This document shows, piece after piece, positions 1-64,000 of a stretch of DNA of 64,000 bases. Numbering within the stretch: position 1 is the first letter of the stretch; each line of letters starts with the position of its first letter. Under the pieces are notes generated by a model. It was given only the letters and a program-made list of their open reading frames with translations, had not been told where the DNA came from and made no database searches. Position numbers and translations under genes: made by a program. Source of the DNA: Gordius albopunctatus (Eukaryota); the NCBI GenBank assembly GCA_964276515.1, contig OZ193909.1, positions 13,640,001-13,704,000 on the forward strand. Reading direction: 5' to 3'.

Positions 1-750
1 ACAACCTTAGGTCCCTCGCTTTTGACGGTTCCGGTCACGAGTGGCTTGAAGCCTATCCCAGCAAACTTTTGGGAATGCTGCTTGAAGACTTTGAGCTATC
101 ATATTCAATAACTTTAAGGTTGGGGATTAGTTACAGCAGAGAATTCAACTGTCAAAATTGTCTTACCGTTGTAGACTAATATGCTAGGCACCCTCTACAC
201 TGCCTAGAAAACAAATTTAAATATGTTAGGCACACTAAAGCTAATTTATTAATTCAAGCTGCCCTTAAAAAGGAAAAAATCCCCTCAATCCTTTAGCCGT
301 CAGATCCCTCTCTTGAATGTAGGATGCGCCCTGACGGCTCTTCTCTAGTCCACTGGCAAAATGGCCTATCCCTCAAATGAGATTTTACTTGTATTGAACC
401 TTTTGCCCCTTCCCTTTTTAATTACGACCCTATCGCTACAGAAGAAGGGCGTAAAACTACAAAGTATTCTGCCCTTTTGACAACCAATATTTTTATCCCT
501 GTCGTTGCCTCGTGCTCCGGTTCCTTTCGCAAACAGGCAATGGGGTTTTTTAAAGAAATCTGCGTCCTTTTTACTAAGTCAACAACTAGGGATTCTTGTT
601 GCACGATACAACTTTAAATCCTTTGCCGACTCATGGCCCATTTTAGAAGATAATGATATAGATCTTTGTATTTAACCAATATGTCTTTATTTTTGTATTT
701 CGCTTATTTATGTAACTTTGTTTCGTGATTTTTACATTAACCATAAAAAA
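1..750 (+). mobile_element. 3' end of a decayed CRE-like non-LTR retrotransposon (CCHC + restriction-like endonuclease)
   Basis: Manual translation through stops gives CQNC...HPLHC...RH...RPDGSSLVHWQNGLSLK*DFTC...KTTKY...FIPVV, the zinc knuckle and RLE pattern of CRE-type elements. It is followed by a T-rich 3' region and a short A run near 745-751. Confidence 0.7.
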
Positions 751-1654
751 ATTGTGATGAGGTGATATTTGTATGGACTAAATTTAAGAAATATCTACCA
801 ATAGATTTCTGGCCAATTATAAAAGAATGCCTTTCCAAATGAATATTTACGCGTATTTCTTGGCTATTGCTCAAACTTGATTGACAAGAATGTTCAGAAA
901 TATTATATTAGATTGATCTCTCAGTTTAATGGGCATGGCTTCTCTATATCTATATGCTTGAGTATTTTTGTATTGGTTGTATATTTATGCTGGTTATGTG
1001 AGTTAATAATAATGGATAAGTGCGTTGAAATGTAAATCTTCATGCATAAGGAGAGGTGTGTATTAATTTTTTTGAAGTTCTCTGATTTTAACGCTTGTGT
1101 GAAATTGAATGAGCTGTTAGAAGATATTACATGTCTTAATTTAAATATAGATGAAGTGATTATTATAGCTTCAAGTGATAACTGTGACACTGCCAAGAGT
1201 GGAGATGGAATCGATTTTAATTTGAAACCTTTACCTATGTCAATAATTTCGCCATATTCGGAGGTTATTAGTTTTGTGGATCTAGATAATCCATTCCTTC
1301 AAGGTAATTTGACTTAGCAGGATGATGAAAATAAATACCTCTCACCTGGCCGCATAGAAGGTTTTATCAGACACATTTTATTTACATAAAAATCTTTTAA
1401 GAATATTTAGAACAAAATTTTCAGAAGATGAAGTTCTGAAACTTATAATAAATATGACTAATCTACCAGACAGACTCTTGTAACGATTTCGATGTATCCA
1501 ACTGCATTAAAACTGGTATTTTAATGGGATGTACCAAATTAATGTTTTACGAGAAGATGATAGATTTTTCCAGAATTTAGAAATTATATATATAATTATA
1601 AAGGTATTACAGGACTTCATTAAGAAGAAAAACACACACGCTCACTCAAACGTT

Positions 1655-1890
1655 ACCATCCTCCTCTGGATATCCCATTCACTCATTACACTCGCGATCA
1701 CATCACACCTCTGGATATTCCATTCATTCACTACATTCGCAATTACTTTACATCTCTGGATATTCCATTTATTCACTACATTCGCGATCACTTCACATCT
1801 CTGGATATTACATTTATTCACTAAATTCGTGATTACATCACACCCCTGGATATGACATTTATTTATTACGTTTGCGTTCGCATCACATTG
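1655..1890 (+). repeat. 45-bp tandem repeat, about 5 copies
   Basis: The core c(t/c)ctggata recurs at 1664, 1709, 1754, 1799 and 1844, directly upstream of the Gypsy gag remnant. Confidence 0.9.
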
Positions 1891-1909
1891 TTCACAGTCC
1901 TTTCAACTA

Positions 1910-4100
1910 CACTTGGCTAGTCTCATAAGTCGCAGAGGAGGTAGAAGATCTTATATTCGAGGTTCCAGAATCTGCTTCATATGACAAACTGAAGGAGGCA
2001 ATCGTGAAAAGATTGGGAGACAGTGATGAGAAGAGGGTTAGGAATTTATTCAAGGAGATATTCCTCGATGATCGCACACCCTCACAGTTGTTAAGGTATT
2101 TAAAATCTCGTTTAGGTAGTAACGTGATGGACGAAAAGATCCTTCGAAGCCTGTGGATCGATAAGCTGCCACATCGGGTAATCAGTATTCTAGTCACATT
2201 GGGTGATGACCAACCCCTGGACAAAATTGCAGAAGAAACAAGCCCCACAACAATCAAACAAATGAAATACAGGAAATATACAAGGGAATTTCAAACTTGG
2301 AATTGAACTTTAATCAGTTAACAAACAGACAGGAAGGATTTCATAGAGATCGAAGACAAACAATTAGATCAAGATCCTCATCGAGACAACGGACAGGTAA
2401 CGTTTTTTGGTACCATCATAAATTCGGAAAGGAAGAGAAGAAGTGCGTGCAGCTATGCAATTTTAACACCAACCCCCAACCAAAAAACTGACAGGTCGTC
2501 TCATATTGGCGACTATTAGAAACGGCCGTACTTTCAGCCGCCTATTCTCTTTATTTGACCGGTACACCCAACATTTTTCAACCACAAAACCCCGACCGGT
2601 ATTATAACTGAAACACTCAGAAGGAAAGTTTTCGATCACTTTCATGCTTTATCTCACCCTAGCATACGCGCAACAAGCAAGCTGATTTCAAGATTGTATG
2701 TGTGGCCTTCGATGAACCAAGACGTTAGAAATTGGGCTAAGTATTGTTTAAATTTCCAACTAAACAAGGTATGCCCGGAACTTTCGCACAACCAGATGCA
2801 AGATTCTCACACATACATGTCGATTTAGTTGGACCACTGCCGCCTTCAAACGGTTTTACACGTATTACTTTAACAACAATCGATCGTTTCTCGAGATGGC
2901 CCATGGCCGTTTTACTCAAAGAAAATCTACCGAAGAGATCTCTGCCGTGCAACTGTCTTAAATTTTTATTTTCGGGCGGGCCCGGGCGGGCGGCACGAAG
3001 ATAGGATTCGGGCAATTCGGGCTTAATATGATTTTTTAAATAGTGTATTATTTTGTTACTTTTTATTTTATTGCATATTAAAATGCTAAAAAAGTTAAGA
3101 AACTTGATTTCGCCATCACAAAGTTTCTCCAAGTAACCTTTATTATTTCTTTATCATTCGTCGCTTTCGCTAAGTTACTACTTATTTTCATGATAAAAAA
3201 TTTCTATACCTTTCTTTTTTGCTTTAAGTTCAATGAATTATCCATAAAGTGCATTTAAATTCTATTGATAAATTATTGTATTTTTATCAAAAAAGTAAGT
3301 TTTAACAGAGCAGAGATTGACTAATTGAACTAATTTTATTCATTAAGAAGTTTATTTATGGGTAGGGCAAACGGGTTAACTCAAAAGGGGAGTATAATTT
3401 CGTTTATTGTAATATTATTTATTAAATATGTAAACTTTAACTTAATTAAAAAATTGCTACATAAATATTTTCATGGACTTGTTTTATTAAATATGCCATT
3501 AATTTAATGCTTATTTTTTAATTGTGGTTGAAAGAATTTGATTTCGGGCCGGACAGTTCGGGCAGCTTTAATGTTTCGGGCGGGCACCTAGAAGGTTCGG
3601 GCGGGCTCGGGCGGGCAATGAAGTTAAAAAATTGAACCGGTCCGGGTTCGGGCATAAAATTCCTAACAAATCTGACCTCTGGTCCCAAGTACAATTACTA
3701 CCAACAGAGGATCTCAGTTGCAGTCAAGACTTTTCAGACAACTATCCAACAAACTTGGATGCAAGCACATTAAAACCACTGCCTACCACCCATCAGCAAA
3801 CGGACTTGTGGAACGATTCCACAGACAATTAAATGCATGTTTAAAGGCCACCGAAAAAATCAAATGGAGTGAAGTTTTTCCACTCGTGTTCTATCCGTGC
3901 TACAATCAAGGAAGACATTGGACTAACACCATCCGAACTCGTATATGGAACCAACATAAGACTGTCTGGAGACTATTTTCTGCAGCAAACTGAGGTCGAA
4001 CAACAACCGGTAATAGAACTGCATAACTTTTTAGAAAAACTAAGAAGGGCAATGATTGAAATACCGTACACCATACACCCTTGTAGATTTTGAAACTCCT
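1910..4100 (+). mobile_element. Decayed Ty3/Gypsy LTR retrotransposon (gag + integrase remnants; RT/RH not seen)
   Basis: Gag: DRTPSQLLRYLK...LWIDKLP and WYHHKFGKEEKKCVQLC. Integrase: RFSHIHVDLVGPLPPSNG...IDRFSRWP, VPSTITTNRGSQ, TTAYHPSANGLVERFHRQL, TPSELVYG. Multiple frameshifts. Confidence 0.9.
2945..3681. mobile_element. Non-autonomous DNA element (MITE) with GGGCGGGC-rich subterminal repeats, inserted in the Gypsy integrase
   Basis: Interrupts the integrase between RWPMAV.. and VPSTITT. Right end is TGACCTCTG. It shares GATTCGGGCAATTCGGGCT and TTTCGGGCCGGACAG blocks with the 45986-46403 copy. The left end and some integrase codons are missing. Confidence 0.7.
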
Positions 4101-4644
4101 ACACTTGTGTGACAATTTGGATTTGTCTGACTGTGGAGTTCTGATATTTAGATGTTAATATTAATTACGAATTAAACAAACAATCAGTTAAATTTGATTT
4201 CTATCAATCCAGAATATCGTTAATCCGATAATAAGACAAAATTCATAATATTCGTGAGCACTTTGGCTTATATAACAAATACATATGTTCTATATAATAC
4301 CACCATTACAAATTAACTGTATGTTTAAGACATCCTTCAAAGTTCCTTCTTCAGTTAGGTACACAGTTATTGTCTTTGTCTTTATATGACCTTCGAGAGC
4401 TTTGTCTGACTACATATTCATTCCATTCTCTTTGTCTATAGGCTGTCATCATATTAACAGTTTGCTACCTCGCTTTATGTTCTTAAATCTCCACATCTGG
4501 TACAGTCTAATAGTCCCCCTCCCCTTGGAATAAATTATTGGAACTTGAGCTATTTTTATGTTGAACTTAGTAATAAGATCATGAAGATCATAGACGAACT
4601 CAACTATAATCCTTTGTCCCATAACGCAGGATAATTTAATTTAA

Positions 4645-4891
4645 ATGGCAAAGAAAAAAGTAGCAAAAGACTTAAAAAAACTTAGTGATTTATTAAACTC
4701 TAAGATCTCCGATAAAAATATAAATTATTCTATACGAGGCATCAAAATTAAAAATTCTTCTATGAACTCATTAAATAAAGTATGTTTTGTAATTGAATAA
4801 TAATTATTTATTGTAGAGCAATATTCAATTGCCAAAGACCATAACTAAAATTGATATTGAAGAGACAATTAGTTTATTACAAAATTTATAA
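4645..4891 (+). CDS. Putative small basic protein, 69 aa, RBIS/C8orf59-like (exons 4645-4779, 4817-4891)
   Basis: MAKKKVAKDLKKLSDLLNSK...NSLNK|SNIQLPKTITKIDIEETISLLQNL*. GTATGT..TAG intron of 37 nt in phase 0. The C-terminus resembles my recollection of the RBIS C-terminus (VNVDEATRLMALL). Confidence 0.4.
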
Positions 4892-5156
4892 AAAATTTGA
4901 ATTATTGGTAAGTTGAATATGAAGAATCATGTATTATTTATAATGGATTTTTTATATTTAATGATATGTTTATGTTATATTAAAAATATAAGTATATTAT
5001 CAGTTTGAGTAATATTTTGATTTTTAAATGAATATGTTTTGCATGTATAATGCACAAACTTATTTTATTTGTTTTAACTAATTGCTTGTTAGAATATTAC
5101 ATTAAAAATAGCCAAAGTTTATTCTTTAAAATATAAATTTTAACAGCACTATAGAA

Positions 5157-6694
5157 ATGAGTCCATCAATTCCTAATACAAACAAAACACCAAGTGTTTG
5201 GCCAACTTATAAAGGGGTTCAACAAAATCAAGTTAATCACACTAATGAGAAGCGCTTAGCCTCACTCAAAAGAAAAAATCTAGAGATCAATGAGCGTAAG
5301 CAACAAATAAAAATTTCTCTGGAAAATTTTGACAGCAATCTCTCCTCAAATATTGATGCAAGCATATTACAGAGGAAGCACATTTTTTTCAAAGATGAAG
5401 AAATTGTGAATGAATTTGATACTGCTCAGAAATATGTTTTAAATAAAAATGAAAATTCATCTCCAATTAAAAGTTTAAAAAAGAAGTTATTTATAGAAGA
5501 TGAAGAGTCAAGAACAAAGACAAATAATGATCAAATGTTATTTAAACCACAATTTGAAGGAAAGAAAGGAGAAAAATTGTTAAATCTGAGTTTAAAGTAT
5601 TTTTAATTATTCTTATATCTGTTGAATGAAGTTTTATTATAAATATTACATTAGTGTTGTGATTTTAATTCCCTTTTTTATATTTTAGGATTGGTCAGGA
5701 TCAAAGATTTATTTTGAATGAAAACTTTGTTGATAGTGGAGAATCTGATGGTGAAGAACGTTGTGAGATAAATGGAAAAAGGGTTGTAAATACTTTACGA
5801 AAAATGCAAGCTGATGGAGATGACATATCTATCAACGAAGAGATGGAAATTTATGAAAGGGCCCTACAATCAGCCACAACAAAACTTTTTGAACGCGGGG
5901 AAAGTCCAAAAAATTTAGAAGACATTGCGGATTATATACCCTCTATCAAGGGGCAAAAATATGAAAATAGTTCCTTACGTAATGACTATAATGGAATCTC
6001 GAGGTTTTTTAAAGATGTCCAAGCACCAAAAATAGCAGGGGAGGTAAGAAGTTGCTCCTCTATCATAGAAAGATTTGACCCAACTCGAGCCGATCACTTA
6101 GAAAGGTTTGAAATTAAGTCGACAATACCCGTGGAAAAGACACAATCTCCACCCAAAGAAAAAAAGAAAAAGACTGATAAAGTAATTGTTAAAACTTCAG
6201 AAATTAAAGTCGAATCTGATGAAAAGAAATATTATACGGTTTATCGCGATTTGAAAGGCGCTTTCGGTAATACATCCACCAGCTCATCCTTTACAATATT
6301 AAAGCCTCCCAATGACGTCTCTGTATCCGATGCTGCTCAAAAACCTGTTGAAAATGTGACCACTAAAATTTTTAATAAGGCTTTAGAATCGCATTTTTGT
6401 GAAGAAGAACGCTTTGTATCTCTTCCCACCCAAACCGAAGATGAATCAAATTTAACCGGCTCAAAAGGAGAATATAATTTTTTTATATCTACATCCGTTT
6501 TTGAAGACCCTACTTCGAACCTTAACGCGTTAGTTTCTAATTTTTGCCAAAGACCCAGCCCCAATGCAGATCCTGAAGCTTGGGAACGCAAAAGGGCCGA
6601 GTTATCGCATTTGTTTAAAACTAAGCGAAAACGTTATATACGCCACAAAAAATTCTCTTCACGCCGCTTACCCGCATTTGGAAAAAGAAACTAA
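5157..6694 (+). CDS. NOL8: Nucleolar protein 8-like (exons 5157-5596, 5689-6694), about 481 aa
   Basis: NEKRLASLK...KHIFF...LF...KPQFEGKKGEKLLNL|KIGQDQRFILNENFVDS matches the NOL8 core. RFDPTR..H and a basic W..KR..L C-terminus are also present. A 92-nt GT-AG intron joins ORFs 5157 and 5714 in frame. Confidence 0.85.
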
Positions 6695-7779
6695 TTGCTT
6701 TATGTATACCTATGTAGATGCTTTTTATTGTCTACGGTTTTATATTAAAAATAGGGGGCCGATGGTTTAATCAAAATGGAGGCTCTAGATCAGTGTAGAG
6801 CAGTGGATTATCTCTTTTGACATCACACTGGCTCGAAGTTTTATCTAATTAAGTCCATGTCTCAGATCCCTCATATGTTTATAAGGCATAAAATAAAAAA
6901 AATTATTCATAAATAAAACAAAGTAATGTAGTTGAAACGAATATATCAAGACAATATAAAAAAATTTACATGGTATAGTAAGTTTGTCTACATATGAATT
7001 GTAAGAGCACAAAATGGAACCGGGTGACAAGAAAACTTTAATATTTTCAAAAATAATAGAAATAGTAAAAAACTATACAACAAAGTATTTATAAAAATCA
7101 TTATTGCCACAACCCCGAAAAATCTTAGCCATATCTAAATTTATATCAGGAAAACAATCTAATTTATAGTAATTTGATCCCACAGTCGTGGAGTTTGTTT
7201 TGATTAGTTTCTTCCATCTTGACCAGGTGAGTGCCATATCTTGACTAATCTCTTTTGTTTTCATTACTTTATCGCCGGGGTCTTCCTCTCTTCTCCGCTA
7301 TCTCTATGTCAAGGACTTTTCGATTTACGTCATTCGTGCCCTTTCTTAGTATATGCCCATACCACCTAGCCAATTTTCGTTAATCATGTCCGCCATAGGT
7401 TGAATACCCATTTTTGTGATGAGAAAGACATTCGTCATATGGTCAAACTTAGTGTACCCCAAGCTCCATCGTATCATTCTAATCTCTGTGGCTTGTAATA
7501 GCTTTCCTTCTGTGGTGTTTAATGCCCATGTTTCACTTGCATATAGTAACACCGGTCTTACGATGGACTTGTAAGCTTTGCTCTTCAATCATATTGGCAT
7601 TTTCTTGTCGCACATTACAAGGGATATACTTTGCCATTTGAGACAACCTTTTTGGATCAGGGCATTGACTTCTGTTGCGCAACCTCCCTCTTCATGTAGC
7701 ATCGAGTCGAGGTATGAAAACCTTTCTACTTTAGGGGACTTTAGATGGTCATCCAGTGTGGGGCTGCCTATAACCAGAG

Positions 7780-9333
7780 TAGTGATGCGGAAAAACCGAG
7801 AAAAATCTCGGTCTCGTCTCGAAAAACCGAGACGAGAATTTGAAAAATGGAGTCGAGATCGAGACGAGAATTTTGATGTTGAGATGAGACGAGATTTTTT
7901 CGGCGAGATCTCGACTTTTTATTGATCGTTAGATTTTAGTTAATTATTGTGTATTTTAATTATGGAATATATTTGATATTAAAAAAATTCCTAAGTGTTT
8001 TAAATATTATACATTTTTGCAAAAAATTTAAAATTTGGCAATCACTTACCTTAATATTGTTAACCCCAGTGGGTATGTGAATAATTTTATAATATATTTC
8101 TCATATATAAGTATCCATAGCATTATTTAATATTACATAATTTTATGCTGAGAATGAGTTCTGATGGAATAGTAAATATTACTAAAGCATATTTGTATTT
8201 CGCAGTTACTCATCCTGCATGATGCGGTAATTATAAATTGGTGTTCAATCATTTTGAATAATTTTACAAGTTAAGCTAAGGTGGCTCGAGATTTTTGAGC
8301 ACCCGCCTAACGATTTCAAAAGTACAATAGAGTATTTTAATGACATCGTAATAGGTTAAATTTTAAATCATGAGTTTTTTAGAAGTTTATATGCTTTAAC
8401 TAAGTTCATTCAAATCTACTATAATTTCTATAATTGTAAAATATAAAATAAATATACAAACCTATACTGTATTCAATAAATAACTATTTCATAACAAAGT
8501 TAATTAGAATTGTAATGTAATTATTTGGAATATAAATTTTATTATAATGTTTTTGTCATACATATAAATCTTTAATTTAAAGTTTAAAACTTTATGTTCT
8601 TAATCCTATAATAATGCTGCTTTTATTGTACTTTTTACAACGTTTTAATTTGTGCAACTAATAATAAATTCTGTAAACAATAATAATATCATTAAAAGTC
8701 ACTCGCACTTTGTGGTTTATAGTGCTATAGTAAACATGCAATAAACACTATGGACTATAATTGATGATGGTAATATCAATGGACTTAAATGTTTACCTTA
8801 AATATGGTAAGGTCTACTTTGAAGCTTTAGCAAGAGTTAATAAAGGGTCTCAATTTGCTTAATTATGCAACTAAGTCAACTGTAGGCGAATTTATAATTT
8901 TCTAAGTCCATTTATAGTTGAGAGACACAGTTAATTTGGTACAAATGTTATAATCTGTTAAAAATAAAATTTAATTTTCTATATTTCAAATTTATTTATA
9001 GTTTTTTTAGTCTGTCTTTTCCATAGAAAATGTTATCTTTATGAATTAATTCATATCTTTATATTGTCAATAAAACGTAGGGTCCCGCTATATCTTCAAA
9101 AAGTTTGTCTTAAAGTTTTTCAAAAGATAAAAAAGTTTGCCATTGGATTTTTTAATAATTATTTAATATTTGTAATAAAACATAAAAAAATTTATTTCAT
9201 ATATATATTTTTTCTAAAAAAGTCGAGACGAGACCGAGATTTTTCTAGACCGAGACGAGATCGAGATTTTCGTAATCGCTCCCGAGACGAGACGAGATTT
9301 TGTTTTCGAGACCGAGACGAGATCGAAACACTA
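7780..9333. mobile_element. Non-autonomous hAT-like element with CGAGA subterminal repeats
   Basis: Termini TAGTG...CACTA. Perfect 8-bp TSD AACCAGAG at 7772-7779 and 9334-9341. Confidence 0.85.
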
Positions 9334-10364
9334 AACCAGAGCTGTTAAAGTTCATTTAGATATGAACTAGTTCAAGTTCATAGTTCAGTTGGAAAAAAAC
9401 GAACTAGTTCAGTTCTTAGTTCAAATTTTACAAAAAGAACTAGTTCAGTTCATAGTTCAGTTCATTTTTTTTATTATAGAATTTTAATCCGATCCTAGGG
9501 GTCTTTGAAAAACGTTTTATCTGATCCAAAATCAGTTTTTTGAATCTAAGTCCGATCAGCAATTTTAAAATTCTATGAAACAAATTTTTATTAATGATTG
9601 AGTTTAATTATTTAAACTTATTATTGTTTAATTTAAATCAGAAAAAGTCCATTATAAATTCTAATTTAATAAACATTTTTCATATACCAATATCGTATCC
9701 CTTGATACGAGTATATCCCCCTCCCCTCTTCCCATATTATTTTATACAAAGGGATGCCGCCACTACACATCTCTCACTTTCTAATTAATTTCAGTACGTG
9801 ACTTTCCCTTTAAAGCGGTTTAATTTCTAGTACGCGTATATCCCCCCCCCGACGCGCTTATATGTATTTGTTATTTCTCCCCCCGATATTATTATTGCAC
9901 GCGTCATTGAATTTGATAACGCGATTCGATTATTATTATAATTTTCCTTCTTGGTTTTATAATTAATAACTGAATGAAACAGGCATGTAAGGGTTAGTAC
10001 AATAAATTTAAGTATATCCTTATTCCGGCCCTATCCCCCCACCTCGTAATCCACCTATATCACCGCTCGTATATCTTCTAAAATAAAAATAGAAAAATAA
10101 TCCATCGTACGAATACGATAACCAACAAGCCTTTTTGTACAAAACTAAATCAGCTATAAAATTCTGAAAAACAGTTTCATTTAATAAAAAATGTTATTAC
10201 GTAAAAAAATTCAATGTGTAAAACTTTTATTTTTATTTCAAACAATATAATATATAACACCCTTGGGTAAACCTGCCCTGCTATATATGGTTGGTCACCA
10301 TTTTGTTTGTCAGATGGCATAATCTCATTAAATTCGTCCGTTTCTTTATATGTATCATAATAAT

Positions 10365-11078
10365 AAACTTGGGCCTTCGGCCCTCGTGGGAAGGAGGAGG
10401 GAGGAAGGGAAGGGAGAACTAGATTCATCTATACTCCGTATAAAAGTAGCATATTTGTTATGCAATTTATGGGCGAGAAAGGTGGGAAGGGGCGAGAATG
10501 CCTATAGACGGGTATTAAATGCAAAATAATTGGACTGACGGCCATAGGGTAATTATCAATGTTAGCTTAGCCTAATATACCAATTCAAAAGCAAAAAAAA
10601 ATTAAAATTTCGAATCACAATTTGGCCATTGGTCATTTTTTCCATTGGTCAGTAGCCAGCGGACGGTCAAAAAGTCATATTATCAGTGGCATTAACAAGA
10701 ACAAAATATTAATTTAATTTAAAAAAAATTTGTCCTCTCCGGGGATTGAACCAGCAAGTCAGAAAGTTGAAAGACGATGTAAGAACCTTGGAGGACTGAC
10801 GGGCATAGGGAAATTATCAATGTTAACCTAATATACCGATTCGAAGGCTAAAAAAAATTTCGAATCACAATTTGGCCAATTTTTTCCATTGGTCAGTAGC
10901 CAGCGGACGGTCAAAAAGTCATATTATCAATGGTATTAACAAGAACAAAATATTAATTTAATTAAAAAAAATTTGTCCTCTCCGGGGATTGAACCGGCAA
11001 GTCAGAAAGTTGAAAGACGGTGTAAGAACTTGGAGGACGGACGGACAACAAAAAGCGAGCCCATAAATTGCATAGCAA
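10365..11078 (-). mobile_element. DINE-1/HINE-like (Helentron-associated) non-autonomous element with about 2 central repeats
   Basis: Inverted subterminal repeats at 10455-10474 and 11059-11078, a GTCC microsatellite next to the 5' subTIR, a ~240-bp internal tandem duplication, and a terminal GGGCCGAAGGCCC hairpin at 10371-10383. Confidence 0.65.
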
Positions 11079-11499
11079 TTAATAAATAATTACAATTGAT
11101 AATAGAAATCAGGGGAAAGTAGATTGGAATTGGACTTGAATAAAATATTAGTTTCAAAATTATCATTTAATAAACATGAACTAATAAAATAGGGTTGGCA
11201 TGTGCATTCAACAAATATTTCTATATGGAAATTCTAATTAAACACACGATATATACTTTATTAGAAATTAAATATTTAACGACAAAGTTAGTTATAAATG
11301 GGAGGCAATTTTTTGTTATATAAAATGGGACCATAAACATTAATATCATAGTTTAGTTTTCATTATAATGATTGTTGTTATATGTGTATTTATATTTGAC
11401 ACACTGAATTTGATATAAATGTTATAATTCGCTAAAACTAAAAAAATTTATATTCTACACTTTACGCTTATTTATAGTCTTTTTTTATATTGCACTTTC

Positions 11500-11788
11500 T
11501 ATTTTAATTTAATATTGGATCTATCTTTATATTGTCATGACACGTCGGTATTAAAATTTTTGAAAAATAAAATAGTTTGCCATTTCTGATTTTTCACTTA
11601 TTTTATAATTTTATAACACCAAGAGAAATTTCTATTTAGTATAACATTTTTTTTGAAAAGTCGAGACAAGTCGAGAAATCTCTCGAGACCGAGATTTTTT
11701 TAGACCGAGACGAGATCGAGATTCTCATAATCGCTCCCGAGACGATATTTTCTTTTCGAGACCGAGATGAGACGAGATCGAAACACTA
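11500..11788. mobile_element. Right end of a second CGAGA-family hAT-like element
   Basis: Similar to 9050-9333 and ends with the same CGAGATCGAAACACTA. No left end found. Confidence 0.7.
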
Positions 11789-14539
11789 AAAACAATCAAA
11801 CTCGGCTTATAAAATCATTTTAAAGAATAATTTTTGAGATTAACTAGTTGATTTATATTGCAAAGTTCAAGTTCAGAATATTAAAAAAAGAACTAGTTCA
11901 TAGTTCACGGTGTAAAAAAAGGAACTAGTTCAAGTTCATAGTTCAGTTCAGAAAAAAGTGAACTAGTTCCTAACAGCTCTACCTATAACGTACATTTCCA
12001 TTTATACCGTTTTTCGATAGTTGAACATTAAACCATATCCAGCTAAGCGTTTTGACCACTTTTCGGCTTCTTCGAATACTTTCTCCTTTGTTTCCTCGCA
12101 TAGTACTATATCATCGGCATATGGCATACACCATGGCGAGGGCTTTTGAATGTCTCTCGTTATCATGTCTAAAGCTATATTAAATAAAAGGGGACTAAAA
12201 GCAGATCCTTGATGTAGTCCAATTTTAACCCGAAAATGTTTAGAGTCTCTAACTGTTGTTCTAAAGCAAGAGTTGGAGGCTTCATAAATATTTTCTATAA
12301 GCAGTATATATACGTCAGGGCTCAGGGATATTTTGTTTTCTCAGGCACCACCATGCTAAATGGTTGGGGACCGTGTCATAAGCTATCTCCAAGTCGATAA
12401 AAACCATATGTAGGTCTTTCCTGTTTTTATCATACCTATCCAACATTTGTCTTAGTGCGAAGATTGGGTCGATTATGGATTTGCCAGCCACAAATCCGAA
12501 TTGATTAGCCAATATTTCCACGTCGTTTTTCAGCCTTGTAAATAAGATCCTTTCCAAAACCTTTAAGGAGTGGCATGTTAGCTTGATACGTCTGCAATTG
12601 CCTCAATCCTAAGGATCTTCTTTGCCTTTAAATAATGGTATAATCGTGCTTGCCCTCCATTGATTAGGAATTCGCTCTTCTAGCAATATCTTGTTAAGGA
12701 GGTTCGCATGGTGGAGACTCCCTCTTCACGACATCCGAGCAATGCTTCCATAGATATTCCATCTGGGCCATTTGCTTTTTATTTTTGCATCTTGTTTTCT
12801 GTCCTAACTTCATCCAACTGAAAGAGTTCGACCATACTTATATTTGGCTCAATTTTTTGAAGGGAATCCTTGTCATTTGCAATGTTCATAAGTTTCTTAA
12901 AATATTCTTTCCACCATTTCCTTCGGCTTGAATAAGGTTTGACCCTTCTCGTTTTTGACTATTTTAAGAACTCCGACATCGCCTTCTCCCTTATATTGGC
13001 CAATTTGTACATAAGTCTATCGCCCCCTTTGTAATCCAGTTTGTTTGCCATCTCGGTGTATGCGGCATTCTTCGCTATTGCAACGGCCTTTTTTGTGGCC
13101 CACTTTGCGTCTCTATACTCTTGATAATCCCCCGATTTTTTTGATTTATGCCACAGTCTATATAGATTTTTCTTTCTTTCGATGAAATCTTTAACCGATT
13201 GATCCCACCACCATAGCTCCCTATTCATAGCTTTACCTCCTTTGGTCTGTCCTAGAGCACGAATCGCTGTTTCCTTAATGTCCTTAGATAGCGTTTCCCA
13301 ATCGTCATCTACGTCCCTTTGCAAGTCCCTTGCACCCAAGAGTGAGGAGTCATTTTGATGGTATTCTTTGTTCGTCGACGTATCCTTTGGCCTTTCGTAT
13401 CAATTTCGAGGTTCATAGATCTTTCTTCTTTCGGGAAATACTCTTCTGTCGAGATCCATAACAAGGGGACGATGTTGCCTGGCGAATTCATTTCTCGGTG
13501 TTACTTTGCAATCCTTGATACTGCATAAGTCATTTCGTCCTTTCCACTTCTATAAGTCACAATATGATCTTCGCTCTTTTGAAAATAGATGTTAACGATC
13601 GCCATGTCATATGCTTGGGATACTTGGAGAAGTTTTTCCCCTTCTTTGTTATTTAGACCATGCTCATAGCCTCCATGATTGCGTTCATACACGAGGCGAT
13701 CTTTCCCTACGTGAGTGTTGAAATCTGCCCCAATAATTAGACTTTCTTCCTGTCCTATTCCTTGTATTTCTTTTTCCAATGAATCGAAGAATATGTCTTT
13801 CTCTGATTCCATAAACCCAATTTGGGAAGCATACGCGCACATGACGGTTAGGAGGCCCTCTTGATCTGCAATCTTCACCCACATTAGCCTGTTGGAACAA
13901 CGCTTGACTTCCACCACCTTGTCCTTGAACAATTCGCTTAGAAAGATACCGACCCCGTTTATACGATTTGATGATCCACTGTAGAATAGTTTGTAGCCTT
14001 CTCCTAACTCCCGAGCTTTGGTTCCGTTCCACAGTGTTTCTTGTATGCAGGCGATGTGTACCTTTCTTATTTTTAGCATTTGTGCGACCCCGAAGCTCTT
14101 CCCCGTCCACATTCACACATTCCAGCACGTTATTCGCATTATTTCCACAAATAATTTCCTTAACCGACTTCGTTGTGAGTGGGGCAGTAACCCTAGTGTA
14201 TTTTTTACATTGCACGGGCGGGGTATGCAGTGCGCGTCGTTTGTGGAGGACGCCATAGCTTTCTCTTGTAAAATCTTATTTAAAACTATCATGATTTTGG
14301 AGTTGGTATTTATAGCCGGTTTCCGACCTGACGCCAACCCTCCACTTTTTGCACACGGACTTGAGACCATTGTAGGTAGTGTTATAATTATTAATCACTA
14401 TAATAATTCATTCAAATAAAGTTAGTAATTAAAATCTGTGATATCAAGTAGTTTCATAAATGGCACTTCAATTTGTCAAATATATTTTACAAACCGCAGA
14501 TTATTCAAATTTTATAAAATATATTAACTCGATAGGTAA

Positions 14540-14903
14540 CAATGTAACTTTTAGGTGACGCAACTTTAGAACCACTTTTCTCTAAAACTTCTTAAGATAA
14601 ATACATTTTTTAAATTAAATTTGAAAGATTGGAGTGGGATAAATCATCTGATAAAATTTTATTACTTCTTCTTCATTGGTTCTTAAATTATACTCGTTCA
14701 AAAATCATAAAATTCGCAATCCCGACCTGTCTTTTTTCATTCAATATTTATGTACACTCAACATTGAGTTTTGGCAAATTAGTTTACATATTTAAAATGA
14801 GTATAATTTTTCCCACATTTTGATAGTAATTTTATATTTATATGAGCATTTTAAAGACTTTAAAATATTCCTTAAAGTTGAACGTCACCTAAAGGCTACA
14901 CTG
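14540..14903. mobile_element. MITE with ~33-bp imperfect TIRs
   Basis: CAATGTAACTTTTAGGTGACGCAACTTTAG is inverted as TAAAGTTGAACGTCACCTAAAGGCTACACTG. No clear TSD. Confidence 0.55.
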
Positions 14904-17900
14904 ACATAGCATATGTGCCTAGTGCAACCCTATTAATGATTTAATTATAAAACTATAAATCCATTAATAATTTTTTCCATTTTTCTTAGCAAAAGTTGAT
15001 AGTATAAAGGGGGTGGGGGTAGAATAGTCTAGAATAGCAAAAATTTTGCCTATTTAAGCTATAAAAAGTCTTGGTAAAACGATTCTATTTTCTTTGATTT
15101 TTGGATAGGAAATATGGCGGATACATGATATTTATACATAAAATTGTACCTCCTAATATGCCAAATACGGCTAAAAATAGTTAGATTCATAATTTTAATG
15201 CGGCCTAAGTCTACATTTCTATAATTCATTCTGATTTTATGATATATTTATAGAATTTACCCATGATTTTGAACCTAGATGGTGGACTTTTTAAAGCTTA
15301 GTCCCATTTTTAGGTTTGTAGCAATAAGTCCCCCCTTATAAAAATTTAAAAGAGATCGAAATTGAATTTTGACTGTGTTACTCCCATTCAAATTACATGA
15401 TAGTTTTTTATTCTGTTTTAGATCTTTAATTTATACCAAAAAAACACACCCATAATTTTAAATTAACGATCAAAGAATTTTAACTGGTACTATTAGTCTC
15501 TCAAAAATATCTTAATGTTTTGAAAACTTAAGAAGTCCTATTCTTCAAAAAAATAATATCCGATGGTATGCATTCATAATCAGACAACACACAGCAAAGC
15601 GATTCATAAAAGTTAAGCTTTTTAGATATCGTTTTAAAATGTGATGTGAGGCCCGTCAAAACGGCAATCTTGTTACCTTGGGGCAGTACCAAGAGGCCAC
15701 GTTATCCTTTTTCAAGAATGATGAAAGAGGATTAGAGCTGTCATAAATGACTTAGTTGCCTTTCAATTTTGTCTCTTTTAGTGTATATTCTTAAAATATC
15801 TCGACAATCGCTTAATTATTGAATTGTCTTTCAAACGTGAATATTGGAGGTACCTAAACAGTGCGTTTAACTCGTCTCAAATCCCTATTGATCAATATAA
15901 AATCCCTAAAAAAGAAAGGATTTATTCTGCAAAGGTATATTTCTAACGTCAAGCCAGTACGTTGGCACGATAATCATAACGAGGCTTTTTAATTGTTAAA
16001 CCTATTACATGTAGTAGAATCAGGCCTCTTTAAAAGTTTAGGAAAATATTTTCAATGGCCAAAGTTTAATAAATTTATGGGCGATATAGAATGCTCTGAA
16101 TATATGTGAAACACTTACATTCCGATTAATTTGAAGCTAAGGGTTTTACAAACAAATTAAGCTTTAATTGCTTACTTCTTTGATCGCATTGCGTGTTAAT
16201 GAAAAACGAAGCTGAAAAAAATTAATTAACTAGAGGTCGTCTAACTTATATTGATTTTAATTCAATTTTGAGCGTGAAAATTTCTCTTGGGGGAACTGCA
16301 AGGGTCATTTTTCTTCTAGGGAGGAGCCGAATGGGCGAAGACTTGTTTTTTAGGGAGTGACCTTGATCCCCTTATCACCCCCCCCCAGCCACGCCATTGC
16401 CATAAATTGCATAGAAATTAATATAAATGGTGAGAAATTTGTACCTTCCTTCTAAAATGGCCACCCATATGTGACATAAGATATTAAAAATTATAAACTC
16501 TAATGTTTGATTTTGCCTTTATTGAATATCATTTGTAACATTTCTAAAAAGACCTATTTATTTTTTCTTTATGACTTAATTATATTCCTCTAAAATTCTT
16601 TGTATTTTTAAGTGTTAAATCTTGAAATTTTTTAAATACTCGCGGCTAAAGGAAATGTATTATAAGGTAAGATTATAGAACATAGAACTTAAAATTATAT
16701 TATAACCCCCTTCCCTCTAATCAATGGAATGAGGGAGGTCCAGGGTGAATTTTATAACGCGTTATAAGTTAGAATTCATGTTTTGAAAATCATGTGTTGC
16801 AAGTTGCACCCCTCTGATTTCTAGAAAAGGTTAAAAATTTATATTTAGATACCATATAATACTCAAATTTCGTTTAAGGGGCATTTCAGGACCCTCTGAG
16901 TTCAACAGCCCTTTAATTTTAATATATATTATCTGAGTATTTAAAAGTACCTGGGCATTAGAAATCGAACCAATGTGCCCGAGCATTGAAATTTTTATTA
17001 GCTTTAGTTCATATTCGTTTAATTCAATTAAACTACAATTAATTTTAGCTAAATGAAATGTAAATTTTAATCTGTATAAGCAATCCTTACAGGTAATAAA
17101 TCTCTATAACAAAACTATATTATCTTTTTTAATAGCTCGCACTCGTGGGCATACCAAGAACCAAATTAATGGGGAGCAGTAATGGAAAGGGCAAAACATT
17201 GCCTTTTTTAATTTAACTATAATTTTAATAAATTTTTCAAAAAAAAACGGAATTGTCGTAGACAGCTTTAAATTTTGGCCGAAAATAATTGATATGGTAA
17301 TTCCAAATTAGTAAACTTTGTATGGGTTTTAGATGGAAAACGGGGTCAGTTTGGGAATTTGGTCAATAAATTTGCGACATTGTGCACATGGCCAAATGCA
17401 TATATATTATACACTAAACACTCACCTTATATTATAATACCTATATATCGATTAATGTCACCAAACGTATATTATTTAGCATTAGGTGTTATGTGTGACC
17501 TTAAAAATTGCCAATTACCGACCCTATCAATTATCGGTAAAATTAAACAGGTATATTAGGGAGCTTTGGGAAAAGTGCAGATGTAATCCAGGCTAGTGCG
17601 ATCCTCATCTATGACACTCCCGCTTATATTATATTAGATATAAAGCGAGAGAATGACAAGCTCGCCAAAAAATTGACTCTGATTGACTTTGATAAAAGTG
17701 AATTCGATTATAAAGCTCCAAAGATAAATGCATTGTTTCCGCTGGTTTACTTTAAATAAAGGTAGAAATATGTTGGATTGGATAATAACCAGCCGATTAA
17801 GTGGAATCATCAAATTTTGTTGAAAAATCCAAGGCCAAACACTACTATTAGGCTAATACAACTTAAATAATCAACTCAAGCATGAGAGGCGATTTACGTT

Positions 17901-18260
17901 ATTTACTATCGGGCTTTAGGCGAAAAATTTTTTCCCCGAGTGGGCTTCGCTCTATCATCTATTTTACTGAATCATGTTTAATTTAAGCTAGTTTAGGCTT
18001 TTTTAATTGCTAAGCAATTTATGAGCTCGCTTTTGGTTTTGCCTAAGGTTCAATCTTTTAATATCTAAATCTTAATTTTCTTGTTTAAACAACATTTTCG
18101 TGGGGCTATTTTTGAAAATAAATGCCTACAATTGTTCTAAGACACTCATAGTCAAATGATTTTTATTGTATTCTTTATCTTTCAAGAACTTAGCTAAAAA
18201 GAGAAAGATATGTATCCCGAAAAATATGGTTGCTGATATATTGTGCACCTTTATATAACA

Positions 18261-20465
18261 CTAGCTGACCCAGCAAACGTTGTTTTGCTATATACATTAT
18301 TTCTAGAAAATACTATAGGCGATGTGCATGCTCATCCTTATGCCTCGATCATATAATGAGCGATTAAAACATAATTGTCCTATGGGAAATAATTCACTAA
18401 TTTAATGTAGGAAGAATTATTAATACGCTAAATATAAACACAAAAAGCAAAGTACTTAACATCAAATTTTTTATACTTTGCTTTACACATTTTGCCATAT
18501 AAATATACTGTCAAATAAATTAATACATGCCTAAAGAATTATTTAATTTGTAATTGCCAAAGGTTTGTTTTTTTTATTAAAGGTGTAAAAAAACCTTTTT
18601 TGGCCCTACCGCAAAATCACGATTCTGGCAAATGGCCGTTTTCGGACTTCAATCAAAACCCCAACACCCCCCCCCCCCACCTTAAAAATCTGTTTTATTT
18701 TTGCGCCTAAACATATTTTAGCGCGTCAAGCTTTTCACTTATTTCGGCAAACTACAATTCAGCTTACATCTGCTTACAAACTTGAGGTATATCATTGGCC
18801 GCCAACTGAGCTTTATTGCAATAGAGTCTCATTGTTATCATGTTTAGCTGATATATTGTGTAGTTTAAGCCATCAGGTACCATTATAGACGTAGCCCGAC
18901 CCTCTACCCTCAATTGGCCCTCCGTTAATTTTTACTATTGCTTAAATTATATAGGAAATCCATGCTCCTATACGAAGAAGAGCTTAATAAGGCCACACAA
19001 AGACAGCAAGTAGACAGGGGTTTAAGGGGCAGAGCCCCTTGAGTAAGATTTAGAGGGGCAGCCCCAACCGGGGTACAGGGGTGAAGCCCTTTGTTTGAAT
19101 CTTCTTCTTCTTTATCAGTTATTTGGTCCCACATTGGTGGGGTTAGTTTTGATAAGTTTCTTGCATCTTGACCGGGTGAGTGCCATGTCTTGACTACTCT
19201 TTAGTTTTCATAACTTTATCGCCTTGCCCGTTCCATGTGACACGGGGTCGTCCTCTTACTTTCTTGTCCAGCACCTCCATGTCGAGTACTTTTCGATTTA
19301 GGTCTATCGTGTCACCACCTTAACCGATTTTTGTCAATCATGTCCGCCATAGGTTGAGTATTCATTTTTGTCATGAGAAAGTCATTCGTCATATGGTCGA
19401 GCTTAGTTTACGCCAAGCTTCACCGTAGAATTCTCATCTCTGTGGCTTTTATAAGCCACCCTTCCCTGGTGTTTAATGCGGATGCTTAATAATCAATTTT
19501 TAATTCCTTAAATAATTTATTATCATAATGTCAAGTTCGACAAAAAATAAGGTTTTTTTAAACTCACTTTGTTGTTCACATGTATTCCATCTTTATTTAG
19601 TTATTTTAATAACCCACAGTCCAGGTTTAAGATGATCCATAAAATGACCACTGTTTTAGGTTAATTTGTATGAGTAGTACGGCCCGAGGCGAAAAGCCAT
19701 TTTTATTTTTGTCCCGAATCGAGCCCGGAGCAACATCGTTAATCTCGCTTATTTCCGAAACATGCGAATATTCCCTAACTTCCTAAGCAAATCCTCCTTT
19801 TTGTTTAAAATATGCCTAGATATACAGCATTAAAAACTGAGATATTATGAGGGGTCGTAAAAAATCATTGCCCACAAACCTTACTTTGGTCAATAGGCTA
19901 TCAGTGTACTCAGATAATTCATAAAAACTTAAAGCAACCGGTAGGAGTTAGGGGCGGAGTCCTTCTTAGAGGTCCGAAGAACTGAGATATATCAACATTT
20001 ATTGGCACTTTGTTAAAAGTATTTTCATTTTTCTCCTTATTTAACGCGCAAAAATGACAAAATTCGATTTTTATTTATTTAGCCACACAGGAGGGGACAC
20101 GACCGTCATATAATAATAATAATTGACGTGTAAAATAAGCAAAAAAATGACTTTGATATTTATTGTTTCAAAGCGCGTAAAAAGTTTAAATTTTCCGCAA
20201 CACATGCCTACTGCATTTATCACACTACCTACACGATAGATACGCAGTATACGTCATGAGGTTGCGTTTGAGTGACATTTTAGTAAACGTCAAAACGTAT
20301 AAGACTAAATAACCTGACCGTCTTGTGACTTAGAAATTTGGAATATAGTTAAAAACCTAGGCTCAGACCTACCAATCATTCGCAGAAATTTCCATCTAAA
20401 TCGGTCCAGCCGTTTCGGAGAAGTTTAACCACAAACACCGTGACACGGGAATTTTATATATTAGA
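18261..20465 (-). mobile_element. Non-autonomous Helitron
   Basis: On the minus strand it starts 5'-TCTAATATATAAAATTCCCGTGTCAC and ends with the hairpin AGCAAA-ACAACG-TTTGCT then GGGTCAGCTAG-3'. Inserted between A and T with no TSD. Confidence 0.8.
19099..19485 (-). mobile_element. 5'-truncated RTE LINE 3' fragment inside the Helitron
   Basis: Homologous to 7170-7530 and 40980-41340, and ends in a (GAA)n tail on the minus strand. Confidence 0.85.
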
Positions 20466-22148
20466 TAAAAAAATGAATTTAACCCTTGACGCTAATCCCC
20501 CCCACAAAAAAATAGAGGCCCACCAGTATTTTTGACAATTTTTTGCAGATTTCTCATTTTTTGCTTTAGCATTTTTAACACTGAGAATTTTTGTATTATT
20601 TATTAATGTTTTTAAAAGGAACAGGAAAATTATGGTATGGGCAGTTTTAAAATACATTTTCGGAATATTTTATATACGGAAACGAGGAGACAGATTTTAG
20701 AAAATTAACCAATAAGTGTATTAATAAAAATGCCATAAGATTTATTCTGAATTAAGTCATGAACCTTTTAGGTTAATTGGATTTTGCCAAATAAGTGAAA
20801 AACATATATCCCAGTTCAGTATGACTTGCTTACGAATTTATTTTCATTTAAATGACATTTGACGTAAAATTTACGCACAAACAGTTTTTAAAAATTAAAA
20901 ACTCTATCCTATATTAAAAAAATAGGTATGATAAGCGACTAGTAATATATTCAAATCAGTTACTAATAGATATAAGGATAACTAAAGGCCAAATAAAACT
21001 GTTCAAAATTAGGCGGGTAGCCAAGGGGGGATGAAGCGGGACTTTCTTAAACTATTTAAATTTGATTTCGTTTATAATTCTTTAAGTATTAAATTTTGTA
21101 AATTGAAGTTTTTGAAAATATTCGTCTAATTTTAAAGTTATGTTTTTATAACATTTTGTATTCATTTCTTTTGCTCGCTACCTCTTAGAACTTATTAAGG
21201 GCTACACCTACACCCTTTTAAAACAAATTGGCATCATCTGGTCAAGGAATAAAATGACGTACCCTGAAGGAAAGCGATAAATACAATTTAATATTTTATT
21301 ATCCTATTATTCCATGTTGTTCCTTATCATTAATAAGAAGGACAATATATCCTGTGATTCTCTTTACTTTATTAAGCCCAGTAGTAGTGTTATAATAGTA
21401 GAGTTGTTATATTGCTAACTTTCATCAACTCCAGCTACCTAACATCTGCTCGAGTTTCTGCTCGGCCCTCGAGCATTTTTATATGCTAATGCTCTTCCTA
21501 GTGCTCCGAACAGCGAGCACATATTGTGCTAACGCGCATATTAAGCAACTCAGTGTGCGTGCTCGCGTCTGGAGTTTGAAGAAAGTTAGCAATTTAACAA
21601 CTCTATATAATAGTGTGTCCTCTTCACCTATTTACAGCGCGGGGGAGGTGCATATGGAAAGTAACTTGAATGGAATATAACAAAGATCCACTACATTACA
21701 ACAAATTCAAGGAGGGTATAGAGTTAAAAATGTCAAAAGGACTGAGCATTGTGATAGGAACAACAACAAATGATGTCAGTAATATTTTTGGTTTACGTTT
21801 GGTAGATTGATTTATTCCCCCAAAATTGAAAATAATATCTTTAAACACTAAATTACGATATTTTGTGACACATTATTACCTGAAAAATTACTATTAACCT
21901 AAATTGACGGTATGAAAATGTAATTTTATAACTTTTTCCTATTAAATAGCCGCGGGTAATCCACGTAGGACTATGACTTATATAAAAGAAATTTAATAAC
22001 TTTTTTACACCATTATTTAATTAAATGTTAAAATAGAATGTTAATGTTTTGAGACTAAATAACATTGTTTTAAGGTTGTAATGAATCATGGCGGTACCCT
22101 AGATACTTTTAAACGAATATGTATAATGAATATTAATTTTATTGTGCC

Positions 22149-22297
22149 CACGGGCGTAGCCAAGGGGGGTGGAGCAGGGAGGGGCAGCTGCCCCCCTCTA
22201 AATCCAAAAATTTGTTAAAATTTTAAAAATGATCATTTTGCCCCTCCCTAATGCACACCTGTCCCCCCCTCTAAAGCCAATGCTGGCTACGGCCATG
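22149..22297. mobile_element. Small hAT-type MITE (CATGGGCGTAGCCAG TIR family)
   Basis: TIRs CACGGGCGTAGCCA / TGGCTACGGCCATG. Perfect TSD ATTGTGCC. Confidence 0.9.
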
Positions 22298-22721
22298 ATT
22301 GTGCCTACCTTATAATAGAAGCATTAAACATTCTTAAACCTAATAAAAGCTTATCTATCGGAGTATTTATATTAAGTATATCTCTTTAAACCACTTCAGG
22401 ATAACGAAAATAAATACATGATAATCACAACTCTTATATGATATGATATGATAAAGGTCAACCATCGTATTCATTTCCCTGGTCATTATGTCATGTTTCT
22501 TTGAAGTAATAAATAAGGAATACCCTATACCAGGTAAAGCCCTGATTATGACATTTATTTAGGAACTAACATGAATATGGCAATTATTTAATAGAATTAA
22601 TAAGCTCAACCAGGGTTGGGGAATGTCATTTATGAATTAAACGGGGGGGGGGGAAATAATTTAAAAATTTTTAAGGCGTTTTGCATTTAATTTTTTTTGT
22701 TGATTTGGGGTATCTGCTGAC

Positions 22722-24537
22722 TAGAGACATGGGCGTACTCGGGGGGGGGGGGCTGCACTTTGGATGTCGAGGACCTTTTTTTCTCTCAGGAAAATTTAAT
22801 GAAAATTTTTTTTTAATTCTGCCCCCCCCCTCTAATTCAAAACCTGCGTATGCCAATGACTAGAGACCTGCACGGGCGCCCCCAGGCCCAACCCTGGCCC
22901 TAAATTTTGGGCCGGACCTAATTCATTAATTATAGGCCCGGCCCGTAATAATTTAGATGTAAGTAATTTAGAAGTAGTGGCCTAAGTAATCTTTTGTTCT
23001 GTTTAAAACAATAATTACAAAAAATTAATAATATTGATTCATTCATTTGGCGCTTTTTCTAATATAAAAACAATTGAGTATCGAACAAAAAAATCTACTC
23101 CTTATAGCTGAAAAAGAATTTTATGAAGTAAAGGAAATTGACACCTACATAAAGTTAAAGATCAACAAGAAAAAATAAATAAATTGCATAACAATTAAAA
23201 ATATTGGAATGGTGGAAAGTACGCTTCTGGAATCCTTAGGTCTGAAATTCGAAAATCTGAATCGATCTTTAAAAATAGATTTGAAAAATTATTTATACTT
23301 GATAGTTATTTTAATATACAAGACGAAAATAATTAAGCTGTTTTTATCTTTTCGCAAATTAGTTATTTTTCCCGATCACTAAATTTAAATTTTATAAGCA
23401 TACACAAAATATAAAAATAGCAGTTTAGATAGAATATGGGGTTCAACTTCAAAAAAAAATTTCAATATTTTTGCTAGCATTTTAAGTCAACTATTATTTA
23501 ATGTTTATTATTTAGTTTGTACTTATACATAAAACTTTCACATAAATCATTAAACTGTAAATAATATATTTTGATATGCATTAACCTTATATGCCGAGAT
23601 TTTATTTATATACATAAAAATTCTAGATTGATAATAAAACAAGATAATAACCCATTGTACGGGTACCGAAACTAAATAATAGATAAATTCTATTGATACC
23701 ATCTAGTCGAAATTTTTAATTAGAGACTATATTAATTTAAATAATTTTGATACTGAAGAATAAAAATAAGTTAATGTAAAAATAAGTTAATGGTTTGGGA
23801 CCATAATAAATCATCCAATTTGCAACCTGCGATCATCGTGTAAGTTTTTTTTATATAACAAACAAAGACTGACTAAAATATCGATATTTTATCCTTTTCA
23901 CCTTTGATATTTTTATATTCAATCTTTGCATTTTTATGAATAAATTCATTTATAGCGATATTTAGAAATTAAAAAACTTTAAAAATATTTGAATCGAATT
24001 CGAATCTTGAAATTTTTTTCGAGTCGAATTCGAATCCTTATTTTAATATTCCACGACTCTCGAATCAAATATTTTTTCAAATAAAATTATCGAATCCGAA
24101 TCGAATACTAAAAATATTCGATTTGATTCAAATCCAGAGGCGTTGTGGAAAGACCACAGTGTTCAAATTCTAGCGCTTGGCTCCCTCGTTTAAGATTTTT
24201 TAGACATCCTGCTTCATCCCCTCGAGTGAGAGGTGTATTTCGTCAGCGGGCAGGATTTATGAAGAGCGGATAACGAATTTAAAAAATTTTTGCTGCCTGT
24301 TTTTTTGCATCAAAATAGTTCCATTATCGATTTATAATTATATTATGTGCGTTTTATTTTTTAATTAAAAATTCTAACAAAATTGAGTTACATTAAATTC
24401 CTGCAATTATAAAAATTCCGGGCCGGGTCTTGTTTTTAAAGATGCTAAAATTCGGGCCCGGGCCGGGCCTGATTTTTTCCCATTTTAAATTCCGGGCTCG
24501 GGCCCGGCCTTAATAAAATCGATTTTGCAGGTCTCTA
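22722..24537. mobile_element. Non-autonomous hAT-like element, TIR TAGAGACCTGCA
   Basis: TAGAGA(CCTGCA)...TGCAGGTCTCTA with GGCCCG subterminal repeats. TSD CTGCTGAC/CTCATGAC (6/8). Confidence 0.8.
22728..22858. mobile_element. Small MITE inserted in the left TIR of the 22722 element
   Basis: CATGGGCGTAC...GTATGCCAATG with perfect TSD ACTAGAGA at 22720-22727 and 22859-22866. Confidence 0.85.
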
Positions 24538-25206
24538 CTCATGACTTGGCTACACCCTTGATGGTCTCTGGTTATTTAAGCAAGCAATGCTAAACAATAA
24601 ATTTCAAAAGCACCGTTGTTGATAAAAAAACTCGGGTTAAAAGAATCAACAAACATGGAGCTAGGTGATGTGGGGATTGGAGATGAACTAGTAATAGCAC
24701 CGACCCTTCTCCCTTTTTGATATAATTTAAGGCAAGTCGTCCCCGTGTTTGTCCCTAGCCTTACTTACCAGCAGCACTCGCATCTTTGACTTAATTAATG
24801 CGCATTAAATTGAAGAGCAGCAAACCCTCCCCCCCTCGCTTGGTTGCTTGCTTGCTATAACTTTCTCCTCTATCCTCGCCCGCTCTTTAGGAAGGTGTGG
24901 AGGAGGCGAGCAAAGGTGGGGGGGGGGGGTAAGGCATAAAAATTTTGCATCGCAACTTTGTCCCTCCTAGTAGTTTAATACCTTTTTAATAAACCTACTC
25001 TCCCCTTTTTCACCTCTAAGGTTTTTTCCCTATTCATCCACTTTTTTATTCAATTCTACCATAGCTGTTGTAGAAGCAATTCAAGTCTCGGATCTCTGTT
25101 GTAACCAGTGGAAGGTAGAGGGAAAGACTACTCCAAACAATGCGACTTCATTATATGATATTTAACGCGACATGTATAGGCTAGGCGTGCATCATGTATT
25201 ATATGT

Positions 25207-25254
25207 ATGACTAGGCACCACCGATCGACCCTCAAGTACAACGAGAGCCTACAG
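25207..25254 (+). CDS. Candidate alternative first coding exon of cpo/RBPMS (MTRHHRSTLKYNESLQ)
   Basis: Runs from ATG to a strong CAG|GTGAGA donor in phase 0, compatible with the exon at 36824. Lies downstream of a GC-richer, promoter-like region. Confidence 0.4.
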
Positions 25255-28200
25255 GTGAGATTTAAGAAGTTTTAACTTCCCTCCCCTCGTGTGCTACACT
25301 TTATATAAAGCCCCGATCCATCCTGGCTACCTTGCTCGGAAAGTCGATGTCATATAACATAATGACCTAGGAGTTGTTGTTTGTTATCGGAAAACAAACT
25401 CTGCCCCTCGCCCCCCCCCCTCGAAGTTTATTATTATTCAATTCAGTGGTCGCCGTGTAAAAAGTTACAAATTTTTTGAATCCATATTCATTTTACTCGA
25501 AGGCGATTGCGTCCAATATTTCCCCATTATTTAAGGAGAGACCAAAAAATGACCTAGGCCATTTCCCCCTTTCTTATACCTCAAAATGAAAACTGGTGAC
25601 GTCCCATCTTCTTCGAAACATCATCTTCACCGCCTTCACGCTGCACCACCACCTTAGAAAACGTGCAAAACAAAGAGGGTAAGAGATGAATGACAAAAAA
25701 CATGTTAATGACCTTTTCTCCAAAATTAAATATTTTCAATATATTACCTCTTTTAAAAAACATAAAAATCCCCCCGGGCTCCACGTAAAGATATTTTCAC
25801 CAAATATTTGATATGTAAAGTAAATTTTGGGGGAAAGAACTGGTGATAAGTTGTAATTAAAATGCGGGAGGCCCTTGAGACAAAGCCGTCGTTTCTTTCT
25901 TTAGTATTAACAACTACAAAGCATAAGTAATTAAATCTTTATAATTAATGGGTCCAAATATTTTTACCTTAAATTACGTTTTTTAAACATTATATGTGAT
26001 TTTTGGTACCCAATATGTACAATTTATCTTATGATCGATCACGAGGGGTATGTTTTCTGAATTCCTATTTCCTAATAATGTACGATTATTTTTTTCTATT
26101 TTTATATTATCCTTTAATTAATAATCAATTTTTAATAATTTTGTGCGTTTAGAGTGCACATATGACTCATTCTGAATGCACCTTAATTGAAAATATAGCT
26201 TTATTTAATTTTGAAAGGATTAAAATTATCTAAATATAGGTATATCGTATATATTTTTGTTTTTTGAATGAAATCATAGAAACTTCATTTAAAGATATCT
26301 AGAACCCCAATTTTCCGATAAGTTTTATATTATCGAAACTATTGCTCAAATATATGGCTAAGGCGAAAAACATAATTCTTTAGAACGATTTTGTGTGAAG
26401 GGCAGGAAACTTTTTTGAGATATTATAAAAGGCATTATATGCTAATTTTTTTTATTCAAAGGCCGTTCAGAATATGAAAACTACATAATTTTTTAATGAA
26501 CCAAATAAATATTATAATTTTTATTTGTTTGATTGTGAAATTACGTTTAAAACAATTTAATTTAATTTAAGCACTTTAAATCCATTTGTGTAAAAATGTT
26601 TCAATATATTTAACATATATATAAGTATTTAGAAAATTTTAGGCATTTTGCCCAGCCGGTTATTAATTAAGGAACCATTAAATTAATTTAGACCGGGGGT
26701 TTTAAATGTTTATCAGAACTAAAATTAAAAGCAGCGAAATAGATAAATATTTAATTGTTTTTATATAACCAAACTCCTGTAAATATCTAATTTGCCCGCA
26801 AAAGTATTATGGGAGTTTACCAGTGCCCAATGTAAGAATGAGATTTTATATAAAAAATGGTGAGGATACTTGTGTTTAGAGTATTTTAAAATTGTAAGCA
26901 GAATTGGTCCATATCTAATAAATATTGGACTAATATTTATTAATTTATAAAAAAATGAATTTTTTAACCAGCTATGATATTACGTTTGTATAAATTTTTC
27001 AAATGATTAGTTTGATAAATTTTCTAGTGATAAAAACAATAAAGCAAAAGCAAAACCAATATTTTGAGAAGTTCTTATATGATTCTGTCAGCACTAACCC
27101 ATGGGACCTTTAATTATGTATATATTAAGCTAATATGAGCTAATTTAAATTGATCAAGGGCATATATAATTTATTTAACTTCAATAATTTAATGGGCGAT
27201 ATTAAGAAGTTTTAATGATTATTTTTTTATCACAAATTTTTTACAAATTTATCGGCTAGTTTTAAATTTACATGGCTAAAATCCTATAATTCATAATTCC
27301 CCAATTGCAATGCCAGACCTTTTTATATTTTAAAAAAGTAAACATACTCAAATTTAAACTCGAATCGCTCAAGTACCTATTAAAACTAAAATGAAATGGT
27401 ATTCATAAATTCAATAATTCAGCCCTAACAAAATAATTTAGCTTTAGACTTTAACCTTGTTTAGTTAACTTTTCAGGGTTACTCAGCGCAGCAAAATCCT
27501 TGAAAGGATCAACCAAAAACGGAATAATGTCAAAATATATCAGGAAATTAAAGGTAGCCGCTTAAGAACTCACATTTCGCCCCTATAAAAGTGAATATAT
27601 TGATTTTTGCTTTGGGAAATTGCCTTACATTTTGACCACAATCCTGTTATCAAAACCTAGATCTACTTCGGGGGGGGGGACGAGTGCCGCTTACTATAAA
27701 AGTTTTATATGGGTCACTCGATGACAAAATAAAAAATACCTGTTAAATTCAAGGTCATCACGCCTTATTTTGTCCTTTATACAAAAGCCTTTTTGGAATA
27801 CAAAATTAATTATATATTAATGCAAAAAGACTCTCACATTTTTGTTTTAACGAAACAGCCATTCCGACGTTTTGTCGTATATATTTATGCAAAAATTAAT
27901 ACGTAATTAGGCCCTAACTTTTAAAGCGGTGAATTAATTCGTTTTAATTTAATAGCCACAAATGAGTTTTAATAAAGTTCTCAAAACCTTAGGTTTTGAT
28001 TTAATTATTATCAAACGCTACTTGTTGCTTTTAATTCAATCTATGAACCTATTGTGAGACATAAAAGTAAGCTGTTAGTAAAGGTAGGTAAATACCATTT
28101 ACATTTGGAGTTTAATCTAAAGATCCCATAAAAAGTTTGGCCTATTTCGTAAACTTTTAATCCGTTATTTCGCTTAGTTTTAAAGCGTGCAAGTTAGTCA

Positions 28201-28998
28201 GACCAATACTGTGCCCTGTCGTTAATTTATTGGATAGCAACGACATAGAGGAACGTCGTAGTCTACGTATACCTGTGCAGTTTATCTATTTACTCTTTAA
28301 AATTTTCGTTAAAATCGATAATGGATTCTCTCTCTCACCACCCATTTCGCTCTTCTCTTCACCCCTAGCCCCCCCCTGCAATTAATGGTATATACACCTT
28401 GGTACAATCTCCGATGCCTCTAGTGTCAAATATCTCAGCAACCTGATGATAGATGGGAGAAGGTGGGGGCTGCTGCTAATATAGACAGGTCTCCATACTT
28501 TTTGGGCCCCCTTCCCTTCCATTATTATCCCCGACTAACACATTTAAAGGTCACGCGCGCCGTTACAATAATAAGACTCACACGCGATCTTTTCCATTAC
28601 CCAATCCTGCCGCTCAGCTAAGTTTCGACCGCTAAAAGTAGATTACGCGTCCCACCAACTCTAAATCCTCCGGGGGAGTGGAATTAAATCTAGCAAGGTT
28701 TTATTGATTGGATAATGACCGAAAGATAATACCTTATTAGTAAACTAAACCTTCGTCGTCGAGGTGCTAATTGTAAGTTGCATTAGCTTAATTCCCTTGC
28801 ACCATTGATTTTACGCAGTTAATCGAGATATTGGTTTCAGTTTTTAGCGACTTTAGCTTTTCTCCTCCAATCTAATTGCTGTAACATTTATTAGTTGAAT
28901 CAAGGATACCTAAAACGCACATCTTATAATCGCAAATCAATCGATGAAACGAAATAATGATCAAAAAACGAAATCACACGAACAATTCCTAAAATTAT

Positions 28999-31900
28999 AT
29001 GATGTCCGACAATGAATCACCTTCACCCCTCATTGAAAATGTCACTAACGGCGACGGCAAATTGTCCAGTTGTCAAAGCATGGAATCCCTCGCTACGACC
29101 AATAACAATTCATCCATCGGCGAAGAGGTAAATGAATACAAATATAAAATTTATGATTAGAGAAATCAAGTTCTATATGTCTCATTTAAAATTTACATTA
29201 GAAATAGGTAGGCTAAGCACCGAAAGACTTTGATAAATTACCAATTATTGTTTACAAAAAATTTTATGGCAAGTTTTTCGATAGTTTTTTAATGTGTTAC
29301 CAATTTTAATTTTTTTATAATTAATCACTTACCATTATTGATAATTCAGCATCCTATAAGAGTTTTTATTGGATATTTAAATTGATATTAGTTATGGTCT
29401 AGAATATTTAAATTACCTATCAATATTCGCAAAGTAAAAAAGTTTTACAGACTTTAATGTAAAAAAATATAAAGTAATTGTGAGCTAAATTTATAAAGTT
29501 ACAAAATTAAAAAAACGCGACACAATTTCCTGACTTATAAAACTACTAATTTTAAAATTATCTATTGGGGAAGTACATAAAATAATGATGGGCATAATAA
29601 AATGTTTAAGGTTTAGACTTGTAAAGCTAACGGCTTGATTAAAGGGATCACTTTTAATGCCAAGACAATCAGCCCAATTTAAATTTCACAAATGAAGTCT
29701 TACGATATTTTAATTGATTAAAATTTTATTCGTTTCTGTGTTACAATAAATTCAAATTCAATGTCAGGGTTTCTACCAAACGAGGGGATGGGGGAAGAAA
29801 TTTTCTCCTAAGGTTCCATACTAAATTTTAAAAAAACCGAGTGAATGATGTCATAACGCCAATTTTAATAACAAATTGCACCACCACTCCCCCTAAAAAA
29901 TCCCTGAGTAATATAATATAATGAAAACTTTAGACTAAAGCATTACTCAAATATTATATTCATTTTACAATATCTTTTAATTGCCAAAATTATGTTTAAG
30001 TTTGAACGTAAATTAAATATGATAGCATATTTTTGTTCAAAAATAATGATTAAACAACTATTTTAGTGACATCAATTCTAACAATAAGTAAATTCTGTGT
30101 AAATTAATATATCTCATGTCGAGGAATTTAATTTAAACTAGTCGTTCTATTCTATTTAACAATATGGGGCTATATTAATTTTTTACAGTTTCTCTTTGTA
30201 TAGTCGTGTTGAGCCCAAATCAATCTGTCATCAGTTATCGATTAATAGATTTAAGGTCAAAATGTCTTGTTATACAATGATTATCTGCCATTCTATCACA
30301 ATCTCATTGTATTTTTATCCCCAAAAAATCAAAAACTTTAAATAAAATCCCACTAGCCTTTAGTCAAAATGGAAATTCGGTTGTTTAAGAATAAATAAAT
30401 GAATAAATAAATAAATAATAAATAAATAAATAAATAAAATAAATAAGATACAAATGCATTTATAAATCTATAATATATATAAGATATGTGAATAATGAAT
30501 ATAATAATAATTTCCGTGTTTTAAGTGTTCACATATTAACCAGCGCCTAAAGTGACATACTTGACAGCAATAAAAATATAATAAATTCAAACTTGCCGAT
30601 TGTGATGTAATTGCTTTGACCTCAAAAACACATACATTGACCAGCCTGCTTAATATACTTAAAATTTAACGAAAGTTGGAAGGTTAGGGGCATTTTGATC
30701 TTTTTCCACACTAAATTTCTTAGACTGCGCACGCAGACCGCTCATCATCGATAAAAAAGAAACAATTTTTTCCGCCATTTTGAATTATGAAAAATTAAGG
30801 AAAGGTGATATACGAAAGTCTTTTTGGTCAATTAATTATAAAAAAAATAAATTAAATGAGGTAAATAGACTACTATAAGCTAACTAAAAATGTAAAATTT
30901 ATGGTAAAAACATTATAGCGATTTATCTCTAAATTACTTGATCTTATCCTATGATTTATATGAGTGATAGTATCTACTCTATAATAATTTGATAATAATA
31001 GATCTTCTACCATGGTCGTAGCCAGCATTGGAATAAGAGAAGGGCAATAATGATTTAAGGAGCTGCAAATGATAATTTTTTTGAACTTTTAGCCATAATT
31101 TTAATAAATTCTAAATAATTTTTGGATTTAGAGGGGGGCAGCCGCCCCTTCCTGCCTCCCCCTGGCTACGCCCAAGTCTTCTACACCTTTTATTATGCTT
31201 ACCTTGTAGCTTGTTATTTATTTTATTTGTAAACATTATTGATAGATATATATAGGCATGGGCGTAGCCAGGGGGTGGCAGGAAGGGACGGCTGCCCCCC
31301 CTCTAAATCCAAGAATTCCTAAAAAACATAATTAAGCTTAAATGTAAAAAAAATTCGTTTTGCCCTTCCTAAAGCATTAGTACCCCCCCCCCAGTTGAAA
31401 TTCTGGCTACGCCCATGTACATAAGTGCACAAGCACAGAATGGTGAATACGGATGGCACAATTTACTAATTGCAACATGTAGCATGAGCAGTCTATGAAA
31501 TAAAAAATTACGAACTAATAAAATAAAAAATTTAGTAAATTAATGTAATTAAAATACAAGTCGAAATTAATTTTGGAAATGAGGCTTTATCGCCTTTAGA
31601 GTGAACGTCCCCCCCACCCTGATCGAACTTTTAAACGTTTCGCCCCCTCCCCTAATCCAAAACCTGGTTACGCCCATGCATAAAGGGTTTTCATAAGTGG
31701 CAATTTTTTAACAATTTAAATTACACTCTCGTGAAGCTGACTTTTGATTTAAGAATGCAATATAAAGATATGGCAGTTCTAATTAAACTATGCTACGAAG
31801 GGGGGGGGGGCTATGCAATATTACCCAAAGAGTGAGGGGATTTTAATTAATTTTATTATTAATTGCTATGAAATTTATGGGCTCGTTTTTTGTTGTCCGT

Positions 31901-34900
31901 CGTCCACCAAGTTATTTACACCAGCTTCCCGACTTGCAGGTTGTGGATCGAGACCCGGAGAGGACAAAATTTTCTTATTTTTATTTAAATTAATATTTTG
32001 TTCTTGTTAATGCCATTGATAATATGACTTTTTGACCGTCCGCAGGCTACTGACCAATGAAAAAATGACCATTGGCCAAATAAATCCAAATTTTTCGTTT
32101 TTCGTTTTTGAATTGGGTAACATTGATAATTGATATGGTTCCCTGTTCCTCTCCAAAGGCTTATGCCTCTATTTAATGTGGGTTTGAATCCCGGCGAACG
32201 TTCTAAATTGCAGGTTCGAGACCCGGAGAGGACAAATTTTTTTATTTTTTTTTAAATTAAATTAATATATTGTTCTTGTTAATACCATTGATAATATGAA
32301 TTTTTGACCGTGTTCTGGCTACTGACCATTGAAAAAATGACCATTGGCAAATTGTGTTCGAAATTTTTTTTTCGTTTTTGAATTGGTATATTAGGTTAAC
32401 ATTGCTAATTACCCTATGCCTCTACTGATATGGGTCCCTGTACCCCTACAAAAGCTTATGCCTCTATTAATGTGGGTTCGAATCCCGGAGAGGACAAAAA
32501 ATTTTATTTTATTTTTAAATTAAATTAATATATTGTTCTCGTTAATACCATTGATAATATGACTTTTTGACCCTCCGCAGGCTACTGACAAATTGAAAAA
32601 ATGACCCTTGGCCAAATAAATCGAAATTTTATTTTTTATTTTTTTTAAATTAATATATTGTTCTTGTTAATACCATTGATAATATGACTTTTTGGCCGTC
32701 CGCTGGCTACTGACCAATGAAAAAAAGACCTTTGGCCAAAATATGAATAGAAATTTTTTTGGTTTTTTTTTGACTCGTATGTATTTATAGACCATCTCTT
32801 GGTACTGACCGATAAAAAAATGACCATTGGCCAAATTGTTTTTAAGTAAAGGCCAGTGGTTCTTTTAATATTTTATTTTTATCATAAATATTTTTCACTA
32901 ATAATGATACCATATCTGTTTTTAGATTATGTTTAGTTTCATATACTAAATATATAAATAATTTCCATTATTTTAAAGTCTTTTATTTAAATTTAATTAT
33001 TAAAACACATGTGTCTAGTTAATTTTATACCCCGACCCTCAAAATTTTTTGTAAAATTGTGGGAAACATTTATGTTATTAAACTTAAATTAGAAGAGTTA
33101 GGTATATTAGCTATGTAAATAGTGTTTTAATTGCTATGCAATTTATGGGCTCGTTTTTTGTTGTCCGTCGTCCGTCCGTCGTCCACCAAGTTATTTACAC
33201 CAGCTTCCCGACTTGCAGGTTTGGATTCGAGACCCGGAGAGGACAAAATTTTTTTATTTTTTTTAAATTAAATTAATATTTTGTTCTTGTTAATACCATT
33301 GATAATATGACTTTTTGACCCTCCGCAGGCTACTGATCAATGAAAAAATGACCGCTGGTCCAATAAATCGAAATTTTTAATTTTTCGTTTTTGAATAGTT
33401 TAACATTGATAATTACCCTATGCCCTCCCCTACAAGGGCCTATGCCTCTATTTATATGGTTCCCTGTTCCCCTCCAAAGGCTTATGCCTCTATTTAATGT
33501 GGGTTTGAATCCCGGCGAACGTTCTACATTGATGGTTCGAGACCCGGAGAGGACAAAATTTTTTATTCTTTTTTAAATTAAATTAATATATTGTTCTTGT
33601 TAATACCATTGATAAAATGACTTTTTGACCGTGTTCTGGCTACTGAACATTGAATAAAATGACCATTGTCCAAATTTTGTTCGAAATTTTTTTCTCGTTT
33701 TTTTTGACTCTTATGATTATTCCTGTTAATACCATTGATAATATGACTTTTTGGCGGTCCGCTGGCTGCTTACCAATGGAAAAAATGACCATTGGCCAAA
33801 GTGAGCATCAAAAATTTTTTTCCGTTTTTTTGGCTATCATTGACTTATAGAGTATCTGCTGGGTACTGACCAATGGGAAAAAATGATCATTGGCCAATTT
33901 TCGTTTTTTTAGACTCGTATGTATTTATAGACCGTTGTAATGATCTGAAACGTCGACATTCCCCCCCCCCAGAGATGCATCAAGATTTGAAGGATTTGAA
34001 AGATTACGAAGCATCTACTACAATTGCTTGGGTCACCAAAATGTTTTTAGACAAAAAATTTACGGTTCACCCAAAATTCGTTAAAGATTTAGAGAAGTAT
34101 TATGCTGCAAAAACTGAATCCCTCAATTTCGAAGAGGAAAATGTCGAGACAGCTAGAAATATCATAAATACATGGGTTCTTGACCAAACAGCTTAATTGA
34201 CCGTGTTTTATCTGCACCCCTACCTAATAGTTTAAACAGAATGTTATTACTAAACGTTTTTTGCTTTAACGCCAAATGGGAAGTTCCCTTTAAAAAATCT
34301 TTAACTATTTGGAATGACACCTTTCTCGCTGCTCAAGCAAATATCATAGTCCGAGTACCATCTTATATCAGCTATTTTACCTATTTTTGTTTTAATAGTA
34401 ATTTAATAAATACATATTTCTCAATGTTAGGCACCTTTTAAAATTAAAAAAATAATATTTGTTATCGCTAAATTAATTTTGATAGGTTATTTATTAACCC
34501 TAATTAATGCCCCCCCCCCAAAACATACTCTCGAGAACCCGATTTCCCCAATAGCTACATTGAAATAAAAATAGATCGAAAAAACTCTCGAGTACCCCCT
34601 TCCCCCAATAACTTAATCTTACTTTAATTACTCAACCTTGGAATTTAATGGGTTTTCTGAGGGAAACGGATAAATCGTATAGAGAGGATGACTTTGTACA
34701 TTTTTAAATACTCATTTCTTTATTTCCAGTACAACATCTACAAACTTAATCATTAACTATTAATACAGCGCGCATCATTTTAAATTCACAAAAGGTAATT
34801 ATTAATTTAATTTCAATAAAATAATTTGTAATTTAAACTTATTTAAGATTTCGAATCTTCTAGAAAGATAATCTTTTTACGCTATTTAGATTAAATTCAT

Positions 34901-37900
34901 TTAGCACTTCTAGCTTAAGCTTAGTTTTTACCGTAAATTCACAAATAGCGACTAAATAAATTCTCTATATTTTTTCCCCTTAAATATAAAATCCAAAACA
35001 AATATTACGCCAAAATAAAGTAAATAAAAATTAAAGAAAAGCCTATTAAGTCCGAATACTCTTGAGGTGCCCGCCTGAGCATATACAAGCTGTCGGCAAG
35101 GCTCGGGGTTTTTTATGAGTCAAGGAAGGCAATTGTATTTAACAAACATCTGTTACATAACTAATCCTACCAAATATTTATGTTGAATTCATGTTGAATT
35201 ATTTAATTACATTTACCTTTAAATATTATAAATAATTTCGCTAGCTAAAAAATATGGTTGTTAAAATAAATATATATTGCAGCCATTACATGCTTGAAAG
35301 CATGATTAGGGCTTAATAAATATACAAGTAATATTTGCGCCAAACCAGGCTTCCTTTCTGGGTGCGAGCGATATATACATTTAAACGTTACATTTTATTA
35401 ATATTATATTTTTCATTATAGATTTGAGAAATGATATTAATTCACTATATTAATGCTTAAAAATAACCTCGGGTCGCAAAATTAACATTTAATCCCTTTT
35501 CATTTTGTTATATAATTAAACGTTAAACTTATGAAGAAATAATTCTTTAAGTTTCTCATTATTCCTTCTTCCATAGTGCATATTTATTAAGTCAATTAGA
35601 TCACCATTTTGGGTGAGGTTTTTCAAAAATAAGGGACGAATTTTTTTTACTTATCAACAAAGATAAAGGCTATGAGGCTGCCAAAAAAATTTGTTCCGTT
35701 CGTGAAGCCCAGGTTTAAATTTCTACCCTAGATGTTTTGAACGTTAAACTTTGGCAAGAATCTATGGCAAATCTTGAAGATGTTATTATATTATTAACTA
35801 TTTGAAAAATGACCATTGGCCAAATTTGTGATTCGAAATTTTTTTTTTCGTTTTTTTTTAAATTGGTTACCATTGATATTTACCTTATGCCCGTCAGTCC
35901 AATTATTATTTTGCATTTAATACCGCATATGCTACTTGAGTTCCCCCTTCCCTTCCCCCCTTCCCCTTACCACAAGGGCCGAAGGCCCGAGTTTAATTTT
36001 TAACAAACTATATGAAAACTCTTAACTTTAGCAAATACCCATTATATATTTATCCATAAATGTTGATAAAATAGTTTCAAAATTTGAAATTAATAGGGGA
36101 AGGGCTTTATGCTAACCCAACCCCCCCCCCCCCGTTGGCTACGCCACTGAACAATGCTTTAGCCGTGTCCAGGATATGGATTAAGAGAGGAGACCAATTA
36201 GTTAAACAATTTATTTCGGAAAAACAGTTTGCTTGATTATATATATATTTTTATTTGCTAACTTTCGCGGAAATCCATGCAAAGAAACAAATTACCCGAT
36301 GATACTAATGCGGTCGCTTTACTTGTTTAGATTTTAAATTATATACATTAGTCAGCATTGAAATTAGAGGGGGGCAATAATGATTTGGTGAAGGCAAAAT
36401 GATTATTTTTTGAAAATTTAGCTATAATTTTAATAAATTTTAACAAATTTTTAGATTTAGAGGGGGGCAGCCGCTCCTTCCTGCCCCCCCCGGCTACGCC
36501 CATTTCAATATGTTATAACAAAATCGTTGGGGCAAATTAGCAAGCTCCAAAAACAGCGAAAAACATGCAATATCTGCTAATACCATGCTAATACTCCCAC
36601 ATATTTTTGAGACAAAAGCAATAGCTATTTATTACTCTCTAAATGGCATAAAGTTAGAGGCCAACTAAAAACAGCATACATGCATGATCCTTGCATGGCG
36701 ACTATTAGAGTCTATCGTGGTTTATCAAATTATACTACGACAATGTAAATTAATGTTCAACATAAATGCATTTATTTTTGCTACCATTTGTTATTGATTA
36801 ACACTATTATATTTTTTCATTAGGTGCGAACATTATTTGTCAGTGGATTGCCCATGGACACTAAATCACGGGAACTCTACCTATTATTTCGCGGATATAA
36901 GGTAGTAAATCATCGTACACGTCCAGCATGCATTCTATTTTAATTTTTCCAGCTTTAAAATTTATCACCGCATTACTCTTGCGTAAAAGTTTTTATGCTT
37001 TATATAAATTCGTGCACTTAACTTGTTGCACACGATGATACACACACGCATATAATATTGATGATGGATGGAAATAGTAGGTAATTGTTGTGGCTTCTAA
37101 ATTTTAGCACAACAAATTTTTTGTAACAGTAAACCAAGGTCATCCATGATGTCATAGGCGTAGCCAAGAGGGGGGGGGGGCAAATCCTAAAATTTGGTAA
37201 AATTTATTAAAATTATGGCTAAAATCTCAAAAAGGTTCATTTTGCCCCTCCCTAAATCGTTATTGCTTCCCTCTAATTACAATGCTGGCTACCCTCATGC
37301 ATGATGTATATCTAATGTCGCGTTTTAATTAAATTTGCCGTGAGAGCTATTGATATTAATGTTGATAGAAGGAGCCATTAGCACAATTGCCTAGTTCCAT
37401 GCCATCATCTATGACATTGTATTCTAAACAAAACATATTAATTTCTGGTTATTTATATGTTCAAAACTACTTTGTCCAGTTTTAAAAAAACCTTTAAGCA
37501 CATTAAATAAATATAATTCTTAAGCTACAAATATACACCTAAATTTAATACTTTTGTGTGCTAACAAAATATTAATTTCAACATTTATATTATAGGGCTA
37601 CGAAAATTCTTTATTGAAGGTGACTAGCAAGCTTGGCAAAAATCAATCGGTTAGAAAAACAATTTGTATAATATATAAATTAAATAATCAATGAAAGTTA
37701 ATAAAGGATATAGAACTTTCATTTAATGTTTTTCCTTTAGCCTGTTGGATTTATTACCTTCAACACCCGTGCTGATGCTGAATACGCTAAAAAAGATTTG
37801 CAAGTATAGCTATTATGTAGTATTTACTTATTTTTGACTTCGACAAAAAAGCAACTTCCTTATTACATGTGGAAATTGCGATCAGCAGCACGTTTGTATA

Positions 37901-38556
37901 CATTTTATATGTTTTATTGGTAGGAAATTAAAGTCTTTACATAATTCCCGGAGGTATGATCTCTATTATGGTGATAGATGCTGCTTTTGCTTTTTAAGCA
38001 TAATAGTCGTTGTTTCTTAGACAAGTAGTCCTAACAAGATTAAAACTTTCTGTGGGCAAACCTATCGCTTTAATGCGCACTCGTTTTTTATTGAAATTAG
38101 CACTTATAAGACACGGTAAAAACTATTTTTCTGAACTAATTAATTATAGATGAACCTCGTATAGAATTTTTTCTAAAGGGTCTCCGTTTTGATCCCGACT
38201 TAAGTCAGACCTTGAGACTCGAATTCGCAAAAACCAATACCAAAGTCGCTAAACCCAAAATTCCAATTGTCGTTAACGGATGTCATAATGTCACCGCCGC
38301 AGCCTCGATCCTTAACGGAGCCGGCTTAGTGATAAATGGACCACTGAATGGCCACCATCATTTGTTATCCAATCCCTACTATCACACCCAACAACATCTT
38401 CAATTGGGAAACAACATTCAGCATCCTCACCCTTCTCATCTCCACCAATCTCTAACACCCTTAACCGCCTTCCCTCAAGTTATAAATTGTCAATCGGCAT
38501 TCCTCAGGCCCATTACATTACCTGGTATTTATTTTGCATCCCCACCCCTTGATTAA
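28999..38556 (+). CDS. cpo: Couch potato / RBPMS / MEC-8 family RRM protein (exons 28999-29127, 36824-36901, 37596-37649, 37741-37803, 38179-38524 or to stop at 38556)
   Basis: Spliced translation with GT-AG phase-0 introns: ...[110 protein letters not shown], the diagnostic cpo/RBPMS RRM. The 3' end is uncertain. Confidence 0.95.
30389..30450. repeat. (AAAT)n microsatellite
   Basis: Imperfect AAAT run visible directly. Confidence 0.9.
31011..31176. mobile_element. Small hAT-type MITE
   Basis: CATGGTCGTAGCCAG...CTGGCTACGCCCAAG. Perfect TSD TCTTCTAC. Confidence 0.9.
31257..31417. mobile_element. Small hAT-type MITE
   Basis: Perfect TIR CATGGGCGTAGCCAG. TSD TATATAGG/TACATAAG. Confidence 0.85.
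31862..32845 (+). mobile_element. HINE/DINE-1-like element with an expanded central tandem array
   Basis: Starts TTGCTATG(A)AATTTATGGGC plus GTCC repeats, then about 4-5 units containing GGTTCGAGACCCGGAGAGGACAAA and GGCTACTGACCAATG. Same family as 10365-11078. Confidence 0.7.
33129..33932 (+). mobile_element. Second HINE/DINE-1-like copy with tandem array
   Basis: TTGCTATGCAATTTATGGGC, GTCC repeats, and repeat units near-identical to 31862-32845. Confidence 0.7.
33935..34360 (+). pseudogene. Intronless serpin gene fragment
   Basis: [32 protein letters not shown]...[13 protein letters not shown] then, after a frameshift, [17 protein letters not shown]. These match the serpin hE-hF and s3A motifs. 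No reactive centre loop seen. Confidence 0.85.
35805..35994 (+). mobile_element. 3' end of the HINE-like family
   Basis: Matches the reverse complement of 10365-10640, including the pyrimidine tract and the GGGCCGAAGGCCC hairpin at 35976-35988. Confidence 0.7.
37153..37299. mobile_element. Small hAT-type MITE in a cpo intron
   Basis: CATAGGCGTAGCCA...TGGCTACCCTCATG. Perfect TSD CATGATGT. Confidence 0.9.
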
Positions 38557-41500
38557 CAATTTCCTTATTTCTAATATAATGATGCGCTAAAGGACGGTGT
38601 TATTTTTAGAAGTTGTAGCTAGTATAAAATTTGTTTCTTCTGTATAAACAAATTCTGAATTGTACTAAGCTTGAAACACAGACTTTATATTATATTTTGT
38701 GATGCCTCGTTTGTAAGTACAGTTAACAAATTATCAGTTATCAGTGGTTATCATAATAAAAGACAGACTCAAAATTACAATTTGGCAAAAGAGATGTTTT
38801 TATAATTATATTCAAACTAAGGTGAAAATACGACTCCAACTCTGTTAGCAAGCCCGACTGATGGTCTTATTCACAATATATATCAAGATTTACCATCCGG
38901 TTATGTTCACACAACCCATTTGCAGCAATCGGGCGCCCCCGTATGTAATAACAAATGGAAATTTATGTATTAAAATTGCGTTTATATATTAATATCTATT
39001 TATTAATTTTTCCTTTTTAATTTACATTTTTACTTTACAAACTTTATGTTTAAAAAGTTCTAGATGACACCCATATGAATTTTAAGTGTATAAATTTGTG
39101 TCAGCCAACTAATCTATCTAAGGCAATCAGTCGCTTATGTTTAATTTAAAGCACGTTTAAAAAATGTCTAACTGTTTGAGGTTGATTAGAAAAATTCTAG
39201 GTTTGAGGTATGCTTTAAGGGCTGCATATGACATCTCCTCTTTTTTATACTATAAACCTTTATAAACACAATATGTACAACGGTGTATTATTTTTAACAT
39301 ACTTACAAATAATTTAGCAGCAATTACAATGCTTATACATATACACAATGACAGACACTTATCACCCCATTGCCCTTAGAGGTCTTTGCTATAGTCCCGC
39401 AACACAATATCAAGGATTCAATAAATCCCGCGGAACAAATAAATAATTACATGAACCTGGATTACACAATAAATAATCGACATTCTATTATTACGCAACA
39501 TACCTCCACCCAAATGAAAGTTATTCAATTAGACACCAACAAAACCTTCTCCCCGCCTAAGCAATCTCATACGCGTGTGAAAACAAATGCAAATAACCTT
39601 AGATGTCTAGTAAAGTTGTCAGGCAACGGAACATTGAACTCACAGTATTTAAATAGTTTATCGCTTAATCGCATATTGACAATGCCAACCGATTCCGTCC
39701 ATGATAAACATCTTCAAAGGCATACAGTCAACAATCCTATACCAACCATTTCTAATCATTCTAATAAAATAATCTCCGAGTAATTTATTAATTACATTAT
39801 ATCTCTTCCCACCAATGGTTGGAGCATTCCCACAACATTTTAGAATCACACTTATTCGAAGTTGAATGGTACAAATCTAAAAATGTGAGACATCTCCTAT
39901 AATAATTGGTGGGAGAACTATGTAAATTCATTTGATATACCTGATCCAACGCTTTATTTATAATTAAGAGTTCATCGATTTACTCAAATAATTCCACTAT
40001 TGGATGCACACATAATGGAGTAATTTTAGAAGAATCTTTGATTTTTCACAAAAATCCTCAAAGCAATTTGACTGAAGTTTTAGATGCACTGCTTGGTCCA
40101 CGACATTGCAATTCGGTTATATCGTGCGTTGCAGCAAATAGTTCAATTATCGATAAAAAAATATTGCCTTAAAAGCAACATGATGGGTCAGGTATGATAA
40201 GCAATCATCCTATATATGATCAAATATGTGAATTTAGTAAATTGTAGGATTTATATTATCTGCGGACCAAGCGAAAACTTGGCTTAAAAGGAAACAGGCA
40301 TGGTTAACATATCCCAGGCATTATCTCAATATAGGTAGCTACCCCATCTTAAAATGTACATAGATAGTTCATCCTCGTATAGCCCTGACCATTAATAAAT
40401 GCAGCTTTGGATAAACCCCAATCCGTCCATTTATGTTATTTTTACATTTATCATATTGACGAAATAATGACTGTGATAGAAAAGTGTAAAAGTAACCTCG
40501 GCAACTAATTTATACCAACAAACACCTCTCGTTTTGTCATTCCACGTATAAACTATAATAACTTATGTTTAAATTCCATATGCTGATAATCGGCAAATGT
40601 TTACGTTATACATTATTATATAAATCGTTATATTTAAATAATTTACTGATTAATGTATATGTATAAATGCTTATGGGCCAGTTTTAGTCCGATGTTAATT
40701 ATATATTCACTATTATTATCATAAAAATAACGTTATTGAATTTGTTGTATGAAGATTTAATAAATTTGTTGTAATATTAAAGACTTTATTATTTATCACT
40801 TTAATAGGATCAAATTTAATGCTCTAAAAAGCATTTTCGACAAAAAGCGTTTTATGTATAAAAACTGTGTGTTTTAAGACGTTTTCTTGTCACTTCAAGA
40901 ATTATATTGTATTTTGGTGTATTTAAAATACTTTAAATGTATAATAGTGTCTAAAAAACATTTACATATAAAAGAATCTTTTCTTCGATCCTTTTCTTCT
41001 TTATCAGGCATTTAATCCCACAACCGTGGGGTTTGTTTTAATGAGTTTCTCCCCTCTCAGTCCGGTAAATTTCATGTCTTGATCAATCTTTTTCATAAAT
41101 CTGTCGACTTACTCTTTCCACGTCACTTGAGGTCCTATTCATGCTTTCCTCGTTCACTCCATGTCAGTACTTTTCGATTTAAATCATTCGTTTTCTTATT
41201 TTTGTTAATCGTGTCCACCATAGGCTGAATACTTATTTTTGTCATGAGAAAGTCATTCGTCATATGGCCGAGATTAGTATACCCCAAGCTCCACCGGATC
41301 ATTCACTCCCTGGCTTGTTGTAATAGCTTTTATTCCGTGGTAGTTTCACCTCCATAGAGTAACACCGGTCTTCAAACCATTTTTGCATTTTATTGTCGCA
41401 CATTGCACCGGATATACTTCGCTATTTAAGCCATCCTTTTTGAATCTAGGCATTGACCTCTGTTGCGCAACCTCCTTCTTGGTGTAGCATCGAGCAGATG

Positions 41501-41615
41501 TATGTAAACATGTCTATTTTGGGGTTGGTTACGCTGGTCAGTTTCATTAGGGGCTTTTATTAACGCGTACTCTACAGTCTACACTATAAACTAGACGCGA
41601 TATAATGGGGACTAA

Positions 41616-41675
41616 GAGGTATAAACAAGAGAGGGCAGTATGCGTAAACACGTAAAAAGAAAAAGCGAGCGAATG
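41616..41675 (-). repeat. 60-bp terminal repeat (3' copy)
   Basis: Exact reverse complement (60/60) of 44226-44285. Confidence 0.97.
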
Positions 41676-41697
41676 CGATGGTGTCTCTTCTTTGTGT

Positions 41698-41704
41698 TTA
41701 TATA
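41698..41704 (-). promoter_or_regulatory. Putative TATA box of the RT element
   Basis: TATATAA on the minus strand begins 29 nt upstream of the first base of the repeat (CATTC, Inr-like). Confidence 0.6.
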
Positions 41705-41712
41705 GCCCAGTG

Positions 41713-43780
41713 TCACCTATCTATGGGGGTTTCTGTTCCGTTTTCCTCTATGGTTTGGCTGGAATTTTCGTCTTCCCAAAAACCCAAATCGACTTGTTCC
41801 TCGATATTCTCCAGTTCGGGGATTGAGACGCCTTGGGGTGGTATGTTTGTGAACGTGCTAGGCACCGAGTATCTTTCCGGCGGAAATCATGTCCGTGATT
41901 GCATGTCGGCCGGGTTGTTGGTAGATGAGATCCATATTAGGTTGAAGTGCAATCGTATCAAGTGTGAGACGTCTTAAGCCGCCACAAAGTGGGCGATTAT
42001 GCTCTCCAGGACCGGGGAGTTCGAGCCCCCCTTTAGTAGGACGAAGTATGCCGTGGTCGAGTATGTCACGACTTTCGGGTATCTATATCCGTTGTAGAAA
42101 GCGTGGAGGTAGGTATATATATTGTTGCTATCGTCTCCGTGGCTGTGATGTGTCCTGCATGGACCCAAGGCAACCCGATGGCTTCTGCTGCATTTTCGAA
42201 CGATATTGAGAAGTTTTGGTCGCCCCACGTGATCCCGATGTGGCTGTCGGAGGCATCGGCGTATATCGTAGTGTCGTGGTTTTGGTACAGTGGTATTATT
42301 TGCGTTGGGACGGCCAGACACCCCTGTAATTTAGCCTGTGCGGCTGGTCTGTTGTGCGTGGTAACGTTCTTGTTTGCCGCGATGGTTTAGAATGTGCTGA
42401 ATATCCTCGACATTCCCATGAGGTTATAAAAGAAATAGTTCAGCACTCCGAGGGCTTCCAGTAGCGAGTAATCGACCGGGGGTGTTCTTGTTGACAGGAA
42501 TAAGAACAGGATATCTGCTGCATAGGTGAGCCTCCTTTGTATATCGGGTGAGCATCTGATTGAGTGTATTTCGAAATCTAAGACAAGGCCCAGATATTCT
42601 ATCGATGTTTCTGGTATAAAGGACGATTTGCTTACGTTAATGGTTAGGCCCCAATCGTTAGCCATCTCAGCTATATTGCCCAAGTCCTCCATGACATCAT
42701 TGTCTTCCTCAGAAAAGATAAGGATATCGTCTAAGTAGAGGTTATAATTGCATTTGGTGACCGCTTTCTTTACCAGGTCGGCCACTATTGTTTGTAGTAC
42801 GTAGGGGGAGAAGGATGCCCCCATCACTAGTACTTTATATTGGTACATTTTGTCCCGCCATTTGTACCCGCAGTAGCGTTTTGCGTTCTTGTGCAAGGGT
42901 ATACTGAAGAATGCAGCCTTGAGGTCTATTTTGGCTGCATAGTTGGCGACTGCTAGCTTCTTTGCTGTTAGTGGGATGGTCGCCAGTTTGACAGGGAGAT
43001 GCCTAAAATTCTTTGAGGCGTCGGATAGGACAGTGATTATGCCAGCGTCCACATTTTTATTTGCTATGAAGAAAGTTTCGGAGGTGATGGCGAGCGCTTG
43101 CGTCTCGGAGACAACCCCCGTTTACTTCATAGTCGTCAAGTAGGCTGGACTCCCCTTGAGATTTTTTTATGCCTATGGGGCCTGAACAGGCCTTCATTCC
43201 TCCTGATCTTAGGGAGGTCAAGGGGTGGCTTGAAACCTTCGAAGGCCACCTTCAGCGTAAAAGGTGACATAAGTGGGTGCGAGTTCAATCTCAATGTTTT
43301 AATGTCGAGTGGCCCTGTCGGTTTTGTTGTGGAGCCCGGGTTACCCCATAGGAAAATGGCCTTGTGGTCATTCACAAGGTTCGGGATATTCCCCGAGCCT
43401 GCGTCGCCGCCGAGGGATTCGTCGTCGTTGGGGTTGATCCGGTCGCCCACTTCGGTGGGTGGCCTTGGGTATTCCCAAGGCGACAAAGGAGGGGGCTGCG
43501 CAGGCCCTTCATTGTTGTCGTCGTTTACCGGGTGCGCTGGAGAAAAGATCTGGCTGCGGGTCTCCCTTAAAAAGTTTTTAATTTGTTGCCACCACCTGGG
43601 AGAGCCCTGATCTTTATCTCCGTTGAGAGTCGGTTCGCCATTAGGCCAGCACTCCCACCAGTCGACGGTGTCACGGATTAGTTTACGAACGCGGGGCAGG
43701 GCCGCGTTCTTTTGGAAGTGTCGGCTCGGCTTTTTGCCTCTGCCCCTGCCAGCTTCTGGAAAAAACGACTTTTTGGGGAT
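41713..43780 (-). pseudogene. pol: reverse transcriptase + RNase H, with stops and frameshifts
   Basis: RT: KIDLKAAFFSIPLH, YQYKVLVMGASFSPYVLQ, YLDDILI, IEYLGL. RNase H: IYADASDSHIG, HITATET, VVTYSTTA, WISSTNNPADMQSR. An acidic tail ends just before the TATA box. Confidence 0.9.
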
Positions 43781-44226
43781 TTAGGCATTGTGACCTCTAC
43801 GTCCTTAAATCCCATATCGGTTAGCCAGGTTGTATCGTGTTTGGCGGCTGTTGCCCAATTGTATTTGATGGCCAGGCAAAGAGTTTTGAGTTGCTTGTCG
43901 TGGGCAGCTAGCACTTCGATTGGTGAAGTAGGAAGGCATACTTGGGACATCAAGATGGCGTATTTAGCCTCGTACTTATCGCGTTTCTGTACGCGTTGAT
44001 CAGGGTCTCTTAGCAGCTCTTCGAGGCCCTGAGTGTGATTAGGTATCTCTTCGCATAAGAACGCCGGGGTCTTTGGCGGTTCAAGCGACGGTACTATCTG
44101 CACCGTTGATGACATTTGTAGAGGTGGTGGTATAGGATGAACCACCTCCGTCTGGCTTTGTGACAGGGACCCCACGATTGACATAGAGTTTTCGAGCATT
44201 GTTCTCATGGCGTCAATCTGAAGTTC
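43678..44226 (-). CDS. gag/core-like ORF1, main part
   Basis: Open frame ELQIDAMRTMLENSMSIV...LAIKYNWATAAKHD directly upstream of and overlapping pol. Function is inferred from position only. Confidence 0.55.
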   Translation of the reverse strand, partial: ELQIDAMRTMLENSMSIVGSLSQSQTEVVHPIPPPLQMSSTVQIVPSLEPPKTPAFLCEEIPNHTQGLEELLRDPDQRVQKRDKYEAKYAILMSQVCLPTSPIEVLAAHDKQLKTLCLAIKYNWATAAKHDTTWLTDMGFKDVEVTMPKSPKSRFFQKLAGAEAKSRADTSKRTRPCPAFVN

Positions 44227-44285
44227 ATTCGCTCGCTTTTTCTTTTTACGTGTTTACGCATACTGCCCTCTCTTGTTTATACCTC
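44226..44285 (+). repeat. 60-bp terminal repeat (5' copy, within the inverted segment)
   Basis: Exact reverse complement of 41616-41675. Confidence 0.97.
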
Positions 44286-44321
44286 ACTTTCTCCCTAAAA
44301 TTGACCTTTTCTCCGGGATAC

Positions 44322-44468
44322 ATGCCGAGAAACAAAGACAATAACGATGAAGACCAAGAAGCCAACCGCCTTTCCCTGTGCCCTGTTAGACCAGGGGTTC
44401 CCGGTGCGAACTCAGCGGAACTGGTAGCTCAACTAGTGGAGATGCAAAGAGAGCAGAACCGAGCGAGA
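44322..44468 (+). CDS. Probable N-terminus of ORF1 in inverted orientation
   Basis: ATG 36 nt after the repeat gives MPRNKDNNDEDQEANRLSLCPVRPGVPGANSAELVAQLVEMQREQNRAR, which is cut off at the RTE junction. Confidence 0.55.
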
Positions 44469-45734
44469 CCTTTTTGCGGCTCTCTTTGCTACCCTATACT
44501 CTTGATAATCCTACGAATTTTTTGATTTATGACATCATATATAGAATTTTTTTCTTTCGGTGAAATCTCTAATTGAATGATCCCACCACCAAAGTTGCCT
44601 ATACATAGCTTTGTATCCTTTGGTCTGTCCTAGAACCCAAATCGCTGTTTCATTTATGTCCTTAGTTAGCGTCTCTCAATCGTCGTATACGTCCCTTTGC
44701 AACTTCCTTGCATTCAAGAGTGAGGACGCTTTTTGATGATATTTATAGTTCGCTGACCTATCCTTTAGAATTTCAAATCAAATTCGAGGTTATTAACTCT
44801 TTTTATTTCAGTAAACACTTTTCTTTCAAAATCCATCATAAGTGGGTGATGGTGCCTGGCGATTTCCTCTCCCGGTATAATTTTCCAATCCTTGATACTC
44901 CATAAGTCTCTTAGCCTTATGGGCAGATAGTCAATTTGACTAAAATGCTTCCCATTTATATAAGTCGAATATAATTTTTTCGTTGATCGCCATGTCGTAA
45001 GTTTGGTAAACTTGGAGAAGTTTTTCCTTTTCTTTGTTCTTCAGACCATGCCCATAGCTTCCATGATTTCGTTAATAACTGAGGCTATTTTTCCCTAGGT
45101 CGGCGTTGAAATCCGCCTCAAAAATTAGCCTTTATTCCTGTCCTATTCCTTGTATTTCCTTTTCCAATCATAGAATATGTGTTTCTCTAATTCCATACAC
45201 CCAATTTTTGAAGCATAAGCACACATAACGGTTAAAGGCCCCCATAATCTGCAACCTTCACCCACAATAACCCGAGGAACAACGCTTAACTTCCACAACC
45301 TTGTCTTTAAACGATTCGCATAGAATGATACCGAACCCATTTCTACGATTTGATGACCCACTGTAGATTAATTTGTATGCTTCTCCTAACTCCCAAGCTT
45401 TGGTTCCGTTCCACCTCGTGTGGGCAGGCGATGTGAGACTTTCTTATTTTAGTATTTCGACCTCGATGCTGTTTCCCATCAATATTTCCCCATTCCAGCA
45501 TGTTATTCGTATCCTTCCCACAGCTAATTTCCTTGTTGTAAGTGGGGCAGTAACTTTAGTGTATTTTTCACATTGCGGAGGACGCCCTAGTTTTCTGTCG
45601 TAGAATTTTGTTTGAAACTATCATGATTTTGGAATTGGTTTTTATAGGCGGTTTCCGACCTGTCGCCAACCCTCCACTTTTTGCCCACAGACTTGGGGTT
45701 GGGACCATCGTATTTAGTATTAAAAGGATTTTTA

Positions 45735-47170
45735 TTTTGATATGTGTTGAACTAGCTTGGTAACCTACTTATAATAAATGGATCCAAACCTGAGGTTTTC
45801 CCATCACTAATCTACTGGAGACCTCTCCGGCATAAATCCAAATTTGGTGTCTCGAATTCCTAAACTCCTAAAGCTTGGTCCATCTGTAGTTGTTATCCTG
45901 AATATCATCAATAATCTTGTATATCAGTGTCATATAGCTATCGTCCACTCGTTAGGCATTTTAAGCGTTTTGAGATACTGATGCTCAGAGGCCAGAAATG
46001 CCCGGCCTGCTGCCCGAACCTGCCCACGGGCTGGGCCGGAAAACTGTCAATTTTGACTTTCGGACAGGCCCAGGCGGACACCATAACAAGATTCGGGCAA
46101 TTCGGGCTAAATGTTGTAATTAAAAGAATATATTATATTGTTTTTGTGTATAACTTGTCACTTTTTAATTTGATATTTATTGTTTGTTAATACTAGTTTT
46201 TATCCAAAAAATTAAGATAAATTTTTTTTTTAATATAATAATATTAGTGCTAAAAATTTTAAATAACACCATTTCGGGCCGGACAGCTTTTATAATTTGG
46301 GCATGGCCGGGCTGACACAAAGAAGGGTTTGGGCGGGCAGATGAATTAAAAAATCGGGCTGGGCCGGGTTCGCACAGAAAAACTTTAATAAATATGATCT
46401 CTGATCAGTATTGCCTAACGTTTTAAAGCCTTCTATTGGTATGTTGTCCGGTTCGAGAGGTTTTCTTGACTTTAGTTTACCTATAGAAAATATGACCTCC
46501 GTATCCGAGATCCAATCCGCTGGGTCTAATTCTCCTTTTACACTTTTTTGGTTTGATCTTCGACGAGGGCCCGTTTTTGATTGATAAATCGACTGTCATG
46601 TGTGAGTGCTCCATTTTGTCCCTTAATTAGCCGACATTCCAAGTAATCTTTGAAATTTCAGCCCCTTGATTCTGCGATTTTGTAGATCAATTTTTCTCCT
46701 TCCTTAGAGTTTAGTTTTCATTTATAACATAGTACACCTTGTTTTTAGCTTTCGTTATGAATTTTTTAGCTGATCTCTTACCTATTGCTTATCATTAATA
46801 TTATTGCTTTTATACCAAACATCGTATAATCTCTTCTTTTCTTGTGTACATTCTTCATTCCACCACCACGACTCTCTAAGAATTCTTTTATTGGACTTGC
46901 TTTCACCTAATATTGATCGTCCCTTTTCCCGTATCGCGCAAGCTATCATCCTCGCACGAAAAGCCTTCATGTTTCATAATTTCTTCCCGAAATTGTTGAG
47001 TATTATTCTTTAGTCTTTTCCATATTATTGTAGCAGTTACTCTTTGTACTTTTTGCTCTTTAATATATACATCACATCCCTAGAAGCCTGTGTTGGCAAG
47101 CCAATATTTCACTCATCAAACATTCTTACGAGAAAGAAATCTATCTGAGTGGTACAGTCAAAACTGTTTA
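45735..47170 (-). mobile_element. Diverged RTE-type LINE fragment (second family)
   Basis: RESWWWNEE, PDNIPIEGFK, KMPNEW and a downstream FG(F) motif. Heavily decayed. Confidence 0.75.
45986..46403. mobile_element. MITE (CAGAGG...CTCTG), same family as 2945-3681
   Basis: Termini CAGAGGCCA / TGATCTCTG with shared subterminal blocks. No clean TSD. Confidence 0.75.
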
Positions 47171-47644
47171 ATTGTAAAGCCTTGAGCCTGAAAAAAATTG
47201 CCATTAACCGATATTTCGCGATTAAACGATGGAAATAAAAGTATATGTACATTATATTAAATATTCATTTCTTACGCTTCGCAATAAAACGATATTTAAT
47301 ATAATTATATGGTTGATTTAAGGACTCGTAAATGTTTGTAAATATCCGATATTGTACTAGTAAGCGATTTGTCAATAAACGATGTTTTTGTTGCTCTTGG
47401 GGGGGAAGGGAGGGGGGGTCGGGTCCCCTGCCCCCCCCCTAGCTACGCCACTGTCTTTAACAGGTTCCGTTTGTAAAAAGTAGGGTGACCCCACCAGTAA
47501 GAAACATAAAATTGTATTTAGCTACCAAAGGTATAGCTTCTTGGATCACGAGAGTACACAAGCTCAACCCTCACTATAAGTTATTCCTAGTTCAGTTAAA
47601 TAATTTCTTATATTCTATCGTTTCACAAATGTGTTTAATTTTTC

Positions 47645-47818
47645 GGTGGCCCGTCAACTTGCCGAAAAACATCTCGCCGAATTTAATGTCCCCCGGTTGA
47701 AAAAAGGTCCCCCATTTTGTGATTGGTTGAATGGGGGACGATTTTAAATTAGGGGACCTTTTTTAACCGGGGGACATTAAATTCAGCGAGATGGTTTTCG
47801 GCGAGTTGATAGGGCACC
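47645..47818. mobile_element. Mutator-like foldback MITE
   Basis: ~70-bp imperfect TIRs beginning GGTG..CACC. Perfect 9-bp TSD TAATTTTTC at 47636-47644 and 47819-47827. Confidence 0.85.
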
Positions 47819-47987
47819 TAATTTTTCGATATTAGCATTATATGCCAGTTAAAATACAATGTTGTAGGCCGCTATATATAGTCATAAATATACGTGTCCC
47901 TAATTTATGTCTAGGTTACACCAATTCTTGCAAAATGTATTTTTTAAAAACCATTGTTATTGGTGTCCGCATAAAAACTCGATTTTT

Positions 47988-48165
47988 CATGGGCGTAGCC
48001 AAGGGGGGGGGCTGCCCCGGCCCCTCTCTAAATCCAAAATTTTGTTGAAATTTATTAAAATTATGATTAAAATTTCAAAAAAAGCTCATTTTGCCCGTCC
48101 CTAAATCATTATTGCCCCTCCCTAAACCATTTTTGCCCCTAATTCCAATGCTGGCTACGCCCATG
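47988..48165. mobile_element. Small hAT-type MITE
   Basis: CATGGGCGTAGCCA...TGGCTACGCCCATG. TSD CGATTTTT/CGATTTAC. Confidence 0.85.
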
Positions 48166-48730
48166 CGATTTACAATTTAATAAAATAAACCTCAAATTCT
48201 AAATGTAGCCTTATTTTGCTAAAAAATAATTCAAATAACTTTCCCCTTATAAAAGCTTTTCATTAAAAAAAGAAAAGAGCGTTAGGTTGTTATAAAATAA
48301 TTATTTTTTATGGCTTGCTGGTTCGGGTTCACTTTGGGCAGGGCTCAAGACCGTGCATTTGGCTCGACTTTAGTCAAAAGGCCCAATTTTTTGATTAAAT
48401 TTGATGCGCCCTGAATAGCGCTAGGCCCGATGGTTCTCCAGGTTGTACGTGAAGGAGGTTAAGCACTGATGATCCTAGGTCGGGCTATGGTTAAAAATTA
48501 AAATGCATGTAGTCGAACGTTGAAATTTTACAGGAACGTTCACAAAATAGGCGACTATTTATTAGCCTACTAAAGTTTATCAAATTTTATATAATGGTGT
48601 ATAATGTGTGAAGCTGTTATAGTTCATTATTAAATCAAAAAATTTTAGGATTTATGATATTTTAGAATGGTGTAGAGGTTATTATTTTAAGCTTCCCACT
48701 TTTAGCTCATAAATTTCTAGCGATCCCTGC

Positions 48731-49717
48731 GGCAGGCCTGCTCGCGAGAGGGTAAAAATGGGTTTAAAAGAAAAATTTTAATAGACCGGGCTCGGGCGAG
48801 CCAAACAAGCTTATTGACCGGCTTGGGCGGGCAATTTTTATCACGGACCAGAACGGGCCTTAAATTCTGTAAACGGTCATGACATTCAAATTAACCTACC
48901 CCAAAGGGGTTTTTATTTTTTTAGTATTGATTCTTGGTACTATAAACAAAATACTTGTATCACAAAATATAATTTGATAGCCTTACTCCGTATATGAAAA
49001 TGGAAATGGTGTTTATATTTATTTAATAATAGCTCGTTAGGAGGTCATTTTGCATTCCGTGCTATATTAAAAAATTTGTACTTATTTTATTTCATATTAT
49101 ATAACTACACTTTTACATAACTTATTATTGTAGCTTTTTTATTTAAAATTAATTAATATGCAGTCTGGGCGTAACCAGGCTTTGGAATAGGGGGGGGGGC
49201 AAAACATAAATTTTTTTAATTTTTAAGACTTTTTGCATTGAAGTGAAACTCTGGACATCTGGCTGGATATCTAATAACATAAAGATCCTTAACATTTAGC
49301 ATTCATTCGATAAAAAAAGCAGGGTAAAATGTTAAAAATCTGATTTTGTACAAATCATAAAGAAATTAGCTTTAAACATTTATATGGATCAAGGCGTAGA
49401 TTATAGTCAAACCCCTAAAAATCTCCCACTATTCATTTGCTCGGGATATCCTATAATATCTTTAAAATCGCAATAAATGTTGCATACATTTTAGATTCAT
49501 CAATGGGCCAGGCCCGAACGAGCCAATATTTGTATAAAAAAACCGGGCCTGAAGTGGGAAAAAATCACTGATGGGCCGAGCCAGGCGTGTATTTTCCAAA
49601 TGAGTACGGATGGACTTGAAATGAACAAAATAAGTTAGGGAGGGGCTCGGACGGGCCTGAAAGTTTAACAGGTAAGGCAGGGCCGACCTTCTGAAAACGG
49701 CCCGTCGCAGATCTCTA
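48731..49717. mobile_element. Non-autonomous hAT-like element with the left TIR missing
   Basis: Right end GCAGATCTCTA, GGGC-rich subterminal blocks at both ends, flanked by ATCCCTGC at 48723-48730 and 49718-49725. Confidence 0.65.
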
Positions 49718-50989
49718 ATCCCTGCTTTTTCTTCGCGTAGAGAGGGGTCATTTTTACTGCTGGGCGAAATTTAGAAGAGAGACGGGCTAATTGGCGACCC
49801 CAAATTTTGGATTAATATTTATACGCAATTATAATAAATCGTTTAAATAAATTTAATACTTAAATTCTATGGCATTAACTAGTTTTTTAAAGATGCCCAT
49901 TGGTTTGTCAAGTAAATTTTACATGCCGCATATGTTTTACTTTTGGGTAGGTTCGGTTCAAAATTTTAAACGCTTTTTAATCGGGTCAAAGATGAAGAAA
50001 CGGATAATGTGTTTTAATCATTTTTTTATATAAATGTCTTCGTTCTTGTATCTTTTTATTAATTCCACTCAATATTTAATACTTTTATTTAATAAAGCAT
50101 GTCAATTAAAAAAAAAAGTTCGTTTGTTGAAATCAAGTTTGGTTGTAAAAAATGACTTTTTAAACCTCTACTCTAAGGTGAATAACCAATTTAAATACTT
50201 TATTGAAATTGCGATGTCAATTATTAAAAAATTTTAGTAACTTTTGGATTGACGCTTTTTTAGCCACCCAATGTTCATCATCTTCTCTCATATTTTGGCG
50301 AAATCTTAATACCTTATTTTGGGCGCGCAAAAATCGGACCCCATGAGCCCCCTTCCAATGGAAAAATCTTGGGCCCCCGGGCTCCTTCCGCGATTATTTT
50401 TTTTATCTTAATTAAGAAACAATATATAGATTATTATTATTGTTTCTGGATAAAAATTTTAATTATAATATTACAAATAAAAATAAAGATGCTGTATAAG
50501 ACAATTAAGGGTTAAAATTGTATCAAATTGTTGAGTTGACATAATTTCAAAATTAATATTAATTTAAAACCCGAGTTTTTTATAATTAATTTCCACTTTA
50601 CTTTTATTAATTAATATGAATAGCAATAGCAAGAAGCAATTAAAGCTTAACATGTTTCTAAAGCCCTTAGCTCCAAGCAATAGGTTAAATCAAATAGGTA
50701 GTTAAAAATTTTTATTATTAGGTTTATATAAATATAATATTAGGTGAAGAAAAAAATGCAGTCCTGAAAGGTATTTACTTAGTGTTAGTGCTTTCATTCA
50801 TTTATTCAAATACAAATTTATAGAAAATGAAAAGGAGAATTACATTGACATTGGCAGTAATAGTAATAGCTCTTGATCCTCAACCTCGAGTAATTCATTA
50901 TATTAAATAATTTCAAAGCCATAAATTAGGTTACACTGAAGGTCTTACTAATTGAATTGAAAATGGCATTCTAGAAAATTCCAATCATA

Positions 50990-51549
50990 AAAATAAAAGA
51001 TTGATTTCGAAATTGATTTATATTATTCTTTCATCGATAGAATAATAGCAGAATTAAACATAAGATTTTATGAAATTAATTCTAATTTATATAAGTCCTT
51101 AGAAGGTTTAAACCCTTCATCCCCTTTTTTGCGATAAATCTCTTTTATCAGAAATAATTAACCATTATGAATTAAAACTGGAAGACGGCAAAATAAAAAT
51201 GGCAAAAAATTTTATAACACATTATAACTCTTTATCTTAAAATAAAATAAAATGCAATGACATTTTTTCGCTTATTAAAATCTTGCCCCCAATAGTGTTT
51301 CCAAATTTTACTATTTTGATTAAAATAATTTTAACTAACCCAATAACTTCATGTTCATGCGAAAGATCGTTCTCATTGCTAAAACGGATTAAAACTTATC
51401 TTCGTTCGACAATTGGACAAGATAGGTTATATTCCTTAGCTTTATTGAGCTTCGAACATGACTTTGTAAATGTTATTCCCCTGGTTGATATTATAAATTC
51501 GTTTGCAACATCGAGTAAAAGGCCTAATGAACTACTATTAAAAGACTAA
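50990..51549 (+). pseudogene. hAT transposase C-terminal dimerisation domain remnant
   Basis: FPNFTILIKIILTNPITSCSCERSFSLLKRIKTYLRSTIGQDRLYSLALLS. The upstream part is frameshifted. Confidence 0.9.
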
Positions 51550-54500
51550 TTTTAATATTTAATGAAAAATTATCTGGGCTTTTAAACTTGTTTTAAACTT
51601 TTTAACACTTTCAAAATATATTAAAATATTATTAAATTTACGAAAATTTCCTCCTGGTTTAAATTTAATTGTCCATCTCATATGCTTATTGTTTAACATA
51701 TCTCGCATATTTTTATGCACCACATGCACATACAAAGCCAATAATTTTCCAAAAAATTGTTTGTACACCATTTTTCCCCCCTTCATTAGTGATATCCCAT
51801 TCCCATCATACGTTTGATAAATTAATATTAATAACCAATTGCTGAATTTCATACAATTGTTAAAGCATCAAAACTTTCAAGGGATAAAAATCCTAAAAAA
51901 TTCATTATGTTTGTCTTTGGACGCTAAGTTGTTCTTTGCATCAAATTATCAAATAAAAATTTGATTCATTTAATTGTGACAGAATATTTTTAAGGTTCAT
52001 TTAGCCGTTAAATTTATTAGTTCATTTTAATTTTTAGGTGATGTAAAGGGGGGGGGGGTTGTACAAATATATCTATAATATCAGGGGCAATAACTTCTAA
52101 ATACTCATTCTCGAACGAATTTTAATTTGATAATTAATTTTTTTAAATTTTATGTTATAATTACGCCTTTTGAGCATCACCTTAAAAAAGGCTTTTAAAT
52201 ATTCTCATTGTTCTCCTGATATAAATGCTGCCTAAAAATGCTGCAAATATTGCATATGTAAAATTAAAATTTGTTATATATATGGCCAAGATTTTTGAGG
52301 TTGTGGCAATATTTTTTATAAAAAATTTGTTATATAGTTTTTTTAAACTATTTGCACTATTTTTTAAAATGCCAACGATTTCTTGTCAATATCCCCGTTC
52401 CAGTTTTACCCTTACAATTCATTTATACAAAACTTATTATACCATGTGAAATTTTCTATCTTGTTTCAACTAAATCACTTTGTTTTATTTATGAATAAAT
52501 TTTATTTATTTTATGCTCTATAAACATGAGAGGACATAACCAGTGTGATGTTAATGGAAAAAATACACAAAGTAGTAGCGGAATTTTAAGTTTGTCGAAC
52601 GTTCATGAGGGAAAAATTGTTTAATTGCATTTGACCCATGGTCGTATTTAGGGTTTGGATTGGGGGGGGGCAAAACATAAATATTTTTTATTCAGGTGGG
52701 CGTAGGAAATTTTTTTGTCCCCCCCCCCAAGGCAAAAGGCTAACTACGTCACTGTTTGGGTGTAACAATTATTTGGATTAGAATGCTATAAATTGCTGTT
52801 TATTGGCAAGGGCAAAGTGATTTAATCAAAATTATTATTATTTTATGCCTCTTTACAGCATAATATTGATATATCCCTGTCCTTATGGCGATTACCGGTC
52901 TAATTTGAATTTTTTATAAATTAAAGTTAGTTCTGTAGTAAATTTGATATTTTGTGGGCGATATCAACAAAGCCCAGTACCAAATTAGTTAGGAAAAACA
53001 TTTATATGTGTTCGGTATCGAATTTCCTCTAAGAGATTTAGAGAAATCGATAGTAATTTATCGAACTCCACAATAGATATGTTGTTTAACCTGCGATTTT
53101 ATGGAAATTTTAATTTTATCACCCTGCATTAAAGTTAAATTATTTCATTTATAACAAACCTCAGGTGTTAGTTTAAAGGGGATTGATCGCAACTGTGAGG
53201 ATTTTCTGGCATAGCGCGTAATGAACTATGCTGCTGATCGGAATACCATATGAAATGTTTTTATTCTCGCGTTTCTTCTCGTTACAATAGTAAATGCCAT
53301 AAAAAATTCATTTTCCTTAACGCGCCAAAGTAAAACACATTATTCCACTGGTTGCAAGCGGATATTTCATTTTTATTATTAATACAAAACAACTTAATTT
53401 TCGAGAAATCCAATATCTTACCAAAACAAAGAACGAAAATATTAATCGTGAATCGCTAATCGGCCTATAATTAAGGCAGGGTATCTAAGTAATTGCTATT
53501 TCATACCTATCGAATAATTTCTTTACCGTTAGTGTGAAAAACAAATTCAAAATATTTCAAAACTTCATAATTTTAATAAAGTTTGCGAAAATCCCTCTAT
53601 GAAGCGATATAAGTAATAATAAACTTTCTAGTTTTATAAATCATAATCGGAAAGTATCCAATTAAATGTTGGGGGAGACATTACAACTATAATTAGATTT
53701 AATGATATTATAACGAGGATGCAGTCTCAACCCTATAAATAATTCCAGACGCTATTATATATTTTGACAGTTTTTGTGCCAAGTGGAAGCATCATCTGAT
53801 CTAATATTATAATCTAACTGGTGTCGGGTGACAGTTTATTACCATTAATCTCTTATATACAAAGTAATTTAAGTCTATCTACTCATGATTTCACTCCTTC
53901 GTGACTATTCACTTATCTTCCATTCATAGCCTTCTGCATTTAATCTAGGTAATTTTTGAACTAATGTGATGTTTAACTTATTTTTTTTAAACTTACAAAG
54001 ATATAAAAATAGTGTTATTCTCAAATAATATTACAGTAATTTCTATATTTTTAATATCTTTAACATCTCAAAACGAAATAATATCTATTATTTTTTGTTA
54101 TTACTTTTAAAAGGGACATTTAAACTCTGTGATTTTGATTAACGTTAATTATTTTAAAATAGTAATTTTAAACCTTGGTTTGCAATTGCAAATTGTTAAA
54201 AGAAACAATACACACTTTTTATATCTCTTCCCTCGCAAAATTAATTTCAGTTTTTTATTTTAAGAGATTAACAAATTGTAAAATATAAATTAAGGGCCGA
54301 ATAATCTTTTAATGATTCTTAGTTATTATATTAAACACTGCAACGCTTTTTTTTTTTTATCAATAACATCAATTTCCTGTAATAACTTTATACAAAACTG
54401 GCGGCTATATGTTGCACTTTTTGGTCGAATAATTGGGATAAATTAACGCTACCGAACATACAAAAATTCCCTAATTAAATTATTGTAAACAAAGTTTATT

Positions 54501-57500
54501 ACTTCGCGATTTTTACGACTTTAATATAATTGAACTCCGCTAATTAAGACATATGTCGTGTCACTTTTGACAAAGAAATGTTACAATAAATTTGATTCAT
54601 ATCCAAAATTAATAAATGTGTCAATTTTTTAGTCTTTATAAACTCATAGTATATTTAATTAGTAAAGATAGGAAATTGTGATGTAAAGAGTTGAATATGA
54701 ATACGGGGCAGAGTAGTATAATGGTCAAATTGTAAAGTCTTTCATGAATATATACCCTTGTTATATTTAAATAAATTTCTATGCTAGAAATTAAATAAAC
54801 AAAAATATATTTGCTGTAATTTATTCTAAAGACATCCATGTCTCCATTATACAAGGTGGTATGTTTTTTATTTCTTTAACATGTTTTGCTTGCCTATTAA
54901 AAAAATTCGATTTGTCATCAGATTTTTTTATCTTTCCATTTCAGTAAACGAATTGTCATGCATTTCTCTTTAATATTTTATAACTATAATGTCGTGATAA
55001 GTTTATATCTCATAAGTTTGGATAAAACTTTATAAATTTCCGCACAAATAAGTTCAACACAACAAATTTAATCGCGCGATGAAATTACTAAGTTTGCCCG
55101 TGCTTTATTCCAAAAACCAATAATTTATCCAAGTTCACAATAATTAATCACTTTGACCAATAATCCCTTCCAGGATAATTTTACCGATAAGAGAGATGTG
55201 AGATATGTTAAGATACTTTTAAATTTAATCCTTTTCGTGAATAATAGAAGAAATGGTTAAATTTGAATCCCTATTTACAATGCCCCGTGCCTTAATTCCT
55301 TAGTGGCCGCGCCTACAGTGTGAGACTAGAAGGGAGATCGAAACTGGCTGAGACTCAACATCTGTTGTCAGAGGCATCAAAAGCGCTCTACCGAATTTCT
55401 TGAGGATTTGATCCCTCGTTCCATTTAACCCTACTTCATTGATGCATTTTTTAGAATTAATTTTAATTTAATATATGGTTTGACTTTTATTAAGCCATAA
55501 ATTTTGTGCAAAAAATATAAAATTTTAAAGCAAAGGTTTGGGGAGATTTTACATGGTATGGTTGGTTGGTACCATGAAATATTTTACTTTTTGCGCCTCT
55601 AGGTTCTATAAATTCACAGTATAACAAGCGGGTATTTATTACACTATATGACAGATTGCATAGAACACAAAATTGATAATAACGTCTTTTAATATAATTA
55701 CAATTATGAAGTTTTCTTACTTAATGCATAAAATATACTTTGATCATTTATGTAATGTTTAAGATAAAAACTCCTCGATTTAAGAAGCATTCTAAAATAT
55801 TTCTCCTTCTCCGCATATTTCCAACCATAATCTCTATGTAGGAATCAAATTTTGAGCGTCTGCTGCAGTTGCTTTTATTATTAATAACATCTTCACTTTC
55901 AAATTCTACTCTGCTACCTCATTCTTTATCATGCATGGTCTCCCTCATAAAGCATTTATGCTCAGCAGACAAATTGAGCCTTGATCTACTTAGGGGGCAG
56001 CCTAGGCTGGGATTAGGTTAAGATTTTTGTTGGGCTGGGAAATTGTTGGAGCGTCACATGGCATAGAATGGGATGGATTTTGCGTTGTAAAAGTAATTAA
56101 GAGCTTCATCATTTAATGAATTGCATACCGCCTTTTCTCTGCCTTGAAATTTGGACTAGTATTCTTCCATGCAATATATCATATGACGCCTACTAACGAT
56201 CCATGCTCTATTTACATAAAATAGCACGACACGATATGACGATAACCATGTTACTTGATAACAGCGATGACAAAATTCAATTAATTCGCTGGATATGCTT
56301 CTGCATTTCTTTATTATTTTTAAAAGAGCTCTAGTAAGAATATTGAAAAGTTGGTTAAGATTTTTTTAAGTCTTAATCATTAAAAAAATGTTTTCTTAAA
56401 TTTATAAATGGGTTTGATAAAAACACATATTAGTCAATTAGTAATTAGTTATGCGTTTTGCACAGGCCCGCTAAGGTGGGATTCGGGGTGAAAACTAGAA
56501 ATTAATGTCAAGTTAAATCGGTTTTGGGTTAAAAGCATCTTGAAATTTATTCGGACAAGCAAAAACTGCCTCTCTTGAAATGTTTCTCAATAACAATATA
56601 GCTATAGAATTTTTACATCCTACTCTTAGATAATAACTTTTAATGATTTATTAGTCAAATCGTATTCAGGATTAAAATTTAAGACTTATTTTCGAATGCC
56701 GTCCTTTTAATTTTATATTTTAACTGAACCATTTATTTTTCGCTAAAGTTTATTTTCTTTGGACATTGTGAAGGGCGTTCAAAAAATTGGAGTGAAAATT
56801 TATATCTGAAAGGGATAATTCGTAAGCTAATTTAATTTAAATTTATAGCTGGACATGAGGTTAGGAAGCATTATTTGCGACCAACGCATCCTGTACCTAA
56901 ATTATGGTTCATAGAAGAATGTTTTATGATAAGATAAGAATAAGGAAAGTACGGGTGAGACTATCTGCCGCATTCTAATTTTTAATTAGGAGATGTTATA
57001 TCAGATTTAAAAAAAAGCAATTCTCTACCCTAAAATTACACAAGTTTTACATTACTACACTACGACATAGATATTAGTAGCACTTTGACAATCATTCGGT
57101 TTCAGAGATCTCATAGGATAAACAGGTGATTGCATCTCATTTATTAATGTACATGTTAAACGGTCAAAAATAATCAAAATTTGTTGCTAATTTCTTTCAT
57201 AGATAGGTTCCTTAATTTTTGCATTATGATTAAAATAAGTTTTATGTGTCAAAAACGTGATGTGCCACTATTTTTTGTTAAACTAAACTCAAACATTTCC
57301 ATTTTGGGGAGACTGTGTCATGTATGTCAGCCCTAAATAGCATTGAGACTATTTGGGTTTTTAAGATAATACTTACAAAGGAAAGCAAGGAGGGCAACGT
57401 TCTCGCTCTTAATACGTGATTTATTCAATATTTATAAAACGGCGGGTAATTTAAAGGTTTCGCATGCAATAATTTTGCCATTAATTCTTTTAACAAAATG

Positions 57501-57970
57501 TAAAAGGCCGCAAAAATTACTTAAGGACGACGCTGCTTTTGAAAGAATAAATATTTGCGTTGTATAACTCAAATTGAAAATTAAAAAAAAAATCCCAAAA
57601 AAATCATTTTAGGGCTCGATTTTCCTATCAAATTAAGGCAATACTTTGTGATTAAATTTATATGTCTTAACATGTCCTTATATCAAGAACGCTTATGCAA
57701 AATCAGTATAATATAATTCAAATTATATAATTTTTAATCTTGCTTTAAATTAAAGTATTAAATTGCTCTCATGTCAACGTTGCGTATTTTACGCGCAAAA
57801 TTTTTAGCTTTAACACAAGAGCCAGGTAATCTTTTTCCCCCTTAATCATACGTGTTGCAGCCAGCGCTCGGTTTAAAAAAATTAGCTGTGACCATAGTGT
57901 TATTACTATTAATTTATTACCTTTTAAAACACTAAACTTTTGGCTTTCTATAGAGATTTAATAAATCATC

Positions 57971-60900
57971 ATGCTGAAGCCAGTTAAATTGGGCAATACT
58001 TCTGGCATTTCACGAAGTTGTGGTCAAATCCCATCTTCGAAGCAGCAACATCGTCGACAATTCAAACGCCAGAGCTACGATAATATGGCACGCCGTGCAT
58101 CTAATGTTAGCACCAACAACAATAATTCGTTGATTTGGACCCCAATGGTAAGTTTTATTAAAATTCTAGATGTTTAGAAATAAATTAATTAAATCAAAAT
58201 TATAATATAAAGACCTATGTTTTTAGTTCTGGTCCGGTTTTAAAAGACGGGCTTAAATCATTATAGAAAATAATTTACACCGATTAAATTAAATTTGGGT
58301 TAAATTTCAAAGTCCATTTAATTCGAAGCCTATCTAATGATCTACCTTGACCACAGACTCCTTCAAAATTCCATGATACCGTTATTATTGAGGAATTTAT
58401 CAATGTTTGAATTTAGTGGATTTATATATCTATATTATCGCAAGCTTATTCAAGGAAAGATAGGCTGTTCCTAATTCAAATTAATTTAATATTTAATAAA
58501 ATTTTGGTTACAAACACAAAGAATAATTTTGCTCACTTTTATATTTCGACTTGTGTTAGCATGGGCTACATGTTATTATGTCTATGTATAGTATACAACC
58601 GTTTCGTTTAAATAAATCTTACTTTACACCTTTGTTTTTTTTTAATTATAATGATATATATGCTATGGCATGGCAGTTCAAATATTTTTATTATTTAAAA
58701 ATATGGGTTTTCCAGCGTGGTAACACATAGTAAACGAATTTATAAACATATAAATTGAGAAGAGGTCAAGGCAGACAACAACAATACAATTTTTCATTTT
58801 TTATTGCACCGCTGCTATATTTAACCATCTATTGTTACAGCTGTTATGCTAGAAATTTTCTGTTAGACCTTTGATGAACATCATTTTCTTATTTTAATCC
58901 GATACATCATCCCTAATTGAGGATCAGATAAATCACCGAAGGGCTCCTCTGATGTGGCACGCTTAAAATTCGCTCGAACGCGCTATTGTTGCGAGTAAAA
59001 CTAGGCGTCAGAAAAACTTTTTCCATCCTCAAGATGGAAAGTGGTGATCTCGATCAAACGAACAACGCTCCTTCAATTTTAACCGTGATTAAAGGCTCTC
59101 GCATTTTAAAATGGATCGAAGGCGCACAATATAAATTTAAAAGAAACGTTTTAAATTATATAACAGCATTAGAGAAAGGAAAGGATGTGATAAATCAATC
59201 AAAGTTTAGGCATTAACGGCGCAGCACGCACTGCTGATGTGGCACACTTACTCCCATCCCATCAAAGCTTTACTTGTGACCGCATTTCATTTTTATTACC
59301 TTTGACGCCGCCATACAGCTTCAACCGATTAACACTGCTTATGCTATGGCCTCAAAACTCTAAAACACACAACTCTCCTCAAAAACTGCTGCCATTCATT
59401 GCAGTAATATTTGATAGAATGAAATTAACCGTCTTCCTTTACGTTCTTGTTATACAAAGCTTTCTATCTCTCGCCTAGTGACCTCTCTGCTAGACGGTTA
59501 AACTTAGCGCGCTAGCAAAAATTGTTGGTTTTCATTTGCCGATCGAAGCCAGATCAATTGAAGCATAATAATATCGTTGGCTTTGGAAGGCGCAAATGTT
59601 TTTGCGCGTTTAAATAGGCTATAAGGCGGCCTTGTGATAGCCAAAACATGACACAACACGACGATATCTTCTAGGTCGTGTAACTATTATAAATTTAGAA
59701 GACATCGTGCGCCATGAGATTACTTTAAATTTTGTTTTCTAAATCTTACTAAATGCAATTTTATGGTGTGAGCGGACATAGATTCTGTTGTGTGCCTACT
59801 ACGTGCTGCCTACTTAATCAGCCGATCAAAATTTAATCGAGTCGAAGGATAAAGTAATTAATGCGTGTGCCTAATGCAATTCGCCTAGGCCAAAACGTCT
59901 AATTAAAACCGAGGACACTTTTGCTTTGCATTTAAGTTTTTCTCATAATATGACACTTGCACATACAAAATAGTTTTGCTATAATTATAATAATTATCTT
60001 TTATGTAATTATAAATAACTTTGGAGAAATTATATAACGAGGTCAAAAATTTGAATATTTCAACCTGCGTTTTTACCGTTAGAATGAGAGTAAATGCTTT
60101 TTATAAAAATCCTTTAAAAATAACAAAAAATTAGCATTATTAATGATTTTATTTCAATAACGTTTCAAACAATTAATTTAATATATATTTTTTTATATTA
60201 GCATTTTTTAAAATGCTTTATTTTACCAGGCATTTAACATGGTCCTAGCCAGGGAGCCCCCCCCCTCTAAATACAAAAAATCTTAAATGGTTTAAATTTC
60301 AAAGAATATTATATTGCCCTCCCTAGATCTTTATTGCCCCCTATAAATCCAATCCTGTCTACCGACGACCATGGCAGTTAATTATAATTTAATTTCTATA
60401 AAAATAAAGTTACGTACCATTTTAAAATTTTCTAGGATATCAAAATAATGACATCAAGAATTAATCTGGTCATAATTATAGATTTCTTGAAATTGTAAAT
60501 TTTCTAATTCTAAAGACTTTTCAAGCATAATCTAGTCGTGGTCCCTTTAATCTTCAGAACAATCGTTATATCAAATTTTTAGTTTCTAAAAGCTACAAAT
60601 TGAAAAATTATGTAGATTTAGTTTCCGCCATAATCTTAATTCCTTACCCAAATGTATAATGCTTTTTGCAAAAATACTAGCAAAAAATAGTGCTTATTTT
60701 AGACTATTAATTAGTTACAGAACTTGTTTAAGCTTTTATTTGGGATGATAGTTAAAATATTTGATTCTTGCTTTAATTTATAACATATGTAAAATGAATT
60801 TGTAAATTTGTACAAACTTTTTAGATGAGAAAGATTATGACGTTCGTCAGATCATTTGATTCTATGCTTAACATATTCATATAATCCAGCATTAACTTTT

Positions 60901-63900
60901 TTGGAAAATTTGGACAAAGGAGACAATCAAATTATTTAAAAATAACGATATAGCATTAATCAAAATTAAAAAAAGTGTTCTTAAGATCAATTTAAGTCGT
61001 TAACAGGTCATAATTCCCTCTTTTTTATCTTTGTCTCCCGAAAATACTTATAATTATTTATTTTAAACTCTTGCAATTTAAATAATATTCCCTCTATCCA
61101 AAAGACTTGTTAAATTAAAGACAAATTTTTGAGTTTTCAATTATTTTTATATAAAAATATCGTAATTTCGATTCATCTCTTATCAACCAAATCGCCACAT
61201 TTATTCTTGGTTAATTTCATCAGTTGCTAATTTTCACGTCAGATGATTAGTCTATTACAGTAATCGTTTAAGACTTTTAAAACTTAAAATTTAGAAGCTT
61301 TTTCAGATCGACCGTTTTTAATGCACAAATGTTAAAAGTATCAAATTTAAATATTGAACTTTTTTATCTCTCTTTTGTAACCAGGTTTATGGGACGACGT
61401 TGCCGGTTAAGTTTCATACTTCACCTGGCATCCACCCACCACACCACAAAACAATTTTAATCTAACAATTATAATATTTATGCGAGATCAGGGCATTTTT
61501 AACTAGGCTAAGCGTTTAATAACCCCAACAAAGGGGGAAACGCTCAACTTTAAAAATTTAGCCCGTATTGTAAAACATGATGTAAAAATTTTATTTTTGG
61601 AGAAAAATAGAGTATAATTAGACGGTATATAATGGGTCGTCTATTTTTTGTTATAGAATTGGCTGAATTTATGCAGAAATGTTTCATAACCGCCTACAAA
61701 CCCTAACTTGCTTAACAAAATATTCTATTTTGGTTTTAAGCTGTCCGTGCTGTATAACTTGATATTAATTTTTATCAAATATTTAGTCGCCTCCGTTATT
61801 ACGACTAAGTAAAATTAAAAATTTTTAAATCAGATATTTATAATTCATATTTATTGGTGTAAGTAATATTGGCCTATTATAAAAAGCTATATTTCGAGAG
61901 TTAATCACAAACAAGCTAAAGTAGAGTCTTATTAGGATATAAACATAAAAAAAATAAATTTAAATTTATTGCGACAAAGTATATTTTTTGAGTGATTTAA
62001 GCAAAAAATATCTTCAATAAATTTTTGGTCAAATTAGGGAGAACATGTATGGAAATATGTTACGGGATTAAGGATCCGATTGGAAGAGATTGGTATTTGC
62101 AAACTCAAGGAATACGAATTCCCTCTCATACAAAGGCTAGCACTTAATCGACTTAACGAATGGAACCTTTGTAACGATATTTCGCTGCGATACGACCTTC
62201 GAAGTACAGAATTAAAATTAGTTGCTTTACATTTTAAAAAAATATCTAAAATTTCAATGTTTTTATAGGGTTGGTGTTGAGAAACATTTTAAATAATTGT
62301 CATTAATTAAATTAAAAGATAAAAATAGCTAAAATTTTGATTTCAGGGGGGGGGAAATATTTGGTCGATCATGATTTTTTATAGTTTTGACTATAAGAGT
62401 GTATTTAGGGAATCCTTGCTCCTCCCGATCTAGCCATGTCCAAAGAAAATTTTTTTAATCTATAGATGTGGTAAACTATTTTCTTTATTCTATAATATAA
62501 TCAATACTAAGAAGTAAATGTTATGTATATTATATTTTATTAAGAAATACGCAGTTTATTATTTACCCTGGAGAAAAATACAATTAGGCTTTTAATCCTT
62601 ACTAATTTTTAGCCCGATTTTATTTTAAAGGTTTTTGGTTATATAATAAAATATAGAGCAAAAATCAAGTCTCAGCAGTAAATCTTATATTCCTAAAATA
62701 GATCCGACAGTATTAAAATTGGTCAAAACGCAACATAGATCAATGGCGAAATTATTCCATAGACGAAGTCGCAGTCAGTTTAGTTTACCTGACATCTTTA
62801 AATTCAGGAAAAAAAGTATTTACCTATTTTGTTTTATAATTTTTCATTATATAGAAATTTGTAAAAATTGAATTTATCAAAAAATTTATGTAAAAACAAT
62901 GTAAATAAAAAATTTCGCCCGTTTTTTCCTCATATTAAAAACATTTTGTGTAGATAAAATTAGATTTAAACATAAATAAGATGTGACAACTTTGTAATAT
63001 GTAAATTGTAGCTACTAAAAATATACTATTTTTCTTTAAAGTTCGAGCAATAATTGAAAATCAATTAAAATATTGTTTTTATTGTAACAGATAAGAGCTT
63101 AGTTTTTGGTATTTCAATCAGCAAAGCCATGCGATATGACGAACGATTTTACACAGATTCGCGCAAAAATCACCGCCGAAACCATTCACCCTCAGTGAGT
63201 CTAAATAATTCCTTTTATTTATAACTTTTTCTTTGGATAATAAGATTCAAAGGTATGTGTTAACGGCCTATTTTATTTTTATAATTAACATGCCCGCCTG
63301 GGCCCTCCCGAACCCTTCTAAGTGTCCGAAATGTTCGCCCGGCCATGCCCAAATCATTAGGCTGCCAAAACGGGCCGGCTAGAAATAATATATTTCCATT
63401 TTAGCAGTGAATTCGTTGCGTATTCCAAAAGATTTCAATTTAATTTCCGATTACTAAGGACTACTTAATGATGAATATTATACAGTCAAATAAATAATTA
63501 ACAAAATTATACGCGAAAACAAATTTATACACTATATATAAAGATATCTCATTGAGCCTGAATCGCTGTAATCTTGTTATAATGCTTGCCCGAGCCCGTT
63601 CGGAAATTTAAATTTAAGACAGTTGCCCGGTCTAACTCGTTCCGTGGGTCGGGCGGAACTGGCCGGGCAATGGTTCGATCCGGGCTTTTCTAGTCTCGGA
63701 TAAGATTTTGTACTTAGAATAGATTAGTTAACAATATCTTAGGCTCTTTTTTGCACATTTTTTAGTATTATACCATGAACAAAAGGTTCATGCTGTTTTT
63801 TAACCGTTGTTTTAGGAATCGTACAATCATTTTAAATATATATCCTTTATTTTAGCTGACGATTTCTTCCTTGCCCATTCGACTTCATAATGCGAAATCG

Positions 63901-64000
63901 GGATATTTTCAGGAATATCCTTCGCTCGAATCGCGGCTAAGTGGATCTTCTGATTTTTTGAAAGCTTCAATCTATAATTTAATCGTCAATTCCAATCTAA
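57971..64000 (+). CDS. Possible multi-exon gene of unknown product (candidate exons 57954/57971-58147, ~61385-61410, 63122-63194, 63856 to window end)
   Basis: GC-richer islands bounded by polypyrimidine-AG acceptors and GTAAGT/GTGAGT donors. The last frame is open to the window end. No recognisable domain, and phases are only tentatively compatible. Confidence 0.3.
60238..60373. mobile_element. Small hAT-type MITE
   Basis: CATGGTC...GACCATG. TSD GCATTTAA/GCAGTTAA. Confidence 0.75.
63255..63698. mobile_element. MITE of the 45986 family in opposite orientation
   Basis: Reverse-complement similarity to 45986-46403 (CCCGGCCATGCCCAAAT, GACAGTT..CCGG). Boundaries are approximate. Confidence 0.65.

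Follow-up and report, generated by a model that had tools for sequence, protein, structure and literature searches.

Layout of the locus

The window analysed here is the whole 64-kb stretch of DNA. Within it, a foreign segment of ~2.9 kb (the insert) sits in place of ~1.1 kb of an RTE LINE (copy 2), and another copy (copy 1) served as the reference. The RTE clade name is the putative assignment of an earlier sequence-only reading of this DNA; a weak Exo_endo_phos match and an RVT_1 match in copy 1 are consistent with it. The features of the locus are as follows.

7158..14370, minus strand: RTE copy 1, reference; 7158-7774 and 11990-14370, separated by a nested insertion
40960..40977, no strand: left half of a candidate eroded RTE target-site duplication (TSD); partner at 45712-45729
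40978..41571, minus strand: decayed 3' arm of RTE copy 2, 79.5% identical to copy 1
41572..41615, minus strand: 44-nt junction piece, probably RTE-derived (last section)
41616..41674, minus strand: 3' copy of the putative terminal redundancy R, 59 nt; predicted +1 A at 41674 in an initiator-like CAKTY
41698..41704, minus strand: predicted TATA box of a U3-like promoter, 30 nt upstream of the R start and just past the final stop of the ORF
41713..44226, minus strand: main part of a long broken ORF with an N-terminal region, reverse transcriptase (RT), RNase H and a short acidic tail
43121-42387, minus strand: RT (RVT_1, E=4e-25)
~42300-41890, minus strand: RNase H, from blastx to the Gordionus protein P0001
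44227..44468, plus strand: inverted 5' block with 5' R, 5' UTR and ORF start
44227-44285, plus strand: 5' R, the first part of the inverted block
44229..44235, plus strand: 7-nt microhomology, reverse complement of 44460-44466; bounds the inverted block
44286-44321, plus strand: 5' UTR, within the inverted block
44322, plus strand: ATG of the ORF start, followed by 49 open codons
44469..45710, minus strand: decayed 5' arm of RTE copy 2 (APE endonuclease region), 83% identical to copy 1

Positions 40995-41555 of copy 2 aligned with 7158-7765 of copy 1, and the 3' arm also showed 78% identity to an RTE 3' fragment at 19100-19480. On the other side, 44469-45715 aligned with 13088-14375 at 83%, with 14 gaps in which bases were absent from copy 2. 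As the sequence-only reading had noted, most of the RT is missing from copy 2 where the insert sits: ~11994-13087 of copy 1 has no counterpart there, and this part holds the RT core (RVT_1 matches at 12005-12602 of copy 1). Its statement that the inner junctions carry no TSD was also borne out, while the right insert/RTE junction was corrected to ~44466-44469. The outer flanks, proposed as an eroded TSD, matched at 13/18 positions, a value reached or exceeded in 104/500 shuffles and thus not above chance. An identity of 13/18 is also about what the old decay of a TSD would yield. The outer right junction had neither poly(A) nor clear microhomology.

The insert as a probable terminally redundant unit with a predicted promoter

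A perfect inverted repeat (60/60 bp), overlooked earlier, joins 41616-41675 and 44226-44285. The best interpretation of this repeat is a terminal redundancy, R, of a putative unit with a length of 2,794 nt, and the two R copies differed at 0/59 positions. The TATA box is one of two TATAWAW motifs on the minus strand of the insert. Pairs of TATA and initiator spaced 28-32 nt apart occurred four times in the entire 64 kb on both strands, and the pair at the 3' R was among them. The 5' R starts at the initiator A and is preceded by nothing similar to the promoter found before the 3' R, which argues for an RNA template.

No epsilon-like 5' hairpin was found, and the fold of the 5' UTR was not more stable than those of shuffled sequences (z +0.5 to +1.7). 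DR1/DR2 were also absent, the direct repeats of the insert at the 10-mer level being two unrelated ones only. At the 3' end, a U3/R hairpin folded with z -2.5.

The first 242 nt of the unit appear inverted

The sequence-only reading had placed all parts in the same orientation. This holds for the main part, which lies on the minus strand like the RTE arms, but not for 44227-44468, which is inverted. The block consists of the 5' R and the next 183 nt, 242 nt in all. The inversion is suggested by the polarity of R, UTR and ORF start, by the ORF stub, whose reading frame agrees by sequence with that of the long ORF where the breakpoints lie, and by the 7-nt microhomology. Among equally spaced tile pairs within the insert, 0/2250 reached 7 nt. 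A 724-nt paralog contig (87% identical) was gapless over 43775-44228 and ended there, and a contig of equal depth covered 44311; the paralog ending at 44228 fits the inversion without proving it.

An inverted 5' block, an inner end at the RNA 5' end and microhomology at the inversion junction are hallmarks of a twin-primed retrocopy; PMC2912911 describes twin priming as predicting annealing at short complementarity at the inversion junction. The insert had neither a poly(A) tail nor a TSD, the marks of the classical LINE endonuclease route, so an endonuclease-independent route fits instead. Endonuclease-independent L1 insertions lacked both, and 18/21 had target deletions (PMC1920257).

The encoded protein and its relatives

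Blastx to P0001 spanned RT and RNase H in three frames. The frame of the insert breaks near 43698, 43120-43160 and 42108-42126, and premature stops lie at 42389, 41976 and 41889. No integrase or tyrosine recombinase was detected by Pfam or motif within the R-to-R unit, the insert showed no Dam domain match or motif, and Rfam gave nothing credible for it. Core motifs I-III, taken from PMC12691608 data set S3, had no Pfam, PDB or motif match in the insert. The N-terminal region (~400 aa) matched nothing in Pfam, PDB or the ESM Atlas, and its single-sequence fold was unusable (pLDDT 49). Terminal protein PF00242 did not match the N-terminal pieces, which are broken and without alignable relatives, and these 400 aa may hold a divergent core or terminal protein (TP). 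The broken protein pieces of the window also gave no PF00336 match. The motifs MGxSxSPY and NPADxxSR resemble the hepadnaviral rows of a published alignment, in a comparison of the RT motif only.

Close relatives of the insert RT-RNase H came only from the nematomorph Gordionus: among 1.84 billion representative proteins, all matches above 100 bits were Gordionus proteins, and these relatives lie on five long sequences; XP_065317776.1 and XP_065315139.1 are two of the Gordionus accessions. The next-best RT matches were mostly DIRS-like, several of them with Dam. In trees built without named HEART, nackednavirus or hepadnavirus sequences, the window RT grouped with the Gordionus proteins (RT tree, support 100). 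The RT-only tree gave a hepadnavirus-like grouping with SH-aLRT 82, and in the RT+RNase H tree the Gordionus relatives joined seven unnamed hepadnavirus-like proteins with SH-aLRT 99. The PF00336 cut-off was passed by 3/7 of the latter or their cluster mates (P0064, P0145, P0193). One of the six Gordionus RNase H-bearing proteins scanned (P0161) gave a PF00336 match, below the cut-off (E=0.028). A clade of Gordionus with DIRS was not rejected by the AU test (p=0.155). The P0001 model reached a best TM-score of 0.60 among the 50 BFVD rows listed, with an unnamed 634-aa protein and HBV protein P, and its PDB fold search returned general RTs only.

HEART elements are described in PMC12691608, PMC12440569 and PMC11551314 as RT-RNase H elements that reside in invertebrate genomes and are related to Blubervirales. 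These results indicate that the insert is likely a member of such HEART-type (hepadnavirus-related) retroelements. On the sequences compared, its family forms a long-branch clade of its own, recorded so far in one nematomorph and the window. The words 'Gordionus' and 'Nematomorpha' do not occur in the 10 supplements of PMC12691608, and the literature covered, to which Gong and Han 2018 did not belong, yielded no account of such elements in nematomorphs and none of HEART termini. Viral contigs held no relative of the insert. A metagenome scan yielded 11 loci at 25-30% identity, which were rejected as LTR/DIRS-type long polyprotein ORFs or fragments with no close relative among them.

Assembly support and copy number

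The locus was compared with contigs from two short-read runs (X1 and X2) of one study, possibly the source of this window. A third run, X3, contained just a small share and played no part in judging habitat; the runs listed included no RNA holder, from which nothing follows on expression. Most of the insert was covered by contigs with 0 differences at single-locus depth, and the right junction was spanned by one such contig with 0 differences (X2 record 44256-44682). No bridging contig was among the rows listed for the left junction, where depth over 41500-41599 was at least at the single-locus level (825 vs ~650 in X1; 311 vs ~180 in X2). No empty allele was seen at the insert site among the 15 of 186 joints that were listed. 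The insert family is multicopy, a single position in X1 being covered by as many as 35 contigs, and the inverted 5' block is multicopy like the remaining insert (16 contigs at 44409 in X1); summed contig depth was not taken as copy number. Family copies in the runs are many, diverged and genomic. The insert structure was read at this one locus only.

The RTE arms are older than the insert

The RTE arms are old and far more decayed than the young insert. Stops numbered 8 in 342 codons of the 5' RTE arm vs 3 in ~863 codons of the insert (Fisher p=0.003), and copy 1 had 2 over the same RTE region. Copy 2 carried private substitutions in 49 of 325 columns vs 22 and 26 in the other two RTE copies. 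RTE mismatches were spread over codon positions as 58/48/72, and this near-neutral spread points to decay after RTE insertion. Had the insert decayed by 5-10%, identity of the two R copies would have P=2e-3 to 2e-6. The frameshift contrast between RTE and insert gave p=0.0006 with all 10 RTE breaks, but was not significant (p=0.13) with only the 4 breaks confirmed by family contigs. The two parts are not of equal age, contrary to what a LINE template switch would lead one to expect. Most likely, the RTE was already dead when it served as a genomic target and had ~1.1 kb removed.

Proposed origin of the insert and competing explanations

We favour, with moderate confidence, the reading that the insert is an RNA-templated copy of a whole unit of a terminally redundant HEART-type RNA, with priming at the two ends of a break in an RTE that was already dead. 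The source unit, whether a circle, a tandem array or a genomic copy bounded by repeats, would be transcribed from the TATA promoter beyond one unit length, giving a transcript laid out as R-UTR-ORF-U3-R. One broken RTE end would prime cDNA at the 3' R of this RNA, the other would prime ~240 nt from its 5' end, and the two cDNAs would anneal at the 7-nt microhomology by twin priming. Such priming from both break ends would leave the first 242 nt inverted and ~1.1 kb of the RTE lost. A host LINE RT working in trans is the most likely enzyme, with the RTE as the abundant candidate, and it is possible that RTE protein made the copy; alternatively, the element's own RT may have acted.

The sequence-only reading had proposed that the RTE RT switched from RTE RNA to a foreign RNA and back, with the chimera integrated once. 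The two main parts on the minus strand, the absent inner TSD, the candidate outer TSD at the RTE ends and the great abundance of the RTE in the runs would all agree with this. It is nevertheless probably wrong, and we consider it improbable: the RTE arms are decayed far beyond the insert by stops and by R identity, their mismatches point to decay after insertion, two switches and an internal inversion would be required, and it is viable only if the RTE template was transcribed from an already decayed copy. Its idea of a captured integrase-less RNA is kept, the predicted start, the missing upstream promoter and the inverted block with microhomology suggesting that this RNA was reverse-transcribed. 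Later insertion with deletion, which that reading had named as its refutation, agrees best with the data, with the one reservation that RNA, not DNA, was likely the template. An assembly artefact joining repeats is very improbable; the region is rich in repeats and the left junction has no bridging contig listed, but most of the insert lies under difference-free contigs of single-locus depth, and the right junction is spanned by one.

The insert could also be a recombinase-less derivative of a DIRS/Ngaro/VIPER-type element, inserted as DNA, with 60-bp inverted terminal repeats and with 44286-44468 as a separate fragment. The DIRS-like next-best matches and the AU result lean this way, and inverted terminal repeats are known in DIRS elements (PMC6681497). 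We regard this as unlikely: recombinase and Dam are undetected by match or motif, an internal complementary region and B repeats are absent at the 10-mer level, the TATA/initiator geometry and the outward-pointing ORF stub are better explained by R and an inversion, and the paralog contig ends at 44228 instead of continuing through the repeat. Only a small chance is given to an exogenous non-enveloped hepadnavirus relative that became endogenous when its DNA or pregenomic RNA was taken up at a break. Its unit of 2,794 nt would fall within the nackednavirus range (2,766-3,105 bp; PMC5604429), the ORF occupies almost the entire unit, and proto-nackednavirus pregenomic RNA has a TATA and a short terminal redundancy (PMC12691608). 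Against this stand the lack of core motifs, terminal-protein match and epsilon-like 5' hairpin in the insert, and the diverged genomic copies, numerous in the runs and present on five long sequences of Gordionus, which look like a resident mobile element.

Comparison with known systems

Like HEART, the insert family is genomic and multicopy with no integrase or recombinase detected, and the Gordionus clade groups with hepadnavirus-like proteins; the HEART rows compared come from Ixodes ticks, whereas this family is a separate long-branch clade. It shares with nackednaviruses and proto-nackednaviruses a ~2.8-kb unit, a terminally redundant RNA with a TATA just upstream, and an RT followed directly by RNase H, but differs from them in having no detected core ORF, TP match, DR1/DR2 or epsilon, and in being a single long ORF in many genomic copies. 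DIRS/PAT/Ngaro/VIPER elements have an RT-RNase H of the same broad group and terminal repeats, but the insert lacks recombinase, Dam, ICR and split direct repeats. The inverted repeat of a DIRS-like ITR plus ICR arrangement is present, the ICR absent at the 10-mer level; in an A1-B1-A2-B2 arrangement R could be A1/A2, but no second 44-nt piece lies upstream of the 3' R.

Twin-primed LINE and endonuclease-independent L1 insertions resemble the insert in the inverted 5' block with its inner end at the RNA 5' end, the junction microhomology, the missing TSD and poly(A), and the target deletion. Here, the template would be the RNA of a non-LINE retroelement, the target is an invertebrate RTE that was already dead, and the enzyme is only a candidate. 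RTE-clade LINEs are represented by the flanking arms, which cover the APE endonuclease and the 3' region of the RT; this RTE is a decayed target and only a putative vehicle, and the nesting inside a LINE may be incidental.

For a HEART-like element, this locus provides a candidate promoter and start site together with a candidate terminal redundancy and unit length, and it appears to display the footprint of an RNA-templated integration. Hepadnaviruses are proposed to have arisen from HEART retroelements (PMC12691608), whose mobilisation is 'not yet resolved' (PMC12440569). We tentatively suggest, at less than even confidence, that horsehair worms carry a HEART-type lineage with a 2.8-kb, single-ORF, TATA-driven, terminally redundant, pregenome-like RNA, which is integrase-less and spreads via break-primed reverse transcription or LINE machinery. 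If true, this would show in concrete terms how the retroelement stage thought to predate hepatitis B viruses was built and by what route it integrated, and would hint at how hepatitis-B-related mobile elements enter animal genomes.

The 44-nt junction piece

The 44-nt piece between the 3' RTE arm and R is likely, from its sequence, a decayed RTE remnant. The 9 nt adjoining R match the missing RTE part at 12198 of copy 1, a match as long being found in 12/3000 shuffles, and alignment of the whole piece to the RTE was borderline (92/2000 shuffles). Alternatively, it may be a 3' RNA hairpin of the element; its RNA fold gave z -3.67, and 3/119 insert tiles folded about equally well.

An RTE LINE interrupted by a 2.9-kb segment

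Self-comparison revealed two RTE-type LINE copies in the window, both on the minus strand. The reference copy (copy 1), a third fragment and the neighbouring features are as follows.

7158-7774 and 11990-14370, minus strand: copy 1 of the RTE, the reference for the arms of copy 2
19089-19487: third RTE fragment, 3' part only, used in the three-way comparison
38140-38556, plus strand: host exon of an RBPMS / mec-8-type RRM gene (PDB matches, E=1e-7), about 2.4 kb from the RTE
33870-34441, plus strand: serpin-like exons (Pfam), adjoining a dispersed-repeat cluster at 31850-33900
1929-3993, plus strand: decayed LTR-type remnant with DUF7041, integrase zinc-binding and weak rve matches
51241-51549, plus strand: hAT transposase C-terminal dimerisation fragment
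5130-6694, plus strand: two long open frames, 158 aa and 341 aa in length, neither matched in Pfam under E=0.08

Copy 2 is interrupted by the insert at 41572-44468, and its arms at 40978-41571 and 44469-45710 are 79.5% and 83% identical to copy 1, respectively. The sequence-only reading held that copy 2 lacks about 1.1 kb of RTE and carries a 2.9-kb foreign segment in its place, an observation confirmed, with corrections, by self-comparison and by one contig from the runs of one study that bridged the right insert/RTE junction. The RT core lies within the 1.1 kb of copy 1 without equivalent in copy 2. GC content was 49% in the insert versus 40% in the RTE arms, and contigs from two runs of that study, possibly the window's own source, covered most of the insert at single-locus depth with 0 differences. 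The proposed eroded outer TSD does not exceed chance, its 13/18 identity being reached by 104/500 shuffles. A nested insertion of 4.2 kb, hAT-like by length and flanked by an 8-bp TSD (7767-7774 and 11982-11989), interrupts copy 1 itself. In RTE terms, it entered at most about 5 bp from the left junction of copy 2, either by chance or at a fragile site.

Structure of the insert

The main block is one long broken frame, with about 400 N-terminal residues of no assigned domain, RT (RVT_1, E=4e-25, Pfam), RNase H and a short tail. The frame is broken at three places and stopped prematurely at three; one more stop, at 43124, was left out of the count since it falls in an uncertain frame-break zone. 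Pfam, PDB and motif searches of the insert gave no signal for integrase, recombinase, Dam, endonuclease, protease, zinc knuckle, core or terminal protein, and ESM Atlas searches and the fold of a single sequence (pLDDT 49) added no information. Paralog contigs at 80% likeness were most numerous over 43000-43300, 43500-43800 and 44380-44468, two of these stretches lying outside the RT; we read them as conserved N-terminal motifs of no assigned domain.

A 60/60 identical inverted repeat (41616-41675 and 44226-44285) had been overlooked. Its minus-strand copy, at 41675, comes after the last ORF stop (41715), and a TATA box stands 30 nt upstream of an initiator-like A at 41674. By the familiar TATA and initiator consensus, only 4 pairs of such spacing, this one included, occur in the whole 64 kb. 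The plus-strand copy begins at an identical initiator, and upstream of it sequence comparison found no likeness to the 3' promoter. Downstream come a pyrimidine-rich leader and ATG 44322, whose 49 open codons run up to the RTE junction. This ORF stub and the long frame of the main block share one register, and run contigs showed the inverted block to be multicopy, as is the remaining insert. Its ends share an exact 7-nt inverted microhomology, a length attained by 0/2250 control tile pairs. One paralog contig aligned without gaps over 43775-44228 and ended there; an equal-depth contig covers 44311, the strand of that piece not being given. On the simplest reading, the insert is one RNA, R-UTR-ORF-U3-R (R, terminal redundancy; U3, promoter-like stretch), with 2,794 nt between its two starts and with its first 242 nt inverted at insertion. 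The single orientation earlier assigned to RTE and insert holds for the minus-strand main block but not for these 242 nt.

Relative age and mode of insertion

Relative to copy 1, the 5' RTE arm of copy 2 is missing bases at 14 places and carries 8 stops over 342 codons where copy 1 carries 2, with mismatches by codon position of 58/48/72; in the 3' arm, 49/325 columns of the three-way comparison are private to copy 2. In contrast, about 863 codons of the insert contain 3 premature stops (Fisher p=0.003 against the 5' arm), and its two R copies show 0/59 mismatches. The frame-break contrast gave p=0.0006 when all 10 breaks of the RTE were counted and p=0.13 when only the 4 that family contigs confirm were. 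Judged by this difference in decay, the insert is probably much younger than the surrounding RTE, which argues against the proposal that an RTE/foreign-RNA chimera integrated once.

In twin priming, as outlined in PMC2912911, both DNA ends prime on one RNA and the cDNAs are joined at short complementarity. Endonuclease-independent L1 insertions are described in PMC1920257 as lacking TSD and poly(A), with target DNA deleted in 18/21. The locus fits both alike. A break would have arisen in the dead RTE, cDNA would have been primed at the 3' R and, from the other end, about 240 nt from the RNA 5' end, and the target would have lost 0.9-1.1 kb of RTE. The 44-nt junction piece may be either an RTE remnant, its first 9 nt matching the missing RTE part (12/3000 shuffles do so), or a hairpin at the element's 3' end (folding z -3.67 as RNA). 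The likeliest copying enzyme is a LINE RT acting in trans, so the earlier idea that RTE machinery captured an integrase-less RNA may survive in that form. That earlier interpretation is partly supported: the apparently RNA-templated copy and lack of integrase signal agree with it, and the age contrast speaks against its single chimeric integration.

Relatives of the insert

Among 1.84 billion representatives, only three Gordionus (Nematomorpha) proteins matched above 100 bits (41-44% identity), and further relatives were located on five long Gordionus sequences. The next-best matches were about 30% identical and mostly DIRS-like. In RT trees of 182 rows (182/194 proteins, the remaining ones having too little RT) and 45 rows, the window RT grouped with Gordionus at support 100, outside the Dam-bearing clade. 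In a 32-row RT+RNase H tree, with rows hand-picked, labels from Pfam and the first tree, and Gordionus proteins standing in for the broken window sequence, these joined seven unnamed hepadnavirus-like proteins (SH-aLRT 99); grouping with DIRS was not rejected by the AU test (p=0.155). Among the matches listed for the confident predicted structure (pLDDT 88) of P0001, a Gordionus RT-RNase H protein, HBV protein P and an unnamed 634-aa protein had the best TM-scores, 0.60. Because of the Gordionus relatives, trees and structural model taken together, the insert appears to work like a HEART-type element and is a candidate member, its placement not final.

For comparison, proto-nackednavirus pregenomic RNA is reported with a TATA box and 33-nt redundancy (PMC12691608), nackednavirus genomes span 2,766-3,105 bp (PMC5604429), and DIRS-type termini are covered in PMC6681497. 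HEART mobilisation is termed unresolved in PMC12440569. The insert is likely an RNA-templated copy of the whole unit of a HEART-like element, at one locus and with family placement not final. The value of the locus lies in the insert itself, and its HEART-like lineage is so far known only from a horsehair worm.

Five unnamed single-ORF proteins from ENA/Logan/JGI (P0036, P0064, P0145, P0171 and P0116) carry an RT and an RNase H that end at NxADxPSR; in three, the N-terminus is long and proline/acid-rich. This wider set possibly represents many undescribed HEART-like lineages.

Follow-up and report, generated by a model that had tools for sequence, protein, structure and literature searches.

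The systems that bear most closely on the element described here are the HEART retroelements, the hepatitis B-like viruses, and the DIRS-like elements. HEART retroelements (Gong and Han 2018; treated in PMC12691608, PMC12440569, and PMC11551314) have been proposed as the source of hepatitis B-like viruses (PMC12691608), and their mobilisation is described as unresolved (PMC12440569). A terminal protein and a core protein are given as defining features of hepadnaviruses (PMC11551314). In the rotifer virus RTPV, the RNA comes from a circular or tandem template and a TATA box closely precedes a short terminal redundancy, about 33 nt (PMC12691608). DIRS-like elements have inverted terminal repeats, while VIPER has repeats in the order A1...B1-A2-B2 and an RNase H (RH) reported to group with hepadnaviruses (PMC6681497).

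The present element lies in the window, by which we mean the whole stretch of 64,000 nt of Gordius albopunctatus DNA that was analyzed. It is a decayed genomic copy of a reverse transcriptase (RT)-RNase H element, and its polymerase (pol) is interrupted by frame changes and stops, three of each. In the following, we describe the copy and its relatives, and then ask which known system it resembles most.

A compact element inserted in a LINE

An initial annotation had proposed a compact RT-RNase H element of about 2.85 kb at 41571..44468. Such an element is indeed present as a DNA copy, with a Pfam RVT_1 match and RNase H motifs. The homologous insert spans 41616-44468 (2853 bp). The insert and its surroundings are as follows.

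40988..41555, minus strand: left flank, C-terminal part of the LINE RT, oriented like the right flank (LINE alignment)
41566..41615, no strand assigned: 50 bp, possibly element tail, filler, or diverged LINE; LINE comparison not significant
41616..44468, minus strand: whole insert, 2853 bp, 49% GC against 33% GC for the window
44444..44489, no strand assigned: inverted match of 11 nt that links element 44444-44454 with LINE 44479-44489 over the right junction
44471..45725, minus strand: right flank, LINE endonuclease-to-linker region, 77% to window 13090-14387

Both flanks belong to one LINE type, and the LINE copy at 13090-14387 has a weak Pfam endonuclease match. The insert stands in place of about 1.1 kb of LINE: the RT core missing between the flanks is present in the sister LINE at 12.0-13.1 kb. 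The junctions show no target-site duplication (the best shared word, of 6 nt, lies elsewhere), and there is no A run at the 3' side of the insert. Compared with one LINE copy, the 50 bp at 41566-41615 show no significant similarity (equalled by 552 and 1693 of 2000 shuffles). The 11-nt pair is the sole exact inverted match of at least 11 nt in 41300-44700 other than the 60-bp pair described below. A later deletion may have removed the LINE part together with the true 3' end of the element.

The polymerase and its breaks

The RT, the RNase H, and the end of pol lie as follows.

42387..43121, minus strand: reverse transcriptase (YLDD), with the first motifs degraded relative to Gordionus proteins
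41887..42386, minus strand: tether and RNase H, interrupted by a frame change and by stops; a substitution affects one acidic catalytic position
41713..41886, minus strand: acidic C-terminal tail of pol, 59 residues, 22% D+E, no methyltransferase

The RT and RNase H motifs cited in the initial annotation are all present on the minus strand: IDLKAAFFSIPLH at 42929-42891, VMGASFSPY at 42827-42801, and YLDD at 42737-42726 for the RT, which matches Pfam RVT_1 with an E-value of 4e-25; YADAS at 42263-42249 and WISSTNNPAD at 41934-41905 for the RNase H. PDB searches gave generic RT matches only.

In the alignment, pol is collinear with a Gordionus protein over 43270 to 41869, spread across three frames. 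The frame changes lie near 43170, 43120, and 42120, and the stops at 42387-9, 41974-6, and 41887-9. We considered sequencing or assembly error as the cause of these breaks and ruled it out because short-read contigs span all six with 0 differences, in a run that may be from the source sample and so is not independent support.

Relatives in hairworms

Among the best 150 of 7901 matches in a space of 1.84 billion representative proteins, the closest are three proteins from the hairworm Gordionus (201, 196, and 113 bits), and the next scores 83 bits. By this search, the closest named relatives of the element are in hairworms. The family in Gordionus sp. m RMFG-2023 comprises XP_065317776.1, XP_065315139.1, CAK9296137/8.1, and six further records from a profile search, all annotated as uncharacterised; overall they come from scaffolds of five different lengths. 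Their identity to the window pol is 35-43%, collinear from the pre-RT region to the RH end. Of the 10 records, six extend as far as the RH end, and five of these six then carry an acidic tail of 64-90 residues. No Dam or integrase domain occurs in any of the 10, nor does a recombinase or methyltransferase domain, with the proviso that a separate recombinase ORF would escape protein records.

The source organism itself has many diverged short-read contigs on the element (27-36 at 43078 and 36-37 at 43555), and we take it to be a family rather than a single relic because so many of them cover it. Searches elsewhere returned other things: IMG/VR gave 1 Gypsy-type locus and none of the element's family, JGI gave 12 loci with none of the family by motif or tree, and a scan for the YLDD pattern gave, among the 80 loci listed, 2 with an RT match, neither of the element's type. 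The words "Gordionus", "Nematomorpha", and "hairworm" have 0 occurrences in one supplementary file of PMC12691608. The suggestion that the lineage may be undescribed stands so far as searches of the open-access literature found no such family, and the 2018 HEART paper and Repbase may bear on it.

Phylogenetic and structural placement

We built an RT tree of 56 rows, picked from 172 protein cores and 32 locus cores, with unnamed comparison groups chosen by motif. Hepadnavirus references came from 20 genomes of IMG/VR (20 of 26 loci), identified by motif, one of them matching a TBHBV row. In this tree, the window RT and the Gordionus proteins form a 100/96 clade. It nests in a larger clade (96/90) that also includes 11 hepadnaviruses and 10 unnamed proteins and from which the 15 Dam-bearing DIRS are separate. 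The 41-row RT+RH tree, from which six intended rows were left out for a missing core or end motif, agrees: the element groups with hepadnaviruses at 96/85, and the DIRS clade has 98/91. Gypsy rows form a separate clade in both trees. Forcing the element to group with DIRS was rejected (p-AU 0.0175, with two unlabelled rows joined to the DIRS side after the tree was seen). The placement on the hepadnavirus side (96/90 and 96/85) and the rejection of DIRS come from trees with long branches, in which HEART, proto-nackednaviruses, nackednaviruses, Ngaro, PAT, and VIPER/TATE are not represented by named rows and the branching order inside the hepadnavirus-side clade is not resolved.

Structure comparisons were made with a model of a Gordionus protein (pLDDT 78). 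Foldseek ranked an unnamed viral protein of 634 residues first (query TM-score 0.63); HBV protein P had query TM-scores of 0.62 and 0.59, and the other 47 of 50 rows 0.54 or less. The Atlas clusters nearest a Gordionus protein are mostly unnamed. Their commonest phylum, recorded for 3 members, is Euglenozoa, as would suit VIPER/TATE, and HBV P comes 20th among these neighbors. As for the RNase H, the Gordionus proteins score 24-30 bits on the DIRS profile in five of six records (14.5 in the sixth) against 10-15 bits on the hepadnavirus profile, the DIRS profile being the broader one. The window RH pieces score 5.7 and 9.0 on the DIRS profile and 1.7 and 9.6 on the hepadnavirus profile.

ORF1 and a possible frameshift

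Upstream of the RT lie an ORF1 and an overlapping pre-RT frame.

44322..44468, plus strand: likely the displaced start of ORF1, an ATG-led open frame of 49 codons running to the insert end, no Pfam match
43678..44229, minus strand: remainder of ORF1, predicted helical, no homologue found
43136..43780, minus strand: pre-RT frame (Trp-rich stretch, Pro/acidic spacer, and about 45 residues in common with Gordionus proteins), first ATG at 43270
43759..43777, minus strand: two slippery heptamers, in phase with ORF1, where the ORF1/pre-RT overlap begins, a possible -1 ribosomal frameshift site

ORF1 may putatively encode a structural protein of the Gag/capsid type. None of 43 candidates, restricted to lengths of 105-335, was homologous to it at E ≤ 10. 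Its single-sequence structure model has a pLDDT of 46, too poor for a fold search, and for this reason ORF1 could still hold a remote core homologue.

That ORF1 overlaps pol is true of the copy at hand (43678-43780), although this may not be the design of the family. The in-phase slippery heptamers that open the overlap, together with a pre-RT frame that has no ATG before 43270, suggest -1 frameshifting of the gag-pol type between ORF1 and pol; at least two such heptamers arise in 113 of 10000 shuffles of the overlap. On the other hand, part of the other-copy read depth has a one-base length difference inside the overlap. A single long frame is therefore possible, and the frameshift reading may be wrong.

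The 60-bp repeat, the TATA box, and a probably flipped 5' segment

The ends of the element carry the features from which its RNA layout may be read.

41616..41675, minus strand: 3' copy of the 60-bp repeat (self-comparison)
41697..41704, minus strand: TATA box, 30 nt upstream of the repeat's first A; the 2.6-kb body has 2 TATAWAW sites on its sense strand
44226..44285, plus strand: 5' copy of the 60-bp repeat, putative RNA 5' end, R-like (self-comparison)
44226..44468, plus strand: 5' segment of 243 bp, probably inverted relative to the body (strand skew, 7-nt word at both ends)

The two copies of the repeat, 41616-41675 and 44226-44285, are identical at 60 of 60 positions (E 2e-25). In an otherwise decayed copy, the pregenome-like layout described below would explain such identity only if the copy was already defective, or young, when it was made. 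The spacing first reported for the end of pol is correct: the pol stop lies at 41713, the TATA box starts at 41704, 8 nt past the stop, and the repeat starts at 41675, 29 nt after the TATA, so that 37 nt separate pol from the repeat. The repeat had also been read as a terminal redundancy. As it lies in the window, the pair is inverted, which at first does not fit and points rather to DIRS; it becomes direct once 44226-44468 is read as flipped. The initial annotation mentioned neither this inverted arrangement nor the part of the LINE that the insert replaces.

Several observations indicate that 44226-44468 is likely flipped relative to the body of the element. The plus-strand AT skew is +0.39 in 44322-44468 and at most +0.04 in all 237 body windows. 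The plus strand of the segment also holds an ATG-led frame, open through to the insert end. The same 7-nt word stands at both breakpoints (equalled by 19 of 5000 random body 19-mers) and has the same codon phase in the segment and at the ORF1 head; past 7 nt, the direct resemblance between the 5' terminus and the repeat is not significant (242 of 2000 shuffles). The flipped segment starts on the same base as the repeat after the TATA box, as expected of an RNA 5' end. Finally, a diverged sister contig aligns over 43775-44228 with 59 differences in 454 nt and no gaps, and extends 236 nt unaligned beyond 44228, about the length of the flipped segment. Since there is no strand-change joint among the contig alignments listed, this contig is consistent with the inversion but does not prove it.

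If the 5' segment is flipped, the 60-bp repeat is therefore a direct terminal redundancy that begins 29 nt after the TATA. On this reading, the repeat opens the 5' end and comes back 29 nt past the TATA, the layout that an RNA would have if transcribed from a circular or tandem template, as in RTPV (PMC12691608).

Enzymes and signals not detected in the element

The lack of an integration enzyme, claimed at first sight of the element, is true of the single copy examined: at E ≤ 1, none of the 7 + 23 window frames matched a recombinase, integrase, or endonuclease family in Pfam, no protease family was matched in these 30 stop-to-stop frames, and no methyltransferase was detected after the RH of the window copy. 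The hallmarks of hepadnaviruses were searched with dedicated profiles. As first noted, no terminal protein is recognised: a profile built from 14 hepadnavirus terminal protein pieces had a best E-value of 1.6 among 88 targets, PF00242 had no match in the window frames, and neither ORF1 nor the pre-RT frame has the G[LIVM]Y pattern of the priming-tyrosine GLY motif. A core protein profile from 11 core ORFs had a best E-value of 0.37. Besides the 60-mer, the element has no repeat longer than 9 nt that could be a DR1/DR2 pair. We found no epsilon-like structure in the form of a stable leader hairpin, and the 5' segment folds no better than its shuffles (z 0.01); Rfam gave 3 matches on the element, 0 at the gathering score. 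Concerning the signals of LTR retroelements, no TGG of a tRNA primer site follows the 60-bp repeat, and the element has no purine tract of at least 11 nt.

Origin of the insert

The explanation we lean towards, with a confidence only slightly above even, is that the decayed 2.85-kb integrase-less RT-RNase H element is a DNA copy of a terminally redundant, hepadnavirus-related RNA, twin-primed into a chromosome break. The promoter would lie at the end of pol, and the RNA would therefore need a circular or head-to-tail template; it would start at the repeat and have the length of one unit plus 60 nt. ORF1 would provide the structural protein; pol would come either from -1 frameshifting or from a single long frame. 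The RT-RH would turn the RNA into DNA by a priming route other than the hepadnavirus terminal protein, and chromosomal copies would arise through repair by the host or through copying of the LINE type. Twin priming has as its signature a 5' inversion with a microhomology joint. Here, reverse transcription would have been primed from both broken chromosome ends, and the two cDNAs joined at the short word that ORF1 has in common with the RNA 5' end, with the result that the 5' 243 bp lie flipped. The present copy, severed from its promoter, would be a dead end.

Among the alternatives, the one that survives best, though we judge it unlikely, is an element of the DIRS order, of the Ngaro, PAT, or VIPER/TATE type with split direct repeats, that lacks its recombinase and B repeats here, the 60-bp pair being A1 and A2. 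The Gordionus RNase H scores favor DIRS, the Atlas neighbors are rich in Euglenozoa, the 3' end of the element would have been cut by deletion, and VIPER has both the A1...B1-A2-B2 repeats and the RH grouping mentioned above (PMC6681497). However, there is no recombinase in any window frame scanned and little room for one, as only about 170 low-complexity codons separate ORF1 from the RT-homologous part and 37 nt separate pol from the repeat. The region between ORF1 and the RT is moreover covered by many contigs of other copies (the 36-37 at 43555), no B repeat is detected up to the 3' end, which may be cut (869 of 1000 shuffles equal the best candidate), and in motif B the family has the PMG..SP of Blubervirales where the Ngaro rows compared have PFG.

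It is less likely still that the same element was captured by end joining as finished double-stranded linear DNA, in the way of HBV, with the 5' inversion as a separate event. The host deletion and the absence of poly(A) and target duplication suit such a capture, and HBV dslDNA enters breaks by NHEJ or MMEJ, giving an integrated form that cannot make pgRNA (PMC6071206). Against it, the inversion needs a second, independent event, 80-90% of integrated HBV is given as not highly rearranged (PMC6071206), and neither a terminal protein nor DR1/DR2 was found for making such DNA. Lastly, a natively inverted repeat, as in a DIRS1-like panhandle element without recombinase moved in trans, is very improbable: the pair is perfect and inverted as found, and DIRS-like elements do have inverted terminal repeats (PMC6681497), but an internal complementary region is not detected (the best candidates are equalled by 1802 and 1212 of 2000 shuffles), the 5' arm is not terminal (183 bp of insert lie outside it), the alignment of another copy ends at the arm, and the skew, the frame, and the breakpoint word all favor inversion.

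Beyond the preferred twin-priming origin, we put forward a broader and more doubtful proposal. Hairworm genomes might preserve, as fossils, a third kind of pararetrovirus-like agent of animals: a circular replicon of 2.8 kb that has a frameshift of the gag-pol type and a terminally redundant RNA but lacks both an integrase and a terminal protein. Its place would be between the DIRS-type retrotransposons and the hepatitis B-like viruses, as an intermediate within a wider group including unnamed RT-RH proteins on contigs of 1.4-3.8 kb. If true, this would be the first readable genome layout for HEART-grade elements. The copy offers a concrete one: a promoter at the end of pol, a redundancy of 60 nt, no integrase, and no terminal protein. 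It makes predictions about where the RNA starts, about a template that is circular or tandem, and about junctions of the repair type, and all three can be checked in an existing chromosome-scale hairworm assembly. Whether the pregenome layout or protein priming came first would become directly testable.

Comparison with known systems

LTR retroelements (Ortervirales) differ from the element by their protease, DDE integrase, tRNA primer site, and polypurine tract, none of which was detected in it. DIRS-like elements are closer, with a similar RT-RH fold, the pre-RT motif, and the RH profile match. Yet, the element lacks their recombinase, methyltransferase, and ICR, a common clade is rejected by the AU test, and the tail has 132-291 residues in 24 DIRS-type proteins against 59 in the window; also unlike DIRS-like elements, its 5' repeat arm is not terminal and is accounted for by the probable inversion. 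Compared with the split direct repeats A1...B1-A2-B2 of Ngaro, PAT, and VIPER, it has an A-like pair and no B pair was found, in a copy with a 3' end that may be cut. In the rows of PMC12691608, motif B of Ngaro reads by eye PFG, against PMG..SP in the element's family.

Blubervirales (Hepadnaviridae, nackednaviruses, and proto-nackednaviruses) share with the element a size of about 3 kb and an RT-RH without integrase. If the 5' inversion is accepted, the layout of the element would fit theirs also in a TATA box directly before a short terminal redundancy. Motifs A and B are alike as well, with PMG..SP as motif B in the element's family (supplements of PMC12691608). The element differs from them by YLDD rather than YMDD, by the acidic tail after the RH, by the possible frameshift of the gag-pol type, and by the absence of a detected terminal protein, core, DR1/DR2, and epsilon-like hairpin. 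Hepadnaviruses form their own 100/100 clade without the element in both the RT and the RT+RH trees.

HEART retroelements are, like the present element, RT elements of invertebrate genomes on the hepadnavirus side, with a similar stretch before motif A by eye. In the seven tick rows of PMC12691608, the only ones compared by eye, motif C ends in DN and motif B reads PFG(I/L)RP, unlike the YLDD and PMG..SP of the element's family. According to the trees, the RT of the element appears to stand on the hepadnavirus side, outside Blubervirales, and in an invertebrate genome, as is characteristic of HEART. In its layout, the element would work like a retroelement of the pregenome type without integrase. 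Judged by these sequence comparisons, the element falls outside both the DIRS-like elements and Blubervirales, and seems best filed as a HEART-grade lineage new to the literature searched.

Repeats and open frames in the window

The LINE that flanks the element on both sides, which from its motifs we take to be RTE-type, occurs in further pieces in the window, alongside several other repeats and four open frames of 138-341 codons:

11990-14390, 7160-7770, 19099-19433 and 46773-46934: further pieces of the flanking LINE
47642-47821: MITE-like hairpin (inverted arms of 76 bp, 83% complementary, 28-nt spacer)
32499-32771 and 33590-33831: two 125/126-bp tandem repeats, related to each other
1663-1888: five-copy array of a 45-bp unit
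5130-5603, 5669-6691, 38140-38553 and 39352-39780 (all +): open frames

A Pfam search of the four frames gave nothing above the cut-off, and they are possibly host exons or decayed elements.

Database relatives of the element

P0034, P0064, P0102/P0154, P0138/P0155 and P0157 are unnamed RT-RH proteins that lack a methyltransferase. The contigs that encode them, from Logan, ENA and JGI, are 1.4-3.8 kb long. In the RT and RT+RH trees these proteins fall with the element inside the hepadna-side clade, and they may represent a wider undescribed group; P0034, P0064 and P0138 match the hepadnavirus PF00336.

Another RT-RH group (P0166, P0172, P0176 and P0177) comes from ENA contigs of 1.8-7 kb, and two of its members have precomputed PF00336 matches. 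The four were left out of the trees because their RT core is too short.

Finally, the RTs of P0066, P0129 and P0141, encoded on ENA contigs of 12-25 kb, share the motif H[IL]DD and form one clade in the RT tree (support 100/100). Compared by eye, their motifs are similar to those of the tick HEART elements.

Follow-up and report, generated by a model that had tools for sequence, protein, structure and literature searches.

We found that a decayed retroelement copy in the genome of Gordius albopunctatus carries the first 241 nt of the element inverted relative to a collinear sibling, so that a direct terminal redundancy takes on the appearance of a pair of inverted repeats. The element belongs to a multi-copy family, and we think it probable, by a modest degree, that this copy was made from a full-length, terminally redundant RNA and that the 3' end of the cDNA folded back onto a site in ORF1. 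The window is the whole stretch of DNA that was analyzed, 64,000 nt of contig OZ193909.1 (GenBank assembly GCA_964276515.1, positions 13,640,001 to 13,704,000 of the forward strand), and all coordinates below refer to it.

The element spans about 2.9 kb and forms a GC-richer stretch within AT-rich DNA. Both of its flanks are RTE-like LINE sequence in the same sense as the insert. The features of the locus are as follows.

40978 to 41552, minus strand: 3' portion of the RTE-like LINE that hosts the insert, comprising its post-RT region and its 3' end, with a 69-74% match to 7158-7751 and 19089-19474; the alignment fades at about 41553.
41553 to 41615, minus strand: tail of about 60 nt after the 3' copy of R, not RTE sequence, with a predicted hairpin and AATAAAA at the RTE junction.
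41616 to 41675, minus strand: 3' copy of the 60-nt terminal redundancy (R), a 100% pair with 44226-44285.
41697 to 41704, minus strand: TATA box (TATATAAA); its first T lies 30 nt upstream of the A in the CATT that opens R.
41713 to 43312, minus strand: decayed pol, with RT (YLDD), RNase H and a short acidic tail (Pfam RVT_1, E 4e-25; tblastn).
43136 to 43780, minus strand: middle open frame of 214 aa, with a basic and acidic/proline-rich stretch and then the N-terminal lead of pol.
43678 to 44228, minus strand: downstream piece of ORF1, which keeps its native orientation; the sibling contig runs collinearly through it.
44226 to 44285, plus strand: 5' copy of R, which starts at the predicted transcription start and has no TATA box upstream.
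44226 to 44466, plus strand: the 5' 241 nt of the element's RNA, in inverted orientation, delimited by the sibling joint 44228->44466.
44229 to 44235, plus strand: inner arm of the end-to-end complement, TCGCTCG.
44286 to 44321, plus strand: leader.
44322 to 44466, plus strand: upstream piece of ORF1, with its ATG at 44322; the sibling contig covers 44261-44466.
44460 to 44466, plus strand: outer arm of the end-to-end complement, CGAGCGA.
44469 to 45730, minus strand: 5' portion of the RTE-like LINE, covering its endonuclease region, with a 77% match to 13090-14392.

By BLAST, the right RTE flank began at 44471; a letter-by-letter comparison with the window's other RTE copy moved its start to 44469 and probably to 44467. 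Measured on that other copy, about 1.1 kb of the host RTE, comprising the RT domain, is missing between the flanks. Neither poly(A) nor a target-site duplication accompanies the insert (the longest word common to the vicinities of both outer junctions was 6 nt and lay off the junctions), and no microhomology was found where the flank meets the inverted segment. The other RTE copy is itself interrupted by a 4.2-kb nested insert (7767-11989) with an 8-bp duplication at 7767 and 11982 and CGAGACGAGA-rich repeats, possibly a hAT-type element, which lies within about 15 nt of the RTE position that matches the 3' junction of the focal insert. The window also holds tandem units of about 125-310 nt at 31945-33882 and 10593-10971 (65-95% identity, inverted copies 21-23 kb away), in which ARAGORN reported no tRNA gene, and a 341-aa open frame at 5669-6694 with no Pfam match above threshold.

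The inversion was established with sibling contigs from two sequencing runs of one study, X1 and X2, which may include the source sample; a third set, X3, had a small share and was not used as evidence. In the window, the copies of R at 41616-41675 and 44226-44285 form an inverted pair. One 724-nt sibling contig in X1 and one in X2, about 87% identical to the element, cover 43775-44228 with 59 other letters; they then switch strand and run from 44466 to 44261, with 27 other letters and 2 gaps. This joint between opposite strands, one of the two joints listed, has a shorter side of 206 letters, and 5 letters fit both sides. Since the sibling is collinear through ORF1, it is the focal copy that is inverted, and its apparent 60-bp inverted terminal repeat (ITR) is a direct terminal redundancy. 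A true ITR element was ruled out by the same joint. An assembly artifact is unlikely given the contigs with 0 differences at the junctions: one X2 contig (44256-44682) bridges the outer junction, and the inner-junction contigs (43725-44255 in X1 and 43732-44255 in X2) extend 30 letters past 44225, one letter below the formal bridging rule of 31. The 3' junction, at about 41553, was not covered among the contig pieces listed. Other copies of the family are evident from variant positions: another letter is present at 43078 in 30 X1 and 19 X2 contigs, and at 44409 in 19 and 14. Within the upstream ORF1 piece, 44374-44427 was matched at 80% likeness by far more sibling contigs than neighboring stretches; it has no stable fold (z +0.8).

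These results largely bore out a first-pass annotation made from the letters of the window. It had stated that the right repeat is not terminal, and 181-183 nt of non-RTE DNA do follow the repeat before the RTE match begins (at 44467-44471), with a plus-strand frame that opens at 44322 with MPRNK. It had further held that the inversion splits ORF1 and that both repeats are natively direct, and had named sibling copies as the check; that check was run, and the contig found in X1 and X2 joins the ORF1 pieces collinearly, switching strand at 44228/44466, and places the repeats in direct orientation. The exact join in the proposed re-inversion of 44226-44468 was misplaced by 2 nt per side. The claim that ORF1 on the minus strand begins abruptly at 44226 failed, because the minus frame remains open to 44253 and the junction lies inside microhomology.

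The two ends of the flipped piece are complementary to each other over 7 nt, a result reached in 44 of 20,000 shuffles. The complement is the closing stem in the predicted fold of the flipped segment, and the fold of the whole segment is no better than that of shuffles (z -0.1). Positions 44226-44228 also fit the collinear sibling. As the sibling joint thereby adds them to the common stretch, the complement measures 7 nt and may reach 10; the extra 3 nt depend on where the joint is placed, and the letters reported to fit both sides number 5, not 7.

The order of the RNA would be R-leader-ORF1-pol-TATA-R-tail, a terminally redundant layout downstream of a TATA box that we read from DNA alone, with a predicted transcription start. 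On the minus strand, TATATAAA stands upstream of the left R copy only. Two X2 sibling contigs carry a TATA box equally far upstream of the repeat, with different letters in between (among 14 of 59 loose ends listed). This conserved spacing supports the predicted start and makes an RNA-derived, full-length insert likely; the earlier claim that the insert starts at the predicted transcription start and lacks the upstream TATA box held. There is no TGG in the leader (44286-44321) and hence no TGG-type tRNA primer site. No epsilon-like fold was detected in the 5' segment (z -0.1 and +0.9), and no Rfam match rose above the gathering score. Inside the element, no exact direct pair exceeded 10 nt.

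The tail was compared with RTE sequence, for which 1,168 of 2,000 shuffles scored as well, with a B1 copy of a split repeat (299 of 300 shuffles) and with an ICR-like match (42 of 300). An origin of the tail as an RTE remnant, a B2 repeat or an ICR partner was therefore not supported by the shuffle scores. The tail has no direct or inverted partner in the element or the window, and it folds as a modest hairpin (z -2.4, 4 of 200 shuffles). Beyond their 60 nt the R copies diverge, and a simple circular template predicts otherwise unless the 60-nt tail is foreign. They are identical to each other even though pol has 4 stops and 2 frame changes; with decay estimated from 3 stops at about 5% (range 1-16%), the chance of an identical pair is 0.001 (up to 0.26). 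R is perhaps regenerated in each round, by strand transfer or via a circle, and the identical pair fits such regeneration while a defective genome was carried along. Gene conversion between the inverted copies could be an alternative source of the identity.

The coding part of the element is partly recognizable. The downstream ORF1 piece had no match to Pfam or to a hepadnavirus core profile, and a single-sequence AF2 model of ORF1 was uninformative (pLDDT 45). The middle frame likewise had no Pfam match and none among the 226 candidates of the homolog search; its last part aligns to P0156/P0160. In-frame stops at about 43123, 42389, 41976 and 41889 interrupt pol, as do frame changes near 43160 and 42110; 8 nt separate the pol stop from the TATA box that follows. 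Pfam gave no match to an integrase, protease or recombinase in the 8 element frames (recombinase searched to E up to 1), a motif scan of this copy for a tyrosine recombinase gave a single match, inside RT, and no methyltransferase was found in this copy. P0002-P0004 had no Pfam match beyond RVT_1, and so no integrase or protease.

The closest RTs come from Gordionus sp. m RMFG-2023 (XP_065317776.1, XP_065315139.1 and CAK9296138.1; 41-44% identity, E 1e-45 to 1e-28). These three proteins stood well above the next matches among 1.84 billion representatives, and a profile search added six more proteins from the Gordionus genome. By tblastn, the window pol aligns to the Gordionus proteins from their start through the end of RNase H. 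In the two longest, little sequence follows RNase H, and the methyltransferase of the DIRS-like matches is missing; DIRS-like RTs, at about 25-35%, made up most of the phmmer matches. A metagenome scan with at least 120 loci gave no member of the window clade among the matches listed, and viral-contig scans gave only the Ty3-like loci L001 and L021 and, for proto-nackednavirus, none.

We built a tree of 41 rows chosen from about 350 proteins and loci, with group labels assigned in this analysis. It contained the unbroken RT piece from the window, 3 Gordionus proteins, 8 hepadnaviruses, 8 further RT-RNase H proteins that lack a methyltransferase, and 11 DIRS-like, 1 Ngaro-like, 6 Ty3-like and 3 metagenome rows, three of the rows being long, and no HEART, nackednavirus, proto-nackednavirus or VIPER rows. 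The window and Gordionus RTs formed one clade (100/100), basal on the hepadnavirus side of a 96/87 split and opposite DIRS and Ty3. The AU test gave a weak rejection of grouping the window clade with DIRS (p=0.032 for a single clade with the 13 DIRS/Ngaro-like rows, 1 of them Ngaro-like and none VIPER). One clade with hepadnaviruses alone was not rejected (AU p=0.29), which does not in itself show such a clade, and other methyltransferase-less RTs were nearer to hepadnaviruses than the window clade (88/77). The element is likely a distant relative of hepatitis-B-type viruses. The tree also brought out a set of unnamed RT-RNase H proteins whose sequence stops directly behind the RNase H domain (P0031, P0059, P0068, P0111/P0153, P0140, P0158, P0180 and P0193); for P0031, P0111 and P0153 the contig measures 2.3-2.7 kb. 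They sit nearer to hepadnaviruses than the window clade and are a possible HEART-like pool.

A structural model of a Gordionus relative (pLDDT 77.5) was ordered only from about residue 40, the first 37 aa being disordered. In a fold search with this relative, an unnamed 634-aa protein came first and the HBV P model second of 500, with caulimovirus RTs close behind; hepadnavirus and caulimovirus polymerases had about equal scores and were not separated by the search.

According to our model, the element would have been transcribed from a template in which the TATA promoter stands on the 5' side, ahead of R, and the RNA would have been reverse transcribed up to its first base, by the family's RT or by that of the RTE, which are indistinguishable here. 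The cDNA end would then have paired over 7-10 nt with the internal site and primed the second strand, leaving a loop of about 240 nt; once the loop was opened, the linear DNA would have been end-joined into a broken RTE copy with the loss of about 1.1 kb. The insert starts within 3 nt of the predicted start and without the TATA box, which points to copying from a full-length RNA. The 7-nt end complement, the absence of poly(A) and of a target-site duplication, and the RTE sequence lost favor cDNA snap-back or break-repair capture over textbook twin priming. Snap-back after full-length cDNA, with the target joined to antisense sequence, has been described for R2-mediated insertion (PMC11371274), and we infer that it is the simplest account of the end complement. 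The mechanism is drawn from one insertion and from one sibling contig, present in two runs of the same study. The R...TATA-R layout further suggests that the promoter may be regenerated by strand transfer across R or via circular DNA, by analogy with pararetroviruses and LTR elements. As there is no integrase, capture is the likely route of the family into chromosomes.

Twin priming in trans by RTE (LINE) proteins, with two cDNAs from two target ends annealed at a short complement, would produce exactly the geometry seen: the flank meets an internal position of the RNA, and microhomology links the 5' end of the RNA to the internal position that comes next, as in the model of PMC2912911. The insert also sits in a same-sense RTE copy, and RTE relatives are abundant in the runs. 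Nevertheless, the poly(A), the target-site duplication and 1.1 kb of the target are missing; the junction between flank and inverted piece lacks the microhomology that 5'-inverted L1s show most at this place, and trans-mobilized elements have few 5' inversions (both according to PMC2912911). The 7-nt complement, predicted by cDNA snap-back but not required by twin priming, would be left as a coincidence, and we consider twin priming unlikely here. The first-pass annotation had combined a full-length RNA origin with an inversion of the twin-priming kind. The origin is likely, as judged from the start at the predicted site and the TATA spacing in siblings; twin priming was not established, given the missing poly(A), duplication and flank microhomology and the target gap. 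A further account places the inversion in DNA, after an uninverted insertion, by recombination or template switching between the 7-nt inverted arms. These lie exactly at both ends of the flipped 241-nt piece, and the final sequence would be identical. However, the insert would have to begin 3 nt into R and the 7-nt arms would then have to mediate a rare rearrangement, the account would still have to assume an insert that is RNA-derived and begins at the predicted start, and no pre-inversion allele was seen among the two joints listed, which leaves this course of events very unlikely.

Two other readings concern what the element is. It may derive by internal deletion or splicing from a tyrosine-recombinase retrotransposon of the Ngaro, PAT or VIPER type, with R lying within A and the tail being B2. 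Such a derivation would explain the divergence of R after 60 nt and the AATAAA tail, the bulk of the phmmer matches are DIRS-like, and VIPER-like RNase H is described as grouping with hepadnaviruses (PMC6681497). We regard it as improbable in view of the lack of a B1 tail copy (299 of 300 shuffles) and of any recombinase match in 8 frames at E up to 1, of the 8-nt distance from the pol stop to the TATA box, and of the AU test (p=0.032, from a tree without a VIPER reference). An endogenized, non-enveloped hepadnavirus-like virus of proto-nackednavirus grade, captured from pregenomic RNA, would account for the size of about 2.9 kb and for the short terminal redundancy downstream of a TATA box, which has been described for RTPV (PMC12691608). 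It would agree with the place of the RT on the hepadnavirus side of the 96/87 split, with a hepadnavirus clade that was not rejected (p=0.29) and with the rank of HBV P in the fold search. Against this stand the lack of a terminal-protein or core profile match (best E about 3), of an ordered domain of terminal-protein size before RT in the Gordionus model, and of an epsilon-like fold or Rfam match, as well as YLDD in place of YMDD, the nearly equal scores of caulimovirus RTs in the fold search and the closer position of other methyltransferase-less RTs to hepadnaviruses (88/77); we think such a virus a quite improbable source. Finally, and speculatively, the element might represent an undescribed episomal, capsid-forming, integrase-free lineage at the base of HEART and hepadnaviruses. 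It would do without terminal protein and tRNA primer, pairing between the initial 10 nt of its RNA and the ORF1 site would prime the second strand, and chromosomes would be reached only by accidental capture, so that the flipped copy would be a frozen intermediate predating protein priming. We hold this to be a long shot.

The preferred reading, a copy of full-length RNA whose cDNA folded back, can be set against known systems. In arrangement, the element would work like a pararetroviral or LTR-type genomic RNA (R...promoter-R) without integrase. Tested defining features of the DIRS order, of LTR retrotransposons and of Blubervirales (terminal protein) were not found, and we therefore file the element under none of them. 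With the DIRS order, it has in common ORF1 and an RT/RNase H with a DAS motif, the lack of protease and DDE integrase, and a window arrangement that mimics ITRs; however, the focal copy has no tyrosine recombinase, ICR, B1 repeat or methyltransferase, and its ITR is an inversion product. The split direct repeats of DIRS follow the order A1...B1-A2-B2 (PMC6681497); here an A-like pair is present and a B1 copy of the tail is not. Unlike LTR retrotransposons (Ortervirales), the focal element lacks DDE integrase, protease and tRNA primer site. Blubervirales resemble it in size, in a TATA box followed by a short terminal redundancy, in a pol ending after RNase H and in having no integrase, but no terminal protein, core motif, YMDD, epsilon or DR1/DR2 was detected in the window element. 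A terminal-protein profile from 10 hepadnavirus loci reached a best E of 2.4-3.2 over 72 pieces, and a core profile from 19 loci had no match among the 72 pieces, a comparison to be read with the fact that proto-nackednavirus cores are only about 11% identical (PMC11551314).

HEART elements, described as the nearest nonviral kin of hepadnaviruses (PMC12440569), are, like the window element, RT elements of invertebrate genomes on the hepadnavirus side. Their mobilization is described in the same source as "not yet resolved." Inspection by eye of the seven Ixodes HEART RTs in data set S6 (PMC12691608) showed YIDN or HLDN with PFG in every one, in contrast to YLDD with MG in the window RT. The Gordionus proteins, compared here at the protein level, share with the window element the start of pol, the end at RNase H, the short tail and the absence of a methyltransferase. 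The inversion itself is of a type already known from L1 and R2. As in L1 twin priming (PMC2912911) and R2 snap-back, which follows full-length cDNA (PMC11371274), the flank is joined to antisense 5' sequence and there is microhomology at the inversion junction; unlike in 5'-inverted L1 and R2 insertions, the passenger is a non-LINE retroelement with no poly(A) or target-site duplication and with a 1.1-kb target gap. Our literature searches gave no account of this lineage or of its R...TATA-R layout; the original HEART paper (Gong and Han 2018) and Ostertag and Kazazian 2001 may bear on its novelty.

For annotation, the focal copy is a caution, as a 5' inversion makes such a copy resemble an ITR-bearing DIRS element. 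The genome has dozens of sibling contigs, which makes the termini, circles and insertion signatures of the family directly testable. What the copy records is a concrete and full RNA layout, from R through ORF1, RT-RNase H and TATA to R, for a lineage without integrase that is apparently undescribed and that branches close to the root on the hepadnavirus side of the RT tree.
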